Source: an uncultured Clostridia bacterium (GTDB taxonomy: Bacteria; Bacillota; Clostridia; Christensenellales; Aristaeellaceae). From it: a stretch of DNA of 52,104 nt. This document shows, piece by piece, positions 1-52,104 of this stretch. The stretch is from assembly GCA_947600345.1 (NCBI GenBank), contig CANQGC010000001.1:1-52104 (forward strand), given 5' to 3'. The notes beneath the pieces are model-generated. The model did not search any database. It was not told where the DNA came from and saw nothing but the letters and a program-made list of their open reading frames with translations. The position numbers and the translations under genes were made by a program. Numbering within the stretch: the stretch's first letter is position 1; the number at the start of each line of letters is the position of its first letter.

Positions 1-39
1 GTTCCCCTCGTTTTCCCTTTTGGTTCCTCGCCTTTTGTG

Positions 40-72
40 AAAAAAAAACCGCTGACTTGGCTTTGTCAGCGG
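40..72 (-). terminator. rho-independent terminator (minus strand)
   Basis: CCGCTGAC-N8-GTCAGCGG stem (49-72), followed on the minus strand by a 9-T run (A-run 40-48 on plus). Confidence 0.6.
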
Positions 73-140
73 TCTGACCGGCGTACACGCCGCCGGTTTT
101 GATTTATATGGCTGGGCGACGATATGTCGCGGGTAAACGA

Positions 141-167
141 GAGCCGCCGCACAATGTGCGGCGGCTC
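141..167 (-). terminator. GC hairpin just downstream of uxaB stop
   Basis: GAGCCGCCGCA-N5-TGCGGCGGCTC, an 11-bp stem 40 nt after the uxaB stop. The T tail is weak. Confidence 0.4.
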
Positions 168-208
168 GGTTGGTTTTGGACTTGCTTCTTTTTTTCTTAA
201 AGGCTTTC

Positions 209-1696
209 TTACAGGCAGGCTTTGTAGGCGGCGAGGGCGCCGTCCTTGCGGATGGTCTTGAGGATTTCGACGACCTTGGCTTCGAAGCCGGGAACCTCGG
301 TGAGGTCCTGGCCCCACATGTCGGTGTTGGTCATCACGGCGTGGACCAGCGCCTCGGGGGCGTCGTCCTTGTGCGCCCAGTAGAACTCCAGCACCCAGCG
401 GTCGTCGGAAATGTTGTAGGTGTTGCCCTTCGGCCGCTTGCAGACCAGCGCCTTGTCGGTGAGCTCCTGCGGATCGTTGGAGTAGAAGGCGATCAGCGCC
501 GCCAGGCTCGTGGTCAGGCAGGCCGGGAGCTTGCCGTTGACCTGCACGTAGTCCAGGAAGGTGGGCATGTTGCGCGCGCGCCACTTGGACGTGGAGTTCA
601 GCGAGATGCTCATCAGCTCGTGGTTGACGAAGGGGTTGTTGAAGCGGTCCTGCACCGCCGCGGCGAAGTCCATCAGGTCCTTCTTGTCCAGCGGCAGCGT
701 CGGGATGACCTCCTCGTAGAGCATCTTGTTCATGTAGCCCAGAATGGTCTCGTCGTGCATGCAGTCGCGCACGATGTCGTAGCCCGCCAGGTAGGCGCCC
801 AGCACGAAGCCGGTGTGCGCGCCGTTCAGGATGCGCACCTTGCGCTTCTTGTAGGGGGTCACGTCCGGCACGACCATCACCGGCACGCCCGCGGCCTTGA
901 AGGGCAGGCGATCCTCCAGACCCGCCGGGCCCTCGATGACCCAGATGCCGAAGCACTCGCCCACGTCGGTCAGCGGATCGTCGTAGCCGTTGGCGGCGGC
1001 CAGCGTCTCGACCTCCTTGGGATCGCGGATGCGGCCGGGCACGATGCGGTCCACCAGCGTGGAGCAGAATACGTTCTCCTCGTTGACCCACTTGCGGAAG
1101 GCATCCGGCAGCTTCCAGTCGTCGATGTGCTTGTTGACGCAGCGCAGCAGTTCCTTGCCATTGTTGTCGATCAGCTCGCAGGAGAGCATCACGATGCCGG
1201 GCTTGCCGGCGGTGAAGCGCTCGTAGAGCACGCGGGTCAGCTTCGCCGGGAAGCTATTCGGCGGCACCTGGTCAAAGGCGCTGTCGGGATCGTAGACGAT
1301 GCCGGCCTCGGTGGTGTTGGAGACGATGATCTCCAGCGTGTCGCTCTTGGCGAACTCCAGCACCTTGTCCCACTCGCCGTAGGGGTTGACGCAGCGGCTG
1401 ACCGCGGAGATCACGCGCTTGTCGTCCACCTTCTGGCCCTTCTCGCTGCCGCGCAGGTAGAGGGTGTAGAGGCCCTGCTGCTTGTTGATGAGCTCGGTCA
1501 GGCCCTGGGCGATGGGCTGCACCAGCACCACCTTGCCGTTGAAGTTGGCCTTCTCGTTGGCGATGTCGAAGAAGTCGTCCACGAAGGCGCGCAGGAAGTT
1601 GCCCTCGCCGAACTGCATCACCTTTTCGGGCGCGCTCTCCAGCACGTAGCCCTTGTATCCGGATTGCTTGAGAACCTCATAATTGAGCTGAGCCAT
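209..1696 (-). CDS. uxaB: tagaturonate reductase (altronate oxidoreductase), mannitol dehydrogenase family
   Basis: 495 aa. Motifs QFGEGNFLRAFVD, SNTTEAGI, FPAKLTR..ERF, FCSTLVDRIVPG and KVRILNGAHT line up with E. coli UxaB as I recall it. AAGGAGGAA RBS precedes the ATG. Confidence 0.9.
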   Translation of the reverse strand: MAQLNYEVLKQSGYKGYVLESAPEKVMQFGEGNFLRAFVDDFFDIANEKANFNGKVVLVQPIAQGLTELINKQQGLYTLYLRGSEKGQKVDDKRVISAVSRCVNPYGEWDKVLEFAKSDTLEIIVSNTTEAGIVYDPDSAFDQVPPNSFPAKLTRVLYERFTAGKPGIVMLSCELIDNNGKELLRCVNKHIDDWKLPDAFRKWVNEENVFCSTLVDRIVPGRIRDPKEVETLAAANGYDDPLTDVGECFGIWVIEGPAGLEDRLPFKAAGVPVMVVPDVTPYKKRKVRILNGAHTGFVLGAYLAGYDIVRDCMHDETILGYMNKMLYEEVIPTLPLDKKDLMDFAAAVQDRFNNPFVNHELMSISLNSTSKWRARNMPTFLDYVQVNGKLPACLTTSLAALIAFYSNDPQELTDKALVCKRPKGNTYNISDDRWVLEFYWAHKDDAPEALVHAVMTNTDMWGQDLTEVPGFEAKVVEILKTIRKDGALAAYKACL

Positions 1697-1844
1697 GGTT
1701 TGGTTCCTCCTTTATATGTTCACCCAGGGGCTTGCTATTTTATCATTTGTTAGCATACATCAGAACCGAAAAACTGTCAATACCTTTCACAAAACACACC
1801 CCTTTTTGTGCGATTTTGGATAATTTCGAAGCTTCGTTTTTGAA

Positions 1845-1873
1845 TTGACAATTTCCCTGTATAACAGTATAAT
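1845..1873 (+). promoter_or_regulatory. sigma-A type promoter for the ADH/TRAP operon
   Basis: TTGACA (1845-1850), 17-nt spacer, TATAAT (1868-1873). Perfect consensus in an AT-rich divergent intergenic region. Confidence 0.7.
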
Positions 1874-1986
1874 TTAGTTGAATAAATATTGTGTGGAAAC
1901 TGGGGAAGGTTTCGCTTACCAGTGTTTCATTTTTTTGCAAAATCATCGGTTGGGGATCAACCGGAAGAAGAAAGGATGCGGTACCT

Positions 1987-3003
1987 ATGAAAGCCATTAC
2001 CATCGTCAAGCCCGGACTGGTGGAGATCCGGGAGATCGAAAAGCCCAGCATCGGCCCGGGTGAGGCGCTGCTCAAGCCCCTCTACGGCGGCATCTGCGGC
2101 AGCGACCTGAACTCCTTCCGCGGAACGAACGCCTACATGGCGTATCCTCGCATCCCCGGCCACGAGTTCTCCTGCGAGATCGTGGAGATCGGCGAGAACG
2201 ACCGCGGCTTTAAAGTCGGCGACATCGTCACCGCCAATCCGTACTTCAATTGCGGCAAGTGCTACTCCTGCTCCCGCGGCCTGGTGAACGCCTGCATGTC
2301 GAACCAGACCATGGGCGTGCAGCGCGAGGGCGGCTTCAGCGAGTACATGGTGATGCCCATCAGCCGCCTGATCTCCGGCAAGGGCCTGGACGCCAAGACG
2401 CTGGCGCTGATCGAGCCCTTCTGCATCGGCTACCACGGCATCCAGCGCGCCGGCGTGAAGGCGGGCGACAAGGTGCTGGTGGTCGGCGCGGGCACCATCG
2501 GCGTGCTGGCGGCCATCGCGGCCAAGTCTCGGGGCGCGAAGGTCTGGATCTGCGACGTCGCGCCGAAGAAGCTCGAGTACGCGCTGCGCTTCGGCCTGGA
2601 CGGCATCATCCTCAACGAGGGCGCCGAGGTCTTCTCCGCCGCCTGCGACGAGATCACCGAGGGCAACGGCTTCGACGTGACGGTCGAGTGCGTGGGCCTG
2701 CCCTCCACCTTCCAGAACTGCCTGGACGCCGCCTGCTTCGGCGGCCGCGTGGCGGTGGTCGGCGTCGGCAAGCACAACATCGACCTGGACTTCACGATCA
2801 TCCAGAAGAAGGAGCTTAACATCTTCGGCTCCCGCAACGCGCTGACCCGCGACTTCGAGGAGCTGATCGACGTGGTGAAGAATCAGGGCCTCAAGCTCGA
2901 CGACGTGGTCACCAACGTCTATCCCTTCGACCAGGCCGCCCAGGCCTTCGCCGACTTCGACAAGAACGCCGGAAGCATGCTCAAGGTCATGATCCAGTTC
3001 TGA
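1987..3003 (+). CDS. zinc-dependent alcohol/polyol dehydrogenase (MDR family)
   Basis: Starts MKAITIVKPG at ATG 1987; the track ORF start at 1891 is an upstream extension. Has GHEF..E catalytic motif, structural-Zn cysteines CGKCYSCSRGLVNAC and GAGTIG Rossmann motif. Confidence 0.85.
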   Translation: MKAITIVKPGLVEIREIEKPSIGPGEALLKPLYGGICGSDLNSFRGTNAYMAYPRIPGHEFSCEIVEIGENDRGFKVGDIVTANPYFNCGKCYSCSRGLVNACMSNQTMGVQREGGFSEYMVMPISRLISGKGLDAKTLALIEPFCIGYHGIQRAGVKAGDKVLVVGAGTIGVLAAIAAKSRGAKVWICDVAPKKLEYALRFGLDGIILNEGAEVFSAACDEITEGNGFDVTVECVGLPSTFQNCLDAACFGGRVAVVGVGKHNIDLDFTIIQKKELNIFGSRNALTRDFEELIDVVKNQGLKLDDVVTNVYPFDQAAQAFADFDKNAGSMLKVMIQF

Positions 3004-3063
3004 CGCACGATTGAATTCTGACCCCCGGTCAGATTCATATAAGTAATGAGGAGGTATTTTTCC

Positions 3064-4041
3064 ATGAAGAAGATCGTTGCTCTCGTAATCGCTCTGATGC
3101 TGACGCTCACCGTGGCCGCCAGCGCGGAGACCCTCCAGATCGGCTTTGAAAACTCCATCTCCGAGCCCATCGGCCAGGCGCTGGTCAAGTGGCAGGAGCT
3201 GATGGCCGAGAAGAACGTGGACCTCGAGATCGAACTGTTCCCCGACTCCCAGCTGGGCGACAAGAATGACCTGATCGATCAGATGCTGCTGGGCGAGCCC
3301 GTGATGACGCTGGCCGACGGCGCGTTCTTCGCCGACTACGGCGTGCCGGACATGGGCATCGTGTTTGGCCCCTTCCTGTTTGAAAACTGGGATCAGTGCT
3401 GGAAGCTGATCGAGTCCGACTGGTGGCAGCAGCAGTGCGACAAGCTGAACGAAATGGGCCTCAAGATGGTCGCGGCGAACTGGGCCTACGGCGCCCGCCA
3501 TACCCTGACCACCAAGCCCGTGAACACCGTGGACGATCTGGCCGGCATGTTGATCCGCGTGCCCAACAACCAGATCCAGAGCAAGGGCTTTGAGGTTCTG
3601 GGTGCAAAGCCGAGCCCGCTGCCGCTGGGCGATGTTTACACCGCGCTGCAGCAGGGCACCATCGACGGCGGCGAAAACCCGCTGTCCACGCTCTACGGCC
3701 GCAAGCACCACGAGGTCGCCAAGTACCTGATCCTGGACGGCCACGTGCTCAACTTCACCAACTGGATCTGCTCCTCCATGTGGTTCGACGGCCTGACCCC
3801 CGAGCAGCAGGATGCGCTGATCGAGACCGGCAAGGAGGCCGGCGTCTACAACAACGAGCTCCAGGCCGAGTCCGACGAGTACTACCTGAACCTGATGAAG
3901 GAAGAGGGCGTGACCGTGGTCGAGCCCACCGAAGAGGTTCTGGACGGCTTCCGCGCCAAGGCGCAGGCCTTCTACGAGCTGGGCGACACCTTCGGCTGGT
4001 CCGACGGCCTGTATGAGACCGTCAAGGCCGCGATGGAGTAA
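3064..4041 (+). CDS. TRAP transporter substrate-binding protein (DctP family)
   Basis: GAGGAGG RBS then ATG 3064. Signal peptide MKKIVALVIALMLTLTVAASA. DctP-like sequence, followed by small and large TRAP permease genes. Confidence 0.85.
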   Translation: MKKIVALVIALMLTLTVAASAETLQIGFENSISEPIGQALVKWQELMAEKNVDLEIELFPDSQLGDKNDLIDQMLLGEPVMTLADGAFFADYGVPDMGIVFGPFLFENWDQCWKLIESDWWQQQCDKLNEMGLKMVAANWAYGARHTLTTKPVNTVDDLAGMLIRVPNNQIQSKGFEVLGAKPSPLPLGDVYTALQQGTIDGGENPLSTLYGRKHHEVAKYLILDGHVLNFTNWICSSMWFDGLTPEQQDALIETGKEAGVYNNELQAESDEYYLNLMKEEGVTVVEPTEEVLDGFRAKAQAFYELGDTFGWSDGLYETVKAAME

Positions 4042-4071
4042 TTTCCACAGCGATCGAATTTACGCACACAG

Positions 4072-4100
4072 GGGGCGGGAGGGCTTCTCCCTCCCGCCCC
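4072..4100 (+). terminator. intercistronic GC hairpin (partial terminator or stabiliser) between TRAP SBP and permease genes
   Basis: 12-bp stem GGGGCGGGAGGG/CCCTCCCGCCCC with a 5-nt loop, 30 nt after the SBP stop. Only a weak T tail follows. Confidence 0.45.
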
Positions 4101-4140
4101 TTCAACTCCTTTCCCGACTTGTAGAATGAGGTGACGGCTC

Positions 4141-4668
4141 TTGAAAAAGAAGAAATGGCTGAAGATTCTGTGCAATCTGGATCTCTTCATTGCCTCCCTC
4201 GCGATGATTGTATTGACATTGGTTACAGCGGGCAGTGTGGTCATGCGCTATGTGGTCAGGAAACCCATTCTCTGGCAGGAAGAAGTACAGTCTTTCTGTC
4301 AGATTTGGATGATCTTCCTGGGCGCGAGCGTGGCCTTCCGCACCGGCAGCATCGTCGCAATCGAGATGGTTGTAGAGTCCCTTCCGGAGAAGGCGCAGAA
4401 GATCGTTGGCTACGTGGTAGACGTGATCGTGCTGTTCGTGCTGGCCTTCCTGATGATGAAGTCTCAGGCCTACATCACCCAGGTGTTCGGCAAATCCGGA
4501 CGTCTGACGCCAAATTTGCGCTTGCCATATTCGTTGGTCTACGGCATCGCGCCCTACGGCTGCGCGCTGATGATGATTTCCTATCTGCTGAGCAAGTATC
4601 TGCCCCAGTTTGTCAAGGACATCGACATTGATGTCGGCAAGCCCGAGGAGGAGGTGAGCGCGAAGTGA
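4141..4668 (+). CDS. TRAP transporter small permease (DctQ family)
   Basis: 175 aa with 4 hydrophobic helices. TTG start 6 nt after GAGGTGA. Stop overlaps the next gene's start (GTGA). Confidence 0.8.
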   Translation: MKKKKWLKILCNLDLFIASLAMIVLTLVTAGSVVMRYVVRKPILWQEEVQSFCQIWMIFLGASVAFRTGSIVAIEMVVESLPEKAQKIVGYVVDVIVLFVLAFLMMKSQAYITQVFGKSGRLTPNLRLPYSLVYGIAPYGCALMMISYLLSKYLPQFVKDIDIDVGKPEEEVSAK

Positions 4669-6134
4669 GCGGTACGCTGATCATTGGCATCGTCGCGGCC
4701 GTCGCCGCGCTGCTGCTGCTCAAGTTCCCGATGAAGCGCTCCTGGCCCGTGGCGATCGTCTGCGCGCTGGCGCTGCTGATCTCCATCAACATCGAGTGGA
4801 TCAAGCCCTACCTGGAGGTCGTGGGCACGACGCTGGGCACCAACGTGGTGCTGGGCATCGCCGCCATCATGATGCTGGTGCTTCTGTTCCTGAAGGTGCC
4901 GGTGTTCGTGGCGGTGCTGGGCGCGTCGCTGCTCTACTTCCTGTTCAACCCGGGCATCAACCAGATCATCTTCGGCCAGATGGCCGTGGGCGGCACGGAG
5001 AGCGCCTCGCTGCTGGCGATTCCGTTCTTCGTCTGCGCCGGCGTGTTCATGAACTACTCCGGCGTCACCAGCCGCATCATGGACTTCTGCTCCGCCATCA
5101 CGGGCCGCATGCCCGGCGGTCTGGCGCAGGTGAACGTGCTGCTGTCCACGCTGATGGGCGGCCTGTCCGGCTCCAACCTGGCCGACGCCGCCATGGAAGC
5201 CAAGATGCTGGTTCCCGAGATGGAGAAGCAGGGCTTCTCCAAGGAATTCTCCACCGTCGTGACCGCGGCTTCGGCCATGATCACGCCGCTGATCCCGCCG
5301 GGAATCGCGATGATCCTTTACGGCTGCATCGCGGACGTCTCCATCGGCAAGCTGTTCACCTCGGGCATCACCGTCGGCGCCACGCTGTGCGTCGCGATGA
5401 TGATCCTGGTGCACTTCGTCTCCAAGAAGCGCGGCTACGCGCCCATCCGCACGGAGAAACTCACGCTCAAGCAGTTCTGGGGCCACCTGCGCCCGGCGCT
5501 GTTGCCGCTGTGCCTGCCGATCATCATTATCGGCGGCATCCGCCTGGGCATCTTCACCGCCACCGAGGCCGGCGCGGTCGCCATAATCTACGCGGTCATT
5601 CTGGGCATCATCTACCGCGAGCTGAACTTCAAGCTCGTGCTGCAGGCCTGCAAGGAGACCGTGACCACCACGGCCGGCATCATGCTGATCGTCTCCGCCG
5701 CGAGCGTGTTCAGCTGGGTGCTGACCAAGGAGCGCATCCCGCAGCAGCTGACCGAGTTCATCGTGGCCATCTGCCCGAACAAGTACGCGTTCCTGATCGC
5801 CGTGAACATCTTCGTGCTGATCGTCGGCATGTTCATCGAGGGCAACGCCACGATGATCGTGCTGGTTCCGCTGCTGGCGCCCATCGCCGCCCAGTACGGC
5901 ATCAACGAGATCCAGTTCGCGATGATCTACATCTTCAACAACGCGATTGGCGCGCTGTCCCCGCCGATGGGCACGCTGATGTTCGTGACCTGCGGCGTCA
6001 CCGGCTGCAAGACGAAGAACTTCATCAGGGAAGCGGTTCCGTTCTACTTCCTGCTGCTGATCGTGCTGCTGCTGTTCACCTTCTGCCCACCCGTGACCAC
6101 CGCCATCGTGCGCCTGATCTACGGATCGGTCTAA
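4665..6134 (+). CDS. TRAP transporter large permease (DctM family), with N-terminal extension
   Basis: 489 aa polytopic protein. The DctM-like core begins near residue 60. GTG start overlaps the dctQ-like stop. Confidence 0.8.
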   Translation: MSGTLIIGIVAAVAALLLLKFPMKRSWPVAIVCALALLISINIEWIKPYLEVVGTTLGTNVVLGIAAIMMLVLLFLKVPVFVAVLGASLLYFLFNPGINQIIFGQMAVGGTESASLLAIPFFVCAGVFMNYSGVTSRIMDFCSAITGRMPGGLAQVNVLLSTLMGGLSGSNLADAAMEAKMLVPEMEKQGFSKEFSTVVTAASAMITPLIPPGIAMILYGCIADVSIGKLFTSGITVGATLCVAMMILVHFVSKKRGYAPIRTEKLTLKQFWGHLRPALLPLCLPIIIIGGIRLGIFTATEAGAVAIIYAVILGIIYRELNFKLVLQACKETVTTTAGIMLIVSAASVFSWVLTKERIPQQLTEFIVAICPNKYAFLIAVNIFVLIVGMFIEGNATMIVLVPLLAPIAAQYGINEIQFAMIYIFNNAIGALSPPMGTLMFVTCGVTGCKTKNFIREAVPFYFLLLIVLLLFTFCPPVTTAIVRLIYGSV

Positions 6135-6179
6135 GCTTCGCAGGAATCTTAGAATCTTGAATCACAGAACCCATAAGAA

Positions 6180-6209
6180 ACGGGACTGTTTCGATCGAAA
6201 CAGTCCCGT
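6180..6209. terminator. bidirectional terminator between convergent TRAP operons
   Basis: Perfect 30-nt palindrome ACGGGACTGTTTCGA|TCGAAACAGTCCCGT, flanked by an A-rich stretch (left) and a T-rich stretch (right). Confidence 0.7.
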
Positions 6210-6224
6210 CCATTTTCATCCGGC

Positions 6225-7520
6225 TCAGCCGCCGTAGCCCATGAAGATGCGCGGCAGGAACAGCACCACATCGGGGATGTAGGTGATGATTATCAACACC
6301 AGCAGCATCGCTCCCATGGGCAATAGAATTTCCTTGATGACGTCCTTCAGTGGCGTGTTGCTTACGCCGGAGGTGATGAACAGCAGCATGCCGAACGGCG
6401 GCGTGCACAGGCCGACCATCATGTTGAAAACGCAAACCAGGCCGAAGTGCAGCAGGTCGATGCCCAGCGCCGTGGCGATCGGGATCATCAGCGGCACGAA
6501 CACCGACTGGATGACCGACGTGTCGATGAACATGCCCAGAATCAGGATGGCGATGTTCACGATCAGCAGGAACACGTAGGGGTTGTTCGTCGTGTTCAGG
6601 ATGAAGTTGCGGATCGCCATGGAGACCTGCTCGCGGGCGGCGATGTAGTTGATGCACGCCGCGGCGCCGATCATCAGGGAACAGGTGCCCACGCCCTTGA
6701 CCGTCTCCTTCAGGATGTTCCACAGATCCTTCCAGCCCATCACGCGGTACACGAAGAAGGAAACCAGCAGCGCGTAGAAGCCCGCGACCGCGCCCGCCTC
6801 GGTGGGCGTCATGACGCCGGTGTAGATGCCCGCCAGCAGGATGATGGGGGTCAGCAGCGCCGGAATCGCCGTGAGGGTGGAGAACAGGAACTTCTTCAGG
6901 CCCATCTTCTGGGAGATGGGGTAGTTGCGCTTGTGGGCGACGAACATGATGTAGGCCATCAGCGCGATCGCCAGCAGTATGGCCGGAACCATGCCGCCCA
7001 GGAACAGCGCGCCGACGGAGGCGCCGGAGTACATGGCGTAGATGACCATCGGGATCGACGGCGGAAAGATCGGGCCGATGACCGCGGAGGCCGCGGTGAT
7101 GGCGCAGGAGAAGCCCGCGTCGTAGCCCTCGTTCTTCATGGATTCGATCTCCATCTTGCCCAGGCCGGAGGCATCCGCGATGGCGGAGCCGGTCATGCCG
7201 GCGAACACCAGGGAAGCCAGCACGTTCACGTGGCCCAGGCCGCCCTTGAAGCGTCCCACGAAGCCCAGCGCGAAGTCGAAGATCTTATCTGTGATCTTGC
7301 CGGAGTTCATCACGTTCGCGGCGAATATGAACAGCGGCACGGCGATGATCGTGTAGTTGGTGTAGAAGGTGGTCAGCGTCTGCTGGCCCACGGTCTCGAT
7401 GCCGCTTCCGCGGAAGATGAAGTAGAAGCAGCAGGCGGTCATCAGGCCCAGCGGGATGGGCATGCGCAGCACGAAGATCAGCACGAATACGATCAGAAAT
7501 ACAATCAGCGGAAGGCTCAC
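6225..7520 (-). CDS. TRAP transporter large permease (DctM family)
   Basis: 431 aa polytopic protein. GTG start overlaps the stop of the upstream small permease (GTGA). Confidence 0.85.
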   Translation of the reverse strand: MSLPLIVFLIVFVLIFVLRMPIPLGLMTACCFYFIFRGSGIETVGQQTLTTFYTNYTIIAVPLFIFAANVMNSGKITDKIFDFALGFVGRFKGGLGHVNVLASLVFAGMTGSAIADASGLGKMEIESMKNEGYDAGFSCAITAASAVIGPIFPPSIPMVIYAMYSGASVGALFLGGMVPAILLAIALMAYIMFVAHKRNYPISQKMGLKKFLFSTLTAIPALLTPIILLAGIYTGVMTPTEAGAVAGFYALLVSFFVYRVMGWKDLWNILKETVKGVGTCSLMIGAAACINYIAAREQVSMAIRNFILNTTNNPYVFLLIVNIAILILGMFIDTSVIQSVFVPLMIPIATALGIDLLHFGLVCVFNMMVGLCTPPFGMLLFITSGVSNTPLKDVIKEILLPMGAMLLVLIIITYIPDVVLFLPRIFMGYGG

Positions 7521-8095
7521 AGCATGCTGCCCCCTTCCTTGGAGGCCTCGATGGCCTGCTCGACCTCACTGGCGTTGAGAGACATATACTTCTTGCGATC
7601 CTCGTCGGAGGCGAGGCCGGTCCAAACCTTGAAGTCCAGGATCATGTCGCGAAGCATGTACAGTATCGTGAGCGCCAGGAACACGATGTAGGGGAAGTAG
7701 ACGATGTTCAGGCCGATCTTGAGCATGCTCGTCTTCTGCATCTTCATCATCAGAACGAACTTCAGGCTCGGCACGAACGCCCAGGTGAACGCCACGCAGA
7801 TCAGCAGGCTTCCCAGGAAGGTGCAGAAGGCGCGGCCGCGGATGGGCATCTTGTCGGTGATCAGGGTAAAGGTCACGTGGCCGTGATCGCGCTGAGCGTA
7901 GCACGCGCCCAGAATGACCAGCCACAGGTAGCACGACACCGTCACCTCATACGCCCAGGCCAGCGGCTGGCGCACGACGTAGCGGAAGAAGATTTGCAGC
8001 ACAAACGTCACGAACATGATCACAAAGGTCGCAACAGGGATGTAAATCTCCACGATGTCGCGCAGTATGTCGCGCGTCTTAATCAGTGAATTCAT
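7517..8095 (-). CDS. TRAP transporter small permease (DctQ family)
   Basis: Start taken at MNSLIK (ATG 8095), preceded by GGGGGGAA. The track start at 8110 is a TTG five codons upstream. Four TM helices. Confidence 0.8.
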   Translation of the reverse strand: MNSLIKTRDILRDIVEIYIPVATFVIMFVTFVLQIFFRYVVRQPLAWAYEVTVSCYLWLVILGACYAQRDHGHVTFTLITDKMPIRGRAFCTFLGSLLICVAFTWAFVPSLKFVLMMKMQKTSMLKIGLNIVYFPYIVFLALTILYMLRDMILDFKVWTGLASDEDRKKYMSLNASEVEQAIEASKEGGSML

Positions 8096-8164
8096 ACGAT
8101 TTCCCCCCAATTGTGGCCGGGTGCGGCCGCTCCCAGGATCAGCCGCTCCCCATGGATTCGATTT

Positions 8165-8190
8165 GGGGCCGCCGCGGATGCAGCGGCCCC
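8165..8190 (-). terminator. intercistronic GC hairpin between TRAP SBP and small permease
   Basis: GGGGCCGC-N10-GCGGCCCC, 28 nt after the SBP stop. No U tract. Mirrors the hairpin at 4072-4100 in the other TRAP operon. Confidence 0.35.
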
Positions 8191-8217
8191 CTGCCCTTCA
8201 GTTCAGTCGGATGGCGA

Positions 8218-9216
8218 TCAGCCCATCGAGCGGATCTCCTCGAGCAGATCGAGGTCCCAGGCCTCGGAGGAGGGATCGTTCAGGTAGTAGTCGAGCACGT
8301 GGTCGGCAAAGGCCTGCTTGTCGGCCTCGTAGACGCTCAGGCCCTGATCCTTGAAGAACTGGACCAGCTCGGCCTCGCGGCCCAGGTTGGTCTCGTCGCA
8401 GAACTTGCGGCCGGCCTCGACGCCGTCCATGATGATCTTCTGCTGGGCCTCGGTCAGGCCGTTCCAGACGTTGAGGTTAATGCAGGGCCACACGGAGTCG
8501 ACCAGGTGGTCGGTCAGCGTGATGGACTTCTGAACCTCGTAGAACTTCGCGCTCTCCACGGAGGGCAGCGGGTTGTCCTGGCCGTCGACGGTGCCGGTCT
8601 GCAGCGCCAGATACAGCTCGGAGAAGGAGATCGGGGTCGGGTTCGCGCCCAGGGCCTTGCCCAGCAGCAGCCAGGCGTCGGAGTTGGGCATGCGCAGGTT
8701 CACGCCGGCCAGATCCTCGGGCGTGGTGATCGGGCGATCCTCGCCCAGCGAGATCTCGCGGGAGCCCAGGTACCAGGCGCCCAGCGGCAGCACGCCCTGC
8801 TCCTCAGCGATGCGCTCAAAGGCAGCCTTGCCGATGTCGCCGTTGAGGACCTTGGTCATGTGGTCGTAGCTGGTGAACACGTAGCCGGCCGCGAACAGGC
8901 CCGCCCACGGGGAGCCCGCGGCGATCCAGCTGGCGGAGATCAGGGACATCTGCGCCTCGGTGCCCATGGCGACCGCGGACACTTCCATCTCCTGCGGGAA
9001 CAGCACGGCGTCGGTGTAGACCTCCACCTGGATGTTGCCGCCGGAAGCTTCCTCGACGTACTTCTCAAACTCCATCATGGCCTGTGCGTGGGTATCGGTG
9101 GACACCGCGGTCAGGGTGACGGCGAGGGTGACCGGATCGCCGAGGTCCTCGGCGCAGGCGCCCACGAGGGACAGGCCCAGCATCAGGGCCAGAACCAGAG
9201 CAAGAATCTTTTTCAT
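8218..9216 (-). CDS. TRAP transporter substrate-binding protein (DctP family), probable lipoprotein
   Basis: AGGAGG RBS then MKKILALVLALMLGLSLVGAC (lipobox-like LVGAC). DctP-family sequence. Confidence 0.85.
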   Translation of the reverse strand: MKKILALVLALMLGLSLVGACAEDLGDPVTLAVTLTAVSTDTHAQAMMEFEKYVEEASGGNIQVEVYTDAVLFPQEMEVSAVAMGTEAQMSLISASWIAAGSPWAGLFAAGYVFTSYDHMTKVLNGDIGKAAFERIAEEQGVLPLGAWYLGSREISLGEDRPITTPEDLAGVNLRMPNSDAWLLLGKALGANPTPISFSELYLALQTGTVDGQDNPLPSVESAKFYEVQKSITLTDHLVDSVWPCINLNVWNGLTEAQQKIIMDGVEAGRKFCDETNLGREAELVQFFKDQGLSVYEADKQAFADHVLDYYLNDPSSEAWDLDLLEEIRSMG

Positions 9217-9270
9217 TGGGTAATCCTCCTTTTTTGAATTCTCCAAGCGAACCCTTGGGCCCGCACAGAT

Positions 9271-10071
9271 TCAGATGATGTGATTCTCCCGAAGGAAATC
9301 GAAGGTCGCGCGACAGCCCAGATCCATGTAGGCGATGTCGTCCCCGCAGCCGATGAAGTTTGCGCCGCGGCGCGCCCAGTCCGCGATGGAAGCTCTGTCC
9401 CCCGCGCCCAGCGACACGCCAAAGGACTTGCCCGCCGCTTTGCACTTCTCGGCGAAGCGATCGTAGATCGGGAACATCTCGGGGTTGCGGGTGTCGCAGA
9501 GGTGGCCGTAGGAGGCGGACAGGTCGTTCGGCCCGCAGATCAGCAGGTCGATGCCCTCCACCGTCAGAATATCGTCCAGGTTCTCGATGGCGTCTCTGTG
9601 CTCGATCTGCAGGATGCGCAAAAACGACCTCTCGGCGTTCTCCAGGTATTCGTCATTCTCCAGCGCGCCGTAGCGGTTTGCGCGCCGGGGGCCAAAGCCG
9701 CGCACGCCCTTGAGCGGGTAGGTGCAGGCGCGCACCGCATCGCGCGCCTCCTGGGCCGTGCACACCATCGGAAGGATGATGCCGTCCGGGCCCATCTCCA
9801 GGATCGGCTTGATCCGCACCGGATCGTTCCACGCCACGCGCACCAGCGAGGCCGTGCCCGCGGAGGCGCAGGCCGTGATGTGGCCGAGGATGGTGTTGAG
9901 GTCGAAGGCGGAGTGCTCCGCGTCGATCCACACCGCCTCGAAGCCGTGGTAGCCCAGCAGCTCCGAAATCTCCGGGTCGGTGAAGAACACGTGGCCGCCG
10001 ATCACCGGCCTGCCCGAGCGCAGCCGCTCGCGCAGCCGCTCGGCCATGGGAACGCGCGCGCAGCCGCTCAT
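9271..10071 (-). CDS. HpcH/HpaI-family aldolase (2-keto-3-deoxy sugar-acid aldolase-like)
   Basis: Start MSGCARVPMAERL at 10071, overlapping the upstream stop (ATGA). The remaining N-terminal part of the 451-aa track ORF lies inside the DHDPS-family gene. Family-typical segments WIDAEHS and ILPMV are present. Confidence 0.8.
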   Translation of the reverse strand: MSGCARVPMAERLRERLRSGRPVIGGHVFFTDPEISELLGYHGFEAVWIDAEHSAFDLNTILGHITACASAGTASLVRVAWNDPVRIKPILEMGPDGIILPMVCTAQEARDAVRACTYPLKGVRGFGPRRANRYGALENDEYLENAERSFLRILQIEHRDAIENLDDILTVEGIDLLICGPNDLSASYGHLCDTRNPEMFPIYDRFAEKCKAAGKSFGVSLGAGDRASIADWARRGANFIGCGDDIAYMDLGCRATFDFLRENHII

Positions 10072-10985
10072 TTGCAGTACCTCTCGTAGGCGTCGTTGCA
10101 CAGGTCGTTCATCTGGCGGACCTCCGTCTTGAAGGTCTCGGTGAGCAGGCCGTCGTCCTGCACGCGGCAGAAGGTGGTGATGGGCAGCTTCTCGATCTCC
10201 ATCAGATGGAACTTGGCGTTCACCGGATAGAGCTGGCGCTCGATCAGCGAGGCGATCGTCAGCACGCCCTGCACCTTCTGGGCGTTGGGATGATGGATGT
10301 TCGCCGTGAGCCACACGTAGAGCTCCGGATGGAAGTTGGCCATGATGCCGCTGTAGCCCGGCGCGCCGTCCAGCATGCTCTGCAGGAGCGTGGTGGTGTT
10401 GGCGTTGTAGAGCTTGAGGTTGGTTCCCTGGATCGCGGCCAGCTTCTCGCGGATGGTGGCCGAATCGCAGCAGGTGTCCTTGAGGAAGTAGAAGCGGTCC
10501 GTCTCGGCGATGTGGTGAATCATCTCGGGCGTCATCAGGCGCTTGTAGGGCGTCGGGCACTCGTAGGCGCCCAGATGCACCGCGGGGTCGATGTGCTTGA
10601 GCATCTCGTCCACGTTCTTCATCCACACGGCGTCGCTCTCGTCCTGCCTGGCGAAGTGGTTGGTGATGGCGATGACCGCGTCCACGCCGGTCTCCGCCAT
10701 GGTGTTGAGCTCGCGCTCCTGCTCGGCGAAGTCATCGGAGATGTGGCCGGACGCCACCACCGGCACGCGGCCCTTCGCCGCCGCGACGGTGATCTTCGCG
10801 ACGCGCATGCGCTCCTCGAAGTTCAGCTTGTAGATCTCGCTGGACTGGCAGGACGCAAACAGGCCGCTGACGCCGTTTGCAATGTACCACTCGATCAGCG
10901 CGATCAGGCCCTCCTCGTCGATCTCGCCCTTGCGGGTGAAGGGGGTCAGCATGACCGGCCAAACGCCTCCCGGATAGTTGTTCAT
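10068..10985 (-). CDS. dihydrodipicolinate synthase/N-acetylneuraminate lyase family protein
   Basis: 305 aa. Has VMLTPF, a GV.GLF..... motif region and Schiff-base lysine context FLKDT. Substrate specificity cannot be read from the sequence. Confidence 0.8.
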   Translation of the reverse strand: MNNYPGGVWPVMLTPFTRKGEIDEEGLIALIEWYIANGVSGLFASCQSSEIYKLNFEERMRVAKITVAAAKGRVPVVASGHISDDFAEQERELNTMAETGVDAVIAITNHFARQDESDAVWMKNVDEMLKHIDPAVHLGAYECPTPYKRLMTPEMIHHIAETDRFYFLKDTCCDSATIREKLAAIQGTNLKLYNANTTTLLQSMLDGAPGYSGIMANFHPELYVWLTANIHHPNAQKVQGVLTIASLIERQLYPVNAKFHLMEIEKLPITTFCRVQDDGLLTETFKTEVRQMNDLCNDAYERYCK

Positions 10986-11240
10986 TCGCTCTCCTCCTAT
11001 GCTTTAGTTGCTTGTTACGCAAATATTAACCTGTAATATAATTATACAGATTATGTGGTTTAGGTCAATGGGAAATTGCAAAAATTAACCAAAAAATACT
11101 GCATTATATGTACATCGCGGCAATAATACTAGATTTTTATAACCATTGGACAAAAGCGAAGCGGCACACGCCGCGAAAATGCGGACGAGGCGCCCTATTC
11201 AGGCGTACTTTTTCTCCCTTCCGCGCTCCTGCGTTCGAAG

Positions 11241-11945
11241 CTATTTGATTTCGTGGTAGACCTCGTAGTTCTGGCGAGACTGGTCCAGGTGCTCCCACAC
11301 CATGCGCTCGGCCTTCGCCGCGTCCCGCTCGCGCAGGGCATCCATGATGCGCTGGTGGCGGATGATGGCGTCGTCGATGCCGCCCGCCACGAAGATGCCC
11401 GTCTTGATGACATCCTTGAACACGTAGGCCATCGTCTCCACCAGCAGCGCCAGCAGCTGGTTGCCCGACCGCTGGGCGATGCTTTCGTGGAAGCTGTAGT
11501 CCAGATCCCGGCGCTCGATGACGGTCAGCTCCCGGCTGCGCAGCTTTTGCAGAATCTCCTCCAGCGCCAGAAAGTCCTCCTCGGTGCCGTGCTCTGCGAG
11601 CCGCCGGGCCGCGGCGGCCTCCAGGTAGTATCGAACATCGAATACGCTGCGGTAGCTGATGCCGTCCATCCGTATGATGCGGGCGATCATCTGGGAGAGA
11701 TCCTTCACGTCCGGCCGGACGATGTATGCGCCGCTCCCGGTCCGCGATTGAATCAGCCCCCGGGCATGCAGCAGCTTCAACGCCTCCCGGATGACCGTCC
11801 GGCTCGCGTCGAAGCGCTCGCAGAGCTGCTGCTCCGAGCCCAGCCGCTCGCCCGGCCGGCCCTCGGAGAGGATCTCCTCCTCCAGGATGTTCGCGATCTC
11901 CTCCGACATCTTGGATCGTCGTATGATTGCCTTTGGCTTTTCCAT
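11241..11945 (-). CDS. GntR-family transcriptional regulator (FadR/FCD subfamily)
   Basis: N-terminal winged HTH (LGSEQQLCERFDASRTVIREALKLL) plus a helical FCD-type C-terminal domain. Confidence 0.85.
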   Translation of the reverse strand: MEKPKAIIRRSKMSEEIANILEEEILSEGRPGERLGSEQQLCERFDASRTVIREALKLLHARGLIQSRTGSGAYIVRPDVKDLSQMIARIIRMDGISYRSVFDVRYYLEAAAARRLAEHGTEEDFLALEEILQKLRSRELTVIERRDLDYSFHESIAQRSGNQLLALLVETMAYVFKDVIKTGIFVAGGIDDAIIRHQRIMDALRERDAAKAERMVWEHLDQSRQNYEVYHEIK

Positions 11946-12063
11946 CCGAGCATCCTGCCTTTGTTATGTTTGATACCTCTATTATAACAGAAAATCAACA
12001 ACCTGCCAAGTGAAATGCTAAGGCTTTGCAAAGTTTTTTATCTGCTTCCTCCGGATGAATATA

Positions 12064-12093
12064 TTGACAAACCAGCGCTGCTCCGGCTATACT
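12064..12093 (+). promoter_or_regulatory. sigma-A type promoter for the yhcH-like gene
   Basis: TTGACA (12064-12069), 18-nt spacer, TATACT (12088-12093). Confidence 0.55.
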
Positions 12094-12124
12094 CTAATCA
12101 ACAGCAAAAACGGAGGCACGCAGC

Positions 12125-12580
12125 ATGATTTACGACACCCTCGATCACATCCGCACCTATCTCGGCCTGAGCGCGAACCTGGATCGCGCCATCGAATATC
12201 TGGCCACGACCGACCTCTCGAAGCTGTCCGCCGGGCGCTACGAGGTGGACGGCGCGAACGTCTACCTGATGATTCAGGAGCCGGAGTTCCGCGAGCCGTC
12301 GGACGCCCAGTTCGAGGCCCACCGCCGCTACGCGGACATCCAGCTCGCGCTGGCGGACGGAGAGGCGATCTCCGTGCTGCCCGTGGAGCGGATCGCCGCC
12401 TGGGATCCCTTCGATGCGGAGAAGGACATCGGCTTCTCCCGCGTCCCGGAGAAGGGCACGCCCCTTCCCCTGCCCGCCGGAAGCTTCATGATTCTGTTTC
12501 CCCAGGATGCGCACATGCCCAATCTGAGGTGCGGCGCGCAAACCCACGGCCGCAAGGCGGTCGTCAAGGTGCTGCTCTGA
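12125..12580 (+). CDS. YhcH/YjgK/YiaL family protein (DUF386, sugar anomerase-like cupin)
   Basis: 151 aa. Opens MIYDTLDHI..YL and has a central EAHRRYADIQ segment typical of the family. GGAGG RBS. Confidence 0.75.
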   Translation: MIYDTLDHIRTYLGLSANLDRAIEYLATTDLSKLSAGRYEVDGANVYLMIQEPEFREPSDAQFEAHRRYADIQLALADGEAISVLPVERIAAWDPFDAEKDIGFSRVPEKGTPLPLPAGSFMILFPQDAHMPNLRCGAQTHGRKAVVKVLL

Positions 12581-12592
12581 TCTTCCCTTAGT

Positions 12593-12640
12593 GTAAAGAA
12601 GAGCCGTCCAATTGTGACGGTTCTTCTTTACTTATTACCT
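12593..12640 (+). terminator. rho-independent terminator after the yhcH-like gene
   Basis: 16-bp stem GTAAAGAAGAGCCGTC/GACGGTTCTTCTTTAC (one G-U pair) with a 7-nt loop, then a T-rich tail. Confidence 0.7.
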
Positions 12641-12676
12641 TTTATCCTTTTTCCTTCAATTGTTACGATTATGTCT

Positions 12677-12705
12677 TGCTTTTTTCTATACAATTCCTTA
12701 TAATT
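12677..12705 (+). promoter_or_regulatory. sigma-A type promoter for the ABC transporter operon
   Basis: TTGCTT, 17-nt spacer, TATAAT (12700-12705). Confidence 0.6.
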
Positions 12706-12749
12706 AAGTTATCTAGGTTTGTACAATTTGAGGAAAGGGAGGTGACGGC

Positions 12750-14297
12750 ATGGAGAACGCCCCGCAGTACGTGATCGAGATGCTCCACATCACGAAGGAG
12801 TTTCCCGGCATCAAGGCCAACGACGACATCACGCTGCAGCTTCGCAAGGGTGAGATTCATGCCCTGCTCGGCGAGAACGGCGCCGGAAAGTCCACGCTGA
12901 TGAGCGTGCTGTTCGGCCTGTACCAGCCGGAGGAGGGAATCATCAAGAAGGACGGCAGGGAAGTCAAGATCAACAACCCGAACGACGCCACGGCGCTGCA
13001 CATCGGCATGGTGCACCAGCACTTCAAGCTGATCGACGTGTTTACCGTGCTGGACAACATCATACTGGGCGCGGAGGATACCCGGATGGGCTTTCTGCAG
13101 AAGCGGGAGGCCCGCAAGAAGGTGCAGCAGCTCTCCGACCGCTACGGCCTGAAGGTGGACCTGGACGCCAAGATCGAGGACATCACCGTGGGCATGCAGC
13201 AGCGCGTGGAGATTTTGAAGATGCTCTACCGCGACAACGAGGTGCTGATCTTCGACGAGCCCACCGCCGTGCTGACGCCCCAGGAGATCGACGAGCTGAT
13301 GGAGATCATGCGCGGCCTGGTGAAGGAGGGCAAGAGCATACTCTTCATCTCCCACAAGCTCAATGAGATCATGTCCGTGGCCGACCGCGTGACGGTGCTG
13401 CGCAAGGGCCGCTACGTGGGCACGGTCGACACCGCGGACGTCACCAAGGAGGAGCTCAGCCGCATGATGGTCGGCCGCCCGGTGCAGCTGGTGGTCGAGA
13501 AGAAGGAGGCGCATCCCGCCGAGCCGGTGCTCCGGATTCGCAACCTGCACGTGCACTCCAAGCTCTACAAGAAGGACGCCGTCAAGGACGTGAGCTTCGA
13601 CGTCCGCGCGGGCGAGATCGTCTGCATCGCGGGCATCGACGGCAACGGCCAGTCGGAGTTCATCTACGCGCTGACCGGCCTGGAGAAGGCCAGCTCCGGC
13701 ACCATCGAGCTCTGCGGCAAGGACATCTCGTCCCAGTCCATCCGCCAGCGCGGGCTGTCCGGCTCGAGCCACATCCCGGAGGACCGCCACAAGCATGGCC
13801 TGGTGCTGGACTACACGCTGGAGCAGAACATGGTGCTGCAGAGCTACTTTGATCCCCGCTTCCAGAATCACGGCTTCATCCGCTTCGGCGAGGTGCGCTC
13901 CTACGCCGAAAAGCTGATCGAGGACTACGACGTGCGCTCGGGCCAGGGCCCGGTCACCATCGCCCGCAGTATGTCCGGCGGCAACCAGCAGAAGGCCATC
14001 ATCGCCCGGGAGATCGACCGGGACAAGCCGCTGATCATCGCGGTGCAGCCCACCCGCGGCCTGGACGTGGGCGCCATTGAGAACGTGCACCGGCAGCTGG
14101 TCGCCCAGCGCGACGCGGGCAAGGCGGTGCTGCTGGTATCGCTGGAGCTGGACGAGGTCATGAACCTGTCCGACCGCATCCTGGTGATGTACGAGGGCGA
14201 GATTGTGGGCGAGTTCGACCCGAAGAAGGTTACCGTCGAGGAGCTCGGCCTGTACATGGCCGGCGCCAAAAAGCAGGATAAGGAGGTGTCCGCATGA
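12750..14297 (+). CDS. ABC transporter ATP-binding protein, duplicated ATPase (BMP/nucleoside-sugar type)
   Basis: 515 aa. Walker A GENGAGKST, signature LSGGNQQK-like MSGGNQQK and a second degenerate NBD, which is the CUT2/BMP-type architecture. Confidence 0.9.
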   Translation: MENAPQYVIEMLHITKEFPGIKANDDITLQLRKGEIHALLGENGAGKSTLMSVLFGLYQPEEGIIKKDGREVKINNPNDATALHIGMVHQHFKLIDVFTVLDNIILGAEDTRMGFLQKREARKKVQQLSDRYGLKVDLDAKIEDITVGMQQRVEILKMLYRDNEVLIFDEPTAVLTPQEIDELMEIMRGLVKEGKSILFISHKLNEIMSVADRVTVLRKGRYVGTVDTADVTKEELSRMMVGRPVQLVVEKKEAHPAEPVLRIRNLHVHSKLYKKDAVKDVSFDVRAGEIVCIAGIDGNGQSEFIYALTGLEKASSGTIELCGKDISSQSIRQRGLSGSSHIPEDRHKHGLVLDYTLEQNMVLQSYFDPRFQNHGFIRFGEVRSYAEKLIEDYDVRSGQGPVTIARSMSGGNQQKAIIAREIDRDKPLIIAVQPTRGLDVGAIENVHRQLVAQRDAGKAVLLVSLELDEVMNLSDRILVMYEGEIVGEFDPKKVTVEELGLYMAGAKKQDKEVSA

Positions 14298-15541
14298 ACG
14301 AGAACCGCACTTCCTTCTGGAAGAAGGACGGCACGCGCTCGGTGCTCGCCTCGCTGATTTCGATACTGATCGGCCTGGCGGTCGGCAGCCTCATCATCCT
14401 TCTGCTGGGCATCTTCAACACCAGCATGAAGGACGCCTGGGAGGGCATCCGCCTGGTGTTCCTGGGCCTGTTCAGCACGGGCCGCAACACCGCCGGCGCG
14501 CTGACCTTCGGCTTCAACGGCATCAACTTCGGAAACATGCTCTTCCGCGCCACGCCGGTGATCCTGACGGGTCTGTCCGTGGCCGTGGCGAACAAGACGG
14601 GCCTGTTCAACATCGGCGCGCCGGGCCAGTACCTGATGGGCACGGCGGCCACGCTGTTCCTCGCGCTGAGCATCCCCTCCACGAAGATGGCCATCCCGGG
14701 CGTGAATCCCAGCTCGATCCCGCCGATCGCGGTTTGGTTCATCGCGCTGCTGGGCGGCATGCTGGCGGGCGCGGCCTGGGGCGCGATCCCCGGCCTGCTC
14801 AAGGCGCTGCTCAACATCAACGAGGTCATCGCCTGCATCATGACGAACTGGATCTCGGCGAACCTCGTGACCTGGTTCTTCGACGTGAGCAACCTGAAGA
14901 ACATCGTAGAGAACACGAAGTCCGGCTACATCTACAAGACCACGATCAACGGCGTCGCCACGCCGAAGATGGGCCTGGACAAGATCTTCCCCGGCTCCCA
15001 GGTCAACGGCGGCATCATCATCGCGATCCTGCTGGCGGTGGCGGTCTACATCCTGCTGACGCGCACCACCCTGGGCTACGAGCTCAAGGCCTGCGGCGCG
15101 AACCGCTTCGCCGCCCGCTACGCCGGCATCAAGGACAAGCGCAACATCGTGCTGTCGATGGCCATCGCGGGCGCGCTGGCCGGCGCCGGTGGCGCGCTGT
15201 ACTACCTGGCGGGCAACACGGAGTTCTTCTGGTCCACCTACCAGTCGCTGCCGGCGGAGGGCTTCAACGGCATCCCGGTGGCGCTGCTGGCGATCAACAA
15301 TCCCATCGGCGTGATCTTCGCGGGCGCATTCATGTCCATGCTGAACATATCGGGCCTGCAGATCACGAACCTGACCTCGTTCAACGAGTACATCACCGAC
15401 GTCATCATCGCGGTCATCGTCTATCTGTCGGCCTTCTCGCTGGTCATCAAGCTGATGCTCAACGGCCGCAAGAAGAAGAGGGCCGCCGCGTCCGTCGTGG
15501 ACGACGCCAAGGGTGCGGACAAAGGGGGTAGCAAGGCATGA
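14294..15541 (+). CDS. ABC transporter permease (BMP-type, first permease)
   Basis: 415 aa polytopic protein. ATGA overlap with the ATPase gene. Confidence 0.85.
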   Translation: MNENRTSFWKKDGTRSVLASLISILIGLAVGSLIILLLGIFNTSMKDAWEGIRLVFLGLFSTGRNTAGALTFGFNGINFGNMLFRATPVILTGLSVAVANKTGLFNIGAPGQYLMGTAATLFLALSIPSTKMAIPGVNPSSIPPIAVWFIALLGGMLAGAAWGAIPGLLKALLNINEVIACIMTNWISANLVTWFFDVSNLKNIVENTKSGYIYKTTINGVATPKMGLDKIFPGSQVNGGIIIAILLAVAVYILLTRTTLGYELKACGANRFAARYAGIKDKRNIVLSMAIAGALAGAGGALYYLAGNTEFFWSTYQSLPAEGFNGIPVALLAINNPIGVIFAGAFMSMLNISGLQITNLTSFNEYITDVIIAVIVYLSAFSLVIKLMLNGRKKKRAAASVVDDAKGADKGGSKA

Positions 15542-16560
15542 GTTTCCTGATTCGCCAGACACTGATTTACGCGGTTCCCCTGATGATCGTCGCCCTGGCG
15601 GGCGTGTTCGCCGAGCGCAGCGGCATCATCAACCTGGCGCTGGAGGGCCTCATGATCTTCGGCGCGTTCATTGGCGTGCTGTTCGTACGCATCATGCAGC
15701 AGGCGGGCGTGTTTGAAACGTCCATGGGCGTGCTGCCGCTGCAGGGCTTCATGCTGCTTTCGATGCTGGTTTCAGCGGTACTGGGCGCGGTGTTCTCACT
15801 GCTGTTGGCCTTCGCCGCCATCAACCTGCGCGCGGACCAGACCATCGGCGGCACGGCGCTGAACCTGATGGCCCCGGCGCTGGTGCTGTTCTTCATCCGC
15901 ATCATCGCCAACCAGAACACGCTACAGATGGCCTCGGGCGACGCGGCGAGCTGGTTCATGATCAAGAAGAGTATGTTCGGCTACGGCCGCGGCCAGGAGA
16001 TGGGCTTCCTGGGCTCCACCTTCGTGGACAAGGTGTACCTCTCGACGTACATCTGCATACTGATCTACATCGTGCTCTCGATCATCCTATACAAGACGAA
16101 GTTCGGCCTGCGGCTGCGCTCCTGCGGAGAGAACCCCCAGGCCTCGGCCTCGCTGGGCATCAACGTCTACAAGATGCGCTACTGCGGCGTCATCATCTCC
16201 GGCGCGCTGGCGGGCATGGGCGGCTTCGTCTACGCCATGACCACAGCGAACTGCACCTCCAACGGCGACGTCGCCGGCTTCGGCTTCCTGGCGTTGGCGG
16301 TCATGATCTTCGGAAACTGGAAGCCGCTGAACATCTCCGGCGCGGCGCTGCTGTTCGGACTGTTCAAGTGCATCGCCGCCTCCTACTCGAGCCTGGACAT
16401 CAACGGCGACGGCGTGTACCTGCTGGCCCAACTGAACATCAATCCGAACTTCTACCGCCTGCTCCCCTATCTGATTACGCTGCTGGTGCTGGCCTTCACA
16501 TCGAAGAGCTCCCGCGCCCCCAAGGCCGAGGGCATCCCCTACGATCAGTCCACCAGGTAG
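15538..16560 (+). CDS. ABC transporter permease (BMP-type, second permease)
   Basis: 340 aa polytopic protein. ATGA overlap with the upstream permease. Confidence 0.85.
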   Translation: MSFLIRQTLIYAVPLMIVALAGVFAERSGIINLALEGLMIFGAFIGVLFVRIMQQAGVFETSMGVLPLQGFMLLSMLVSAVLGAVFSLLLAFAAINLRADQTIGGTALNLMAPALVLFFIRIIANQNTLQMASGDAASWFMIKKSMFGYGRGQEMGFLGSTFVDKVYLSTYICILIYIVLSIILYKTKFGLRLRSCGENPQASASLGINVYKMRYCGVIISGALAGMGGFVYAMTTANCTSNGDVAGFGFLALAVMIFGNWKPLNISGAALLFGLFKCIAASYSSLDINGDGVYLLAQLNINPNFYRLLPYLITLLVLAFTSKSSRAPKAEGIPYDQSTR

Positions 16561-16570
16561 GAACTGGAGT

Positions 16571-16702
16571 CATCTGCTGCCGCGCTCATGCGGCGGACTC
16601 CTGCCCCGCAGATCATGGGGCAGGAGTTCTGCGTTTCTTCCTTATATTATTCCTTTGTTCGAGGCACGGAATCCGCCCCCATAGATTCGAGGGGCGGATT
16701 CC
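16571..16702 (+). repeat. extragenic multi-hairpin element, copy 1 (module A, no 3' closing strand)
   Basis: CATCTGCTGCCGCG at 16571. Hairpin ACTCCTGCCCC-GCAGATCAT-GGGGCAGGAGT (16597-16627) and hairpin GGAATCCGCCCC-CATAGATTCGA-GGGGCGGATTCC (16668-16702). Confidence 0.8.
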
Positions 16703-16745
16703 TTCGTTTCGTTATTGCCTTTGCCTGTCCCTTCTGCGCGCCCGG

Positions 16746-17633
16746 TCAGTCTGCGTAGGGGATGTATTCGAAGTAGTCGTATTCGCTCCTGCCGTCGATC
16801 AGGAAGCCCCAGCCCTCCTCGGTGTTGAGCGCGATGGAGATTCTGCCGCGCGCGCCATCACTGGTCAGGTAGCCCACGTAGCTCACCTTGTCCGTCTCGG
16901 TGACCAGCAGGCTCGTTCCGACGGGAAGCGTGGAGCTGCTGCCGTCCTCCAGCGTCACGGGCAGCGGCCGCGTCGTGATCAGGCTGCGGTACTCCCAGAG
17001 CTCAGTATCGTTCAAATCCCCGGCCACGCGCCAGACGCCGCCGTCGTCGAGTTCGAAGCGGCCGTCCCGCAGCGTGAACCGGCGCGAGCACATCCAGGTG
17101 CCCAGGGCGTCCTGGGAACCGGTCAGCGTAAGGGTGTTGCCGTCGATGGCGGCAATCCTTCCGTAGCCGCAGTCGAAGTAGCCGTCCGTGTTCTCGCCGC
17201 GATTGGCGTCGGCGAACTCGATGGGCCGGAGTCCCTCCTCCCGGCTGAAGCGCAGGCACCAGGTGAAGTAATCCTCGGAGGTTTCGTCGCCGGTCAACAG
17301 GATCTCCAGCGCGCCGTCGCCGTCCAGATCCGCGAGGTAGGCGGCCTCGCTGTACACCACGTAGCTGTCGTAGTTGTAGATCAGCTCGTCCGTCTCCACC
17401 TGTACGCTCAGGTTTTCGTCCTCGTCGTTCTCCTGCATGCGCGCGATCACGACCTCGTCCACGCCGTCTCCATCCAGGTCGACGTAGGTCGCCTCATCCA
17501 TATTGAGCTGCTGCGCGTCCCCGATGTCGACCTCAAAGACCTCCTCGGAATCCGCGTACTCCTCATCCTCGGCCAGCGCCGGAACGAACAGCAGCGCCGA
17601 AAGAATCAGACAGATCCACTTCCTCATTCGCAT
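16746..17633 (-). CDS. secreted hypothetical protein with FG-GAP/VCBS-like DxDGDG motifs
   Basis: Signal peptide MRMRKWICLILSALLFVPALA. Acidic, with repeated DLDGDG..E Ca-binding-like motifs. Confidence 0.65.
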   Translation of the reverse strand: MRMRKWICLILSALLFVPALAEDEEYADSEEVFEVDIGDAQQLNMDEATYVDLDGDGVDEVVIARMQENDEDENLSVQVETDELIYNYDSYVVYSEAAYLADLDGDGALEILLTGDETSEDYFTWCLRFSREEGLRPIEFADANRGENTDGYFDCGYGRIAAIDGNTLTLTGSQDALGTWMCSRRFTLRDGRFELDDGGVWRVAGDLNDTELWEYRSLITTRPLPVTLEDGSSSTLPVGTSLLVTETDKVSYVGYLTSDGARGRISIALNTEEGWGFLIDGRSEYDYFEYIPYAD

Positions 17634-17672
17634 CTCACCTCTCTCTTCTCGGATGGGAAGGCATCCCTGCGA

Positions 17673-18122
17673 CTATTCTACCACAACTTTCTCTCGAAGA
17701 AAAGCCTTCAGCCGCTCGATGGCCTCCTGCTGCTGGGTGATGAGGTTCGACGCGACGCCCTGGGCCTCCGCGCTGGCGTCCGGGCAGCTGTTGCGCATCT
17801 TGGTAATTTCCACCACGCCCATGCTCGCGCCCTGGATTGTGATTTCGGCCATGTGGGACGCGGAAGAGTCGGTCATCGTGTTGAACTGCATGCCCATCCA
17901 CATGCCCATGCGCGCCATCGCTCCCTTGGGATGCGGCCGGATGCCTCTCGCCTGAAGCTGATCCTCGGCACTCCTCGCTGCGCCCTCGTAGAACGCCCAC
18001 TCCCGCGTGAGCTCCTGCCGCATGCCCTCGTCCGCGCATCTATCCAGCAGCTGGCCACAGGCGTCCGCTCCCATCCGCGCGTTTTCCACGATCGATTGCA
18101 GCAGAATTCGCGTCTGATCCAT
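17673..18122 (-). CDS. hypothetical helical protein
   Basis: Start chosen at MDQTRIL, 8 nt after GGGGGAA; the track start is a GTG at 18146. Coding-like composition, no family recognised. Confidence 0.55.
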   Translation of the reverse strand: MDQTRILLQSIVENARMGADACGQLLDRCADEGMRQELTREWAFYEGAARSAEDQLQARGIRPHPKGAMARMGMWMGMQFNTMTDSSASHMAEITIQGASMGVVEITKMRNSCPDASAEAQGVASNLITQQQEAIERLKAFLREKVVVE

Positions 18123-18254
18123 CGTCATTTCCCCCTGATTTTGCACGATTTGGCGCGCTTCGCGCCCGCGCTTTATTCTGACGGATGCGGAGGGGAATAT
18201 TCCTGCCTTTTTCTTGTCGAATATGAAGAAATAAAGGTTTCTGTGGCAGAACAG

Positions 18255-18283
18255 TTGAAACTGCGAATATTCATGTATATAAT
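18255..18283 (+). promoter_or_regulatory. sigma-A type promoter for the two-component operon
   Basis: TTGAAA, 17-nt spacer, TATAAT (18278-18283). Confidence 0.65.
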
Positions 18284-18315
18284 AAACGTATAAATGCGGA
18301 ATTTGGGGTGGTTTT

Positions 18316-19011
18316 ATGTCAATGTACCCTCTGATTTTGATTGCGGACGACGATTCCGTCGTACATGAGTCGCTCGGGCTCTACCTCAGCAGCGAGGGGT
18401 ACGAGTTCCAGAGCGCCTATGACGGCCAGCAGGCGCTGGATATGTTCGAAAACCTTCATCCCGACCTGATGGTGCTCGACCTGATGATGCCGAAGGTTTC
18501 CGGCCTGGACGTGTGCCGCCAGATTCGCCAGAACAGCTCCATGCCGATCATCATGCTCACCGCCAAGGGGGAGGAGATCGACCGCATACTGGGCCTGGAG
18601 CTCGGCGCGGACGATTACATCGTCAAGCCCTTCAGCCCCCGCGAGGTGCTGGCGCGCATCAAGGCGGTGCTGCGCCGCTTCAGCGAGAAGACCGGCGACG
18701 AGGATTCCTCCATCATCCGGCTCCCCCAGCTGGAGATCAGCCTGGAGAACTACCAGGTCAAGGCCGCGGGCAAGGTGATTCCCTGCACGCCCAAGGAGGT
18801 CGAGATCCTGCATATGCTGTGCTCGAACGTCGGCCAGGTGTTCTCCCGCGAGCAGATCCTCTCCCGCGTATGGGGCTACGACTACTTCGGCGACACCCGC
18901 ACCGTGGACGCGCACATCAAGCGCATCCGCCAGAAGCTTCCCCAGGAGAACGTGCCATGGTCGCTCAAGACCGTGTACGGCGTAGGATACCGCTTTGAGG
19001 TCAATGCATAA
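18316..19011 (+). CDS. OmpR/PhoB-family response regulator
   Basis: Receiver domain (DD..., MPIIMLTAK, KPF) plus winged-helix output domain (VWGYDYFGDTRTVDAHIKRIRQKL). Confidence 0.9.
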   Translation: MSMYPLILIADDDSVVHESLGLYLSSEGYEFQSAYDGQQALDMFENLHPDLMVLDLMMPKVSGLDVCRQIRQNSSMPIIMLTAKGEEIDRILGLELGADDYIVKPFSPREVLARIKAVLRRFSEKTGDEDSSIIRLPQLEISLENYQVKAAGKVIPCTPKEVEILHMLCSNVGQVFSREQILSRVWGYDYFGDTRTVDAHIKRIRQKLPQENVPWSLKTVYGVGYRFEVNA

Positions 19012-20489
19012 TGATCCGTATCAGTCGCCCTGCGAAGGAGCCGCCGGCCGGCACAGCGCCGTCTGACGGAACGTCTCCCTCCAAGGGAGAGAAGCACAGC
19101 GTGCTGATCCAGCGCGCTGTGATCTTTGCGGCGGCACTCTATCTCGTCTCGGTGCTCGTGGGTTCCCCCGCGTTTCACCTGGCGGATCGCTTGGGGGTCG
19201 GCCGCTTCGCCTCACTCATCGGTTTGATGGCGGGGTTTATTGCCGCATGCCTCTGCCTGCATCCCTTCGTCAAGATCTTCCTGCAAAAGAGCGTCGATCA
19301 GATCGCCCACCTCCGGGACGTGGCCGTGAAGGTCGGCGAGGGCGAGTTCGACACCCACGCCGATGAATTCGCACCCGGCGAGCTGGGCGAGCTCGGAAGC
19401 GCCCTCAACAATCTGTCCAACCAGCTCTCCCGGCACATGTACATGCTCATCGTGGAGCGCAACCGCCTGAAGCACATGATCAACGGCCTCACCGAGGGCA
19501 TCATCGCTGTGGACGCCTATGGACAGGTGACCCACGTCAACCCCGCCATAGAGACCATGTTTGAGCAGAAGAAGATCTCGCTGGGCCTCCCCGACGCGCG
19601 CATGAAGTACGTGCCGGAGAAGCAGGTATGGGAGGACTTCGACGCGGTGATCAAGAGCGGCGCGCCCATCACCCGCAACTTCACCGTGCGCGACATGATC
19701 ATCCGCATGTCGATCACCCCCACCGTGGACGAGATCGGCACCATCGCCGGAGCGGTGGGCCTGTTCAGCGACATCACCCAGTCCGAACGCCTGGAGCGCA
19801 CGCGTAGGGAGTACGTGTCCAACGTCTCCCACGAGCTGCGCACGCCGCTGACCGCCGTCCGCGCGCTGGTAGAGCCGCTCAAGGAGGGCATGGTCACCAC
19901 CGAGGAGGACCGGCAGCGCTACTACGACATCATCCTGCGGGAGGTCATGCGCCTGTCGCGGCTGATCAACGACCAGCTGGAGCTCTCCCGCCTGCAGAGC
20001 GGCAACGTGGCCATCACCAAGCAGAGGATGACGCTGAGCGACCTGATATTCGACGTCTGCGACCGCTACCACTCCATCGCGCAGGAGCACGGCCTGGAGC
20101 TGCACATCGACAGCGACCTGGAAGGCTGCCCCAAGGTCTTCGCCAATCCAGACCGCGTGGAGCAGATGCTCATCATACTGCTGGACAACGCCATCAAGTA
20201 CACCGAGCAGGGCAGCGTGAGCGTCGGCGTGAAGTGGGACGACGAGATGGTCTACATCACCGTGCACGACACCGGCATCGGCATATCCGCCGAGGACCTC
20301 CCCTACGTGTTCGACCGCTTCTACAAGGTGGACAAGGCGCACAGCGGGAAGGGGTCCGGCCTGGGCCTCTCCATCGCCAAGGAGCTCCTCAACCGCATGA
20401 ACGAGACCATCTGGGTGGACAGCATCCAGGGAGAGGGCAGTGCCTTCACATTCACCGTGCACCGGGAGCCCCGGGAGGGAGAGGAATAG
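19011..20489 (+). CDS. sensor histidine kinase (2 TM, HAMP, PAS, HisKA, HATPase_c)
   Basis: H-box SHELRTPLT, N-box LLDNAIKYT, G-boxes DTGIGI and GSGLGLSI. TAATG overlap with the regulator gene. Confidence 0.9.
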   Translation: MIRISRPAKEPPAGTAPSDGTSPSKGEKHSVLIQRAVIFAAALYLVSVLVGSPAFHLADRLGVGRFASLIGLMAGFIAACLCLHPFVKIFLQKSVDQIAHLRDVAVKVGEGEFDTHADEFAPGELGELGSALNNLSNQLSRHMYMLIVERNRLKHMINGLTEGIIAVDAYGQVTHVNPAIETMFEQKKISLGLPDARMKYVPEKQVWEDFDAVIKSGAPITRNFTVRDMIIRMSITPTVDEIGTIAGAVGLFSDITQSERLERTRREYVSNVSHELRTPLTAVRALVEPLKEGMVTTEEDRQRYYDIILREVMRLSRLINDQLELSRLQSGNVAITKQRMTLSDLIFDVCDRYHSIAQEHGLELHIDSDLEGCPKVFANPDRVEQMLIILLDNAIKYTEQGSVSVGVKWDDEMVYITVHDTGIGISAEDLPYVFDRFYKVDKAHSGKGSGLGLSIAKELLNRMNETIWVDSIQGEGSAFTFTVHREPREGEE

Positions 20490-20496
20490 CGCAACG

Positions 20497-20520
20497 AGAG
20501 CGGCGATGCCGCTCTTTCTG
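20497..20520 (+). terminator. rho-independent terminator after the kinase gene
   Basis: AGAGCGGC-GAT-GCCGCTCT followed by TTCTGTT. Confidence 0.6.
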
Positions 20521-20521
20521 T

Positions 20522-20687
20522 TAAGGCAACACCGCACAGAACGGCGGCGCGTCAGGCGATGCCTTTTCCGCCATCTGCTGCTTGCAAATTTCTCGACTTA
20601 CCTCCAGTAAGCCTTCGAAATTTGCAATTGCATCTGACGAAAAATTCATTCACCTGCCGACCACCTTATCTGTGCGGTGTTGCCTTA
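20522..20687. repeat. 166-bp fold-back element bounded by a perfect 19-bp inverted repeat
   Basis: TAAGGCAACACCGCACAGA (20522-20540) pairs with TCTGTGCGGTGTTGCCTTA (20669-20687). Nested inside are an 11-bp stem (20582-20592/20617-20627), a 5-bp stem (20597-20601/20607-20611) and a bulged 9-bp stem (20550-20561/20631-20639). Confidence 0.7.
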
Positions 20688-20720
20688 TGTGACAAGACCA
20701 TCCGAAGAGGAGGAATTGCG

Positions 20721-21251
20721 ATGAGGAACTATCTGATCGTCGTGGACATGCAAAGGGACTTCGTGGACGGCTCGCTGGGCACGCCGGAGGCCCAGGCCAT
20801 CGTGGAGAACGTCGCGAGGAAGATCGAAGCCCACGAGGGCCCGATCTTCGTCACGCTGGACACGCATCCCGCGGACTATCTGCACACCGCCGAGGGCAGG
20901 AAGCTGCCCGTGGAGCACTGCATCCGAAACACGCCCGGCTGGAAGCTGGACGCGCGGATCGCGGAGGCGCTCTCCCACAAGCCGCACACGTTGGTGGAAA
21001 AGCCCACCTTCGGCTCGGTGGAGCTGCCGAAGCGGATCGCCGACGACGCCGATGGCGAGGAATTCTCCATCGAGCTGATCGGCCTGTGCACGGACATCTG
21101 CGTGATCTCCAACGCGCTCCTGCTGAAGGCGAGCTTCCCGGAGGCTCCGATCTCCGTGGACGCGAGCTGCTGCGCGGGCGTCACGCCTGAGGCGCACGGC
21201 GCGGCGCTCACAGTGATGCGCAGCTGCCAGATCGACGTGACGAACGGCTAA
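20721..21251 (+). CDS. isochorismatase-family cysteine hydrolase (nicotinamidase-like)
   Basis: GAGGAGG RBS then MRNYLIVVDMQRDF. Catalytic Cys context GLCTDICV. The upstream part of the 230-aa track ORF is noncoding fold-back sequence. Confidence 0.8.
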   Translation: MRNYLIVVDMQRDFVDGSLGTPEAQAIVENVARKIEAHEGPIFVTLDTHPADYLHTAEGRKLPVEHCIRNTPGWKLDARIAEALSHKPHTLVEKPTFGSVELPKRIADDADGEEFSIELIGLCTDICVISNALLLKASFPEAPISVDASCCAGVTPEAHGAALTVMRSCQIDVTNG

Positions 21252-21263
21252 AGCAGGGCGCGT

Positions 21264-21947
21264 CTATTCAAAGAAGCGCCGCAGCGGCAGGCCGTCCTCG
21301 AATTGCCAGCCACCCTCGAGCAGGCGCGAAAAGAAGCCGATGATGCTTCCGTTGAGCAGCGCGCAGAGTATCGTCCCCAGCTTCACGCCCTCAAAGTGGC
21401 CGAAGCCGAAAAAGATGAAGGAGAGCACTACGCCCAGCAGGCAGCTCGCGCAGTCGTAGCCGGTCTTGTACTTGGAAATCTCGATGCCGTGCCACGCGGA
21501 CATCTCCTTCACCCAGAGCTCGTACGCCTCCGGCGATACGTAGCTGTGGAACAGCATCGATACGCCCAGGGAGCAGAGCAGCATCCCCAGCGCATAGAAG
21601 GCGACGCGCGCGGCGATGCCCGCACCGGGAAGCAGCGCGACCAGCGCCATCGCTCCGTCCAGCATAAAGCCATAGACCACCGCCGTGACGAAGGAAAACA
21701 GATAGGCGATCCGGAACCGCCGCAGTATGGCGGCCATCGCCACCAGCAGCAAGCCCTGGAACAGATACTCCGCCATGCCGAAGCTGAAGAAGGGCAGGCT
21801 CTGGGAAAGCTTCAGATACAACAGGTACGCCGGAGCCACGACCATCGACACGCCGAAGCCGGCGCGCTCCATCATCGCCGTTCCCAGCGCGAGCACGGCC
21901 AAGCCGAGTATGTAGGCAATCTCCGTATAGAATACGCGCCGCTTCAT
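21264..21947 (-). CDS. integral membrane protein (YczE/DUF6198-like)
   Basis: GGAGGAA RBS then MKRRVFYTEIAYILGLAVLALG. About 6 TM helices. The family name is from memory and has low certainty. Confidence 0.65.
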   Translation of the reverse strand: MKRRVFYTEIAYILGLAVLALGTAMMERAGFGVSMVVAPAYLLYLKLSQSLPFFSFGMAEYLFQGLLLVAMAAILRRFRIAYLFSFVTAVVYGFMLDGAMALVALLPGAGIAARVAFYALGMLLCSLGVSMLFHSYVSPEAYELWVKEMSAWHGIEISKYKTGYDCASCLLGVVLSFIFFGFGHFEGVKLGTILCALLNGSIIGFFSRLLEGGWQFEDGLPLRRFFE

Positions 21948-21980
21948 TTCAAAATTCCTCCGAAAAATTCCTTTATCCTG

Positions 21981-22025
21981 AAAAGAGCTCTCCGCGTTTG
22001 ATATAGAAACGCGAAAAGCTCTTTT
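21981..22025 (-). terminator. terminator-like compound hairpin after mnmE
   Basis: AAAAGAGCT..CGCGTTT-N7-AAACGCG..AGCTCTTTT, with T-runs on both strands. Confidence 0.55.
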
Positions 22026-22047
22026 CTTTGTTGGCTCTTTCTTCCTT

Positions 22048-23376
22048 CTATTTGCCGACGCAGAAGCTCTGGAAGACCCGGTCGATGACCTCCTCGGAGG
22101 CGTCCTCCCCGGTGATCTCCGAGAGGAATCCAAGCGCCCGGCGCAGGTCGATCTCCGCGAGATCCAGCGGCATGCCGGCGCGGATGCTCTCCTCCGCCGC
22201 CTCGATCGCCTCCAGGGAGAGCCCCGCCAGCCGCAGGTGCCTTTCCCCGGTCATGCGCTCCTCGGCGCCTCCCGCCACCGCCACGCGGCGCGTCAGCTCC
22301 TCGATCAGCTTCTCCACGCCCATGCCCGTCGCGGCGCTCAGCTCCAGCGCGCCGGGATGGCCGCTCCGCCTCGGCAGGTCGCACTTGTTCAGGCAGACGA
22401 TGCTCCGCCCGTCCGCGGCCCCCAGCAGCGCCTCGTCCTCGGCGGTGAGCGGCTCGGAGGCGTCCAGCACGATCACCACCACGTCCGCGCCCTCCACGGC
22501 CCGCTCCGCGCGCTCCACGCCGATGCGCTCCACCGGGTCGCCCGTCTCGCGCTGTCCGGCGGTGTCCGAGAGCTCGGCGCAGATGCCGCCCAGCTGAATG
22601 CGCTCGGTGAGCACATCGCGGGTGGTGCCGGGGACTTCGGTCACGATGGCGCGCTCCTGCCGAAGCAGCGCGTTCATCAGCGAGGACTTCCCCACGTTCG
22701 GCCTGCCCGCCAGCACGATGCTCGCGCCCTCGCGAATCAGTCTTGCGCTCCTGGGATCGCAGCGATCTTCGATCTCGGCATGGATTTGGGCCAGCTCCTC
22801 CAGCGTCAGGCGCGCGGCCTCCGGCTCGTCCACCTCCTCGGGAAAGTCGGTGCAGGCCTCGATCCGCGCCATACAGCCCTTGAGTTGATCGGAAACCTTG
22901 CGCACGAAGCCGGACACGCCGCCCTCGAGCTGGCGCAGCGAAGCCCGCGCCGCGGCCTCGGAGTTCGCGCCGACCAGCGCCATGACCGCCTCCGCCCGAC
23001 TCAGGTCGATCCTTCCGTTCAGGAAGGCTCGCTTGGTAAACTCCCCGGGCTCCGCGATCCGCGCGCCCAGCGCGATGGTCCGATCCAGGACCCTGCGGGC
23101 GCAGACGCTCCCGCCGTGGCACTGGATCTCGAACATGTCTTCCCGGGTGTAGGTTCCGGGGCCCGGCAGCCACACCGCCAGCACCTCGTCGAGCTCCTCC
23201 CCTTTCGCTCCCACGGCCCGGCCATAGGTCATCCGGCGCGGAACGAGCGCTCCCTTCCCCTCCGGCCGGAAGCAGCCGCCGAGGATGCGCGCCGCCTCCG
23301 CGCCGCTGCCGCGGACGATGGCGATGCCTCCCTCGCCGGGCGCGGTGGCCACGGCGCAGATGGTGTCCCGTTCCAT
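22048..23376 (-). CDS. mnmE: tRNA modification GTPase MnmE
   Basis: Starts MERDTICAVAT at 23376 (TGATG overlap with the dnaN stop). G-domain GRPNVGKSSL, DTAG. C-terminal FCVGK (the C-I-G-K motif). Confidence 0.9.
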   Translation of the reverse strand: MERDTICAVATAPGEGGIAIVRGSGAEAARILGGCFRPEGKGALVPRRMTYGRAVGAKGEELDEVLAVWLPGPGTYTREDMFEIQCHGGSVCARRVLDRTIALGARIAEPGEFTKRAFLNGRIDLSRAEAVMALVGANSEAAARASLRQLEGGVSGFVRKVSDQLKGCMARIEACTDFPEEVDEPEAARLTLEELAQIHAEIEDRCDPRSARLIREGASIVLAGRPNVGKSSLMNALLRQERAIVTEVPGTTRDVLTERIQLGGICAELSDTAGQRETGDPVERIGVERAERAVEGADVVVIVLDASEPLTAEDEALLGAADGRSIVCLNKCDLPRRSGHPGALELSAATGMGVEKLIEELTRRVAVAGGAEERMTGERHLRLAGLSLEAIEAAEESIRAGMPLDLAEIDLRRALGFLSEITGEDASEEVIDRVFQSFCVGK

Positions 23377-24485
23377 CAGCGGGCGCCGGTGCGCACCGGC
23401 AGGATCAGGTGCACGTAGTCCTCGTCGCCCACGGGCGTCACCACGCAGGGGGATACCGCGCTGTTCAGGTTCATCTCGATGCTCTCGGCGTCGATGAAGC
23501 GCACCACGTCGGTCAGGTACTTGACGTTGAAGGCGATGTTCAGATCGGCGCCCTCCTGCTGAATCTCCAGCTCCTCGTGCACATCGCCAATCTGGGAGTG
23601 GGCCTCCACCACCATCGTGCCGCCGGAAATCTTCAGCATGATCAGATTGTTGCTGCCCTCGCGGGCGATCAGCGCGGCGCGGTCGATGCAGCGGCGGAAG
23701 GGCTCGAGCTCCATCTCCACCCGCGTGGCGAAGCTCTTCGGCAGAATCTGGCGGTACTGGATGTACTCGCCCTCCACCAGGATCACGAATATCTCGGTGT
23801 TGTCCAGGCGAATGTGCAGCTTGTTGCCGCCGAAGGAGAGCTGGGCGAAGGCGTCCTCGTCGCCGGAGAGCAGCTTGCCGATGTCGCCCACGGCCCGGCC
23901 CGGTATGATGGCCGAAACCTGCTCCAGCACGTCCGAGCACTTGGCCCGGCGCAGCGCGAGCCGGTAGCCGTCCAGCGCCACCATGTTCACGTCCCCTCCG
24001 CCGATCTCCAGCAGGCAGCCGGTCAGCACCTCGCGCATGTCATCCTGGGCGATGGCAAACTCGGTCTTTTGGATCATGTCGCGCAGCATGTCCTGGGGCA
24101 GGGCGATCTCCCGCTCGTCCTCCATGCGGGGAAGCATCGGGAAGAGGTCGGCGTCCTGGCCGGAGATGTTCATGCGCGTGGATGCGCTGCGGATGGTGAA
24201 TATGTAGCGCTCGTCCATGCGGATGTCCACGTCGCTGTCCGGAAGCCGGCGCACGATCTCGCTGAACAGTTTGCCCGGAACCACGCCGCGGCCGGAGTCG
24301 CGAATCTCCGCCGGGATACGGGTGACGATGGTGATGCGCTCGTCGGAGCAGGTGAGCACCAGCTGATCGACGCCGGTCTCGATCAGCACGCCCTCCAGAA
24401 TCTGGTTGGTGGTGCGGCTCGCCAGCGCCTTCGTCGCGATTTGCAGCGCTTCGATCAGCTTCGCGGTGGAACAGATGAATTGCAT
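23376..24485 (-). CDS. dnaN: DNA polymerase III beta sliding clamp
   Basis: MQFICSTAKLIEALQ... is a typical DnaN N-terminus. AAGGAGG lies 9 nt before ATG 24485; there is an alternative ATG at 24491. Confidence 0.9.
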   Translation of the reverse strand: MQFICSTAKLIEALQIATKALASRTTNQILEGVLIETGVDQLVLTCSDERITIVTRIPAEIRDSGRGVVPGKLFSEIVRRLPDSDVDIRMDERYIFTIRSASTRMNISGQDADLFPMLPRMEDEREIALPQDMLRDMIQKTEFAIAQDDMREVLTGCLLEIGGGDVNMVALDGYRLALRRAKCSDVLEQVSAIIPGRAVGDIGKLLSGDEDAFAQLSFGGNKLHIRLDNTEIFVILVEGEYIQYRQILPKSFATRVEMELEPFRRCIDRAALIAREGSNNLIMLKISGGTMVVEAHSQIGDVHEELEIQQEGADLNIAFNVKYLTDVVRFIDAESIEMNLNSAVSPCVVTPVGDEDYVHLILPVRTGAR

Positions 24486-24555
24486 GTGCATGCGCCTCCT
24501 TGTGTCTGTTGCGGTTGAAATCTATATGTAGTCGTCATAGTAGAGCGGTGTATAC

Positions 24556-24656
24556 TGTGGATAACGCGGAAAAAGCCTTAAATAAGTCGCTTTTTCGACG
24601 CTTTTTTGTCAACAAGCGCCGTGGATAAGCGGTGCATAAGCGCGAGGTTTTCCACA
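24556..24656. other. DnaA-box cluster in the dnaA-dnaN intergenic region (oriC part)
   Basis: TGTGGATAA (24556-24564, a perfect TTATCCACA complement), CGTGGATAA (24620-24628) and TTTTCCACA (24648-24656). Confidence 0.7.
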
Positions 24657-24688
24657 ATCATCCCTTCTCCGGTCGTCCCCATCCGGAA

Positions 24689-26002
24689 TCATCCGTTGCG
24701 GATCTTCTCCTGAAGCTCCTCGATTCGCCGCTTGAGGGTGGGGTCGCGCTCCATGTCCGCCGCCACGCGCTCGCACCCGTGCATCACGGTGGTGTGGTCC
24801 CTGCCCCCCAGGGCCTGGCCGATGGTGGTGGTCGAGAGCTGGGTGAGGCTCCGGCACAGGTACATGGCAATCTGCCTGGGCGTGGCGATGTCCCGGTTGC
24901 GCTTCTTGGAGAGCAGGTCCTCCACGCTCACGCCGAAGTAGTCCGAGATCGCGGCGAGGATGCGCTCCGGGGTGATCTGCTTCTCCTCCTGGGCCTTGAA
25001 CACCTGGGAGAGCAGCTGCCGCGCCAGCTCCAGGCTGATGGGCACGCCCTGCAGCTCGCTCTGGGCCTTCAGGCGGTTGAGTATGCCCTCCAGCTCGCGG
25101 ATGTTGGATTCCACGCAGTAGGCGATGTGGTCGATCACCTCGTAGGGGACGTCGATGCCCTCCTCCGCGGCCTTCTTGTTGAGTATGGCCACGCGAGTCT
25201 CGTACTCGGGCTTGCCGATGTCCACGATCAGCCCCCACTCGAAGCGGGAGCGCAGGCGCTCCTCGATGGTGGGGATGTCCTTGGGCGGGCGGTCCGAGCT
25301 GATGATGATCTGCTTTCCGCTGTTGTACAGGTCGTTGAAGGTGTGGAAGAACTCCTCCTGCGTCTGCTTGGTTCGCGCGAGAAATTGGATGTCGTCCACC
25401 ATCAGCACGTCCACGTTGCGCATGCGCTTGCGCAGGGCGGAGGTGTCCTTCTTGCGCACGATGGCGTCGATCAGCTCGTTGGTGAAGCTCTCCGAGGTGG
25501 TGAGGAACACGCGCTTGCTCGGATCCGCGCCGGTGATGAAGTTTCCGATGGCGTTCATCAGGTGGGTCTTGCCCAGGCCGACGCTTCCATAGATGAACAG
25601 CGGGTTGTAGGCCTCGCTGGGCTGCTCCGCCACGGCCAGGCAGGCGGCGTGGGCGAAGGAGTTGCTGGGGCCGACGATGAAGTTTTCGAAGGTGTAGCGC
25701 TTGTTGAGCGTGGTCTGGGAGATCTCGCTCTCGAGCTTCTCCACCTCCTCGGGCGTGCAGATCTTGAGCTCGTAGCTCTGGCCGAAGCAGCGCTCGATCA
25801 TGTTGTAGAGGTTCGTGTAGTAGCGCTGCTTGACGGTGTCCCGGTGCACGAAGCTCTCCGCGCAGAGCACGACCGCGTCCTCCGTCACGGCCTGCAGCCG
25901 AAGCGGGGCGATCCAGGTATCATAGACGTAGGGAATCATGTTCTCCTTCATGATGGAGGAGACCTTCTCCCACGCCTGCTTCTGTTCCGCTGTGTAGTTC
26001 AT
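24689..26002 (-). CDS. dnaA: chromosomal replication initiator DnaA
   Basis: AAA+ Walker A GSVGLGKTHL and box VII. C-terminal DNA-binding segment DHTTVMH. GGAGG RBS. Confidence 0.95.
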   Translation of the reverse strand: MNYTAEQKQAWEKVSSIMKENMIPYVYDTWIAPLRLQAVTEDAVVLCAESFVHRDTVKQRYYTNLYNMIERCFGQSYELKICTPEEVEKLESEISQTTLNKRYTFENFIVGPSNSFAHAACLAVAEQPSEAYNPLFIYGSVGLGKTHLMNAIGNFITGADPSKRVFLTTSESFTNELIDAIVRKKDTSALRKRMRNVDVLMVDDIQFLARTKQTQEEFFHTFNDLYNSGKQIIISSDRPPKDIPTIEERLRSRFEWGLIVDIGKPEYETRVAILNKKAAEEGIDVPYEVIDHIAYCVESNIRELEGILNRLKAQSELQGVPISLELARQLLSQVFKAQEEKQITPERILAAISDYFGVSVEDLLSKKRNRDIATPRQIAMYLCRSLTQLSTTTIGQALGGRDHTTVMHGCERVAADMERDPTLKRRIEELQEKIRNG

Positions 26003-26075
26003 GCAACCTCCGCGCGCCTCAACGCGCGTTCCCTCCGAAGGGAGAAGCGCGCGCTTCCTCCGATAATGTGTATCT

Positions 26076-26104
26076 ATTTTATCAGAAACGCTTTAAAAAT
26101 GCAA
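26076..26104 (-). promoter_or_regulatory. candidate dnaA promoter
   Basis: On the minus strand: TTGCAT (26099-26104), 17-nt spacer, TAAAAT (26076-26081). Confidence 0.5.
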
Positions 26105-26155
26105 TCCAAAGGGAGAGCGCGTTGCGAAGCTCCGCCGAAGGGGCGGAGGGCGGCC

Positions 26156-26216
26156 TGTGAATAAGCTGTGGACGGTTGGTGGATGGTCTGGGGATATCCT
26201 GTTGACATTATCCGTA
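26156..26216. other. degenerate DnaA boxes upstream of dnaA (oriC part)
   Basis: TGTGAATAA (26156-26164, 1 mismatch), TGTGGACGG (26167-26175) and TTATCCGTA (26208-26216). A relatively AT-rich stretch lies at 26066-26105. Confidence 0.5.
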
Positions 26217-26322
26217 TATAATCATCTTTGACGAACTGCGCAAAAGGAGCGATGAAATTTTTCTGTCGAATTTCGGTGCGATTTCCGCCCTGCCTTCGCC
26301 GTTCGGCGGGGCAGGGCAGCCC

Positions 26323-27189
26323 CTAGCGCAGCTCTTCCCTGACGCGCGCCAGGCCGAAGCGGAAGGTGATCGCACCCTCGGGGCAGGCGTTCATGCACTT
26401 GCCGCAGCGGATGCACTCCGCGGAGTTCAGCTTCGCGGGGAGCGATATCTCCATCGGACACGCGCTTGCGCACCTGCCGCAGGACACGCAGCCGCCCTCG
26501 TTGCACTCCAGCCGCGCCAGACTGATTCTGTTGAACAGCGAATAGAATGCCCCCAGGGGACATATATACCTGCAGAAAGGACGGTAGATGCAGATGGAGA
26601 AGGCGATCGTGAGCAGCAGAAGGCACATCTTCCACCAGAACATGAACCCCAAATTCGCGCGCAGGCTTGCGTTTGTCAGCACCAGCGGTATGCCGCCCTC
26701 CAGCGTGCCCGCGGGGCAGATCCACTTGCAGAACCAGGGCACGCCCAGGCCGAAGCCGTCCACGACGAACGTGGGGAGCGCCAGCACGAACAGCAGGAGG
26801 ACCCCGTACTTCAGCTTGCGCAGCGGGCGGTCGACGGCCTTCGGTACCTTCCGTTTGCGCCCGGGGATTTTGTGCAACAGCTCCTGAATCCAGCCGAAGG
26901 GACAGAGCAGGCCGCAGACCAGCCGCCCCAGCAGCACGCCGATGAGCAGCAGCGTGCCAGTGACATAGAAGGAGAAGTTATGCTGATTTCCCGTGAGAAC
27001 CGCCTGCAGCGCGCCGATGGGACAGGCTCCCGTGGCGGCGGGGCAGGAGTAGCAGTTGAGCCCCGGGACGCAGATTCGCTTGGCGGCGCCCGTGTAGATG
27101 CCTCCCCGCGCGAAGCCGCGCAGGTTGGCGTTGGTCAGAAGCGTCGCGAGCGCCTGAACCCAGCCGCGATGTCGAAACAGGCGCTTCAT
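26323..27189 (-). CDS. membrane polyferredoxin, NapH/MauN-like 4Fe-4S binding protein
   Basis: Starts MKRLFRHRGW at 27189. Three CxxCP-type motifs (CYSCP..CPIG, CKWICPAG, CRYICPLG) between TM helices, then two CxxCxxCxxxCP ferredoxin motifs. Confidence 0.85.
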   Translation of the reverse strand: MKRLFRHRGWVQALATLLTNANLRGFARGGIYTGAAKRICVPGLNCYSCPAATGACPIGALQAVLTGNQHNFSFYVTGTLLLIGVLLGRLVCGLLCPFGWIQELLHKIPGRKRKVPKAVDRPLRKLKYGVLLLFVLALPTFVVDGFGLGVPWFCKWICPAGTLEGGIPLVLTNASLRANLGFMFWWKMCLLLLTIAFSICIYRPFCRYICPLGAFYSLFNRISLARLECNEGGCVSCGRCASACPMEISLPAKLNSAECIRCGKCMNACPEGAITFRFGLARVREELR

Positions 27190-27341
27190 CCGGCCACTCC
27201 GATGCATTCCAGGCAGACGAACACGGCCTTGCGCAGTACCACGGCGGCCTCTCCCCGAGCCAGGCCCAGCGCGATGCAGCCGACGGCCGCGGCGATGGCG
27301 GCAAGCTGCATCCACCGCCTGGCGCACCAATGCTTGCGCAT
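27186..27341 (-). CDS. small (51 aa) membrane protein with C-terminal CxxC
   Basis: GGAGGG RBS 6 nt before ATG 27341. One TM helix, then CLEC. ATGA overlap with the polyferredoxin start. Resembles what I recall as the CD1871A-family CXXC proteins (unverified). Confidence 0.6.
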   Translation of the reverse strand: MRKHWCARRWMQLAAIAAAVGCIALGLARGEAAVVLRKAVFVCLECIGVAG

Positions 27342-27343
27342 GC

Positions 27344-27850
27344 TCAGCCCTCCAGATTCTTCAGTACACTCACCGCGGCGTCGCAGTAGAGCGCGGCGGG
27401 ATTCTCCACCGGAAGTGCGCCCACGATGGGCTCCGCGACGGATTTCCCCTCGCGATTGAGAAACAGCGTGGTCGGAAAGCCGGTCACCTGTGCCGCGATT
27501 TGATTGTAGAGGTTGTCGTCCGCGACCAGCGTCTGGAAGTTGGCGTTGGATTCGCGCAGTATGTCCTGGGCCAGGCTTCTCTGATCGGCGGCGTCCGTGC
27601 AGATGGTGATGAAGTTTACGTTCTCCGGGAGCATCTTGATGAGCTCGTCGAAGCAGCGCATCTCCTGGATGCAGTAGGGGCACCAGGTGGCCCAGATGTT
27701 GACCAGCGTGAGGTCGTAGTCCGCGAATATGTCCAGCGTGGCGGCGTGCCCCTCCATATCGGTGGTGGAGAAGGCGGTCAGCCCCTGCTCCGCCAGCGCG
27801 GATGTGCAGAGCGTCAGAAGAATCAGCAGCAGGCAGACGAGCTTGCGCAT
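27344..27850 (-). CDS. TlpA/ResA-like secreted thiol-disulfide oxidoreductase
   Basis: GGGAGGAA RBS then signal peptide MRKLVCLLLILLTLCTSALA. Thioredoxin active site WATWCPYC. Confidence 0.85.
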   Translation of the reverse strand: MRKLVCLLLILLTLCTSALAEQGLTAFSTTDMEGHAATLDIFADYDLTLVNIWATWCPYCIQEMRCFDELIKMLPENVNFITICTDAADQRSLAQDILRESNANFQTLVADDNLYNQIAAQVTGFPTTLFLNREGKSVAEPIVGALPVENPAALYCDAAVSVLKNLEG

Positions 27851-28098
27851 GGAAGCATTCCTCCCTTTGAAGCGGAAATCGTAAGATAGAATTCGCTGTG
27901 GCGGTGCGGATTCCCTGCCGGCGCCCGGCGCGGAATCAAAGCTTTTTTCTGAAAACCATCCTCCCTGCGCGGCGCCGCCTTTGGGCATTTGCACAGAGAT
28001 GGGTTTAGAGTTTGCGGCGAAGTGGGAAGCAGCTCGGGAGCGTCACGATTTGTTGCCATCGCTGCCCTTCGCAGGTCATGTATTTCAAATTTTCGTGC

Positions 28099-28127
28099 TT
28101 GAAAGCGCGGAAATCTTCTGATATACT
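28099..28127 (+). promoter_or_regulatory. sigma-A type promoter with extended -10
   Basis: TTGAAA, 17-nt spacer containing TGa, TATACT (28122-28127). Confidence 0.6.
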
Positions 28128-28167
28128 AGAGCATGGAAACAGATATACTGTCAGGAGTCTGCAAGCT

Positions 28168-29562
28168 ATGCCCAATCGAAAGAAGAGAGCGCGCAGGAGG
28201 CAGGGCGGATTCGGCGTGATGCTGCCCACGCTGATCGGCCTGTTCGCCGCGGTGGCGGTCGCGCTGGTAATATTGTTGGTCCGAAGCGATCCGCTCGCGC
28301 CGGATCCCATAGAGGAGAGCCTTCCCTACCGCTACGATAGTCCCATCAACTTTGGAGAAGATGTCGCCTCCCTGCCGCTGGTGGTGGGTTCCACCGTGGA
28401 ACCGGAGCCCACGCCCGTACCGACGGAGGAAATGCCAGAGGTGGTGGACGTTCTCAACCTGTGGGGGGAGTCCGCATCGGATGCCAACGCGGCGGCCGGC
28501 GCGGAAGGAGCGGGCGAAGCGGGTGAGGCGACGCCCAAGCCTACGGAGGATCCGGTGCTCTATGCCAAGAGGCTCGCGCCCACGCCCATGCCCTTTAACT
28601 ACTTCCTTCCGATCTATGACCGCGCGCTGCGCACGCCGAACGATCGCCCGATGATCGCCATCACCGTGGACGACTGCGACAAGATTGAGACGCTGACGGA
28701 GCTGGTGCAGATTGCCGACCGCTACAACGCAAAGCTGACGCTCTTCCCCACGGGAGACGCGATGATGAAGAATCCGGACGTCTTCCGTATGATCTACCGG
28801 CAGTTCGGCTGCGAGCTGGAAAACTTCACCTACGACGCGAACAGGCTGGACTATACGCTCTCGGACGGCGAGCTGGCGCTGCAGTTGTGGCGCCAGGGCA
28901 TCGCCATGAGCTACGTGTTGAACGGCGACTACCAGCAGCACTTCTACCGCCCCCAGATGAAGCAGAGCAGCGTCGACCAGCGCACGCACTTCTTCCTGCA
29001 CAAGCTGAACCTCTTCGGCGTGGCCAGCTACACCTACAGCTACATGTACCACAACGTGGAATCGTTGACGAAGACGCTGGCGAACGGAAATATCTATCAG
29101 TTCGACATGAGCAAGGAATCCGTGGCGGTGTTTGAGGGCTTCCTCTCCGAGGCCAACCGCAAGGGATACAAGATGGTGACGATGAACGAGCTGTTCGGCC
29201 TGGAGAGCAACATACTGAGCAGAGAGCTGACCATCGACAAGCAGGAATTGCCCGGAGTCGACGATTACGTGCCCAGCTACTACGATCTGAAGCTCTACAA
29301 CCGCGCCAACGCCGTGTACAACATACAGGACCGCCTGCTGGAGCTGGGTTATCTGGTGGAGGTGCTGGGCGATCAGAAGTCCGACGGCATCTACGGCGCG
29401 GACACCAGTGTCGCCGTGAGCAAGTTCCAGGCGAACATCGGCCACGCTGCCACGGGCGACGCGGATGTGGAGACCCAGGAGAAGCTCTTCGCGGACAACG
29501 CCCCCACGATGGCGCCGGAGCCCGAACCCACGCTGTTGGTGGAGGGACCGCTGCCCTCGTAG
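28168..29562 (+). CDS. polysaccharide deacetylase (NodB domain) with C-terminal peptidoglycan-binding domain
   Basis: AGGAG RBS then MPNRKKRARRRQGG plus a TM anchor. NodB-like IAITVDDCD. PG_binding_1-like C-terminus (IQDRLLELGY...DGIYGADTSVAVSKFQ). Confidence 0.8.
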   Translation: MPNRKKRARRRQGGFGVMLPTLIGLFAAVAVALVILLVRSDPLAPDPIEESLPYRYDSPINFGEDVASLPLVVGSTVEPEPTPVPTEEMPEVVDVLNLWGESASDANAAAGAEGAGEAGEATPKPTEDPVLYAKRLAPTPMPFNYFLPIYDRALRTPNDRPMIAITVDDCDKIETLTELVQIADRYNAKLTLFPTGDAMMKNPDVFRMIYRQFGCELENFTYDANRLDYTLSDGELALQLWRQGIAMSYVLNGDYQQHFYRPQMKQSSVDQRTHFFLHKLNLFGVASYTYSYMYHNVESLTKTLANGNIYQFDMSKESVAVFEGFLSEANRKGYKMVTMNELFGLESNILSRELTIDKQELPGVDDYVPSYYDLKLYNRANAVYNIQDRLLELGYLVEVLGDQKSDGIYGADTSVAVSKFQANIGHAATGDADVETQEKLFADNAPTMAPEPEPTLLVEGPLPS

Positions 29563-29580
29563 GAGGAGCATATTGTCAAG

Positions 29581-29632
29581 GAGAATGCCCGGTCGGCAAA
29601 AGCGCCAGCCGGGCATTCTCTCTTTTCCTTTG
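29581..29632 (+). terminator. rho-independent terminator
   Basis: GAGAATGCCCGG-N16-CCGGGCATTCTC followed by TCTTTTCCTTT. Confidence 0.65.
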
Positions 29633-29636
29633 AAAT

Positions 29637-30704
29637 TCAGACGATGAGAAGCTCGCGGCCGAGCTGGTTCAGCGTCTCGCAGCCGTCCTCGGTGACGACC
29701 ACCAGATCCTCCACGCGCACGCCGAACTGTCCCGGCAGGTAGATGCCCGGCTCCACCGAGAAGCACATACCCGGCTTGGCGACGACGCGGCTGGTCTGGG
29801 AGTTGTCCGGCGGCTCGTGCTCGTCCAGGCCGATGCCGTGGCCGGTGCGGTGGAAGAAGTGCTCGCCGTAGCCCGCGTCCTCGATCACCTTGCGCGCGGC
29901 GCGGTCGAATTCGCACAGCTCCACGCCCGGGCGCACCGCGGCGCGTCCGGCCTCGTTGGCCCTGCGGCAGAGGTCGTAGACCTTCTTCTGCTCGTCGGTG
30001 GCGCAGCCGAGGAAGGCCGTTCGCGTCATGTCGCTGCAGTAGTGCCGGTGCAGTAGGCCCACGTCCAGTATGATGCTGTCGCCCTTTTTCAGGCGCGTCT
30101 CATCGTTGTCGTGGTGGGGCTCGGCGCAGTTCGGGCCGAAGCAGGAGATCGGCGTGAAGCTCGGCCCCTGACCGCCCACGGCCTTGGCATTCTTCAGGTA
30201 GCAGGCCTCGAGTTCCTTCTCCGTCATGCCCTCGACGATTTCTCCGAGCGTCCGTCGGGTCGCCTCGTCGTTCATCCAGGAGGCTTCGCGCATCAGCGCG
30301 ATCTCCTCCGCGTCCTTGCACATGCGGGCGTCGTCCACCGGCGCGGAGCCCAGCACCGGCGTGATGCCCGGTAGCGCCTCCATCAGGCGGATCGTGAAGT
30401 GGCTGGGCCAGGTCTTGTCGATGCCCAGCTTGCCCTTCTTCACCCGGGAAGCCAGCATCGGGATCGGGTCCTCCGTGTCGTCGTGCTCGATCAGATCCAC
30501 GTCGCCGCCGGTCTGCACGAACAGCTTGTTCGCGAACAGCGCGGTGTCGCCATTGGAATTCAGGTACAGCGCCAGCATGCGCTCGCCGGGGTTGATCCAG
30601 CGCCCGCTCAGGTAGTACACCGAGGGAGTGCTGGTCACCAGAATCTGATCCAGCCCCTGGGCGCGCATGTTTTCAATTACGCGCGCGATTCGGGATTTAT
30701 TCAT
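29637..30704 (-). CDS. M24-family Xaa-Pro aminopeptidase/dipeptidase
   Basis: Start MNKSRIARV, 9 nt after GAGGAGG. Metal ligand contexts DVG..., HRTGHGIGLDEHE, VEPGIY. Confidence 0.85.
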   Translation of the reverse strand: MNKSRIARVIENMRAQGLDQILVTSTPSVYYLSGRWINPGERMLALYLNSNGDTALFANKLFVQTGGDVDLIEHDDTEDPIPMLASRVKKGKLGIDKTWPSHFTIRLMEALPGITPVLGSAPVDDARMCKDAEEIALMREASWMNDEATRRTLGEIVEGMTEKELEACYLKNAKAVGGQGPSFTPISCFGPNCAEPHHDNDETRLKKGDSIILDVGLLHRHYCSDMTRTAFLGCATDEQKKVYDLCRRANEAGRAAVRPGVELCEFDRAARKVIEDAGYGEHFFHRTGHGIGLDEHEPPDNSQTSRVVAKPGMCFSVEPGIYLPGQFGVRVEDLVVVTEDGCETLNQLGRELLIV

Positions 30705-31164
30705 GCTCATCATCCTCCTCTTCAAATCTTTCCAGAAGCACGCCGCCCTCGCGGAGCATCTCCCGGGAGAAATCGTCCGGATAGCCGTGCCTGTACACCA
30801 CGCGCTTGATGCCGGAGTTGACGATCATCTTCGCGCAGATCACGCAGGGCTGGTGGGTGCAGTAGAGCGTCGCGCCGTCGATGGACGAGCCCAGCTTCGC
30901 CGCCTGGATGATGGCGTTCTGCTCCGCGTGGATGGCGTAGCAGGTTTCCGCGTGGGTGCCCGAGGCGATGCCCCGCTTCTCGCGCAGGCACTCCCCCCGC
31001 TCCACGCAGGTCCTGATGCCCGCCGGAGCGCCGTTGTAGCCCGTGGTCACGATGCGCTTGTTCTTCACGATCACCGCGCCGATCTTTCGATCCGGCTTAT
31101 AGCAGCTCGCCCAGCCCGCGATCACGCCCGCGAGCTCCATGAAGCGCGCGTCCCACTTGTCCAT
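30697..31164 (-). CDS. dCMP deaminase (ComEB-type cytidine/deoxycytidylate deaminase)
   Basis: Start MDKWDARFMELA after GGGAGGTG. Zinc motifs HAEQNAI and PCVICAKMI. Confidence 0.85.
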   Translation of the reverse strand: MDKWDARFMELAGVIAGWASCYKPDRKIGAVIVKNKRIVTTGYNGAPAGIRTCVERGECLREKRGIASGTHAETCYAIHAEQNAIIQAAKLGSSIDGATLYCTHQPCVICAKMIVNSGIKRVVYRHGYPDDFSREMLREGGVLLERFEEEDDEHE

Positions 31165-31316
31165 ACGCACACCTCCCGTGCACAAACTTATCTGGAATAC
31201 CTCAATTATAGCGCATTTGGCCCATCTTGTCTCCAAAATCCAAAACTTAACAGAAATATAGGGGTTGAAACACTTGCTTTTTCCATAGAAACTGGTTAAA
31301 CTATCATCTGTAGGCG

Positions 31317-31343
31317 TTAGCACTCAGATTTTGAGAGTGCTAA
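31317..31343. promoter_or_regulatory. CIRCE operator (HrcA binding site)
   Basis: TTAGCACTC-N9-GAGTGCTAA, a perfect consensus 27 nt upstream of the groES start. Confidence 0.9.
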
Positions 31344-31351
31344 CAGCATGA

Positions 31352-31654
<303 letters not shown>

Positions 31655-31675
31655 TCAAATCATTGGAGGAAATGA

Positions 31676-33296
<1,621 letters not shown>

Positions 33297-33298
<2 letters not shown>

Positions 33299-33660
33299 GG
33301 CCGGCGGGGCCGGCAGCCATCTGCTGCCGCGCTGAGGCGACGGAAACCTGCCCCGTAGATTATGGGGCAGGTTTCCTGCGTCTCGTTTCTGATGAAAGCT
33401 TTGTTCGAAGCACGAAATCCAGCCCGTAGATCATGGGCTGGATTTCTTTGTTTTGGCGAACGGGGCATGGGTTCGCAGGCGGCAGCAGAAGGGAGAATCC
33501 AAGGAACCTCAGGTTCCTTGGTAGGAATTCTCAAGGGACAAAGTCCCTTGAGCAGGTCTGGGCAGCGCCTAGCATAACCCCAGCGGCCCGCGCCAAATCT
33601 ATGCCCGGCAATTCGTACAATGGCGTCATCGTTCCATACCGCGGGCCGCCACTAACTCGC
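33297..33660 (+). repeat. extragenic multi-hairpin element, copy 2 (modules A+B)
   Basis: Small hairpin GGCCGGC-GGG-GCCGGC. Closing stem 33320-33330/33479-33489 around hairpins at 33342-33376 and 33414-33446. Then palindromes CCAAGGAACC-TCA-GGTTCCTTGG, CTCAAGGGAC-AAA-GTCCCTTGAG and GGCCCGCG...CGCGGGCC. Confidence 0.85.
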
Positions 33661-33782
33661 AGGGTCCGGGGCGGCAGCCCCGCCGAAGCGCAGCGGAGGC
33701 GTAACCCCAAACCGATCGCTCCATTGCCTCCATATCACGGGCTGTAGCGGATTCTCCTCCTCACGCAGTGCCCGCCGCCAAT

Positions 33783-34823
33783 CTATACCTTCCGCAAGAA
33801 GGCTCCCTTTAGATTGATGGCGACCGCCGCGAGGGCGAGGATTGCGTTTAGATGCCAGGGATAGGCCACCGGCAGGACAGCGGCGATGATCAGCGCGGTG
33901 CCGGTGTAGAGGCGCGCGCCTGGCGCGCAGAAGATGGCTGCGGCACAGAGGAGCGCCAGTGTGGATGCCTGGGCGAAGGGCTGCGCGGCGGGGAGCCAGG
34001 TAGCGGTGACGGCAGGAATCGCGGCGAAGGCGATCAGCAGCAGGTTCAGCGGGCGGGACTCGTCCGGGGTTCTCCGGGCCGTCGTGCGAGCCAGGCGCCA
34101 GGGGATCAGGCCGAACAGGAGCGCGGGGATCACCGCGTCCAGCCTTGTGCCGTCGCCGTTGGACGGCAGCAGGGCTGCGGCAACCGATGCTGTCGGATAC
34201 AGCAGCGTCTGGACGCAGGCGCGGGGTGAGAAGCGAAGGTTCCACAGCGGCGAAAGGCCATGGGCGGGCTCGATCAGGTAGTTCGCGGCGACGGAGATTC
34301 CCGCGCCCAGCGCCGCCGCGCCGGTGAGGCACAGGCCCACGCCCTCGGTTCGCCCCGCGTCCAGCAGCGCGCCCGCGAGCAGCAGACCGTTGCTCACGCA
34401 GCTCAGCGCGACGCCGTCCACCCGCCTGCCGAGTGCAAACATACGTTCTTCAAACAGATGTTCGATAGAGATGAGGCTTGCGGCAATCGCGGCGCCCTTC
34501 ACGTATGCGAACAGCAGCGCCGCATGGTCCGTGCCGTCCGTATTCGACGGGCGAAACAGCAGCACCGCCGCCATCGCGACGGCGATTCCAACTGCGAGCG
34601 GGATCAGCGCTCCCGCGAAGCGCCGGTCCACCCTGCGCACGCCGGGTTCGCATGCCGCCGCGTTGCGGAAGCTGTCCGCGGCGCACAGGCTGGCGAGCTG
34701 GATCAGGAAGTACAGCGGAAACATCAGCAGCATAAAGTCCCGGATTTCGCTTCCGGCAAGCGCGCCCGCGAGCCCGACGATGGGAAACAGCGCCGCCGTG
34801 GGGCGCATCAGTCGTTGCTTCAT
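33783..34823 (-). CDS. hypothetical polytopic membrane protein
   Basis: 346 aa, about 10 hydrophobic helices, last gene of a minus-strand operon. No family recognised. Confidence 0.6.
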   Translation of the reverse strand: MKQRLMRPTAALFPIVGLAGALAGSEIRDFMLLMFPLYFLIQLASLCAADSFRNAAACEPGVRRVDRRFAGALIPLAVGIAVAMAAVLLFRPSNTDGTDHAALLFAYVKGAAIAASLISIEHLFEERMFALGRRVDGVALSCVSNGLLLAGALLDAGRTEGVGLCLTGAAALGAGISVAANYLIEPAHGLSPLWNLRFSPRACVQTLLYPTASVAAALLPSNGDGTRLDAVIPALLFGLIPWRLARTTARRTPDESRPLNLLLIAFAAIPAVTATWLPAAQPFAQASTLALLCAAAIFCAPGARLYTGTALIIAAVLPVAYPWHLNAILALAAVAINLKGAFLRKV

Positions 34824-34832
34824 GAATTCCTC

Positions 34833-35642
34833 CTAGTCGAAGCCGCTGCGCACCGCGAAGAGGCCGGTCACGCCGTCGCGGCTGGCGATATCCAGGCGCA
34901 CGTCCTCGCCGGGAATCACTCCCCCGGCCCGCAGCGCGTCCTCGGTGCAGCGCCGCGCCAGCTCGGGGAAGTTGTTCTCCTTGCTCAGGTGACCGAGGAT
35001 GATGTGCTTCGCCCCGGCCTTCACCAGCTCCAGCGCGCAGCTTCCGGCGTCCTCGTTGCACAGGTGTCCCTTCGTGGAGAGGATGCGCCGCTTGAGCTCG
35101 TAGGGGTAGCTTCCGGCCTTCAGCATGTCCGGATCGTAGTTGGATTCCAGCAGCACGGCATCCGCGCCGCGCACGGCGTTCATCCAGCCCTTCTTCGGGC
35201 AGCCTACGTCCGTGGCGATGGCGAAGCGCGCGCCGCCGCACTCGAAGCACAGGCCCACCGGCTCATTGGCGTCGTGGGGCGTGGCGAAGGGCGTCACGTT
35301 CAGCGCGCCCAGGTAGAAGTCCTCTCCCGGTTCCATCTCGCAGCGCAGCTGCGCATCCACCGCGCCGATCTTGCCCTCCATGCCCGCCCAGGTGCCCGCC
35401 GTGGCGTAGACGGGCAGGCGGTACTTGCGGGAGAGCACGCCCACGCCGCTGGTGTGGTCGCTGTGCTCGTGGGTCACCAGGATTGCCGTCAGCTGGGTTG
35501 GCTCGATGCCGATCTTGCCCAGCTCGTTGGCGATGCGCGTGCCGGAGAGTCCGGCGTCCACCAGTATGTGGGTGCTTCCGCAGCCCACGTAGATTGCGTT
35601 TCCGCTCGAGCCGCTAAACAGCGGTGAGAAGCGAAGTTCCAT
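34833..35642 (-). CDS. MBL-fold metallo-hydrolase (YycJ/WalJ-like)
   Basis: HEHSDH motif. 269 aa. Its RBS AAAGGAGAA is embedded in the end of the upstream gene. Confidence 0.85.
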   Translation of the reverse strand: MELRFSPLFSGSSGNAIYVGCGSTHILVDAGLSGTRIANELGKIGIEPTQLTAILVTHEHSDHTSGVGVLSRKYRLPVYATAGTWAGMEGKIGAVDAQLRCEMEPGEDFYLGALNVTPFATPHDANEPVGLCFECGGARFAIATDVGCPKKGWMNAVRGADAVLLESNYDPDMLKAGSYPYELKRRILSTKGHLCNEDAGSCALELVKAGAKHIILGHLSKENNFPELARRCTEDALRAGGVIPGEDVRLDIASRDGVTGLFAVRSGFD

Positions 35643-35649
35643 TCGTATT

Positions 35650-36546
35650 TCAGTTCTCCTTTCGCGGCAGCACGCCGGTCAGGTCAAATTTCGGTATGTA
35701 TTTCTCGTCCGAGGACGAGAGCTCCTGGATGAAGCCGTCCTCCAGGCCGATATCCATCAGGTGATCGGCCACGCGGTCGTATTCCTCCTGGGTGAGCCTG
35801 CGCCCGAGCTCGTCCACGCCCGCGGCGTCGCCGAAGGGCAGGTACTGGGCCATCAGGCTGACCCAGGCGCCGGGAAGCTCCTCCTTGATGAAGTCGAGGA
35901 TTCTGACCGACTCCTCCGCGCGGCCGGGCAGGATCAGGTGGCGGATGATCGTGCCGCGCACGATGATGCCATCCTCGTCCAGCACCACGGGCCCAGTCTG
36001 GCGCAGCATCTCCCGAAGGGCGGGCGCGGCGTAGTCGAAGTAGTCCGCCGCGCCGGAGTAGCGCCCGGCGGAGTCGGACTCGATGTACTTGAGATCCGGC
36101 AGATACACCTGAACCTTGCTCTCCATGGCGCGAAGCGTCTCCACCTTCTCGTAGCCGCCGCTGTTCCAGACCACCGGCACGGGCAGCGGCTCCGAGAGGG
36201 ACTTCCGAATGGCGAGGGCGAAGTGGGTGGGATTGACTAGGTTGATGTTGTGCACGCCCTGGCCGATCAGCTCGAAGTAGATCTCCCGCAGCCGCTCCAC
36301 GCTGACCTCCGCGCCCCAGCCTTCGTGGGACAGCGCGTAGTTCTGGCAGAAGCAGCACTGGAGGCTGCACCCGGAGAAGAACACCGCGCCCGAACCCCGG
36401 GTGCCGGAGATCACCGGCTCCTCGTCGTAATGGGGCGCGGCTCGGGCGATCCTGGGATTCGCGCCCATGCCGCAGTAGCCGCTGCCGGTGGCGCCGCGAA
36501 GCGCGCCGCAGTTGCGCGGACACAGCTTGCAGATGAATTCCTTCAT
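35650..36546 (-). CDS. radical SAM protein (PflX-like activase family)
   Basis: N-terminal CPRNC plus radical SAM cluster CSLQCCFCQNY. 298 aa. Confidence 0.8.
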   Translation of the reverse strand: MKEFICKLCPRNCGALRGATGSGYCGMGANPRIARAAPHYDEEPVISGTRGSGAVFFSGCSLQCCFCQNYALSHEGWGAEVSVERLREIYFELIGQGVHNINLVNPTHFALAIRKSLSEPLPVPVVWNSGGYEKVETLRAMESKVQVYLPDLKYIESDSAGRYSGAADYFDYAAPALREMLRQTGPVVLDEDGIIVRGTIIRHLILPGRAEESVRILDFIKEELPGAWVSLMAQYLPFGDAAGVDELGRRLTQEEYDRVADHLMDIGLEDGFIQELSSSDEKYIPKFDLTGVLPRKEN

Positions 36547-36588
36547 AATATATATACGCTCCTCCGGGAAGAATTGCGTTCCATAGCT

Positions 36589-36604
36589 GTTTCACGTGAA
36601 ACAT
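36589..36604. promoter_or_regulatory. parS (ParB/Spo0J binding site)
   Basis: TGTTTCACGTGAAACA, a perfect 16-bp palindrome matching the canonical TGTTNCACGTGAAACA. Confidence 0.85.
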
Positions 36605-36629
36605 CGACGGGCTTCGTCCGGGTTCGAAC

Positions 36630-36645
36630 TGTTTCACGTGAAACA
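36630..36645. promoter_or_regulatory. parS (ParB/Spo0J binding site)
   Basis: TGTTTCACGTGAAACA, 41 bp from the first copy. Confidence 0.85.
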
Positions 36646-36647
36646 AT

Positions 36648-37580
36648 TCAGCCTTCGACGCCCTGAAACTGCGGCCTGCGCAGCGTGATGAACCACACCT
36701 CACTGCGCGTGCCCAGGCGCAGCTTCACGCTCCTGCAGCCCAATCCCTGGCTCACCAGCGCGGGCAGGTCGTCGCCGTAGTACCAGCCCGCGATGCGGCG
36801 GGATTCCTCCTCGGTGAAGGATCGCAGCGTCCGGCCGAAGAGCTTGATCTGGCCGCCCAGCGTGTGGCCGGAGAGCACCAGGTCCGCCCATGCGCCGCCG
36901 CCCTGAGCCTCGGAGGTCCGGATGCGGGTGTAGGCGGTCGGGTTGTGCGCCAGCACGAGTATACAGTCCTTCGCGCGGAAGTTGCGGGCGATCTGGGCGT
37001 AGGGGGTGCTGTCCGCATCGGAGGCGCGAAGGCCGACGATGCCGATGCGCGCGCCGTCTCGCTCCACGGCCGCCGCGCCGTCCTCCAGCAGCCGTATACC
37101 GGCGAAGGAGAGGTCATTGGCGAGCGAAGCGGCGTCGTCCGCCTCGCCGAGAACGGCGAACTTGCCGAGCGGCGCCTGGAAGTTCACCAGCGCGCGCAGA
37201 AACTGCTTCGCACCCTCGCTGCCGCCGGCGGCGGAGCCGTTGAGGGTGTCGAGCATCGTGCCCGCGCTGTAATCCCCGCCCAGCAGTAGCACGTCCGGAC
37301 GCAGCGCCTCGAGCTTTTCCATTAGATGAACGCTGGCTCGGGCGTCGGCGTCGCTTCGGACGTTTACATCGGAGATGTAGAGCAGCGTGGTGCCATCGAA
37401 CTGCGCGGGCAGGTCCGGCAGGTAGACCTCCGCCGGGCACACGTGCACGAGGGCCGCGCTCGTGTACATCCAGCCGAAGAAGCCGCCGGGAATCAGCAGC
37501 GCAAGCAAAAGGGCGGGCAGTATGTGCCGCCGCCCGCGCGCTTTTGATCGTCTCTTTGCCGTCCGTCCGCCTCTCGCCAT
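36648..37580 (-). CDS. metallophosphoesterase (calcineurin-like, YkuE-like), membrane anchored
   Basis: Start MARGGRTAKRR after GGGGGAG; the track start MFHVKQ is a translation of parS. Has GGDY and GHTLGGQ motifs. Confidence 0.8.
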   Translation of the reverse strand: MARGGRTAKRRSKARGRRHILPALLLALLIPGGFFGWMYTSAALVHVCPAEVYLPDLPAQFDGTTLLYISDVNVRSDADARASVHLMEKLEALRPDVLLLGGDYSAGTMLDTLNGSAAGGSEGAKQFLRALVNFQAPLGKFAVLGEADDAASLANDLSFAGIRLLEDGAAAVERDGARIGIVGLRASDADSTPYAQIARNFRAKDCILVLAHNPTAYTRIRTSEAQGGGAWADLVLSGHTLGGQIKLFGRTLRSFTEEESRRIAGWYYGDDLPALVSQGLGCRSVKLRLGTRSEVWFITLRRPQFQGVEG

Positions 37581-37590
37581 GCGCTCCCCC

Positions 37591-37606
37591 TGTTTCACGT
37601 GAAACA
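37591..37606. promoter_or_regulatory. parS (ParB/Spo0J binding site)
   Basis: TGTTTCACGTGAAACA, immediately upstream of the metallophosphoesterase RBS. Confidence 0.85.
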
Positions 37607-37703
37607 ATTTTCGCGCACTTCAATCTTGAAAAAATTATGTTCGGAAAGTGAATCGCGCGCGCCAATTGTCAGCTTTTCTTCGAGTTTTCTTACACCATAG
37701 CTG

Positions 37704-37732
37704 TTGAATAGAAACATTACATCCATTATAAT
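37704..37732 (+). promoter_or_regulatory. sigma-A type promoter
   Basis: TTGAAT, 17-nt spacer, TATAAT (37727-37732). Confidence 0.65.
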
Positions 37733-37786
37733 AAGAATTGTATCACTATACAAGGGTTTTTATGAAAACTATGAACGGAGGACTCC

Positions 37787-38890
37787 ATGGATATGCGCAC
37801 GCGCAAGAAAAATCCATGGGCGATCGTTCTGCTGATATTGGTGCTGTGCTGCGCGATTGCGTACGGATGTGCCGCGTTGGGCGCGCGCGTTTTCGCTTCG
37901 GACAGCTTCGGAGAGACCAAGACGGTGGATATCGCCAATCTGCAGGACCTGCACGTCATTGCCGATGGCTTTGTGTACTACGACGGTAGCACCATTTCCC
38001 ACATCTCCTCCACCGGAAGGGCCGGATGGTCCTACCTGGTGGGCGCGAACGCGGGCTTCCACGCCTCCGACTACGGCGTGGCGGTCTGGCAGGAGAAGAC
38101 GCTCACGTTGATCGACACGGAGTCCGGCGACACCACCTTCAACGGCACCATGGACGCGGACGTGATCAGCGCCCACATCGACGATCACTACGCCGCGGTG
38201 CTCACCGGTTCGGAGACCAGCGGCACGATGATACTGATGGGAAGCGACGGCCGCCAGGTCAGCCAGATCGTGCTGGACGACGTGACGGTGATCGACTACG
38301 GCTTCTTCTCCAACGGCTCGCTGCTGTGGGTGATGCTGTTGGATTCCAACGGCACGGCGCCCACCTGCGACATACAGACCTACCGGCCCGGCAAGGAGAT
38401 CGTCGGCTCGATTCACGACAACGAGCAGATTTCCTACGCGGTGATGTTCCAGCAATCTCAGGTGCTGGTCGCGGGCGACACCTACCTGCGCACCTACGAC
38501 TACACCGGCACCGAGGATCCCGATCACAGGAGGCTGATCTACGGCTGGTATCTGGCGAGCGCCGAAACCAGCGCGGACGATCCGCTGATGGCGCTCGTGA
38601 ACGACGCCCAGCTCCAGGGGGATTCCAACATCCGGGATCTGCGCATGATGCGCTCGAATTTGGACCGCGTGGTGCGATTGCCCTTCGGCTGCATGAACGT
38701 GGTGGCCCGGGGGAACACGGTCTACGGCTTCTCGGACGACGGCCACCTGGTCTCGGTGCAGACGGATCAGGTATCGCCGACGGCGTATCAGCTGAACCTG
38801 CAGCACATTTCCACCGTGTACGGCGTCACGCAGGACGGCGTGGCGGTGCTCGGCAACGGAGATTCTGTCTATCTCGTTTCCCTGCGCTGA
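37787..38890 (+). CDS. membrane-anchored hypothetical protein (possibly DUF5711-like)
   Basis: GGAGG RBS. N-terminal TM anchor, then a beta-rich extracellular region. The family name is from memory and has low certainty. Confidence 0.65.
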   Translation: MDMRTRKKNPWAIVLLILVLCCAIAYGCAALGARVFASDSFGETKTVDIANLQDLHVIADGFVYYDGSTISHISSTGRAGWSYLVGANAGFHASDYGVAVWQEKTLTLIDTESGDTTFNGTMDADVISAHIDDHYAAVLTGSETSGTMILMGSDGRQVSQIVLDDVTVIDYGFFSNGSLLWVMLLDSNGTAPTCDIQTYRPGKEIVGSIHDNEQISYAVMFQQSQVLVAGDTYLRTYDYTGTEDPDHRRLIYGWYLASAETSADDPLMALVNDAQLQGDSNIRDLRMMRSNLDRVVRLPFGCMNVVARGNTVYGFSDDGHLVSVQTDQVSPTAYQLNLQHISTVYGVTQDGVAVLGNGDSVYLVSLR

Positions 38891-38956
38891 GGCCGGATAG
38901 AGGCGGCCGCTCCGGGGAATTCTGGAAAGGGTATTCTAAAAGGGGGAGAGCGGAAT

Positions 38957-39685
38957 ATGAATATTCTGGACGTCCTGATCCTGTTGGTGCTCGCCTTCTG
39001 CCTGCTGGCGGGCATGCACAAGGGTTTCATCTCGTCGCTCTTATCGACCGTGGGCTTTGTGGGCTCCTGGTTTGGCGCTCGGGCGATCTACGAGCGCATC
39101 GCGAACATGGTGCTCTCCAATACCACGCTGATGGCGGTGTTGAACCAGTATCTCGAGCCGGAGACCTTCTTCAGCAGCAGCGCACAGGCGGCGACGACGG
39201 TCACGGAGGTCGTCTCCGGCGGCGAAGTGGCGATCAAGGCCGCGGTCGCGCCGGTGGCGGAGCGAATATCGGTGATCTCCCGGGCCTTCGAGGCGAACAT
39301 ACGGAATCAGGCGTTTACCAAGCTCAACATATACTCGCTGTCGGACTATCTGGACCAGACCGTCTGGCAGGCGGTGTTCAACGTGCTGGCGTTCCTGCTG
39401 GCGTTCGCGGTGCTCTATATATTGGCGGCGCTGGTGGTAAACCTGCTGGACCACGTGGTTCCCTTCCCGGTGCTGCGGATGTTTGACTGGCTCGCGGGCG
39501 GTGCCTTCGGCCTGGTGCGCGGGCTCGTGGTGGTCGTGCTGATTCTCTGCGTGCTGCCCAGTGTCGTCTCGCTGGTCTCTCCGGAGCTGATTCAGAAGCT
39601 GATTTCCGAATCCCAGCTATATAGCTTCGTGAGCAACCTCGATCTGTTGAATGTCGCCGGAACGGTCGCGCAATTGATCGGTTAG
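38957..39685 (+). CDS. cvpA: CvpA-family membrane protein
   Basis: MNILDVLILLVLAFCLLAGMHKGFI... is a typical CvpA N-terminus. 4-5 TM helices. Confidence 0.8.
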   Translation: MNILDVLILLVLAFCLLAGMHKGFISSLLSTVGFVGSWFGARAIYERIANMVLSNTTLMAVLNQYLEPETFFSSSAQAATTVTEVVSGGEVAIKAAVAPVAERISVISRAFEANIRNQAFTKLNIYSLSDYLDQTVWQAVFNVLAFLLAFAVLYILAALVVNLLDHVVPFPVLRMFDWLAGGAFGLVRGLVVVVLILCVLPSVVSLVSPELIQKLISESQLYSFVSNLDLLNVAGTVAQLIG

Positions 39686-39722
39686 AACAGATCGCAACGC
39701 GCCCCCAGCGCGCTCCGCGCAG

Positions 39723-39746
39723 AAGAGCCGCATGTGCGGCTCTTTT
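39723..39746 (+). terminator. rho-independent terminator after cvpA
   Basis: AAGAGCCGCA-TG-TGCGGCTCTT followed by TT. Confidence 0.55.
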
Positions 39747-39820
39747 GCATGAGGGCTCGCGGGCGCACATTTGGATAATAAAAGAAATCGCAGAAATTAA
39801 AAGAAACGTCGGAGGAAAGA

Positions 39821-42571
39821 ATGGCAAGGCAAAAGCAACAGCCCGTCTACGAAGATCGATCGGAATCCAGCGGCGCGCCACTGAAGATATTGCTGGCGGT
39901 GGTGTGCTTCGGGCTGGCGGTGCTGCTGATCTATCTGGCCACGGCGCAGCCCCAGGAGGCCACCGCGATGGCCGCCATCCGCGATGTGATGCGCGGCATC
40001 GGCGGCAGCGTGAACCCGGTGCTCTCGCTGGTGCTGGTGTGGATCGGCGTGCTGCTGGTGTTCTCCGCGCGGGGGCGCCGCGTTCGCATGCTGAACGTCA
40101 TCGTCAACGCGCTGCTGTTTCTGTGCCTGTTCACGGCGGTGCAGCTGTTCTCCGCCGGGGAGATATTCGAGCAGCGAATGACCATCACCAGCTTCGCAAA
40201 CTTTGTCAGCCAGTCCTATCAGTACGGCGCGGGCGGCGGCGTGATCGGAGCGCTGCTGGCCTACCCGCTGTTCCGCTTCGCCGGGGGCGCCTGGGGCGGA
40301 TTGATCGTGGTGCTGATCGTGGTGCTGCTGTGCCTCCTGATCACCGGCCGCGCCCAGCGCGCCTACCGCTGGGCCGCGGAGCGCGCCGACGCGGGCGCCC
40401 AGCGCCGGGAGCAGCGGCAGCAGGAGCGCAGAGTAGAACAAATGTTCGATCCTGAGTACGGCCGCCGGATGCAGGCCCCGCAGATGCGCAGGCCGCCCCG
40501 GCAGCCCCAGCCCCAGCGCCGGGTGCGCCCGGAGCGGGACTACATGGTGATCGACGATCCCAAGCCCGTGCGGCGCAATCCGCGCCCGGCGGCAGCCTCC
40601 ACCAGGACGCTCTACGACGAGGCGCCGGAGGCCGGGCGCGCTCCGAGGCCCCAGTCCGGCGGCATGGAGATTCCCAAATCCCTGCGCAAGATACGCGAGA
40701 ACCGCGCCGCCGAGCAGCGCGAGCTCCTGGAGCGGGAGAAGCGCGAAGCGGAGGCAGAGGCGCAGGCGCGGCGGCAGAGCGCCGCGGAGCGCGAGCCCGC
40801 CAGCGACGTGCCCGACTTCTTCACCGTGAAGGACGACATGAAGGATGCGCCCGCCCCCGGCGAAGCGCCCGCCGAGCCGTCCGCCGGCCGCAGGGAATCC
40901 TCCGCCGCGCAGAAGCCGAAGAAGCGCACCGTGGTGGAGGGCGTGCGCGCCCTGGCCGTGGACGACATCGTGCCCGAGACCGAGCCGGAGGACATCGAGG
41001 ACGACGAGCCGCCCTTCGACGTGCCGCACACCGCGGGCAAGCCCACCGCGAAGTCGGCGGAGAAGTCCGCAACCGAGGCGGCCTTCCGCCCCGCCGCGGA
41101 GGCGGAGGACGGCGAGGAGATCTACAACTACCCGCCCATCGACCTGCTGGCCCAGGGCGAGCAGACGCGCGCCACGCAGCTTCAGAAGGACGACGACCAC
41201 CGCAAGGCGGACAAGCTGATCGAGACGCTGGAGAGCTTCGGCATCGAGACCCGGCTGATCGGCATCGCCCACGGCCCCGCCGTCACTCGCTTCGAGCTGC
41301 AGCCCGCGCCGGGCGTCAAGGTCAGCCGCATCACCTCGCTGTCGGACGACATCGCGCTGGGCCTGGCGGCCATGTCCGTGCGCATCGAGGCGCCCATCCC
41401 CGGCAAGGCCGCCGTGGGCGTGGAGATCCCCAACGACAAGGTGGAGATGGTGCGCCTGCGCGACGTGCTGGAGTGCCCCGAGGCCAAGCGCCACCCGTCG
41501 AAGATCGCCGTGGGCCTGGGCAAGGACAACTCCGGCCGCTACATCGTGGCCGACATCGCCAAGATGCCCCACGTGCTCATCGCCGGTCAGACCGGCTCCG
41601 GTAAGTCCGTGTGCATCAACTCCATCATCACGTCGATCCTCTACCGCGCCGCGCCCGACGAGGTGCGCATGATACTGATCGACCCGAAGGTCGTGGAGCT
41701 TTCGATTTACAACGACATTCCGCACCTGATCGCGCCGGTGGTCACCGACCCGAAGAAGGCCAGCTCCGCGCTGGATTGGGCCGTGGCCGAGATGAGCATG
41801 CGCTACAAGCGCTTCGCCGAGCGCGACGTGCGCGACATCAAGGGCTACAATAAGAAGCTGGAGCCGGACGAGAAGCCCATGCCCCAGATCGTGATCGTCA
41901 TCGACGAGCTGGCCGATTTAATGATGGTCGCCCCCGGCGAGGTCGAGGACAGCATCTGCCGCCTGGCCCAGCTTGCCCGCGCGGCGGGCATGCACCTGGT
42001 CATCGCCACCCAGCGGCCGTCGGTGAACGTCATCACCGGCATCATCAAGGCCAACATCCCCACCCGCATCGCCTTCTCCGTGGCCTCCCAGGTGGATAGC
42101 CGCACGATGATCGACCACGGCGGCGCGGAGAAGCTGCTGGGCAACGGCGACATGCTCTTCGTGCCCTCCGGCATCAACAAGCCGCTGCGCGTGCAGGGCG
42201 CCTGGGTCTCCGACGAGGAGGTTCACGCCATCGTGTCCTACATCAAGGCCCGCAGCGAAACCACCTACGACGAGGACGTGGTGGAGAAGATCGAGAACTC
42301 CGTGCGCTCCGACGCCGAGCGCGAGGAGGTGGCCGATGAGTACGACCCGCGCCTGCCCGAGGCCGTGGAGATCGTTATCGAGGCCGGACAGGCCTCCACC
42401 TCCATGCTCCAGCGCCGCATGCGCGTGGGCTACGCCCGCGCAGGCCGCCTCATCGACGAGATGGAGAAGCGCGGCGTGATCGGCGAGGCCGACGGCTCCA
42501 AGCCCCGCAACGTGCTGATGAGCCGCGAGGAATTCAACAATACCTTCGGCGAGGCGCCCGAAGAGCCATGA
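39821..42571 (+). CDS. ftsK: DNA translocase FtsK/SpoIIIE
   Basis: N-terminal TM helices, a low-complexity P/Q/E/A linker, motor domain with Walker A GQTGSGKS, and a C-terminal gamma winged helix (LQRRMRVGYARAGRLIDEME). Confidence 0.95.
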   Translation: MARQKQQPVYEDRSESSGAPLKILLAVVCFGLAVLLIYLATAQPQEATAMAAIRDVMRGIGGSVNPVLSLVLVWIGVLLVFSARGRRVRMLNVIVNALLFLCLFTAVQLFSAGEIFEQRMTITSFANFVSQSYQYGAGGGVIGALLAYPLFRFAGGAWGGLIVVLIVVLLCLLITGRAQRAYRWAAERADAGAQRREQRQQERRVEQMFDPEYGRRMQAPQMRRPPRQPQPQRRVRPERDYMVIDDPKPVRRNPRPAAASTRTLYDEAPEAGRAPRPQSGGMEIPKSLRKIRENRAAEQRELLEREKREAEAEAQARRQSAAEREPASDVPDFFTVKDDMKDAPAPGEAPAEPSAGRRESSAAQKPKKRTVVEGVRALAVDDIVPETEPEDIEDDEPPFDVPHTAGKPTAKSAEKSATEAAFRPAAEAEDGEEIYNYPPIDLLAQGEQTRATQLQKDDDHRKADKLIETLESFGIETRLIGIAHGPAVTRFELQPAPGVKVSRITSLSDDIALGLAAMSVRIEAPIPGKAAVGVEIPNDKVEMVRLRDVLECPEAKRHPSKIAVGLGKDNSGRYIVADIAKMPHVLIAGQTGSGKSVCINSIITSILYRAAPDEVRMILIDPKVVELSIYNDIPHLIAPVVTDPKKASSALDWAVAEMSMRYKRFAERDVRDIKGYNKKLEPDEKPMPQIVIVIDELADLMMVAPGEVEDSICRLAQLARAAGMHLVIATQRPSVNVITGIIKANIPTRIAFSVASQVDSRTMIDHGGAEKLLGNGDMLFVPSGINKPLRVQGAWVSDEEVHAIVSYIKARSETTYDEDVVEKIENSVRSDAEREEVADEYDPRLPEAVEIVIEAGQASTSMLQRRMRVGYARAGRLIDEMEKRGVIGEADGSKPRNVLMSREEFNNTFGEAPEEP

Positions 42572-43260
42572 TCCGCCGCTTCCCACTGCTGCGCAGCGCG
42601 AATGATCTGGCCGCGCTGGTGAACGAGGTCGGCTTCGTGCCCTTCTTCATCAACGAGATCCCCGGCTTCTCCATAGAAGAGAGCACGCCCGGCGAGCTCT
42701 GGTTCGAGGAGGGCGCCGACGGCCCCTGGGAGTGGAAGGATCGCACCATCCAAGGCGCGGGCTGCGCCTATGGCAAGTTCTACCGGGGCCGCGCCATGTA
42801 CATAAGCCGCGAATGGTTTCCGGACTTCTGTAACTACCGCCGCGACGGCTACGACTTCGAGGGCTTCTATAACGACGGCCACGCCGGCAAGCGGGATAAG
42901 CGCCTGCTGGACGCGCTGGCGGAGACCGGCCCGGCGCAGGCGCGGGATCTGAAGCGCCAGGCTAAGTTCGATAAGGACGAGCGCCGGGGCTTCGATGGAT
43001 TGCTGACAAGGCTGCAGATGCAGACGTTTCTGCTGATCGACGGCATTGAGTACCGCACGGACCGCTTCGGCCAGCGCTACGGCTGGGGCGTGTGCCGCTA
43101 CGCGACGCCGGAGCAAAGGTTCGGAGAAGGCTTCCTGGCGGAAGCCTATGAAAGGGAGCCGAAGGAATCCGGACAAAGGATACTGGAGCAGCTTCATAAG
43201 CTCCTGCCCGACGCCAGCGAAAGCGCGCTCGCTGCAGTCCTGGGCAAAGGCCCATCGTAA
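42568..43260 (+). CDS. hypothetical protein, possibly an AlkZ/YcaQ-related winged-helix protein
   Basis: 230 aa with coding-like composition. ATGA overlap with the ftsK stop. The family guess has low certainty. Confidence 0.6.
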   Translation: MIRRFPLLRSANDLAALVNEVGFVPFFINEIPGFSIEESTPGELWFEEGADGPWEWKDRTIQGAGCAYGKFYRGRAMYISREWFPDFCNYRRDGYDFEGFYNDGHAGKRDKRLLDALAETGPAQARDLKRQAKFDKDERRGFDGLLTRLQMQTFLLIDGIEYRTDRFGQRYGWGVCRYATPEQRFGEGFLAEAYEREPKESGQRILEQLHKLLPDASESALAAVLGKGPS

Positions 43261-43263
43261 CCC

Positions 43264-43500
43264 CAGAAGGGAGAATCCAAGGAACCTCAGGTTCCTTGGC
43301 AGGAATTCTTAAGGGACAGCGTCCCTTAAGCAGGTCTGGGCGGAGCCCAGCGTCACCCCAGCGGCCCGCGGTATCCATCCAAAGCCCGACAAAGTGCCCC
43401 ACCGCCCCACCGCCCCCATACCGCGGGCCGCCGCGGCGCCTTTCAAATTGGAAAGCCAAGGCTTTCCAATTTGAAACAGCCGCCACTAACTCTCAAGCGA
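43264..43500 (+). repeat. extragenic multi-hairpin element, copy 3 (module B only)
   Basis: Starts CAGAAGGGAGAATCC. Palindromes CCAAGGAACC-TCA-GGTTCCTTGG, CTTAAGGGAC-AGC-GTCCCTTAAG, TCTGGGC-GGA-GCCCAG, GCGGCCCGCGGTAT...ATACCGCGGGCCGC and TTCAAATTGGAAAGCC-AAG-GCTTTCCAATTTGAA. Confidence 0.85.
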
Positions 43501-43557
43501 ACCCCGCCCGTCCCCTACCCCCATCCCGCCGCCAAATACGAGAGAGGAAGCAATCCC

Positions 43558-44889
43558 ATGAGCAAAACCAATGCGCAAAAGCCCACCGCAGGCGTCGTCT
43601 CCCTGGGCTGCGCGAAGAACCTGGTGGACTCGGAAAACCTGCTGGGCATGCTCCGCGACCGGGGCTACGAGATCGTCTCCGATCCCTCCGAAGCGGAGAT
43701 CATATTCGTCAACACCTGCGGCTTCATCGAGTCCGCCAAGCAGGAATCCATCGACACCATCCTGGAGATGGCCGAGTACAAGAAGACCGGCAAATTGAAG
43801 CAGCTCTTCGTCACCGGCTGCCTGGCCCAGCGCTACGCAAGCGAGCTCGCGCAGGAGCTGCCCGAGGTGGACGGCTTCATGGGCGTGGCCGACTACGCCC
43901 GGCTCTACGACATGCTGGACGAGGCCAATTCCGGCGAACGCCCGGTCTACATGCGCGACGGCGAGCGCTTCTTCCAGTGCGGCCGCGTGCTCAGCGCCAA
44001 CGCCTTCTCCGCCTACGTCAAGATCTCCGACGGCTGCGATAACCGCTGTACCTACTGCGCGATCCCGCTGATCCGCGGCAGCTACGCCTCGCGCCCCTTC
44101 GACGACATCGTGGACGAGTGCAGAAGCCTCGCCGCACAGGGCGTGACGGAGCTCACGCTGATCGCCCAGGACACCAGCCGCTACGGCTGCGACCTCGGCG
44201 ACGGCCACTACCAGCTGCCGGAGCTCCTGCGCGCGGTCAGCGAGATCGAGGGCGTGCACTGGGTGCGCGTGCTCTACTGCTACCCGGACAGCACCGAGGA
44301 CCGGCTGCTGGACGAGATCGCCAATAATCCCAAGGTCGCGCCCTACCTGGACCTGCCGCTGCAGCACATCAACGACGACCTGCTCCGACGGATGAACCGC
44401 CGGGGTGACGCGGCGTGGATCAGGAGCCGCCTGGCGGAGTGCCGGAAGCGGGGCATCATCGTGCGCACCACGATGATCGTGGGCTTCCCGGGCGAGACGG
44501 ACGCGCAGTTCGCGGAGCTGCTGGACTTCGTGAAGGAGGCTCGCTTCGACCGGCTGGGCGCGTTCACCTACTCGCCGGAGGAGGGCACGCCCGCTGAGCG
44601 CATGCCGGACCAGATCGACGAGGAAGTGAAGGCCGAGCGGCTGGACCAGCTGATGATGCTGCAGCAGGCGATCTCCGCCGAGCTCATGGCGGAGCGCATC
44701 GGCACGGAGTGCGAGGTGCTGGTGGAGGGGCAGGACGAGGACGGCTGGTACGGCCGGTCCATCTACGAGGCCCCGGAGTCCGACGGTGTGATCCATTTGA
44801 ATGCGGACCGGGAGCTGGTTCCCGGGGAATACGTCCGCGCGCGGGTGGTCGCCGCGGACGCCTACGACCTGACGGCGGAGGTGCTGTGA
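43558..44889 (+). CDS. rimO: ribosomal protein S12 methylthiotransferase RimO
   Basis: Start MSKTNAQKPTAGVVSLGCAKNLVDSE after GAGAGGAAG. Radical SAM motif CDNRCTYC. C-terminal TRAM domain. Confidence 0.9.
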   Translation: MSKTNAQKPTAGVVSLGCAKNLVDSENLLGMLRDRGYEIVSDPSEAEIIFVNTCGFIESAKQESIDTILEMAEYKKTGKLKQLFVTGCLAQRYASELAQELPEVDGFMGVADYARLYDMLDEANSGERPVYMRDGERFFQCGRVLSANAFSAYVKISDGCDNRCTYCAIPLIRGSYASRPFDDIVDECRSLAAQGVTELTLIAQDTSRYGCDLGDGHYQLPELLRAVSEIEGVHWVRVLYCYPDSTEDRLLDEIANNPKVAPYLDLPLQHINDDLLRRMNRRGDAAWIRSRLAECRKRGIIVRTTMIVGFPGETDAQFAELLDFVKEARFDRLGAFTYSPEEGTPAERMPDQIDEEVKAERLDQLMMLQQAISAELMAERIGTECEVLVEGQDEDGWYGRSIYEAPESDGVIHLNADRELVPGEYVRARVVAADAYDLTAEVL

Positions 44890-44890
44890 G

Positions 44891-45445
44891 ATGAATCTTC
44901 CGAATAAACTAACGATGCTTCGCGTGGTGATGATTCCACTGTTCGTGATTCTGGCGCTGGTGCAGCGGCAGTGGGCCCAGTACCTGGCGCTGCTGGTGTA
45001 CATCGCGGCCTGCGTCACGGATCTGTTCGATGGAAAGATCGCCCGGGCGCGGCACCTGGTCACCGACTTCGGCAAGTTTGCCGATCCCATCGCGGACAAG
45101 CTGCTGGTGATGTCGGCGCTCATTGTGCTGGTGGATTCCCAGAGGATGCCCGCCTGGGTGTGCATCGTGATGCTGGCGCGGGAGTTCATCATCTCCGGCC
45201 TGCGCATGGTGGCGGCGGGCAAGGGCACCGTGATCGCCGCGGCGATGCTGGGCAAGCTCAAGACGGTGTTCCAGATGAGCGCCACCATCGCGCTGATGCT
45301 GCTGGTGCCGGTACAGGGGCGGCCGCTGCTGGGCCACTTCGGCGTGGTGCTGGCAAACATACTGATGTACGTCGCCGCCGTGCTGACCATCGTCAGCGGC
45401 GTGGAGTACGTCATGAAGAACATCGACTGCATATCGGACATGTAG
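44891..45445 (+). CDS. pgsA: CDP-diacylglycerol--glycerol-3-phosphate 3-phosphatidyltransferase
   Basis: MNLPNKLTMLRV... with a CDP-alcohol phosphatidyltransferase motif (D.FDG..AR....T.FG.F.DP.ADK). Confidence 0.9.
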   Translation: MNLPNKLTMLRVVMIPLFVILALVQRQWAQYLALLVYIAACVTDLFDGKIARARHLVTDFGKFADPIADKLLVMSALIVLVDSQRMPAWVCIVMLAREFIISGLRMVAAGKGTVIAAAMLGKLKTVFQMSATIALMLLVPVQGRPLLGHFGVVLANILMYVAAVLTIVSGVEYVMKNIDCISDM

Positions 45446-45596
45446 CAGGCAGGGCCTGCGCCCGTCTGCTGCCGCGTTGGAGCGACGGACTTTTGCCCCG
45501 TAGATTATGGGGCAAAAGCCCTGCGTCTGTGCGTCGGTTGGTTCCTTTGTTCGGAGCACGAAATCCAGCCCGTGGATTATGGGCTGGATTTCTTCG
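45446..45596 (+). repeat. extragenic multi-hairpin element, copy 4 (module A, no 3' closing strand)
   Basis: Hairpin GCAGGC-AGG-GCCTGC, then CGTCTGCTGCCGCG, then hairpins at 45489-45519 (loop GTAGATTAT) and 45560-45592 (loop GTGGATTAT). Confidence 0.8.
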
Positions 45597-45615
45597 CTGG
45601 AATTGGGGTTGGGCG

Positions 45616-45643
45616 TTGACTTGTAGGGAAATTTTGTTATAAT
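45616..45643 (+). promoter_or_regulatory. sigma-A type promoter with extended -10
   Basis: TTGACT, 16-nt spacer ending TGt, TATAAT (45638-45643). Confidence 0.65.
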
Positions 45644-45680
45644 TAGAGAAGAAGTTTTGGATGAAGGGGAGGCCTTTTCA

Positions 45681-47036
45681 TTGCCGGATTTTGATCGGAT
45701 GTCGCTGAACGAGCTCGTTCGGCCCGAGGGCTGGGACTGCGACTGCGGGAAGCATCACGTATGTGAATTGAAGTATCTGAAGATCGCGCGCGGGGCGCTG
45801 GCCTCCGTGCCGGAGATGGTGCGCGCGCTCGGGCGGACGAAGCCCTTCGTCGTCTGCGATTCCAACACCTACGCCGTGGCGGGGGAGAGGGTCTGCCAGA
45901 TCCTGGATGCGGCGGGCATTCCGCACGTGTGCTACGTCATTCCCGGCGAGAAGCTCTCGCCCGCCGAGTGGGAGGTCGGCAGCGCCGTGATGCAGTTCGA
46001 TCCCTCCTGCGACCTGCTGCTGGGCGTGGGCTCCGGCGTCATCAACGACACCTGCAAGGTGCTCAGCCACGCCATCGGCATCCCTTCCGCCATCGTCGGC
46101 ACCGCGCCCTCGATGGACGGCTACGCCTCGAACTCCTCCTCGATGGAGGTCAACCACGTGAAGGTCTCGCTCTACAACCACTGCCCCATCGGCGTGCTTC
46201 TGGACGTGGACGTGCTGGCCCAGGCGCCGATGCGCATGCTCTGGGCGGGCTTCGGCGACATGGTGGCCAAGTACGTGGCCATCTGCGAGTGGCGCATCTC
46301 CCACCTGGTCACCGGCGAGTACTACTGCGAGAACGTGGCGCAGATGATGCGCGCGGCGCTCAAGCGCGTGGTCGACGCCTCGGACGGCATCGCCAGCCGC
46401 GACCCGGACGCCATACAGTCCATCGCCGAGGGCCTGCTGATCGCGGGCATCGCCATGGCCTACGCCGAGATCTCCCGCCCGGCCAGTGGGCTTGAGCATT
46501 ACTTCTCCCACATGTGGGAGATGATGGCGCTGGAGCGCGGCGTCCCCTACGACCTGCACGGCATACAGGTGGGCGTGGGCACGGTGCTGACGCTCCGGCT
46601 CTACCGCTGGATCCGGACGCTGACGCCCGACCGCGCGCGGATGGAGGCCCACGCCGCCGCCTTCGATCCGATCGCCTGGGAGGCCCAGGTGCGGCGCATC
46701 TTCGGCAAAACCGCCGACGAGATCGTGTCCATCGAGCACAAGACCCACAAGAACGACCCCGACCGCCTGCAGAGGCGCATCGATGCCATCTGCGCGCACT
46801 GGGACGAGATCACCGCCATCATCGACGCCGAGCTTCCGGACTTCGACGGACTCTACGCGAAGATGAAGGCCACCGGAATGCCCACGGAGCCCCGGGACAT
46901 CGACATCCCCGATTCGGACGTGATCGACGCCTACCTGGGCGCGCGGGACATTCGCGACAAGTACCTCTCCTGCTCAATGCTCTGGGACATGGGCCTCGAG
47001 CGGGAAGCCGCGGAATTCCTGCGCGGCGCACTATAA
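45681..47036 (+). CDS. iron-dependent ADH-superfamily enzyme, probable sn-glycerol-1-phosphate dehydrogenase (AraM/EgsA-like)
   Basis: Frame open from 45657. TTG 45681 lies 8 nt after AAGGGGAGG; alternatives are TTG 45657 and ATG 45696. Has GVGSGVINDTCK and the DHQS-like/Fe-ADH fold pattern. Assignment is from recalled family resemblance. Confidence 0.6.
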   Translation: MPDFDRMSLNELVRPEGWDCDCGKHHVCELKYLKIARGALASVPEMVRALGRTKPFVVCDSNTYAVAGERVCQILDAAGIPHVCYVIPGEKLSPAEWEVGSAVMQFDPSCDLLLGVGSGVINDTCKVLSHAIGIPSAIVGTAPSMDGYASNSSSMEVNHVKVSLYNHCPIGVLLDVDVLAQAPMRMLWAGFGDMVAKYVAICEWRISHLVTGEYYCENVAQMMRAALKRVVDASDGIASRDPDAIQSIAEGLLIAGIAMAYAEISRPASGLEHYFSHMWEMMALERGVPYDLHGIQVGVGTVLTLRLYRWIRTLTPDRARMEAHAAAFDPIAWEAQVRRIFGKTADEIVSIEHKTHKNDPDRLQRRIDAICAHWDEITAIIDAELPDFDGLYAKMKATGMPTEPRDIDIPDSDVIDAYLGARDIRDKYLSCSMLWDMGLEREAAEFLRGAL

Positions 47037-47112
47037 ATGTAATAGAAAAGTAAAGCTTTTCCAGGAACTTTTTAACCAGGGGGCAGTCCAAGGAATAAAG
47101 GAGTGGTGATTC

Positions 47113-47958
47113 ATGAAAAAGGCAGTTCTCCGGTTTGTCATTGCGCTTCTGACGATCTCCGTCGCTCTCACCGTCTTGACCGGAATCGCACTTGCGGATG
47201 CGATCTACGCCTCCGGCGGCGATTCCTACATCCGCAGCCAGCCGAGCCTGTCCGGCGCGCAGGTGGGTCTCTTCCCGGAAGGCGCCGTGGCCAGCTACCT
47301 GGGCAACAGCTCGGTGGACAGCCGAGGCGTGACCTGGTACTACATCTCCTACAACGGCAAGACCGGTTGGGTGTCCTCCCGCTACACTTCCTTCTCCGGA
47401 AGCTACAGCGCGCCGAGCTACAGCGTGCCGAGCTACGTCGTTCCCGGCTACAGCGTCCCCAGCTACAGCAGCGGCACGATCTACGCCTCCGGCGGCGATT
47501 CCTACATCCGCAGTCAGCCGAGCCTGTCCGGCACGCAGCTCGGAACCTTCCCGGAGGGCGCGGCGGCCAGCTACCTGGGCAACAGCTCGGTGGACAGCCG
47601 GGGCGTGACCTGGTACTACATCTCCTACAACGGCAAGACGGGCTGGGTGTCCTCCCGCTACACCTCCTTCACCGGAGGCTACAGCTACAGCGTGCCGAGC
47701 TACGTCGTGCCCGGCTATGTCGTGCCCGGCTACAGCGTGCCCTCCTACAGCGGCAGCGTCGTGTATGGCTCCGGCGGCGACTCCTACATCCGCAGCCAGC
47801 CGAGCCTGTCCGGCACGCAGATCGGAACCCTTCCGGAGGGCGCGGCGGCCAGCTACCTGGGCAACAGCTCGGTGGACAGCCGAGGCGTGACCTGGTACTA
47901 CATCTCCTACAACGGCAAGACGGGCTGGGTGTCCTCTCGCTACACCTACCTGTCCTGA
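47113..47958 (+). CDS. secreted protein with three SH3b (bacterial SH3) repeats and Tyr/Ser/Pro/Val-rich linkers
   Basis: Signal peptide MKKAVLRFVIALLTISVALTVLTGIALA. Three units of GGDSYIRSQPSLSG...GNSSVDSRGVTWYYISYNGKTGWVSSRYT. Confidence 0.85.
   Translation: MKKAVLRFVIALLTISVALTVLTGIALADAIYASGGDSYIRSQPSLSGAQVGLFPEGAVASYLGNSSVDSRGVTWYYISYNGKTGWVSSRYTSFSGSYSAPSYSVPSYVVPGYSVPSYSSGTIYASGGDSYIRSQPSLSGTQLGTFPEGAAASYLGNSSVDSRGVTWYYISYNGKTGWVSSRYTSFTGGYSYSVPSYVVPGYVVPGYSVPSYSGSVVYGSGGDSYIRSQPSLSGTQIGTLPEGAAASYLGNSSVDSRGVTWYYISYNGKTGWVSSRYTYLS
47203..47952 (+). repeat. in-frame tandem DNA repeat (3 units, period about 276-282 bp) inside the SH3b gene
   Basis: Units start near 47203, 47479 and 47761, with long near-identical runs (e.g. 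TACATCCGCAGCCAGCCGAGCCTGTCCGGC). Confidence 0.85.
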
Positions 47959-47972
47959 TCGAAAATTTCAAA

Positions 47973-47999
47973 GGCGGTCGCGAAAGCGGCCGTCTTTTT
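47973..47999 (+). terminator. rho-independent terminator
   Basis: GGCGGTCGC-GAAA-GCGGCCGTC (two G-U pairs) followed by TTTTT. Confidence 0.65.
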
Positions 48000-48093
48000 G
48001 AACAAAAGTGCTCAACCGGTGCGCTATACTGATATCAGAAAGTGAATCGAGCGGACGCGCCGCCGATTCTACAAAAACAAGGAGGGGTTCATC

Positions 48094-48843
48094 ATGAAGA
48101 AACTGTTCACCAAGAAGCTCGCGCTCGCAATGCTGCTCTGCCTGCTGCTGACCGCCATCTCCGCCACGGCCCTGGCCGACGGCATCACCGCCGTGGAGGA
48201 GCACTGCTACATCCGCACCGCGCCGGGACTGAACGGGGAGATCATCTACACGGTGCCCGTCGGCGCGACGGCGACCTACCTGGGCGATACGTCGGTGGAC
48301 AATCGCGGCGTGACCTGGTACAAGGCCACCTACGACGGCGTCACCGGCTGGATGTCCGGCCTGCAGATCAGCCTGAGCTCCGACTACAGCTCCTATGACG
48401 ATTACGGTTACGACCTGATCGCCGTGGAGGAGCACTGCTACATCCGCACCGCGCCGGGGCTGAACGGGGAGATCATCTACACGGTGCCGGTGGGTGCGGC
48501 GGCGGCCTACCTGGGCGATACGTCGGAGGACAACCGCGGCGTGACCTGGTACAAGGCCGACTACAACGGCATCCGGGGCTGGATGTCCAGCCTGCAGGTC
48601 AAGCTGAGCTACGGCGGCTCCGCTGGCTCCGCCGGCGGTGTCATCACGGCCGTGGAGGAGCACTGCTACATCCGCACCGCGCCGGGGTTGAACGGCGAGA
48701 TCATCTACACGGTGCCGGTGGGCGGCAAGGCGACCTACCTGTACGATACGTCGGTGGACAATCGTGGCGTGACCTGGTACAAGGCCACCTACGACGGCGT
48801 CACCGGCTGGATGTCCGGCCTCCAAATCCGCACAAACTTTTGA
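48094..48843 (+). CDS. secreted protein with three SH3b repeats
   Basis: Signal peptide MKKLFTKKLALAMLLCLLLTAISATALA. Three units of AVEEHCYIRTAPGLNGEIIYTVPVG...DNRGVTWYKA.Y.G..GWMS.LQ. Confidence 0.85.
   Translation: MKKLFTKKLALAMLLCLLLTAISATALADGITAVEEHCYIRTAPGLNGEIIYTVPVGATATYLGDTSVDNRGVTWYKATYDGVTGWMSGLQISLSSDYSSYDDYGYDLIAVEEHCYIRTAPGLNGEIIYTVPVGAAAAYLGDTSEDNRGVTWYKADYNGIRGWMSSLQVKLSYGGSAGSAGGVITAVEEHCYIRTAPGLNGEIIYTVPVGGKATYLYDTSVDNRGVTWYKATYDGVTGWMSGLQIRTNF
48181..48831 (+). repeat. in-frame tandem DNA repeat (3 units, period about 225-234 bp) inside the SH3b gene
   Basis: Units start near 48181, 48415 and 48640, sharing GCCGTGGAGGAGCACTGCTACATCCGCACCGCGCCGGG. Confidence 0.85.
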
Positions 48844-49330
48844 CGGCGGGGCCGTCGGCCATCTGCTGCCGCGTTTAAGCGACGGACTTGGGGCCCGTAG
48901 ATTATGGGCCCCAAGTCCTGCGGTGCGTTTCTGAAGGAGCGATTGTACGAAGCACGACCTCTGGCCCCATAGATCCGAGGGCCAGAGGTCTTCGTTTGGG
49001 GAACGGGAGCTTGGCCTAAACGCGGCAGCAGAAGGGAGAATCCAAGGAACCTCAGGTTCCTTGGCAGGAATTCTTAAGGGACAGAGTCCCTTAAGCAGGT
49101 CTGGACGGAGTCCAGAACGGGTCCGGGCGGAGCCCAGCGTTACTCCTGCGGCCCGCGGTATTCAAATCATTGCTTGGGAATGCGAACCAAGGCTCCATCG
49201 CCTCCATACCGCGGGCCGCGCGAGGCGAGTTTTTGGAATGGGAAGCCAGAAGGCTTCCCATTCCAAAAGAGCAAACGGACGCTTCGCTTTGCCCGCCCTA
49301 ACGCTGCGACAGAACCAAACCTCGGCATTT
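48842..49330 (+). repeat. extragenic multi-hairpin element, copy 5 (full length, modules A+B)
   Basis: GACGGC-GGG-GCCGTC. 16-bp closing stem 48862-48877/49017-49032 around hairpins at 48884-48918 and 48956-48990. Palindromes at 49042-49064, 49073-49095 and 49100-49116, a 14-bp long-range stem 49148-49161/49206-49219, and a 17-bp hairpin at 49231-49268. Confidence 0.9.
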
Positions 49331-49493
49331 GCCAGAACAAGAAGGCTTTCCCCGATATTCTGAGTGCCATCCAGATTCCCGGAGGGCGCTCTTTTGTTTG
49401 CTCAGAAAACTCAAAAGTAGAGTATGGATTCAAAAAATAGACATAATAGCATGGTATTTAGCCATAAGTCGGCACAATATTAGCATTCTCCCA

Positions 49494-49522
49494 TTGCTAG
49501 TTAGCATCCCAAAAGCTACAAT
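49494..49522 (+). promoter_or_regulatory. candidate promoter for the small SH3b gene
   Basis: TTGCTA, 17-nt spacer, TACAAT, in an AT-rich tract. Confidence 0.45.
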
Positions 49523-49608
49523 ATACCCGTACCAAGGAAGCGCCAATCAAGCGGCGCTCCCCCAAGAATCCAGAATCCATACTTCCAATAATGAAAGGGG
49601 AATTTACC

Positions 49609-49914
49609 ATGAAGAACACTCTGAAGATTATGATCGCGATCATCCTGAGCCTGACTCTGATCCTTGGAACCGCCGCGCTGGCGTGCGACGAGGGCGGATA
49701 CTTCTACGGAGCCGTGGTCGCCACGGGCGGCGACAGCTACATTCGAGACGAACCGAACCTGAACGGAAGCATCCTCGGCAGCCTGGGCGAAGGTAGGACG
49801 GCGATCTTCTACGGATACAGCTCGTTTGACAGCCGCGGGGTAGAGTGGTACCTGATCGACACCGGCAGCACATTCGGCTGGGTGTCCTCCCGGTACACGA
49901 CGCTGTACTACTAA
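49609..49914 (+). CDS. small secreted protein with a single SH3b repeat
   Basis: AAAGGGGAA RBS then MKNTLKIMIAIILSLTLILGTAALA. GGDSYIRDEPNLNGS...SRGVEWYLI...GWVSSRYT. Confidence 0.75.
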   Translation: MKNTLKIMIAIILSLTLILGTAALACDEGGYFYGAVVATGGDSYIRDEPNLNGSILGSLGEGRTAIFYGYSSFDSRGVEWYLIDTGSTFGWVSSRYTTLYY

Positions 49915-49940
49915 TGATAGCAAGAGGGGGAAAGGAAGCG

Positions 49941-49968
49941 GAGGCCCGGAGCGAAAGCTCCGGGCCTC
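49941..49968 (+). terminator. terminator-like hairpin after the small SH3b gene
   Basis: GAGGCCCGGAGC-GAAA-GCTCCGGGCCTC, a 12-bp stem. The T tail is weak. Confidence 0.5.
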
Positions 49969-49992
49969 TATGTGTCGAGGAAGGCTTCGTGG

Positions 49993-50509
49993 TTTGGAGA
50001 ATGCCGGAGGTTTGGTTCAGGCGTGGCGTTCGGGCGTGGTAAAGCGAAGCGTCCGTTTGCTCTTTTGGAATGGGAAGCCCTGGGCTTCCCATTCCAAAAC
50101 TCGCTTCGCGCGGCCCGCGGTATGGAGGCGATGGGGCGTTGGTTCGCATTGCCGGGCAACGACTTGAATACCGCGGGCCGCCGGGGTGACGCCGGGCTCC
50201 GCCCGGACCCGCTGGGCTCCGCCCAGACCCGTTCTGGGCTCTGCCCAGACCTGCTTAAGGGACTCTGTCCCTTAAGAATTCCTGCCAAGGAACCTGAGGT
50301 TCCTTGGATTCTCCCTTCTGCTGCCGCGCTGTGAGCCAAACCCCCGTTCCCCAAACGAAGACCTCTGGCCCTCGGATCTATGGGGCCAGAGGTCGTGCCT
50401 CGTACTTCGCTCCCTACAGAAACGCACCGCAGGACTTTGGCCCCATAATCTACGGGGCCAAAGTCCGTCGCCCATACGCGGCAGCAGATGGCCGCCCGCA
50501 CTGCGGGCT
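49993..50509 (-). repeat. extragenic multi-hairpin element, copy 6 (full length, inverted orientation)
   Basis: The reverse complement aligns with copy 5 over about 480-500 nt, through all modules, with an extra TCTGGGC-type hairpin. The module A end (CATCTGCTGCCGCG on the minus strand, 50477-50490) faces the recA promoter. Confidence 0.9.
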
Positions 50510-50523
50510 GGTTCGCGAAAAAA

Positions 50524-50537
50524 TAAACGTGTGTTCG
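50524..50537. promoter_or_regulatory. possible LexA (Cheo-type SOS) box
   Basis: TAAACGTGTGTTCG versus CGAACRNRYGTTCG. The right half is perfect and the left half reads AAAC. It lies about 25 nt upstream of the recA -10. Confidence 0.35.
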
Positions 50538-50558
50538 ATATACTTCCGGGGAGGGATG

Positions 50559-50567
50559 TGTTATAAT
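50559..50567 (+). promoter_or_regulatory. extended -10 element of the recA promoter
   Basis: TGtTATAAT, 36 nt upstream of the recA ATG. No good -35. Confidence 0.5.
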
Positions 50568-50602
50568 AAGGAAAGGAAATTAACCATGGAGGTAGCAGAT
50601 AG

Positions 50603-51718
50603 ATGGCAGTGGATAAGAAGGCGGAAAAGAAGCCCGCGGAGAAAAAGTTTGGCGATGACCGCAAGAAGGCGCTGGAGATTGCGCTGGGTAAGATTGAGAA
50701 GGACTTCGGCAAGGGCTCGGTGATGAAGCTGGGCGCGGCGGCGGATCGCATGCAGGTGGAGGTCATCCCCACGGGCTCGCTGCAGCTGGACTTCGCGCTG
50801 GGCGTGGGCGGACTGCCGAAAGGGCGCATCATCGAGATCTACGGCCCGGAATCCTCCGGTAAGACCACCGTGGCGCTGCACTGCATCGCGGAGGCGCAGA
50901 AGCAGGGCGGCACGGCGGCGTTCATCGACGCGGAGCACGCGCTGGACCCGGTCTACGCGGAGCACCTGGGCGTGGACATCGACGAGCTCTACGTCGCCCA
51001 GCCGGACAACGGCGAGCAGGCGCTGGACATCTGCGAGGCGCTGGTGCGCTCGGGCGCGATCGACATCGTGGTCATCGACTCGGTGGCGGCGCTGGTGCCC
51101 AAGGCGGAGATCGAGGGCGACATGGGCGACAGCCACGTGGGCCTGCAGGCCAGATTGATGTCCCAGGCCCTGCGCAAGCTGGCGGGCGTGATCGCGAAGA
51201 CGAACGCCATTGCGATCTTCATCAACCAGCTGCGCGAGAAGGTGGGCGTGGTGTACGGCAATCCGGAGACGACGACGGGCGGCAAGGCTTTGAAGTTCTA
51301 CGCCTCGGTGCGGCTGGACATCCGCAAGGGCGAGCCGATCAAGGACGGCTCGGAGGTCATCGGCAACCGCACGAAGATCAAGGTGGTGAAGAACAAGGTT
51401 GCGCCGCCGTTCCGCTCCTGTGTGGTGGACATACTCTACGGCGAGGGCATCTCGGCCTCGGGCGAGCTACTGGATCTGGCCGTGGAGCGGGAGCTGATCA
51501 AGAAGTCGGGCGCGTACTACAGCTACAATGGCGAGCGGATCGGCCAGGGCCGCGACAATGCGCGCAAGTTCCTGATGGATCATCCGGACGTCTACGAGGC
51601 GCTGGAGAAGGCCATCCGCGAGTCCTTTGCCGCCACTCCCGCCGCGGAGCCCGCCATGACCATCGAGCCCATCGACGATCCCGACGACGACCTCGACGAC
51701 TTCGACCTCGACTCCTAG
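50603..51718 (+). CDS. recA: recombinase RecA
   Basis: Walker [10 protein letters not shown], with FIDAEHALD and [20 protein letters not shown]. Acidic C-terminal tail. Confidence 0.97.
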
Positions 51719-52104
51719 GCGGCAGTGCCGCCTTCCATCTGCTGCCGCGACTGGGCGACGGACTTTGGCCCCGTAGATTATGGGGCCAAAGTCCTGCGGT
51801 GCGTTTCTAAAGGAGCGATTGTGCAGAGCGACGAAATCCTGCCCCATAGATCCGAGGGCAGGATTTCTGCGTTTTGGCAATGGGACGCAGTGGGACAGCG
51901 CGGTAGCAGAGGGGAGAATCCAAGGAACCTCAGGTTCCTTGGCAGGTCTGGGCAGCGCCCAGCGTGGCCCCTGAGGCTGCGGTTTGTAGGCGGCTGCGGG
52001 TTGAGGAGAAAAGGCAACGCCCAGCAGGCGGCAGCAGAAGGGAGAATCCAAGGAACCTCAGGTTCCTTGGCAGGTCTGGGCAGCGCCCAGCGTAGCCCCT
52101 GAGG
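51719..52104 (+). repeat. extragenic multi-hairpin element, copy 7 (module A plus two tandem short module-B units; truncated by the window end)
   Basis: GGCGGCA-G-TGCCGCC. Closing stem 51738-51749/51899-51910 (one G-U pair) around hairpins at 51760-51794 and 51833-51867. GGAGAATCCAAGGAACCTCAGGTTCCTTGGCAGGTCTGGGCAGCGCCCAGCGT occurs twice (from 51912 and from 52041). Confidence 0.85.

Follow-up and report, generated by a model that had tools for sequence, protein, structure and literature searches.

A dispersed two-hairpin repeat at gene 3' ends in Aristaeellaceae-like uncultured Clostridia

REPs are palindromes of 20 to 50 nt with a conserved tetranucleotide, usually GTAG, directly in front (PMC8266576). 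SPRITE, a dispersed repeat of ~105 nt, has an intrinsic-terminator-like fold, and BOX is an array of modular sub-elements (PMC3184786). The bcr1 repeat of the Bacillus cereus group, a dispersed repeat of Firmicutes, has about 155 to 170 bp and a cruciform-like fold with two stem-loops and compensatory changes, and the PATEs derived from IS200/IS605 carry subterminal hairpins at both ends, insert 3' of a fixed target of 4 to 5 nt, and show a replication strand bias. REPs are credited with stabilization of mRNA 3' ends and with termination, and Liang, Rudd and Deutscher are said to have reported in Mol Cell in 2015 that REPs located ≤15 nt from a stop codon affect the translation of the upstream gene. 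The Aristaeellaceae are a poorly studied group of uncultured Clostridia, recovered mainly from metagenome assemblies, and we know of no description of their non-coding repertoire.

We analyzed a 52-kb stretch of DNA (the window) whose GroEL is 96% identical to that of an Aristaeellaceae MAG, and we found that a two-hairpin segment next to groEL, module A, represents one copy of a lineage-wide dispersed repeat of ~160 nt, hitherto undescribed, in Aristaeellaceae-like uncultured (rumen-type) Clostridia. A covariance model (CM, R1; alignment A5) built from 15 units detected 23 strong units (77 to 163 bits) in 194 kb comprising the window and at least eight related uncultured Clostridia. Six of these units are in the window (c1, c2, which is the focal copy, c4, c5, c6, and c7). 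Each unit consists, in order, of a GC hairpin of 6 to 7 bp (h0), a conserved GCTGCCGCG box, and two perfect-palindrome hairpins of 12 to 15 bp, each followed by a T-rich run; the long hairpins have the form GAAWYCC-NNN-CCC / loop / GGG-NNN-GGRWTTC. The nonpalindromic boxes GCTGCCGCG, GACGRA, and TCTGYG..TTTCTG are kept across lineages whose intergenic spacer has diverged, and one relative (L070) has an empty site. The hairpin loop motif occurs 11 times in the window (0.76 expected) and the 5' arm 12 times (1.26 expected), and the RNA fold of the focal copy (33320-33489) reaches −103.8 kcal/mol versus −59.9 ± 4.0 kcal/mol in shuffles (z = −10.9), so the repeat pattern does not result from chance.

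The preliminary description of this locus was accurate in all its sequence statements on copies, stems, and loops; the covariation of h0, the T-rich tails after both hairpins, and the family in related genomes are features that it did not contain. The Rfam search that it had called for returned no match for the whole window at gathering thresholds, and under permissive settings the top match on 33250-33700 scored 20.9 bits against a threshold of 70. Scanning a genome collection with TCTGCTGCCGCGNNNNNGCGNCGGA, a pattern that is over-specific for the relatives, yielded 67 loci, each an isolated chance match to coding or unrelated sequence and none with hairpins. No match was found in the viral contigs scanned for the element, in plasmids and phages searched with the focal complex by distant blastn, or in the literature on the loop sequence and on repeats of this clade.

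Table 1. Positions of the focal unit, its parts, and the other copies in the window.
Feature	Position	Strand	CM score (bits)	Description
groEL stop codon TGA	33296..33298	+		Repeat unit begins immediately 3'; ORF 31679-33298 is Cpn60_TCP1 (E = 9e-81)
h0, small GC hairpin GCCGGC-GGG-GCCGGC	33300..33314	+		Adjoins the groEL stop codon; belongs to the unit
5' box/arm	33320..33331	+		TCTGCTGCCGCG; core conserved family-wide is GCTGCCGC, kept in relatives
Hairpin 1	33342..33376	+		13-bp stem, arms GGAAACCTGCCCC (33342-33354) / GGGGCAGGTTTCC (33364-33376); 9-nt loop GTAGATTAT, then TGCGTCTCGTTTCTG
T-rich spacer separating hairpins 1 and 2	33377..33413	+		T fraction 0.50 in the 12 nt 3' of hairpin 1 versus 0.24 overall
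Hairpin 2, terminator-like	33414..33456	+		12-bp stem, arms GAAATCCAGCCC (33414-33425) / GGGCTGGATTTC (33435-33446); loop GTAGATCAT; T-rich tail TTTGTTTTGG; terminator scan match 33414-33446
3' arm	33479..33489	+		GCGGCAGCAGA, complementary to TCTGCTGCCGC (33320-33330), 11 bp; runs straight into module B
Modules B-E	33490..33650	+		Small hairpins CCAAGGAACC/GGTTCCTTGG, CTCAAGGGAC/GTCCCTTGAG, GTCTGGGC/GCCTAG[AC]; closed GCGGCCCGCG...CGCGGGCCGC segment; repeat families D4, D5, D7
Unit c1	16552..16714	+	136.6	Copy at 16573; after ABC permease gene (stop 16558-16560); without 3' arm
Modules B-E without module A	43257..43420	+		Immediately 3' of the stop of an AlkZ-related gene
Unit c4	45444..45604	+	139.5	Copy at 45465; after CDP-alcohol phosphatidyltransferase gene; without 3' arm; followed by strong promoter at 45616-45643
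Unit c5	48841..49032	+	157.8	Copy at 48862; after SH3_3 repeat protein gene; 16-bp closing stem; modules B-F continue to about 49345
Unit c6	50317..50509	-	153.3	Copy at 50488; upstream of recA; no same-strand gene in front
Unit c7	51717..51910	+	150.3	Copy at 51738; after recA

We then evaluated the pairing of the stems. Three helices covary strongly. Across 23 whole units, double changes were found at 27 of the 34 pairs, and 94.8% of the cells pair; the shuffles reach 74.9 ± 0.9%, and controls with slid partners do not exceed 54.5%. All 6 pairs of h0 (helix 1 of A5) show double changes, with 97.1% of cells pairing; the corresponding values are 12/15 and 95.1% for hairpin 1 (helix 3), and 7 of 10 pairs are doubly changed in hairpin 2 (helix 4). 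In the 24 type-I hairpins, double changes affect 10/13 pairs and 94.3% of the cells pair, with 81 doubly changed cells versus 21.8 ± 4.8 in shuffles. This strong covariation, seen both in paralogous copies and in same-site copies across lineages, bears out the earlier proposal that the stems differ yet pair and are maintained rather than decaying.

The closing stem, which pairs the 5' and 3' arms around both hairpins, is a different case. It measures 11 bp in the focal copy, 16 bp in c5, and 12 bp in both c6 and c7, one of the pairs in c7 being G.T, as the "closed two-hairpin domain" of the preliminary description implied. As a family feature, however, this domain does not hold up: the 3' arm is present in only 4/6 window copies (c2, c5, c6, and c7) and is missing from c1, from c4, and from 17/17 units of the relatives. 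It is always joined to module B, and an orphan 3' arm with B and without A lies at 52027-52038. Since the sequence of the arm is invariant, it provides no covariation evidence. In modules B to D, the neighbors of the unit, the stems vary between copies yet pair, as in module A.

The stem mismatches point to no RNA strand. The cells of h0 and hairpin 1 comprise 425 Watson-Crick pairs, 4 G.T, and 4 A.C. Folding energy is better for the plus strand by 4.9 kcal/mol on average, but shuffles differ by 6.4 kcal/mol, and we therefore rejected a plus-strand preference on this basis as a composition effect. Given that G.T and A.C are equal in number and that shuffles reproduce the energy gap, the pairing could act, or be kept, at the DNA level. 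Two G.T pairs (16596/16628 and 51744/51904) and an A.C mismatch in c4 had been correctly identified in the preliminary description, but the hint of a plus-strand RNA that it drew from the former finds no support in these counts.

Analysis of the loops revealed at least four discrete types family-wide (GYRGATYAT, CATAGATYMGA, CAYTGATTWAA, and GGCARGAAT). A GAT core is invariant in most loop types and is lacking in GGCARGAAT, GGCGGCTAT, and ACGAGCA. Inside the window, the loops of hairpin 1 differ pairwise by 0.074 versus 0.25 for the stems, in line with the earlier statement that the loops are always conserved; family-wide, however, loop differences (0.34 to 0.53) are as large as those of the stems, which themselves diverge about as fast as the spacer. 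Because the loops split into discrete types, their conservation holds within a genome. We weighed, by eye, a pseudoknot joining the loop GUAGAU to AUCUGC in the 5' box and rejected it, since box and loops do not covary in the relatives. Interpretation of the loops as k-turns or T-loops, a relation to the CS-6 loops of plasmid single-strand origins, and a tRNA-like CCA after h0 were dropped for want of consistent support, as were CsrA-type GGA sites, the GGA of modules B and C being in stems and not in loops.

We then looked into the positioning of the units relative to genes. The start of the unit overlaps or adjoins the stop codon of a long GC3-rich ORF in 15/20 units (12 flagged by script, with c1 and two L078 units, which are outside the script limits, assigned by eye). 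Of the 18 judgeable loci, 16 have the unit in the same orientation as the gene in front (manual tally), and two units, c6 and the one in L072, are antisense to their neighbors. With dnaA at 24689-26002, the top strand is the lagging-strand template in 4/6 window units, a pattern indistinguishable from gene orientation. The same gene ends carry a unit in several lineages: that of recA in the window, L071, L077, L078, and L079 (RecA about 90% identical), that of groEL in the window as well as in L082, L083, and L084, and that of gdh in L083 and L084. Over the 12 nt that follow each hairpin, the fraction of T is 0.47 to 0.50, versus 0.24 overall. In c4 and at the recA sites of the relatives, the unit is the sole hairpin between the stop codon and the promoter of the next gene. 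The ordinary terminators of the relatives share the GAAATCC...GGATTTC frame, and in L083 and L084 the groEL unit lies 3' of a separate, ordinary-looking terminator.

We propose, with middling confidence, that the unit is a dispersed terminator or 3'-UTR hairpin cassette, placed in sense orientation behind the upstream gene, whose transcript it would most likely end or protect, and akin to BIME, SPRITE, and bcr1. This proposal is supported by the CM family, the covariation, the stop codon abutment, the sense orientation, the T-rich tails, the same-site persistence, and the dispersal. Several observations count against it: only 1/12 window hairpins (hairpin 2 of the focal copy) passes a simple terminator criterion, two units are antisense, the loops, at 9 to 11 nt, are larger than expected of intrinsic terminators, and the U-tracts are not continuous. 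The groEL unit is not needed in L083 and L084, as a separate terminator precedes it, and termination leaves the recurrence of a few discrete loop types unexplained. The almost pure Watson-Crick stems also argue against selection on RNA only, under which G.U would be expected much more often.

Once transcribed, both long hairpins, together with the U-rich tails behind them, would serve as intrinsic terminators in tandem or would block 3' exonucleases, and h0, at the stop codon, may protect the 3' end of the reading frame or tune its termination. As DNA, the unit would have been copied to many 3' ends, and recombination or gene conversion among copies may keep those of a genome similar, which would give rise to the discrete types of loop and to mosaics with the other modules of hairpins. 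Selection for hairpin formation would maintain the pairing of the stems, probably assisted by template-switching at quasipalindromes during replication, which would copy a change in one arm into the other and would explain the near-absence of wobble intermediates.

A different and rather unlikely reading is that of a single-stranded DNA element, either REP/BIME-like or derived from IS200/IS605 (PATE-like), mobilized by a Y1 HUH transposase encoded elsewhere that reads the loops, the 3'-end position being then a tolerated or targeted insertion. The units are multi-copy, form mosaics with modules B-F, and sometimes occur in tandem arrays, at the junctions of which the 3' arm of the preceding hairpin ends 5 to 9 nt past the loop. 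Terminal duplications are absent, perfect Watson-Crick palindromes without G.T excess suit DNA hairpins, and discrete loop types are expected under protein recognition; Y1 transposases indeed touch loops and stem irregularities (PMC8266576). In addition, the c5 and c6 complexes form an inverted pair of roughly 500 bp flanking a gene absent from the relatives, and true GTAG-tagged perfect palindromes lie beside units in L072-L076 and L083, so REP-type systems appear to exist in the clade. However, a scan of the window for GTAG followed by a perfect palindrome found none, and in the units GTAG is inside the loop (CCCC-GTAGATTAT-GGGG), as the preliminary description rightly cautioned, while the 5' foot of the hairpin is GACGGA or CACGAA in the window and many members have loops without GTAG; this position in the loop rather than at the foot excludes membership among REPs. 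Nor are hairpins 1 and 2 inverted as in REP/iREP pairs, BIMEs, or REPINs: their asymmetric loops have the same orientation in every unit. The strong sense bias and the exact abutment of stop codons are foreign to REP and IS200 elements, and different lineages keep units behind the same genes. Consistent with the earlier statement that the window carries no RAYT gene, Pfam detected no Y1 transposase or RAYT among its about 45 ORFs, and tblastn with an approximate E. coli RAYT query, a weak test, gave only noise in the 0.72 Mb of sequence covered.

We consider it unlikely that the unit is instead a protein-binding RNA motif and not simply a terminator, its loops binding a clade-specific factor for termination, antitermination, or decay, or one coupled to translation termination at the stop codon hairpin. 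In agreement with this idea, the hairpin 1 loops in the window are far more conserved than stems and spacer (0.074 versus 0.25 to 0.34), a handful of discrete 9- to 11-nt loops recur across lineages, most with the invariant GAT core, and the sense-oriented units begin at stop codons and follow highly expressed housekeeping genes (groEL, recA, and gdh). On the other hand, loops vary as much as stems family-wide and some types are devoid of the GAT core, G.U is not enriched on the sense strand, and no candidate protein is known.

Functionless palindromic repeats that evolve neutrally, with complementarity kept only by template-switching at quasipalindromes or by mismatch correction in extruded hairpins, would account for the near-perfect Watson-Crick stems with equal and very low G.T and A.C and for a stem divergence about equal to that of the spacer, and modules B to D behave alike. 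Yet we judge this very improbable, as the nonpalindromic boxes persist where the intergenic spacer has diverged, the orientation bias and stop codon abutment require selection or targeting, and units are retained at the same gene ends despite about 10% RecA divergence. As for a classical MITE, with the 12- to 16-bp arms as terminal inverted repeats of a nonautonomous cut-and-paste transposon and the hairpins as cargo, four copies of the window contain a 170-bp segment delimited by the arm pairs TCTGCTGCCGCG and CGCGGCAGCAGA, and the size and copy number are MITE-typical, but the idea is already largely refuted and barely credible: target-site duplications are absent (4/4 closed copies have ..CCA as left flank and AGGGAG.. 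as right flank), terminal inverted repeats do not bound every copy (arms of 11 to 16 bp in c2, c5, c6, and c7 only, with no 3' arm in c1, c4, or all 17 units of the relatives), the 3' arm is always fused to B and occurs with B without A at 52027, and h0 belongs to the unit yet sits outside the arms.

It is conceivable, though doubtful, that the loop types carried on these free-stemmed perfect hairpins are recognition codes for a dedicated protein of the clade. One possibility is a HUH/Y1 nuclease that reads the loops, in which case the family would constitute a new REP-like class with the tag in the loop and not at the foot; another is an RNA-binding factor that acts with h0 and links the completion of translation to the formation of 3' ends, or to decay, in many housekeeping mRNAs. 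If such a protein exists, the REP/RAYT paradigm would be extended or a new layer of 3'-UTR control added. Found at the 3' ends of such core genes as groEL, recA, and gdh, and easily detected with a CM, the repeat could aid the annotation of transcript ends and of assembly breakpoints in MAGs. It also offers a clean natural set of variable-stem hairpins, which could separate selection for RNA pairing from the upkeep of palindromes at the DNA level by template-switching, two processes that are usually confounded.

Among known systems, REPs and BIMEs resemble this family as high-copy GC-rich intergenic hairpins, often just 3' of genes, that form mosaics or tandem clusters and keep their sites among related genomes, and the roles credited to REPs at mRNA 3' ends would be a further likeness. 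In contrast to the stems of REPs, which are conserved, those of our family vary between copies; the unit is also ~160 nt long with nonpalindromic boxes, and no RAYT gene is known for it. Compared by description, bcr1 is matched in size, two-hairpin fold, and compensatory changes, but bcr1 has 5-bp direct repeats, whereas none flank the focal copy or c5, its distribution is not conserved between strains, whereas this family is kept at the same gene ends, and it does not abut stop codons. As regards PATEs, two hairpins are present in the unit, terminal inverted repeats and duplications are absent, and no fixed target was seen except stop codons. Rho-independent terminators likewise have a GC-rich stem with A-rich 5' and T-rich 3' sides, lie in sense orientation just after a gene, and vary in stem from gene to gene, but the terminators of unrelated genes do not have homologous boxes, spacers, and loops, which are shared here, together with 9- to 11-nt loops and interrupted U-tracts. 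SPRITE and BOX, finally, presumably work as RNA within 3' or 5' untranslated regions, as proposed here; they differ in sequence and host clade, and the unit is set apart from them by its two hairpins plus a stop codon hairpin and by variable stems with discrete loop types, which are not described there.

The focal segment, positions 33320-33489, begins 22 nt past the groEL stop codon and folds as RNA at -103.8 kcal/mol, versus -59.9 +/- 4.0 for dinucleotide shuffles (z = -10.9), with similar z-scores for the minus strand and for single-stranded DNA. Its two-hairpin architecture and closing stem are exactly those given in the preliminary description, and the positions and stems of the other copies of this repeat unit (module A) in the window, c1 and c4 to c7, also agree with it. 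The loop motif occurs 11 times in the window (0.76 expected) and the 5' arm 12 times (1.26 expected). Aligning the copies revealed a third covarying helix, h0, absent from that description. The 3' arm, which complements the 5' arm and closes the domain, was found only in c2 (the focal copy), c5, c6, and c7, and not in c1 and c4; wherever present, it is joined to the next repeat module (AGGGAGAATCCAAGGAACC...), and at 52027 the arm and its module occur without module A. Since the 3' arm sequence is invariant, the pairing of the closing stem has nothing to test it. We regard this stem as the product of two modules lying next to each other in one lineage and not as a helix that defines the unit; the domain proposed to be "closed" has its closure outside the unit.

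Coordinates and sequences of module A, neighboring modules, and associated features (window positions unless a locus of a related Clostridia bacterium, L068 to L084, is named)
Feature	Position	Details
groEL ORF	31679-33298	Cpn60_TCP1, E = 9e-81
h0, focal copy	33300-33314	6-7 bp GC hairpin, 3-nt loop; between stop codon and 5' arm
Closing stem, focal copy	33320-33330 with 33479-33489	11 bp
Hairpin 1, focal copy	33342-33354 / 33364-33376	loop GTAGATTAT
Hairpin 2, focal copy	33414-33425 / 33435-33446	loop GTAGATCAT
Copy c1	16573	
Copy c4	45465	
Copy c5	48862	
Copy c6	50488	minus strand
Copy c7	51738	
More repeat modules 3' of module A	33490-33650, 43257-43420, 49033-49345, 51911-52104	
Module B		CCAAGGAACC-TCA-GGTTCCTTGG
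Module C		CTTAAGGGAC-AGA-GTCCCTTAAG
Module D		GTCTGGGC-GGA-GCCCAG; 1-3 tandem copies, REP-like
Module E		closed by GCGGCCCGCGGTAT...ATACCGCGGGCCGC
Module F		TTTGGAATGGGAAGCC...GGCTTCCCATTCCAAA
c5 complex	48841-49345	plus strand
c6 complex	50509-49985	minus strand
SH3_3 gene, small, secreted	49591-49914	own promoter-like site
SOS-box-like sequence, window	50515-50560	CGAACACACGTTT
SOS-box-like sequence, L071	2700-2730	GAACATATGTTCG
dnaN	23376-24491	minus strand
dnaA	24689-26002	minus strand; then 320-bp gap
Tandem unit arrays	L074 88-285, L076 1-303, L072 1040-1200, L083 381-1166	
GTAG-tagged perfect palindromes beside units	L075 (1358, 1425), L072 (2603), L076 (319, 450, 530, 2872, 2924), L083 (568, 966)	e.g., GTAG-GGACGCCA-TAAT-TGGCGTCC; GTAG-GGGCGCCG-ATG-CGGCGCCC; GTAGGG-CGGGGTG-CCCT-CACCCCG

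A pattern scan of a species-representative genome collection returned chance matches only, and a two-loop pattern in metagenome contigs yielded five contigs with related units, some in tandem arrays. Relatives were sampled through contigs that carry close homologues of RecA and GroEL, and a covariance model (CM) trained on 15 units matched 23 strong units (77 to 163 bits) in 194 kb. The site following recA holds a unit in L071, L077, L078, and L079 (= L080, L081), whose RecA is ~90% identical to that of the window, and an ordinary terminator in its place in L070. All these units share the order stop codon, h0, box, hairpin 1, T-rich spacer, hairpin 2, and T-rich tail, with stem sequences varying from lineage to lineage. 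Units also lie 3' of groEL in L082, L083, and L084 and directly 3' of gdh in L083 (three in tandem) and L084, and a one-hairpin version was found 3' of a binding-protein gene in L078. The L082 unit, with a 7-nt loop (ACGAGCA), begins at the groEL stop; GroEL is called there as a 745-aa product (5426-7663), a gene call that probably starts too far upstream. The nearest RecA proteins belong to MAGs of uncultured Clostridia (≤94% identity), and the window GroEL is 96% identical to that of a MAG labelled Aristaeellaceae. The family had no match in Rfam, in plasmids and phages, or in the searchable literature. A maintained, clade-wide repeat family very probably exists; it is undescribed, and its kind, structured dispersed intergenic repeats, is already known.

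That stems differ between copies and still pair was borne out. In the 24 hairpins of the 9-nt loop type, there were both-side changes in 10/13 pairs, 94.3% paired cells (slid controls, ≤59%), and 81 doubly changed cells versus 21.8 +/- 4.8 in shuffles. Across the 23 CM-aligned units, double changes affected 27/34 pairs (including 6/6 in h0, 12/15 in hairpin 1, and 7/10 in hairpin 2), and 94.8% of cells were paired, compared with 74.9 +/- 0.9% in shuffles and at most 54.5% in slid controls; this alignment, being a fit to the model, leans in its favor, and independent MAFFT alignments agree with it on covariation. Relatedness among units was controlled by the slid-partner test alone. The conserved loops of the preliminary description held for hairpin 1 within the window (mean pairwise difference, 0.074 in loops versus 0.25 in stems) and not across the family, where loops differ as much as stems (0.34 to 0.53). 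The loops fall into discrete types, namely GYRGATYAT, CATAGATYMGA, CAYTGATTWAA, GGCARGAAT / GGCGGCTAT, and, once, ACGAGCA. One site may bear different types in different lineages, which points to whole-hairpin replacement between copies rather than point drift. At the junctions of tandem arrays, the preceding hairpin has its 3' arm truncated 5 to 9 nt past the loop, after which comes h0 of the next unit; L076 contains two ~95% identical units with wholly different h0 hairpins.

The h0 and hairpin 1 stems comprise 425 Watson-Crick cells, 4 G.T, and 4 A.C, and the plus-over-minus folding advantage is no greater than in shuffled sequences of equal composition. There is thus no sign of pairing selected in one RNA strand, and the earlier hint of a plus-strand RNA was not upheld. 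Wobble pairs this rare are more typically seen in DNA palindromes. A known replication mechanism, template-switching at quasipalindromes, would fit: through it, a change in either arm is transferred to its partner arm.

In 15/20 units, the h0 stem starts inside or a few nucleotides past the stop codon of a long GC3-rich ORF (12 scored by script; c1 and two L078 units, outside the script thresholds, read by eye). The unit is co-oriented with the upstream gene at 16/18 judgeable loci, the exceptions being c6 and L072 (probability of at least 16/18 under random orientation, ~7e-4); with only six units in the window, orientation there is inseparable from replication direction. The 12 nt 3' of each long hairpin are ~50% T, versus 24% overall, and a simple terminator scan called hairpin 2 of the focal copy and none of the others. 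At c4 and at the relatives' recA sites, the unit is the sole hairpin ahead of the next gene's promoter, and a GAAATCC...GGATTTC frame is common to the unit and to the relatives' plain terminators. On the best-supported reading, the unit would be a dispersed 3'-UTR hairpin cassette, spread and homogenised as repeated DNA, that terminates the transcript of the preceding gene and/or protects its 3' end; we consider this function about as likely as not. The preliminary description, confirmed in its observation, is partly supported in its interpretation as a selected RNA or protein-recognized hairpin.

The unit could instead be a loop-recognized single-stranded-DNA element of REP/IS200 type, as perfect palindromes, tandem junctions and mosaics, and the true GTAG-tagged palindromes adjoining units in relatives would favor; we regard this as unlikely in view of the GTAG position, the direct orientation of the hairpins, and the sense bias with stop-codon abutment. 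REP elements are defined by a GTAG ahead of the palindrome (PMC8266576), and module A lacks this feature. The GTAG-tagged perfect palindromes of relatives, of which the window has none, suggest that other members of the clade have a true system of REP/RAYT type; the noted absence of a RAYT gene from the window extends to transposases of any sort. Somewhat less likely still is a motif read by a loop-specific RNA-binding protein. Purely neutral palindromes are improbable given that non-palindromic boxes are conserved and that the units are biased in position, and a classical MITE, with no duplication and arms absent from most copies, is highly improbable.

The window is core chromosome (dnaA, dnaN, groES/groEL, recA, ftsK, and transporters), and its dnaN/dnaA region (23376-26320) is probably the chromosomal origin region. 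A crude GC3-based gene map has no high-GC3 ORF in 22133-23376 (1.2 kb) or 9246-10068 (0.8 kb). In 47125-48841, coding repeats of 276 nt and of ~228 nt, each in three tandem copies, fall in the region of two predicted ORFs, 47103-48032 and 48094-48843; the second encodes an SH3_3 / Big_4 repeat protein. Among the modules 3' of module A, the focal-copy module C has a compensated change (CTCAAGGGAC/GTCCCTTGAG), and L068 carries a B-like module with a different yet paired stem. The c5 and c6 complexes, each consisting of module A and modules B to F, form a ~500-bp inverted repeat bracketing an AT-richer 640-bp segment that contains the small SH3_3 gene. In L071, L078, and L079, the SH3 repeat gene is directly followed by recA without this block, so the whole 1.7-kb block was inserted in the lineage of the window. 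The conserved Gram-positive SOS-box-like sequence upstream of recA delimits the c6 complex insertion on the right.

The nearest analogues in behavior are BIME mosaics, bcr1 of the Bacillus cereus group, and pneumococcal SPRITE/BOX. bcr1 is ~155 bp long, with two stem-loops, compensatory changes, and 5-bp direct repeats (PMC3184786), the last distinguishing it from module A. The module-A family is set apart by its hairpin at the stop codon, its variable stems, its discrete loop repertoire, and its persistence at identical gene ends in different lineages.

Follow-up and report, generated by a model that had tools for sequence, protein, structure and literature searches.

A modular, hairpin-rich interspersed repeat family of uncultured gut Clostridia, previously undescribed, is present in seven copies in the 52,104-nucleotide stretch of DNA that we analyzed (the window). 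The family is new, but it is of a kind already known from other bacteria (pneumococcal BOX and SPRITE, enterobacterial BIME). We believe that the observations as a whole are probably best explained by an interspersed repeat family in which one module, A, is terminator-like and the other, B, is read through in operons. All seven copies claimed in an earlier note on this DNA were recovered by blastn of positions 48842-49330 against the window and by a repeat search, and together they amount to about 2.3 kb, or 4.5% of the window. The blastn matches span 16571-16709, 33302-33649, 43264-43480, 45448-45614, 48842-49330 and 51720-51946 on the plus strand and 50000-50504 on the minus strand.

With copy 5 as the reference, module A is made up of a GC hairpin at or overlapping the stop codon, followed by a tandem pair of 13-bp hairpins, each with a conserved loop and a U-rich tail:

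48842-48856, plus strand: H0, the GC hairpin (GACGGC GGG GCCGTC), which overlaps the GA of the TGA stop codon.
48863-48873, plus strand: 5' strand of the P1 stem, CTGCTGCCGCG, which pairs with 49021-49031 and encloses H1 and H2.
48884-48918, plus strand: H1, with a stem of 13 bp, GTAGATTAT as its conserved loop, and T-rich sequence on its 3' side.
48954-48995, plus strand: H2, a second hairpin of the H1 type, with the loop ATAGATCCGA and a T-rich tail.
49021-49031, plus strand: 3' strand of P1, CGCGGCAGCAG, at which module B has its 5' end; AAGGGAGAAT comes next.

H1 and H2 stand head-to-tail, about 73 nt apart, in 12 of 12 module-A copies, with stems of 12-13 bp and loops of 9-11 nt, and it is the loops that are conserved while the stems vary. 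Across these 12 copies 96.3% of the cells are paired and 20 of the 30 pairs have changed on both sides; none of 500 shuffles reached the observed pairing, and slid controls came to at most 58%. In the H0 helix 5 of the 6 pairs have changed on both sides, and in copy 7 one position of the P1 stem is a G·T. On average, 5.9 of the 12 nt 3' of H1 and of H2 are T, and 2.0-2.6 of the 12 nt 5' of them are A, so the U-rich tail is confined to the sense strand. A hairpin-unit profile of the window finds exactly 12 units, two per module-A copy and none elsewhere.

Module B comprises B1, B2, one to three mini-hairpins, a long-range stem (B4), a long hairpin of variable sequence (B5) and a conserved end in CTAAC. 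In copy 5 its parts are:

49042-49064, plus strand: B1 hairpin, CCAAGGAACC TCA GGTTCCTTGG.
49073-49095, plus strand: B2 hairpin, CTTAAGGGAC AGA GTCCCTTAAG, an optional module.
49099-49137, plus strand: two mini-hairpins, GTCTGGAC GGA GTCCAGA and GTCCGGGC GGA GCCCAG; elsewhere a copy has from 1 to 3.
49148-49219, plus strand: B4, a 14-bp long-range stem, GCGGCCCGCGGTAT / ATACCGCGGGCCGC, around about 45 nt that are C-rich and G-poor.
49231-49268, plus strand: B5, a 17-bp hairpin with TTTT on its 5' flank and AAAA on its 3' flank.
49269-49330, plus strand: C/A-rich tail, where most other copies have the conserved end GCCGCACTAAC.

The sequence of B5 is different in nearly every copy and its arms pair in all of them; over 17 copies of the 3' domain of module B, 93.2% is paired and 12 of the 15 B5 pairs have changed on both sides. 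B1 occurs in the relative L068 as the compensated variant CCAAAGGGTC AAT GACCCTTTGG. A Rho loading site in the interior of B4, where 18 copies together have 316 C and 151 G, was considered and dropped, because the interior is homologous among copies and its composition is not independent evidence.

The copies in the window are distributed as follows:

Copy 1, 16571-16709, plus strand: module A only (P1 5' strand CATCTGCTGCCGCG, H1 and H2), lacking H0 and module B; it starts 10 nt past the stop of an ABC-type permease gene (15538-16560; Pfam BPD_transp_2), in a convergent intergenic region.
Copy 2, 33299-33656, plus strand: modules A and B (B1, B2, one mini-hairpin, the B4 stem and the CTAAC end, lacking the long B5); it begins at the base directly 3' of the stop (33296-33298) of groEL, a Cpn60_TCP1 match, and a degenerate second B fragment extends downstream to about 33745.
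Copy 3, 43261-43539, plus strand: module B only; it fills the gap from the stop of an AlkZ-related gene (42568-43260) to the ribosome-binding site of a rimO-like gene (ATG at 43558).
Copy 4, 45446-45597, plus strand: module A only (H0, H1 and H2); it begins at the base directly 3' of the pgsA stop, and 18 nt separate its end from the promoter-like site of an Fe-ADH gene (45616-45643), a strong one that matches the consensus at 11 of 12 positions.
Copy 5, 48842-49330, plus strand: full element, modules A and B, 3' of an SH3-domain gene (48094-48843).
Copy 6, 49993-50509, minus strand: full element with three mini-hairpins, 86% identical to copy 5 over 508 nt; it lies between the terminator of a small SH3 gene (49941-49968) and the SOS box and promoter of recA.
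Copy 7, 51719-52104, plus strand: module A from the base after the recA stop, then two tandem units of B1 plus mini-hairpin, with module B starting a second time at 52028-52074; the end of the window truncates the copy.

The earlier note had five copies beginning close to a stop codon; the proximity holds, and the count is too low, as all six plus-strand copies start 0-10 nt after a stop. Copy 3, given there as 43264-43500, actually runs from 43261 to about 43539, with the rimO-like start at 43558, and the gene upstream of it, labelled an ftsK-coupled ORF, encodes an AlkZ-related protein. The gene downstream of pgsA is likewise to be corrected, to Fe-ADH.

Outside the window, the family is found in at least four independent MAGs and in several ENA assemblies, and its presence in many independent assemblies led us to dismiss an assembly artefact. 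The hosts are MAGs of the Christensenellales family CAG-74 (Ca. Faecivicinus and relatives), in which the copies are often at contig ends. Relatives carry 0-2 copies per 11-21 kb compared with 7 in the 52 kb of the window; density is sharply unequal among close relatives, and the expansion is lineage-specific. The architecture is mosaic, with A-only, B-only, 5'- or 3'-truncated copies and tandem short units, and within the window copies 3, 5 and 6 share parts at 96-98% identity.

The description of a modular, multi-hairpin extragenic family with no credible ORF is borne out, and in our searches, too, it matched no named family. Rfam 15 gave no match at the gathering score over the whole window (including the OLE, GOLLD, ROOL, HEARO, raiA and IS605-orfB motifs), and in E-value mode over 48700-50700 the best scores, at most 26 bits against cut-offs of 42-82, are noise. 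Neither blastn against plasmids and phages nor a scan of viral contigs for the B1 core returned a match to the element, and the literature searched holds no description that fits the family. A metagenome scan with the module-A pattern TCTGCTGCCGCG-N5-GCGRCGGA gave 51 loci, none of which has the element by blastn, and these are chance matches. Among other classes considered, a CRISPR array was rejected because the spacing is not regular, integron attC sites because the flanking genes are housekeeping genes and there is no integrase, and group II introns, retrons, T-boxes and riboswitches because there is no Rfam signal; guide-RNA scaffolds of TnpB or IscB were rejected on the last ground and for want of a nuclease gene.

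Across about 30 copies, roughly two thirds start no more than 50 nt past a same-strand stop codon, and in convergent regions the 5' end of the element is nearer to "its" stop than the 3' end is to the other gene in eight cases out of eight. H0 starts 0-1 nt after the stop codon, or overlaps it, in 9 of the 12 aligned module-A copies. With their 5' ends on a same-strand stop, most copies would be transcribed as a 3' UTR or an intercistronic spacer. Roughly a quarter to a third of the copies are antisense or beside divergent gene starts, so a terminator role for the neighboring gene is implausible there; copy 6, on the minus strand between the SH3-gene terminator and the recA promoter, is thus antisense to both of its neighbors, and the relative L073 has an antisense module A at the matching position.

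The recA locus bears on the role of module A. The recA stop is directly followed by module A in five lineages (the window, L071, L072, L073 and L075), whose RecA proteins are 90-92% identical. In L071, L072 and L075 the promoter of the next gene (TGTGGTAGAAT) lies directly 3' of H2, and in L076 a canonical terminator (AAAAGCCCCG...CGGGGCTTTTTTT) occupies the slot of module A before the same promoter, which indicates that module A is most likely a tandem intrinsic terminator or a 3'-end protector. Judging from its anatomy and from this slot, module A (H0, H1 and H2) would most likely serve as a tandem Rho-independent terminator and 3'-exonuclease barrier, ending transcription and blocking 3' exonucleases for the upstream gene. 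A terminator scan of the window did not call H1 or H2, because their 9-11 nt loops are above its limit and their U-tracts are broken by G and C. As to this terminator-like look of module A, the earlier note had raised terminators only as an item to test. A plain terminator leaves the conserved loops and variable stems unexplained, and this suggests recognition by a protein.

Copy 3, which consists of module B only, lies at the junction between the AlkZ-related and rimO genes. This junction is 17 nt long in L068 and has grown to 297 nt in the window, where the extra DNA sits exactly between the stop codon and the ribosome-binding site. Given that module B lies here within a two-gene operon whose junction in a relative is only 17 nt, we consider it an insertion that is probably read through. 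Module B would then be a stack of stable hairpins that operons tolerate, probably either with an effect on mRNA stability or processing or as a mere passenger. Close relatives lack the element at matching loci, and these filled and empty sites, together with the near-identical copies, show that the family has spread, probably with new insertions and with modules duplicated and recombined locally.

The same filled and empty sites and near-identical dispersed segments would fit a classical MITE (a DNA transposon that is non-autonomous, bounded by terminal inverted repeats and moved in trans by an IS transposase encoded elsewhere in the genome), as would the frequent contig-end copies in MAGs, which are expected of multi-copy repeats, and the 11-bp inverted repeat (CTGCTGCCGCG / CGCGGCAGCAG) that brackets module A. 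However, this inverted repeat surrounds module A only, in copies with both modules, and is missing from A-only copies, while B-only copies lack terminal inverted repeats and we found none spanning a whole element. The filled (window) and empty (L068) AlkZ-related/rimO junctions, a single diverged pair, show no target-site duplication, and the 5' boundaries are ragged, starting with GGGAG, AGAAGGGAG or GCGCGGCAGCAG. A Pfam check of the flanking genes saw no transposase adjoining any copy in the window, in agreement with the earlier note. We regard a MITE as very unlikely.

The folding of the element raises the question of a structured noncoding RNA domain, 3'-UTR-borne or processed, with a function in cis or in trans, for example as a protein sponge or docking platform; the high copy number would then liken the element to multi-copy sRNA families. 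The full copy (48842-49330) folds very stably, at -268.5 kcal/mol compared with -191 +/- 6.6 for shuffles (z = -11.8), P1 closes a three-way junction around H1 and H2, and the stems covary strongly. Such a domain would also fit the conserved single-stranded motifs (the loops, AAGGGAGAAT and GCCGCACTAAC), the retention of module A 3' of recA in the five lineages, and the single G·U changes that set copy 7 apart in P1 and copy 5 from copy 6 in the stem GCGAGGCG / CGCTTCGC. However, no fixed architecture is needed, given that a module may stand by itself, be truncated or be duplicated, and all A-only copies, the conserved ones at recA included, lack the 3' strand of P1. In addition, the element has no Rfam match and is absent from the matching loci of close relatives, antisense copies exist, and G·U is not in excess over A·C overall. 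We consider an RNA domain of this kind unlikely. The truncated, mosaic and antisense copies, the uneven density, the lineage-specific expansion and the equal G·U and A·C mismatches indicate an interspersed repeat, and they do not bear out the earlier comparison with large ornate noncoding RNAs.

The stems are near-perfect palindromes: for 803 Watson-Crick pairs there are 12 G·T and 5 A·C mismatches in the interior. In H0-H2 there are 5 A·C and 5 G·U mismatches, and in B4 and B5 about 9 and 7, respectively; these symmetric counts, which are small numbers, argue against a purely RNA-level constraint and do not settle the question. Comparing sense and antisense folding energies of whole copies was rejected as a test of RNA against DNA, because module B has C-rich linkers, whose complement is rich in G and U, and this biases the result. 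If the hairpins act as DNA, they could be sites for a REP/RAYT-like Y1/HUH nuclease or for a recombinase, e.g. of the IS110 family, with the conserved loops (GTAGATTAT, ATAGATTAGA) as the protein contact or nick site. Near-perfect palindromes and constant loops on variable stems would fit this, and equal G·U and A·C frequencies are expected if both strands matter or if template switching corrects the arms. The loop motif opens with GTAG or GTGG, a tag known from REPs (PMC3733652), and in the relative L006 an IS110-family transposase gene and an AT-rich GNAT gene lie between two inverted copies of module B. However, in H1 and H2 the GTAG, GTGG or ATAG is part of the 9-11 nt loop and does not stand unpaired at the end of the stem, so the stem-end tag of REPs (PMC3733652) is absent. 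H1 and H2 are always in direct tandem, while REPs are mostly inverted dimers and rarely head-to-tail (PMC3733652), and neither tagged REP type is reported from Firmicutes in that survey (PMC3733652). A tblastn search of 300 kb, made up of the window and related loci from incomplete genomes, with an approximate IS200 TnpA query, found no Y1 transposase. Strand specificity is seen in the U-rich tails and in the C-rich, G-poor linkers, which follow the sense of the upstream gene. For these reasons we think it rather unlikely that the hairpins act as DNA.

The earlier note was right to liken the family to BOX, BIME and Correia-type repeats. In Streptococcus pneumoniae, the BOX elements (boxA-boxB(n)-boxC) are modular, are often co-transcribed with neighboring genes, and in 36 cases encode the stop codon of the upstream gene (PMC3049150). 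Both BOX and the present element are intergenic and predicted to be highly structured, with an internal module present from zero to several times and complementary closing sequences; many BOX copies adjoin or provide the upstream stop codon (PMC3049150), as many of ours do. In our element this architecture takes the form of one to three mini-hairpins, an optional B2, tandem units of B1 plus mini-hairpin, and P1 closing module A. The likeness seen is one of architecture; the hosts of BOX are mitis-group streptococci, unrelated to the Christensenellales and of another bacterial class. The present element is also larger (up to about 500 nt), has at least seven hairpin types and adds the terminator-like two-hairpin module with conserved loops, and while BOX is tied to an IS by similar terminal repeats, we saw none such here.

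SPRITE repeats are terminator-like, are concentrated near gene 3' ends and are regarded there as co-opted terminators (PMC3049150). Module A shares with it a strong GC-rich hairpin core followed by a U-rich tract in the sense strand, close to co-oriented gene 3' ends. A SPRITE is a single 18-bp duplex, whereas module A has two tandem 13-bp hairpins plus the stop-codon hairpin, its U-tracts are interrupted, and its loops rather than its stems are conserved. Like REP and BIME, the present element consists of high-copy extragenic palindromes in mosaics, mostly downstream of genes and between convergent genes, and both are proposed to act in termination and mRNA stabilization; its stems are longer than those of REPs, and its 9-11 nt loops are conserved. 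MITEs of the ERIC and Correia type are intergenic and co-transcribable, have orientation-dependent mRNA effects and show insertion polymorphism, and in this the present element would resemble them, but these MITEs have clear terminal inverted repeats and, for Correia, a TA duplication, neither of which we see for the whole element.

Conserved loops on variable stems are a concrete lead to a binding protein. A further reading, which we consider fairly unlikely, is that the two-hairpin module with its conserved AT-rich loops and module B form the recognition platform of a dedicated protein, defining a REP/RAYT-like or 3'-UTR regulatory system. This protein could be an RNA-binding regulator or a hairpin-specific nuclease or recombinase, and the system could be a new one in Clostridia. 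If so, the precise insertion at stop codons would reflect the mechanism itself rather than arise as a by-product of selection.

As an interspersed repeat with many copies at contig ends, the element breaks MAG assemblies. Annotating it would improve gene calling, since spurious ORFs run across it, and would also help operon and terminator prediction and assembly in a widespread uncultured gut lineage. The recA locus is a natural experiment, with a canonical terminator in some lineages and a repeat module in others, and this contrast allows a direct test of whether repeat hairpins have been co-opted as terminators or mRNA stabilizers.

Using the flagged full copy (48842-49330) as a blastn query against the window, we recovered all seven copies that the earlier note had claimed, and a repeat search of the window returned the same families, with copies 3, 5 and 6 sharing segments that are 96-98% identical. 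A hairpin-unit profile found exactly one pair of units in every copy with module A (six copies) and zero elsewhere in the window. The seven-copy family is confirmed as real; its copies sum to ~2.3 kb (4.5% of the window), and copy 5 folds at -268.5 kcal/mol, compared with -191 +/- 6.6 for shuffles (z = -11.8).

Copies of the family in the window, from blastn
Copy 1: 16571-16709, plus strand, A only, after an ABC permease gene
Copy 2: 33302-33649, plus strand, A plus B, after groEL
Copy 3: 43264-43480, plus strand, B only
Copy 4: 45448-45614, plus strand, A only
Copy 5: 48842-49330, plus strand, A plus B, the query itself
Copy 6: 50000-50504, inverted, full, A plus B, 86% identity over 508 nt
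Copy 7: 51720-51946, plus strand, A plus two tandem units (B1 and mini-hairpin); a second module-B start at 52028-52074 is interrupted by the window end

The copies are thus mosaics of two modules, A (about 170 nt) and B (about 250-300 nt), which have the following parts.

Parts of the element
A, H0: short GC hairpin beginning at or within the upstream gene's stop codon
A, CCATCTGCTGCCGCG: motif between H0 and H1
A, H1: hairpin with a 13-bp stem and loop GTAGATTAT, then a T-rich linker
A, H2: H1-type hairpin with loop ATAGATYNGA, then a T-rich tail
B, (GCGCGGCAGCAG)AAGGGAGAAT: module start, whose first 11 nt form the closing stem P1 with the module-A motif
B, B1: hairpin 3' of the module start
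B, B2: optional hairpin resembling B1
B, mini-hairpins (GTCTGGGC-RRM-GCCCAG): 1-3 per copy
B, B4: long-range stem of 11-14 bp enclosing ~50 nt, C-rich and G-poor
B, B5: hairpin of 12-22 bp with T and A runs on its flanks
B, GCCGCACTAAC: conserved end, then a C/A-rich tail

The unit GCGGCAGCAG-AAGGGAG-B1-mini-hairpin is tandemly duplicated with a 128-nt period in the window (51900-52104) and a 105-nt period in a related locus (L009, 2673-2844), which suggests slippage or recombination between modules.

The earlier note had five copies starting beside an upstream stop codon; this adjacency holds, and it extends to all six plus-strand copies, which start 0-10 nt past the stop.

Genes and sites around copies 3 to 7
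39821-42571: FtsK gene
42568-43260: AlkZ-related protein gene, then copy 3
43558-44889: RimO-like protein gene, after copy 3
44891-45445: PgsA gene, then copy 4
45616-45643: promoter-like site between copy 4 and the Fe-ADH gene
45657-47036: Fe-ADH gene
47113-47958 and 48094-48843: two SH3 protein genes, then copy 5
49591-49914, plus strand: small secreted SH3 protein gene (107 aa) between copies 5 and 6
49941-49968: hairpin scored as minus-strand terminator-like, just 3' of the plus-strand small SH3 gene and treated as its terminator; antisense copy 6 lies between it and the recA SOS box and promoter
50603-51718: RecA gene, then copy 7

The direct repeats of 204-276 nt at 47125-48841 (families D1 and D2) were rejected as members of the extragenic family, because they are coding, representing tandem SH3_3 domains of the two adjacent SH3 proteins. 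Inverted full copies flank the small secreted SH3 gene, which is missing from the interval separating recA from the SH3 or Fe-ADH gene in three related loci (L071, L073, L075), and the whole block 48842-50509 may be a single acquisition or duplication.

In an alignment of 12 module-A copies (the window's six plus six from relatives), 96.3% of the cells in H0, H1 and H2 are paired, with both-side changes in 20/30 pairs; this level was matched by 0/500 shuffles, and sliding the partners by 1-3 columns left at most 58% of cells paired. The loops of H1 and H2 are kept while their stems vary. Across 17 copies of the module-B 3' domain, 93.2% of cells are paired; B4 is conserved in sequence, and B5 has both-side changes in 12/15 pairs. 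The hairpins are therefore maintained. Within stems, A·C mismatches are as common as G·U (5 vs 5 in module A, about 9 vs 7 in B4 and B5), so the pairing constraint is not assignable to RNA alone. Template switching, a known mutational process, corrects quasi-palindromes at the DNA level and could also account for the matched arms. These mismatches, and the mosaic copies, do not support the earlier suggestion of an ornate ncRNA class. The 12 nt 3' of H1 and H2 contain a mean of 5.9 T, while the 12 nt 5' of them contain 2.0-2.6 A, so only transcripts co-oriented with the upstream gene would carry a U-rich tail, and such strand-specific features point to a sense transcript. On the sense strand, B4 interiors have 316 C vs 151 G in 18 copies, a skew that is descriptive only because these interiors are homologous.

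We compared neighbourhoods of RecA proteins 81-94% identical to that of the window. Module A lies right after the recA stop in the window and four of these loci (L071, L072, L073, L075), with 62-78% nucleotide identity and compensated stems, and in L071, L072 and L075 H2 is immediately followed by the next gene's promoter (TGTGGTAGAAT). In L076, the module-A slot before the same promoter instead holds a canonical terminator (AAAAGCCCCG...CGGGGCTTTTTTT); this comparison is the best evidence for module A as the gene's terminator, and from its position and anatomy we infer that module A terminates recA. L068 has one H-type hairpin with a T-rich tail after recA, and L070, L074, L077 and L078 have ordinary sequence. 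Upstream of recA, an antisense module A is present in L073, as with copy 6, and in both cases the antisense repeat directly abuts the recA promoter region (50510-50602 in the window), with its Cheo-type SOS box AAACGTGTGTTCG (CGAACATATGTTT in L073) and extended -10 TGTGTTATAAT.

After pgsA, the element is found in the window (module A only) and in L068 (degenerate A plus B). Presence and absence can be seen at the AlkZ-related/rimO junction, which spans 297 nt in the window and 17 nt in L068 (TGA-GAGAGAGGGTGCTCTAC-ATG); in the window, the ~280-nt module B of copy 3 has the stop codon directly on one side and the ribosome-binding site directly on the other. Module B would thus be an insertion in an apparent operon, one that transcripts would have to cross if expression of rimO and pgsA still starts upstream of it. 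Copy 3 has no visible duplication at either edge; on the feature that this junction comparison could test, the element does not resemble a MITE.

Rfam returned zero matches for the whole window at the gathering score, and only noise in E-value mode across copies 5 and 6. Plasmid, phage and viral-contig searches did not find the family, a metagenome scan with the module-A pattern gave chance matches only, and no description was found in the literature searched. With the mosaic copies, this supports the earlier view of an undescribed modular repeat. In related genomes, an exact scan for the B1 core (one genome per species) found at least 16 loci, those listed belonging to Ca. Faecivicinus sp., UMGS1603, a Clostridia MAG from rabbit gut (many contigs) and two further MAGs. 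The GTDB genus UMGS1603 is Ca. Faecivicinus, of family CAG-74, Christensenellales (PMC8035907). Window coding DNA is 77-89% identical to two of the MAGs with matches, which places the window in this clade. Among about 30 copies, whose placement rests on crude ORF calls with some checks by eye, approximately two thirds begin at most 50 nt past a same-strand stop, most of those within 25 nt. In 8/8 convergent intergenic regions the 5' end of the element is closer to its own stop than the 3' end is to the opposite gene, sense and antisense copies stand at ~7:3 between tandem genes, and divergent gene starts adjoin several copies. Module B is followed by a true intrinsic terminator in L005, L008 and L011. 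Relatives have 0-2 copies per 11-21 kb, compared with 7 per 52 kb in the window, indicating lineage-specific expansion.

Other repeats were also noted. At 20522-20687, between a terminator and the next gene's ribosome-binding site, is an unrelated long hairpin of 166 nt whose ends are perfect inverted repeats of 19 bp (TAAGGCAACACCGCACAGA / TCTGTGCGGTGTTGCCTTA; fold z = -7.3). It looks like a MITE and also occurs upstream of recA in L074 (86% identity, 9660-9820) and in L016 (1-114). A 56-nt inverted repeat (5784-5839 / 6523-6578, 79% complementary) lies within two oppositely oriented long ORFs and may reflect paralogous membrane-protein genes. In a related MAG (L006, 2476-5532), two inverted module-B copies flank an AT-rich gene for a GNAT acetyltransferase (3077-3511) and an apparently frameshifted IS110-family transposase gene (3775-4826). 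IS110-family elements are known to insert into REP-like palindromes, which makes the hairpin repeat a possible IS target.

The reading that best fits the element is a new family of modular, interspersed repeats made of hairpins, with module A as a terminator-like unit whose closest analogue is the pneumococcal SPRITE. The A/B mosaic build resembles BIME and BOX; BOX too has modules, and in 36 cases a BOX copy provides the preceding gene with its stop codon (PMC3049150). The element does not fit the REP definition: its GTAG is inside a loop, its units are arranged as direct dimers, and a search of the window and related loci (300 kb, approximate IS200 TnpA query) found no RAYT. What is new is the family itself; the kind of element is already known. 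Loops that are conserved while stems vary, a hairpin at the stop codon and the long retention after recA give a small probability to a dedicated protein-hairpin system behind the element, which, if true, would be of greater interest than a plain repeat family.

Follow-up and report, generated by a model that had tools for sequence, protein, structure and literature searches.

Composite transposons and MITE-flanked units carry their cargo bracketed between two copies of an IS or a MITE. Invertible switches (fimS, hin, shufflons and the invertons of gut bacteria) are bounded by short repeats of tens of bp with a dedicated recombinase nearby, and their inversion alters which gene is expressed. 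Dispersed hairpin repeats have been much studied in Proteobacteria and pneumococci, and barely in gut Clostridia. The REP/BIME elements of Proteobacteria are GC-rich palindromic hairpins in intergenic DNA, mostly just 3′ of coding regions (PMC3733652, PMC2817692), whose termini often lie at a stop codon or even provide it (PMC3733652); the REP survey of Di Nocera et al. 2013 makes no mention of Firmicutes (PMC3733652). A RAYT gene (Y1 HUH transposase) in the genome is a further hallmark of REP/BIME. The BOX elements of Streptococcus pneumoniae (boxA-boxB(n)-boxC), in the part of Croucher et al. 2011 drawn on here, are modular, with a module content that varies and internal modules that are tandemly amplified, are rich in secondary structure, are transcribed together with their neighbours and turn over slowly (PMC3049150).

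The locus treated here lies on a contig of an uncultured Clostridia bacterium of the Aristaeellaceae (CANQGC010000001.1, assembly GCA_947600345.1), the whole of which, 52,104 nt, we call the window. By Pfam, the region 42568–51718 holds genes for an AlkZ-related protein (AlkZ-rel), a radical-SAM/TRAM protein of rimO or miaB type, a pgsA-like CDP-alcohol phosphatidyltransferase, Fe-ADH, three SH3b proteins and RecA. Just upstream of recA, two copies of a hairpin repeat (c5 and c6) in inverted orientation enclose a small SH3b gene, an arrangement that a first-pass annotation had read as a composite, transposon-like or invertible cassette. It resembles a composite transposon in having inverted repeat copies around a single promoter-bearing gene, present in one lineage and absent in relatives, and an invertible switch in having inverted repeats around a promoter-containing segment. 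To us the block looks like one that was relocated or duplicated by recombination, not like a proven transposon or genetic switch.

Structure and placement of the repeat family

The two arms belong to a previously undescribed family of modular, hairpin-mosaic intergenic repeats in a clade of uncultured gut Clostridia. The family unit is a chain of at least seven different hairpins, 160–500 nt long, in fixed order and one orientation. Module A consists of a small terminal hairpin, the invariant end motif CTGCTGCCGCG-N5-GCGACGGA (24 nt, 19 bases specified), two 13-bp hairpins (H1 and H2) with (G/A)TAGAT loops, and a long-range stem around them; module B adds at least five further hairpins. The likeness to REP/BIME lies in dispersal, position 3′ of ORFs, plausible RNA hairpins, mosaic structure and a tie to genome rearrangement. 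However, REP/BIME are proteobacterial and built of 20–40-bp units in alternating orientation, whereas these clostridial units are long chains with a single orientation; the GTAG tag of REP stands unpaired at the end of the palindrome, whereas in the 35-nt H1 and H2 GTAG/ATAG occurs only inside the loop; and the CGTC REP families have 8–9-bp stems and 4–5-nt loops, against 13 bp and 9–10 nt here despite an invariant GACG 5′ of H1. With BOX the family shares a modular build with varying module content and tandem amplification of internal modules, extensive structure, presumed co-transcription, slow turnover and a Gram-positive host, but the sequences are unrelated, and most of the clostridial copies are co-oriented with the upstream gene.

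Alignment of the copies establishes covariation of the stems. For module A (15 copies) 96.8% of cells were paired and both sides had changed in 21 of the 41 pairs, values that none of 500 shuffles reached, while slid controls were only 36–50% paired; module B had compensatory changes in 14 of its 43 pairs. G-U made up about 1% of stem cells, without strand asymmetry, although this leaves too few wobble pairs for a strand test of G-U against A-C. Such scarcity of G-U would fit selection on RNA no better than it would mutational quasipalindrome correction or DNA-level palindromes.

Two family motifs were confined to the elements, one with 8 matches against 0.10 expected and the other with 11 against 0.17. 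Rfam gave no match to the whole window at the gathering threshold, and chance matches only below threshold in 48800–50600; a literature search found no described equivalent repeat in Clostridia. A profile scan of genome contigs with the module-A motif returned mostly chance matches in high-GC genomes, and true copies in one rabbit-gut MAG (Lapin-003-2__bin46); of the others, L007 (UMGS1603) carried a partial module A (E = 2e–5), L063 was marginal and L013 had no model match. Two JGI metagenome scans yielded one chance match for the family and none for the cassette.

Placement of the copies relative to stop codons follows a rule, as judged from annotated ORFs: in the window and three other organisms, 11 elements begin no more than 10 nt from a stop codon that ends a long co-oriented ORF, one more (L017) begins 35 nt 3′ of such a codon, and c6 stands out as the clear exception. 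For BOX, the part of Croucher et al. 2011 used here states no such rule (PMC3049150). Module A stands 3′ of the stop codon of recA not only in the window but also in L003 and L071, its stems differing by compensatory changes; L001 has a degenerate version of it there. The window's copy after recA, c7 (51717–52104, + strand), is canonical, is inverted relative to c6 and has a 57-nt exact match in common with it; it is truncated within a 128-nt tandem duplication by the contig end, 390 nt past recA. Another copy, c3, separates the stop codon of AlkZ-rel from the RBS of rimO; compared with L001 it was cleanly gained or lost. From such comparisons, family copies are kept long at orthologous sites and behave as long-lived 3′-of-gene elements, unlike insertion sequences.

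By analogy with REP/BIME we infer that the family forms co-transcribed 3′-end structures, putatively terminators or barriers to mRNA decay. A scan for consensus terminators in the sense orientation found no hairpin plus T-run in c5, c6 or c7, and the arm hairpins are trailed only by the partial U-rich strings TGCGTTTCT and TTCGTTTGG. What sets the family apart is the strict start at stop codons, the invariant end motif and covarying stems that are almost purely Watson–Crick.

The inverted pair and the SH3b gene between its arms

The left arm, c5 (48856–49355, + strand), is a canonical copy and the 3′ element of the upstream gene with which it is co-oriented, an ORF for a 249-aa protein with three SH3b repeats (48094–48843, + strand; three Pfam SH3_3 stretches, E = 5e–33) whose stop codon (48841–48843) adjoins the arm. 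Its small terminal hairpin, GACGGC-GGG-GCCGTC (48842–48856), overlaps the final two bases of that stop codon, and helix 1 has changed on both sides in four of five pairs. On the same strand follow, in module A, stem P1 (5′ strand 48860–48873, 3′ strand 49021–49035), H1 (48884–48918) and H2 (48956–48990); in module B, hairpins at 49042–49064, 49073–49095, 49098–49137 and 49230–49268 and a long stem pairing 49148–49161 with 49206–49219; and a tail (49269–49355). The right arm, c6 (49975–50494, − strand), is a reversed orphan. Its parts are a tail (49975–50058); a module-B hairpin (50063–50099) and long stem; three GGTCYGGGC hairpins, also of module B (50190–50254, 50254–50276 and 50285–50307); P1 (3′ strand 50314–50328, 5′ strand 50477–50490); H2 (50360–50394) and H1 (50432–50466); and a terminal small hairpin at 50494–50508, GCCCGC-AGT-GCGGGC as read on the − strand, which differs from the one in contig L073 (below). 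Module-B ends thus face inward and module-A ends outward, as the first-pass annotation had it.

That annotation had judged the arms identical at about nine positions in ten and closer to each other than to any other copy, and both statements stand. A repeat search found five collinear inverted segments (48846–49293 vs. 50038–50504) with 77–97% complementarity. Local alignment of c5 with the reverse complement of c6 gave 440 identical columns of 478 (92.1%), and a wider alignment (48856–49355 vs. 50494–49975) gave 452 of 525 columns (86%, including 30 gap columns; about 91% without them), c6 having one extra 20-nt hairpin unit relative to c5. Within these lies an 84-nt exact inverted match (49021–49104 with 50245–50328). 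Other pairs of copies in the window were 73–88% identical over shorter spans, and a GACCTCTGGCCC stem and a TTTTGGAATGGGAAGCC hairpin were found in c5 and c6 alone, as was a tail of about 90 nt past the last hairpin. Because of this higher identity and these exclusive variants, sequence comparison identifies c5 and c6 as sister copies. The pair had been placed at 48857–49330 and 49993–50492, limits that proved too short; since the homology reaches further inward, the spacer measures about 619 nt (49356–49974), not the 660 bp first given.

On its sequence features, the SH3b gene in this spacer forms an autonomous unit: it has its own promoter, encodes a predicted signal peptide together with the SH3b domain and is followed by a hairpin. 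Its regulatory region (49356–49608, + strand) comprises an AT-rich tract in which TAGCAT, a repeated motif noticed earlier, occurs three times (49449, 49483 and 49504), the candidate promoter already suspected, TTGCTA-17-TACAAT (49494–49522, with TTGCTA at 49494 and TACAAT at 49517–49522), a conserved 5′ UTR motif, CGTACCAAGGAAG, and the RBS AAAGGGG. The gene (49609–49914, + strand) encodes a secreted protein with a signal peptide and a single SH3b domain (Pfam SH3_3, E = 1.3e–5, at 25.7 bits against a cut-off of 27 bits), of 101 aa, or 107 aa if an upstream ATG is used, in place of the 102 aa first reported. It is paralogous to the repeats encoded at 47113–47958, its homologues include P0121 (98%) and P0126 (57%), and the same gene is found on NCBI contigs of 18.2, 16.6, 7.6 and 4.2 kb (encoding P0130, P0131, P0136 and P0132). 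Exact-protein look-ups with the window's RecA and the 101-aa protein gave no match. What had been called a terminator after the gene amounts to a GC-rich 12-bp hairpin (49941–49968, + strand) with no T-run on the + strand.

The cassette had also been described as lower in GC. Low GC (41–45%) is real but limited to 49350–49600, that is, to the promoter and 5′ UTR; other promoter regions of the contig are similarly low (45% at 47025–47174, 48% at 50550–50699), and the coding GC3 of 0.81 is ordinary, within the contig's range of 0.74–0.96. We therefore rejected foreign origin as an explanation of this dip.

Past the outer end of c6 by a few bases begins the conserved recA promoter region (50513–50602, + strand), where similarity to L001 and L003 starts. 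It holds a LexA-like box, AAAC-GTGT-GTTC (50525–50536), and an extended −10, TGT-TATAAT (TATAAT at 50562–50567). recA itself (50603–51718, + strand; Pfam RecA_N and RecA_C) has homologues that are 80–94% identical.

The block in related species and near-conspecific contigs

Three related species were informative upstream of recA (L004 and L071 were uninformative there). In L001 and L002, Fe-ADH is directly followed by recA; L003 has the order Fe-ADH, SH3 gene, terminator, recA; none of the three has the cassette or any repeat upstream of recA. Sequence comparison demonstrates absence of the block from the recA locus of these relatives, and the whole block between SH3 gene and recA promoter is, among the genomes compared, in the window lineage only. 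L001 carries the AlkZ-rimO-pgsA block inverted, on the 3′ side of recA, and a copy of the element occupies the junction that is visible; by this comparison, family repeats coincide with, and so mark, other rearrangement breakpoints near recA.

The cassette also turned up elsewhere, the kind of presence/absence evidence that the first-pass annotation had asked for. Two near-conspecific contigs carry it with the right arm, each adjoining a different promoter: L073 with the full c6 arm, including a c6-type H1, and L068, which starts inside c5, with module B of c6 only. Outside c6 the window, L068 and L073 each have a different flank, which in every case is a + strand promoter. These are SPAdes contigs of 1.1–1.6 kb at about 4x coverage, their left flanks are not covered, and they share 55–57-nt exact repeats at which chimeric joins are possible at k = 55; the finding of the cassette and c6 arm beside two other genes accordingly reads as a hint of relocation that chimeric joins could also produce. 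L068 retains the cassette promoter and 5′ UTR, and L069 their −10/5′ UTR part; in L069 the orthologue of the cassette gene belongs to a tandem arrangement at a different locus, with a plain terminator but none of the repeats. A derivation of the arms' inner tails from the ancestral flanks of the cassette was rejected, the similarity in L069 being only 12 nt (E = 8.8). The gene upstream of c5 has a 71% homologue in unrelated context in L072.

These contigs bear on whether the window's arrangement is real. A MAG contig could be mis-joined or mis-oriented across repeats whose copies have 47–84-nt exact runs in common, assemblies do break at them (the window ends in c7, L068 begins in c5 and L071 only 7 nt ahead of recA), and the junction of c6 with recA is present in the window only. 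We nonetheless regard an assembly artefact as very improbable: the order c5 tail, cassette, c6 in L068, and the cassette with full c6 in L073, come from two independent assemblies, and even a chimera would presuppose a copy in reverse orientation ahead of the recA promoter.

They bear equally on mobility. It is conceivable, though we doubt it, that c5, cassette and c6 form a non-autonomous foldback or composite mobile unit, with the gene mobilised in trans to terminator positions between tandem genes. Sister arms with their module-A ends outward, a recA locus without the block in related species, a right edge only a few bases from conserved promoter DNA, and the clean gain or loss of family modules exemplified by c3 all suit such a unit, as would the cassette and c6 arm beside other promoters, if the short contigs that show them are not chimeric. 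Other family copies are old residents, the left arm is itself a normal resident copy, and searches of plasmids, phages and IMG/VR with the element gave no match.

Recombination, mobility or function

The hallmarks of a composite transposon were sought in the block itself. The expected flanking direct repeats are not there: no target-site duplication was found at its outer ends, whether the flanks are taken as ending in AAACTTTTGA and beginning with TGGTTCGCG or as the two differing small hairpins. The copies have no terminal inverted repeats, their ends being GGCCATCTGCTGCC and a variable tail. The arms code for no transposase: five ORFs of 100–177 aa in the arms and c7 had no Pfam match at E ≤ 0.1, and no reading frame could be conserved through the compensatory stem changes seen among copies. 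A scan of eight genes, AlkZ-rel to recA, turned up neither a transposase nor a recombinase domain. Of the composite or transposon-like reading, then, the sister arms, the lineage-specific block and the cassette elsewhere survive, but a target duplication, terminal repeats and a transposase are wanting and the left arm is resident. A foldback unit of a clostridial REP/BIME-like mosaic, for which some putative machinery would read the CTGCTGCCGCG-N5-GCGACGGA end and terminal hairpin and leave no target duplication, seems unlikely to us; were it so, the family would be a new kind of structured, stop-codon-adjacent mobile element.

The invertible reading fared worse. We hold it highly improbable that the arms bound a programmed DNA switch whose inversion is carried out by RecA or a site-specific recombinase. 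The 84-nt exact match would suffice for homologous recombination, and the pair adjoins recA, yet the internal orientation is identical in three independent assemblies (window, L068 and L073). Inversion would have no on/off effect on the SH3b gene, because its promoter is enclosed by the arms as well and would turn with it. Known switches have short exact repeats, whereas these arms extend over 500 nt and differ by about 9%; identity of only about 91% with indels also argues against frequent recombination between them, and no recombinase domain was found among the eight genes scanned.

Could c6 have been retained for a function? It might insulate or terminate, as a structure between the SH3b gene and the SOS-regulated recA promoter, or form with c5, in a read-through transcript, a duplex of about 480 bp to be cut by RNase III. 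All its hairpins are kept, and two compensatory pair changes in H1 relative to c5 count in favour of selection on both arms, so far as base changes can indicate it. The window and L068 agree at 99.3% of positions in module B of c6, above the 96.4% of the cassette coding sequence, although gene conversion among copies may account for this. The SH3b hairpin has no T-run, so read-through toward recA is plausible, and in the window and L073 the arm ends 3–45 nt upstream of a promoter. But the hairpins of c6 lie in reverse orientation without following U-rich tracts, and related species do with a plain terminator, or none at all, in front of recA; we think retention for such a role improbable.

We infer, instead, a recombinational origin for the pair and no programmed function. 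The reading we prefer, at about an even chance, is that c5 and c6 are an inverted duplication of the hairpin repeat: recombination or replication template-switching at palindrome-rich dispersed repeats would most likely have yielded an inverted duplicate of the arm, and the same event would have brought in or trapped the paralogous SH3b gene unit. The three differing c6 flanks count against this explanation, since a mobile unit accounts for three promoters more simply than random rearrangement. If the pair does move its gene as a unit, uncultured gut bacteria would have a way of shuffling genes for small surface proteins that needs no transposase; if the pair is immobile, it is an example of repeats making long inverted repeats and assembly breaks beside a core gene.

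The cruciform or RNA duplex that the arms had been proposed to form upstream of the recA promoter is physically possible as a putative structure. The arms folded far more stably than shuffled controls, with z = −11.8 and −9.9. Each arm alone already folds very stably.

An inverted pair of repeat copies around an SH3b gene

The window holds seven copies of an intergenic hairpin-mosaic repeat family, built of module A and/or module B: c1 (about 16555-16718, module A only), c2 (about 33301-33744), c3 (about 43261-43542, module B only), c4 (about 45446-45604, module A only), c5 (48856-49355) and c7 (51717 to the contig end, 3' of recA) on the forward strand, and c6 (49975-50494) on the minus strand. 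A repeat search of the window matched 48846-49293 to 50038-50504 as five collinear inverted segments with 77-97% complementarity, and in local alignment c5 and the reverse complement of c6 were identical in 440 of 478 columns (92.1%), bearing out the first-pass annotation of an inverted pair of ~0.5 kb, identical at about nine in ten positions and closer to each other than to other copies, since the remaining copy pairs showed 73-88% identity over shorter spans. A wider alignment of the arms (48856-49355 and 50494-49975) gave 452 identical columns of 525, 30 gap columns included, with one additional 20-nt hairpin unit of GGTCTGGGC type in c6. Among the copies, c5 and c6 alone have the GACCTCTGGCCC stem at H2 (one of two 13-bp hairpins of module A) and the TTTTGGAATGGGAAGCC hairpin, as the annotation had also proposed, and a ~90-nt tail 3' of the last hairpin is likewise exclusive to them; these features identify the arms as sister copies, not independent family members. 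Two compensatory pair changes separate them at H1, the other 13-bp hairpin, showing that both arms have kept their hairpins, and each is far more stably folded than its shuffled sequences (z = -11.8 and -9.9). The first ~100 nt of c6 share states with c7 at 8 sites and with c5 at 4, and the remainder with c5 at 23 and c7 at 1, a split affinity compatible with change in c5 alone or with gene conversion over a short stretch.

The spacer between the arms (49356-49974) measures ~619 nt, not the ~660 bp first reported, and makes up a full gene unit: an AT-rich stretch containing three TAGCAT motifs, a predicted promoter (TTGCTA-17-TACAAT), an RBS 5' of the SH3b gene, an ORF for a 101-aa protein (one residue fewer than annotated; the promoter and TAGCAT motifs stand) with signal peptide and SH3_3 domain, and a 12-bp hairpin. 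Its supposed low GC holds at 49350-49600 only (41-45%), that is, for promoter and 5' UTR, which are like other promoter regions of the contig; the coding part, with GC3 of 0.81, is inside the contig range. L068, a near-conspecific contig, conserves the gene plus the promoter/5' UTR core, and another contig, L069, carries a 57%-identical orthologue in tandem copies at a different locus, adjoining the gene for a carbonic anhydrase; a plain terminator follows there, and family repeats are absent. TAGCAT or TTAGYA-like repeats recur in the cassette promoter (window 49440-49550, L068 280-400, L069 240-365), and a -10/5' UTR string, TACAATAT.CGTACCAAGGAAG, is conserved in all three; together these look like an operator and leader common to this small SH3b gene family. 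Adjacent genes at 47113-47958 and 48094-48843 encode secreted proteins with three SH3b repeats each, in DNA tandem repeats of 276 nt and about 230 nt.

Structure, placement and turnover of the repeat family

Module A comprises a terminal hairpin of 5-6 bp, an invariant string CTGCTGCCGCG-N5-GCGACGGA, the two 13-bp hairpins, set at 72-nt spacing and with loops of (G/A)TAGAT type, and on the 3' side a strand, CGCGGCAGCAG, that folds back to pair with the invariant string. Module B has at least five further hairpins, one with an invariant 10-bp stem (GCGGCCCGCG with CGCGGGCCGC). Two family motifs were confined to the elements (8 matches vs 0.10 expected, and 11 vs 0.17). Covariation was assessed in 15 module-A copies, taken from the window and from three further organisms, against 500 shuffles and slid controls: 96.8% of pair cells were standard pairs and both sides had changed in 21 of 41 pairs, values matched by none of the shuffles, with slid controls only 36-50% paired; in module B 14 of 43 pairs were compensatory. 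G-U made up only about 1% of pair cells, with no surplus over A-C mismatches, so that either strand may be the functional one and selection may act on RNA or on DNA hairpins. Stems that are 96.8% Watson-Crick, with many double changes but so little G-U, are unusual for selected RNA, and hairpins at the DNA level, or quasipalindromes corrected through template-switching, would fit the pattern. Quasipalindrome correction by mutation is a possible non-selective contributor.

More intriguing to us than the inverted pair are the family's invariant end motif and its stop-codon rule: a long co-oriented ORF has its stop codon no more than 10 nt from the start of eleven elements, and 35 nt upstream of a twelfth (contig L017). 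In the window the preceding genes are those for an ABC permease, GroEL, an AlkZ-related protein, a pgsA-like protein, the SH3 protein and recA, and the same placement is found in L003, L014, L015, L024 and L067. Canonical copies in the window all follow + strand genes (6/6; 6 of about 25), and none follows the ~19 minus-strand genes, a pattern that may stem from replication-strand bias or from the small sample. The left arm conforms to the rule and begins at the triple-SH3b gene's TGA; c6, the sole minus-strand copy, has no co-oriented gene upstream and breaks it, its module-A end directed at the recA promoter. That c6 acts as an insulator or through dsRNA we consider quite improbable. With c7 (51717-52104), c6 (49975-50512) brackets recA in inverted orientation, module-A ends inward, with a 57-nt exact inverted match (50418-50474 with 51752-51808).

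Copies of the family are long-established and also turn over. The recA stop codon is followed by module A in the window, L003 and L071, with stems that differ yet are compensated, and by a degenerate module A in L001. Copy c3 (43261-43542) lies exactly between the AlkZ-related stop codon and the rimO RBS, where L001 has 17 nt only (5041-5059); comparison of these sites showed no target duplication, and c3 is a clean gain or loss. After pgsA, the window's element has module A alone, and that of L001 degenerate A + B. The family was found outside the window in these closest recA relatives (L001/L002, L003, L071) and in the rabbit-gut Clostridia MAG Lapin-003-2__bin46, in which module-A units, three or more in a tandem array (L066 1864-2484, 234-nt period), run off the contig end. 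Assembly breaks fall at or beside copies elsewhere too (L071 1-8, L068 1), and the window contig ends inside a 128-nt tandem duplication in c7 (51900-52104).

No Rfam family was matched by the elements, and plasmid, phage and IMG/VR collections held nothing resembling them. Nearest in working are REP/BIME (PMC3733652, PMC2817692), alike in position, hairpins, mosaic build and association with rearrangement; pneumococcal BOX elements (PMC3049150) are alike in modularity and Gram-positive host. The defining features of GTAG- or CGTC-tagged REPs, of MITEs and of composite transposons were not found. The c5/c6 pair resembles MITE- or IS-flanked composite units in geometry only, and is an interspersed hairpin-mosaic repeat making a long inverted repeat around a gene.

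The recA locus in relatives and the origin of the pair

In L001 and L002 (recA 94% identical in amino acids) Fe-ADH is followed directly by the recA promoter, whereas in L003 (91%) one SH3_3 gene and a strong terminator come between the two. The recA promoter region, with a LexA-like box (AAAC-N4-GTTC) and -10 TGnTATAAT, is kept in the window and all three, its conserved DNA starting at 50513, a few bases past the outer end of c6; the c5...c6 block is therefore lineage-specific. The Fe-ADH-recA interval of related species holds zero or one SH3b gene, and the window, L002 and L003 each have a different gene 5' of Fe-ADH. In L001 (2694-5757) an inverted AlkZ-rimO-pgsA block follows recA; an element copy occupies the recA-pgsA junction that is visible there, and c4 and c7 the corresponding window positions, which suggests that family repeats mark rearrangement breakpoints. 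The best-supported reading, to which we give an even chance, is that c5 belongs 3' of the SH3 gene as a resident element and c6 is its inverted duplicate, the pair and a paralogous SH3b gene unit having arisen through recombination or template-switching at palindrome-rich dispersed repeats, in a region visibly prone to rearrangement.

The cassette gene is one of nine members of a 90% cluster, whose contexts were examined on two ENA contigs. L068 (1565 nt, 4.6x coverage) matches window 49179-50330 at 93.8% identity, with order and orientation kept; past c6 module B, in place of module A and recA, come a promoter and a membrane protein that matches Band_7 weakly. L073 (1131 nt, 3.9x) spans the cassette (49486 onward) and the whole of c6, whose H1 is of c6 type; its terminal small hairpin is unlike the window's, and the right flank consists of TTGAAA-17-TATAAT and then a gene starting MNEKQMLDLAAEMGF. 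That the window arrangement is itself a misassembly seems very remote. The SH3b coding sequences of the two contigs share 96.4% identity with that of the window, against 82-86% for housekeeping genes of the L001 species, so these contigs come from close relatives or hold paralogous copies. Their differing right flanks are the strongest hint that the unit may relocate, although chimeric joins are possible, as family copies share 56-57-nt exact runs and both are low-coverage SPAdes contigs with the left flank outside their extent.

A mobile foldback or composite unit would account for the right flank varying among window, L068 and L073; we nevertheless consider it unlikely, because the outer flanks of the block show no target duplication (the direct repeats sought there), terminal repeats are lacking and no transposase was found in the arm ORFs. 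What survives of the transposon-like cassette first proposed is a lineage-specific block, absent at recA in relatives and possibly relocating. The proposal that it inverts fared worse: a programmed switch between the arms is highly improbable, the orientation being the same in the three assemblies (window, L068, L073), on/off logic absent, the arms diverged, and no recombinase domain present in the eight genes scanned from the AlkZ-related gene to recA. An 84-nt exact inverted match shared by c5 and c6 would permit rare RecA-dependent inversion. At the outer end of c6, the 15-nt terminal hairpin is completely different in the window (GCCCGC-AGT-GCGGGC, 50494-50508) and L073 (GGCGGC-GGG-GCCGCC, about 992-1006), with about 93% identity over the arm outside it; no part of the family varies more than this hairpin's outer stem.
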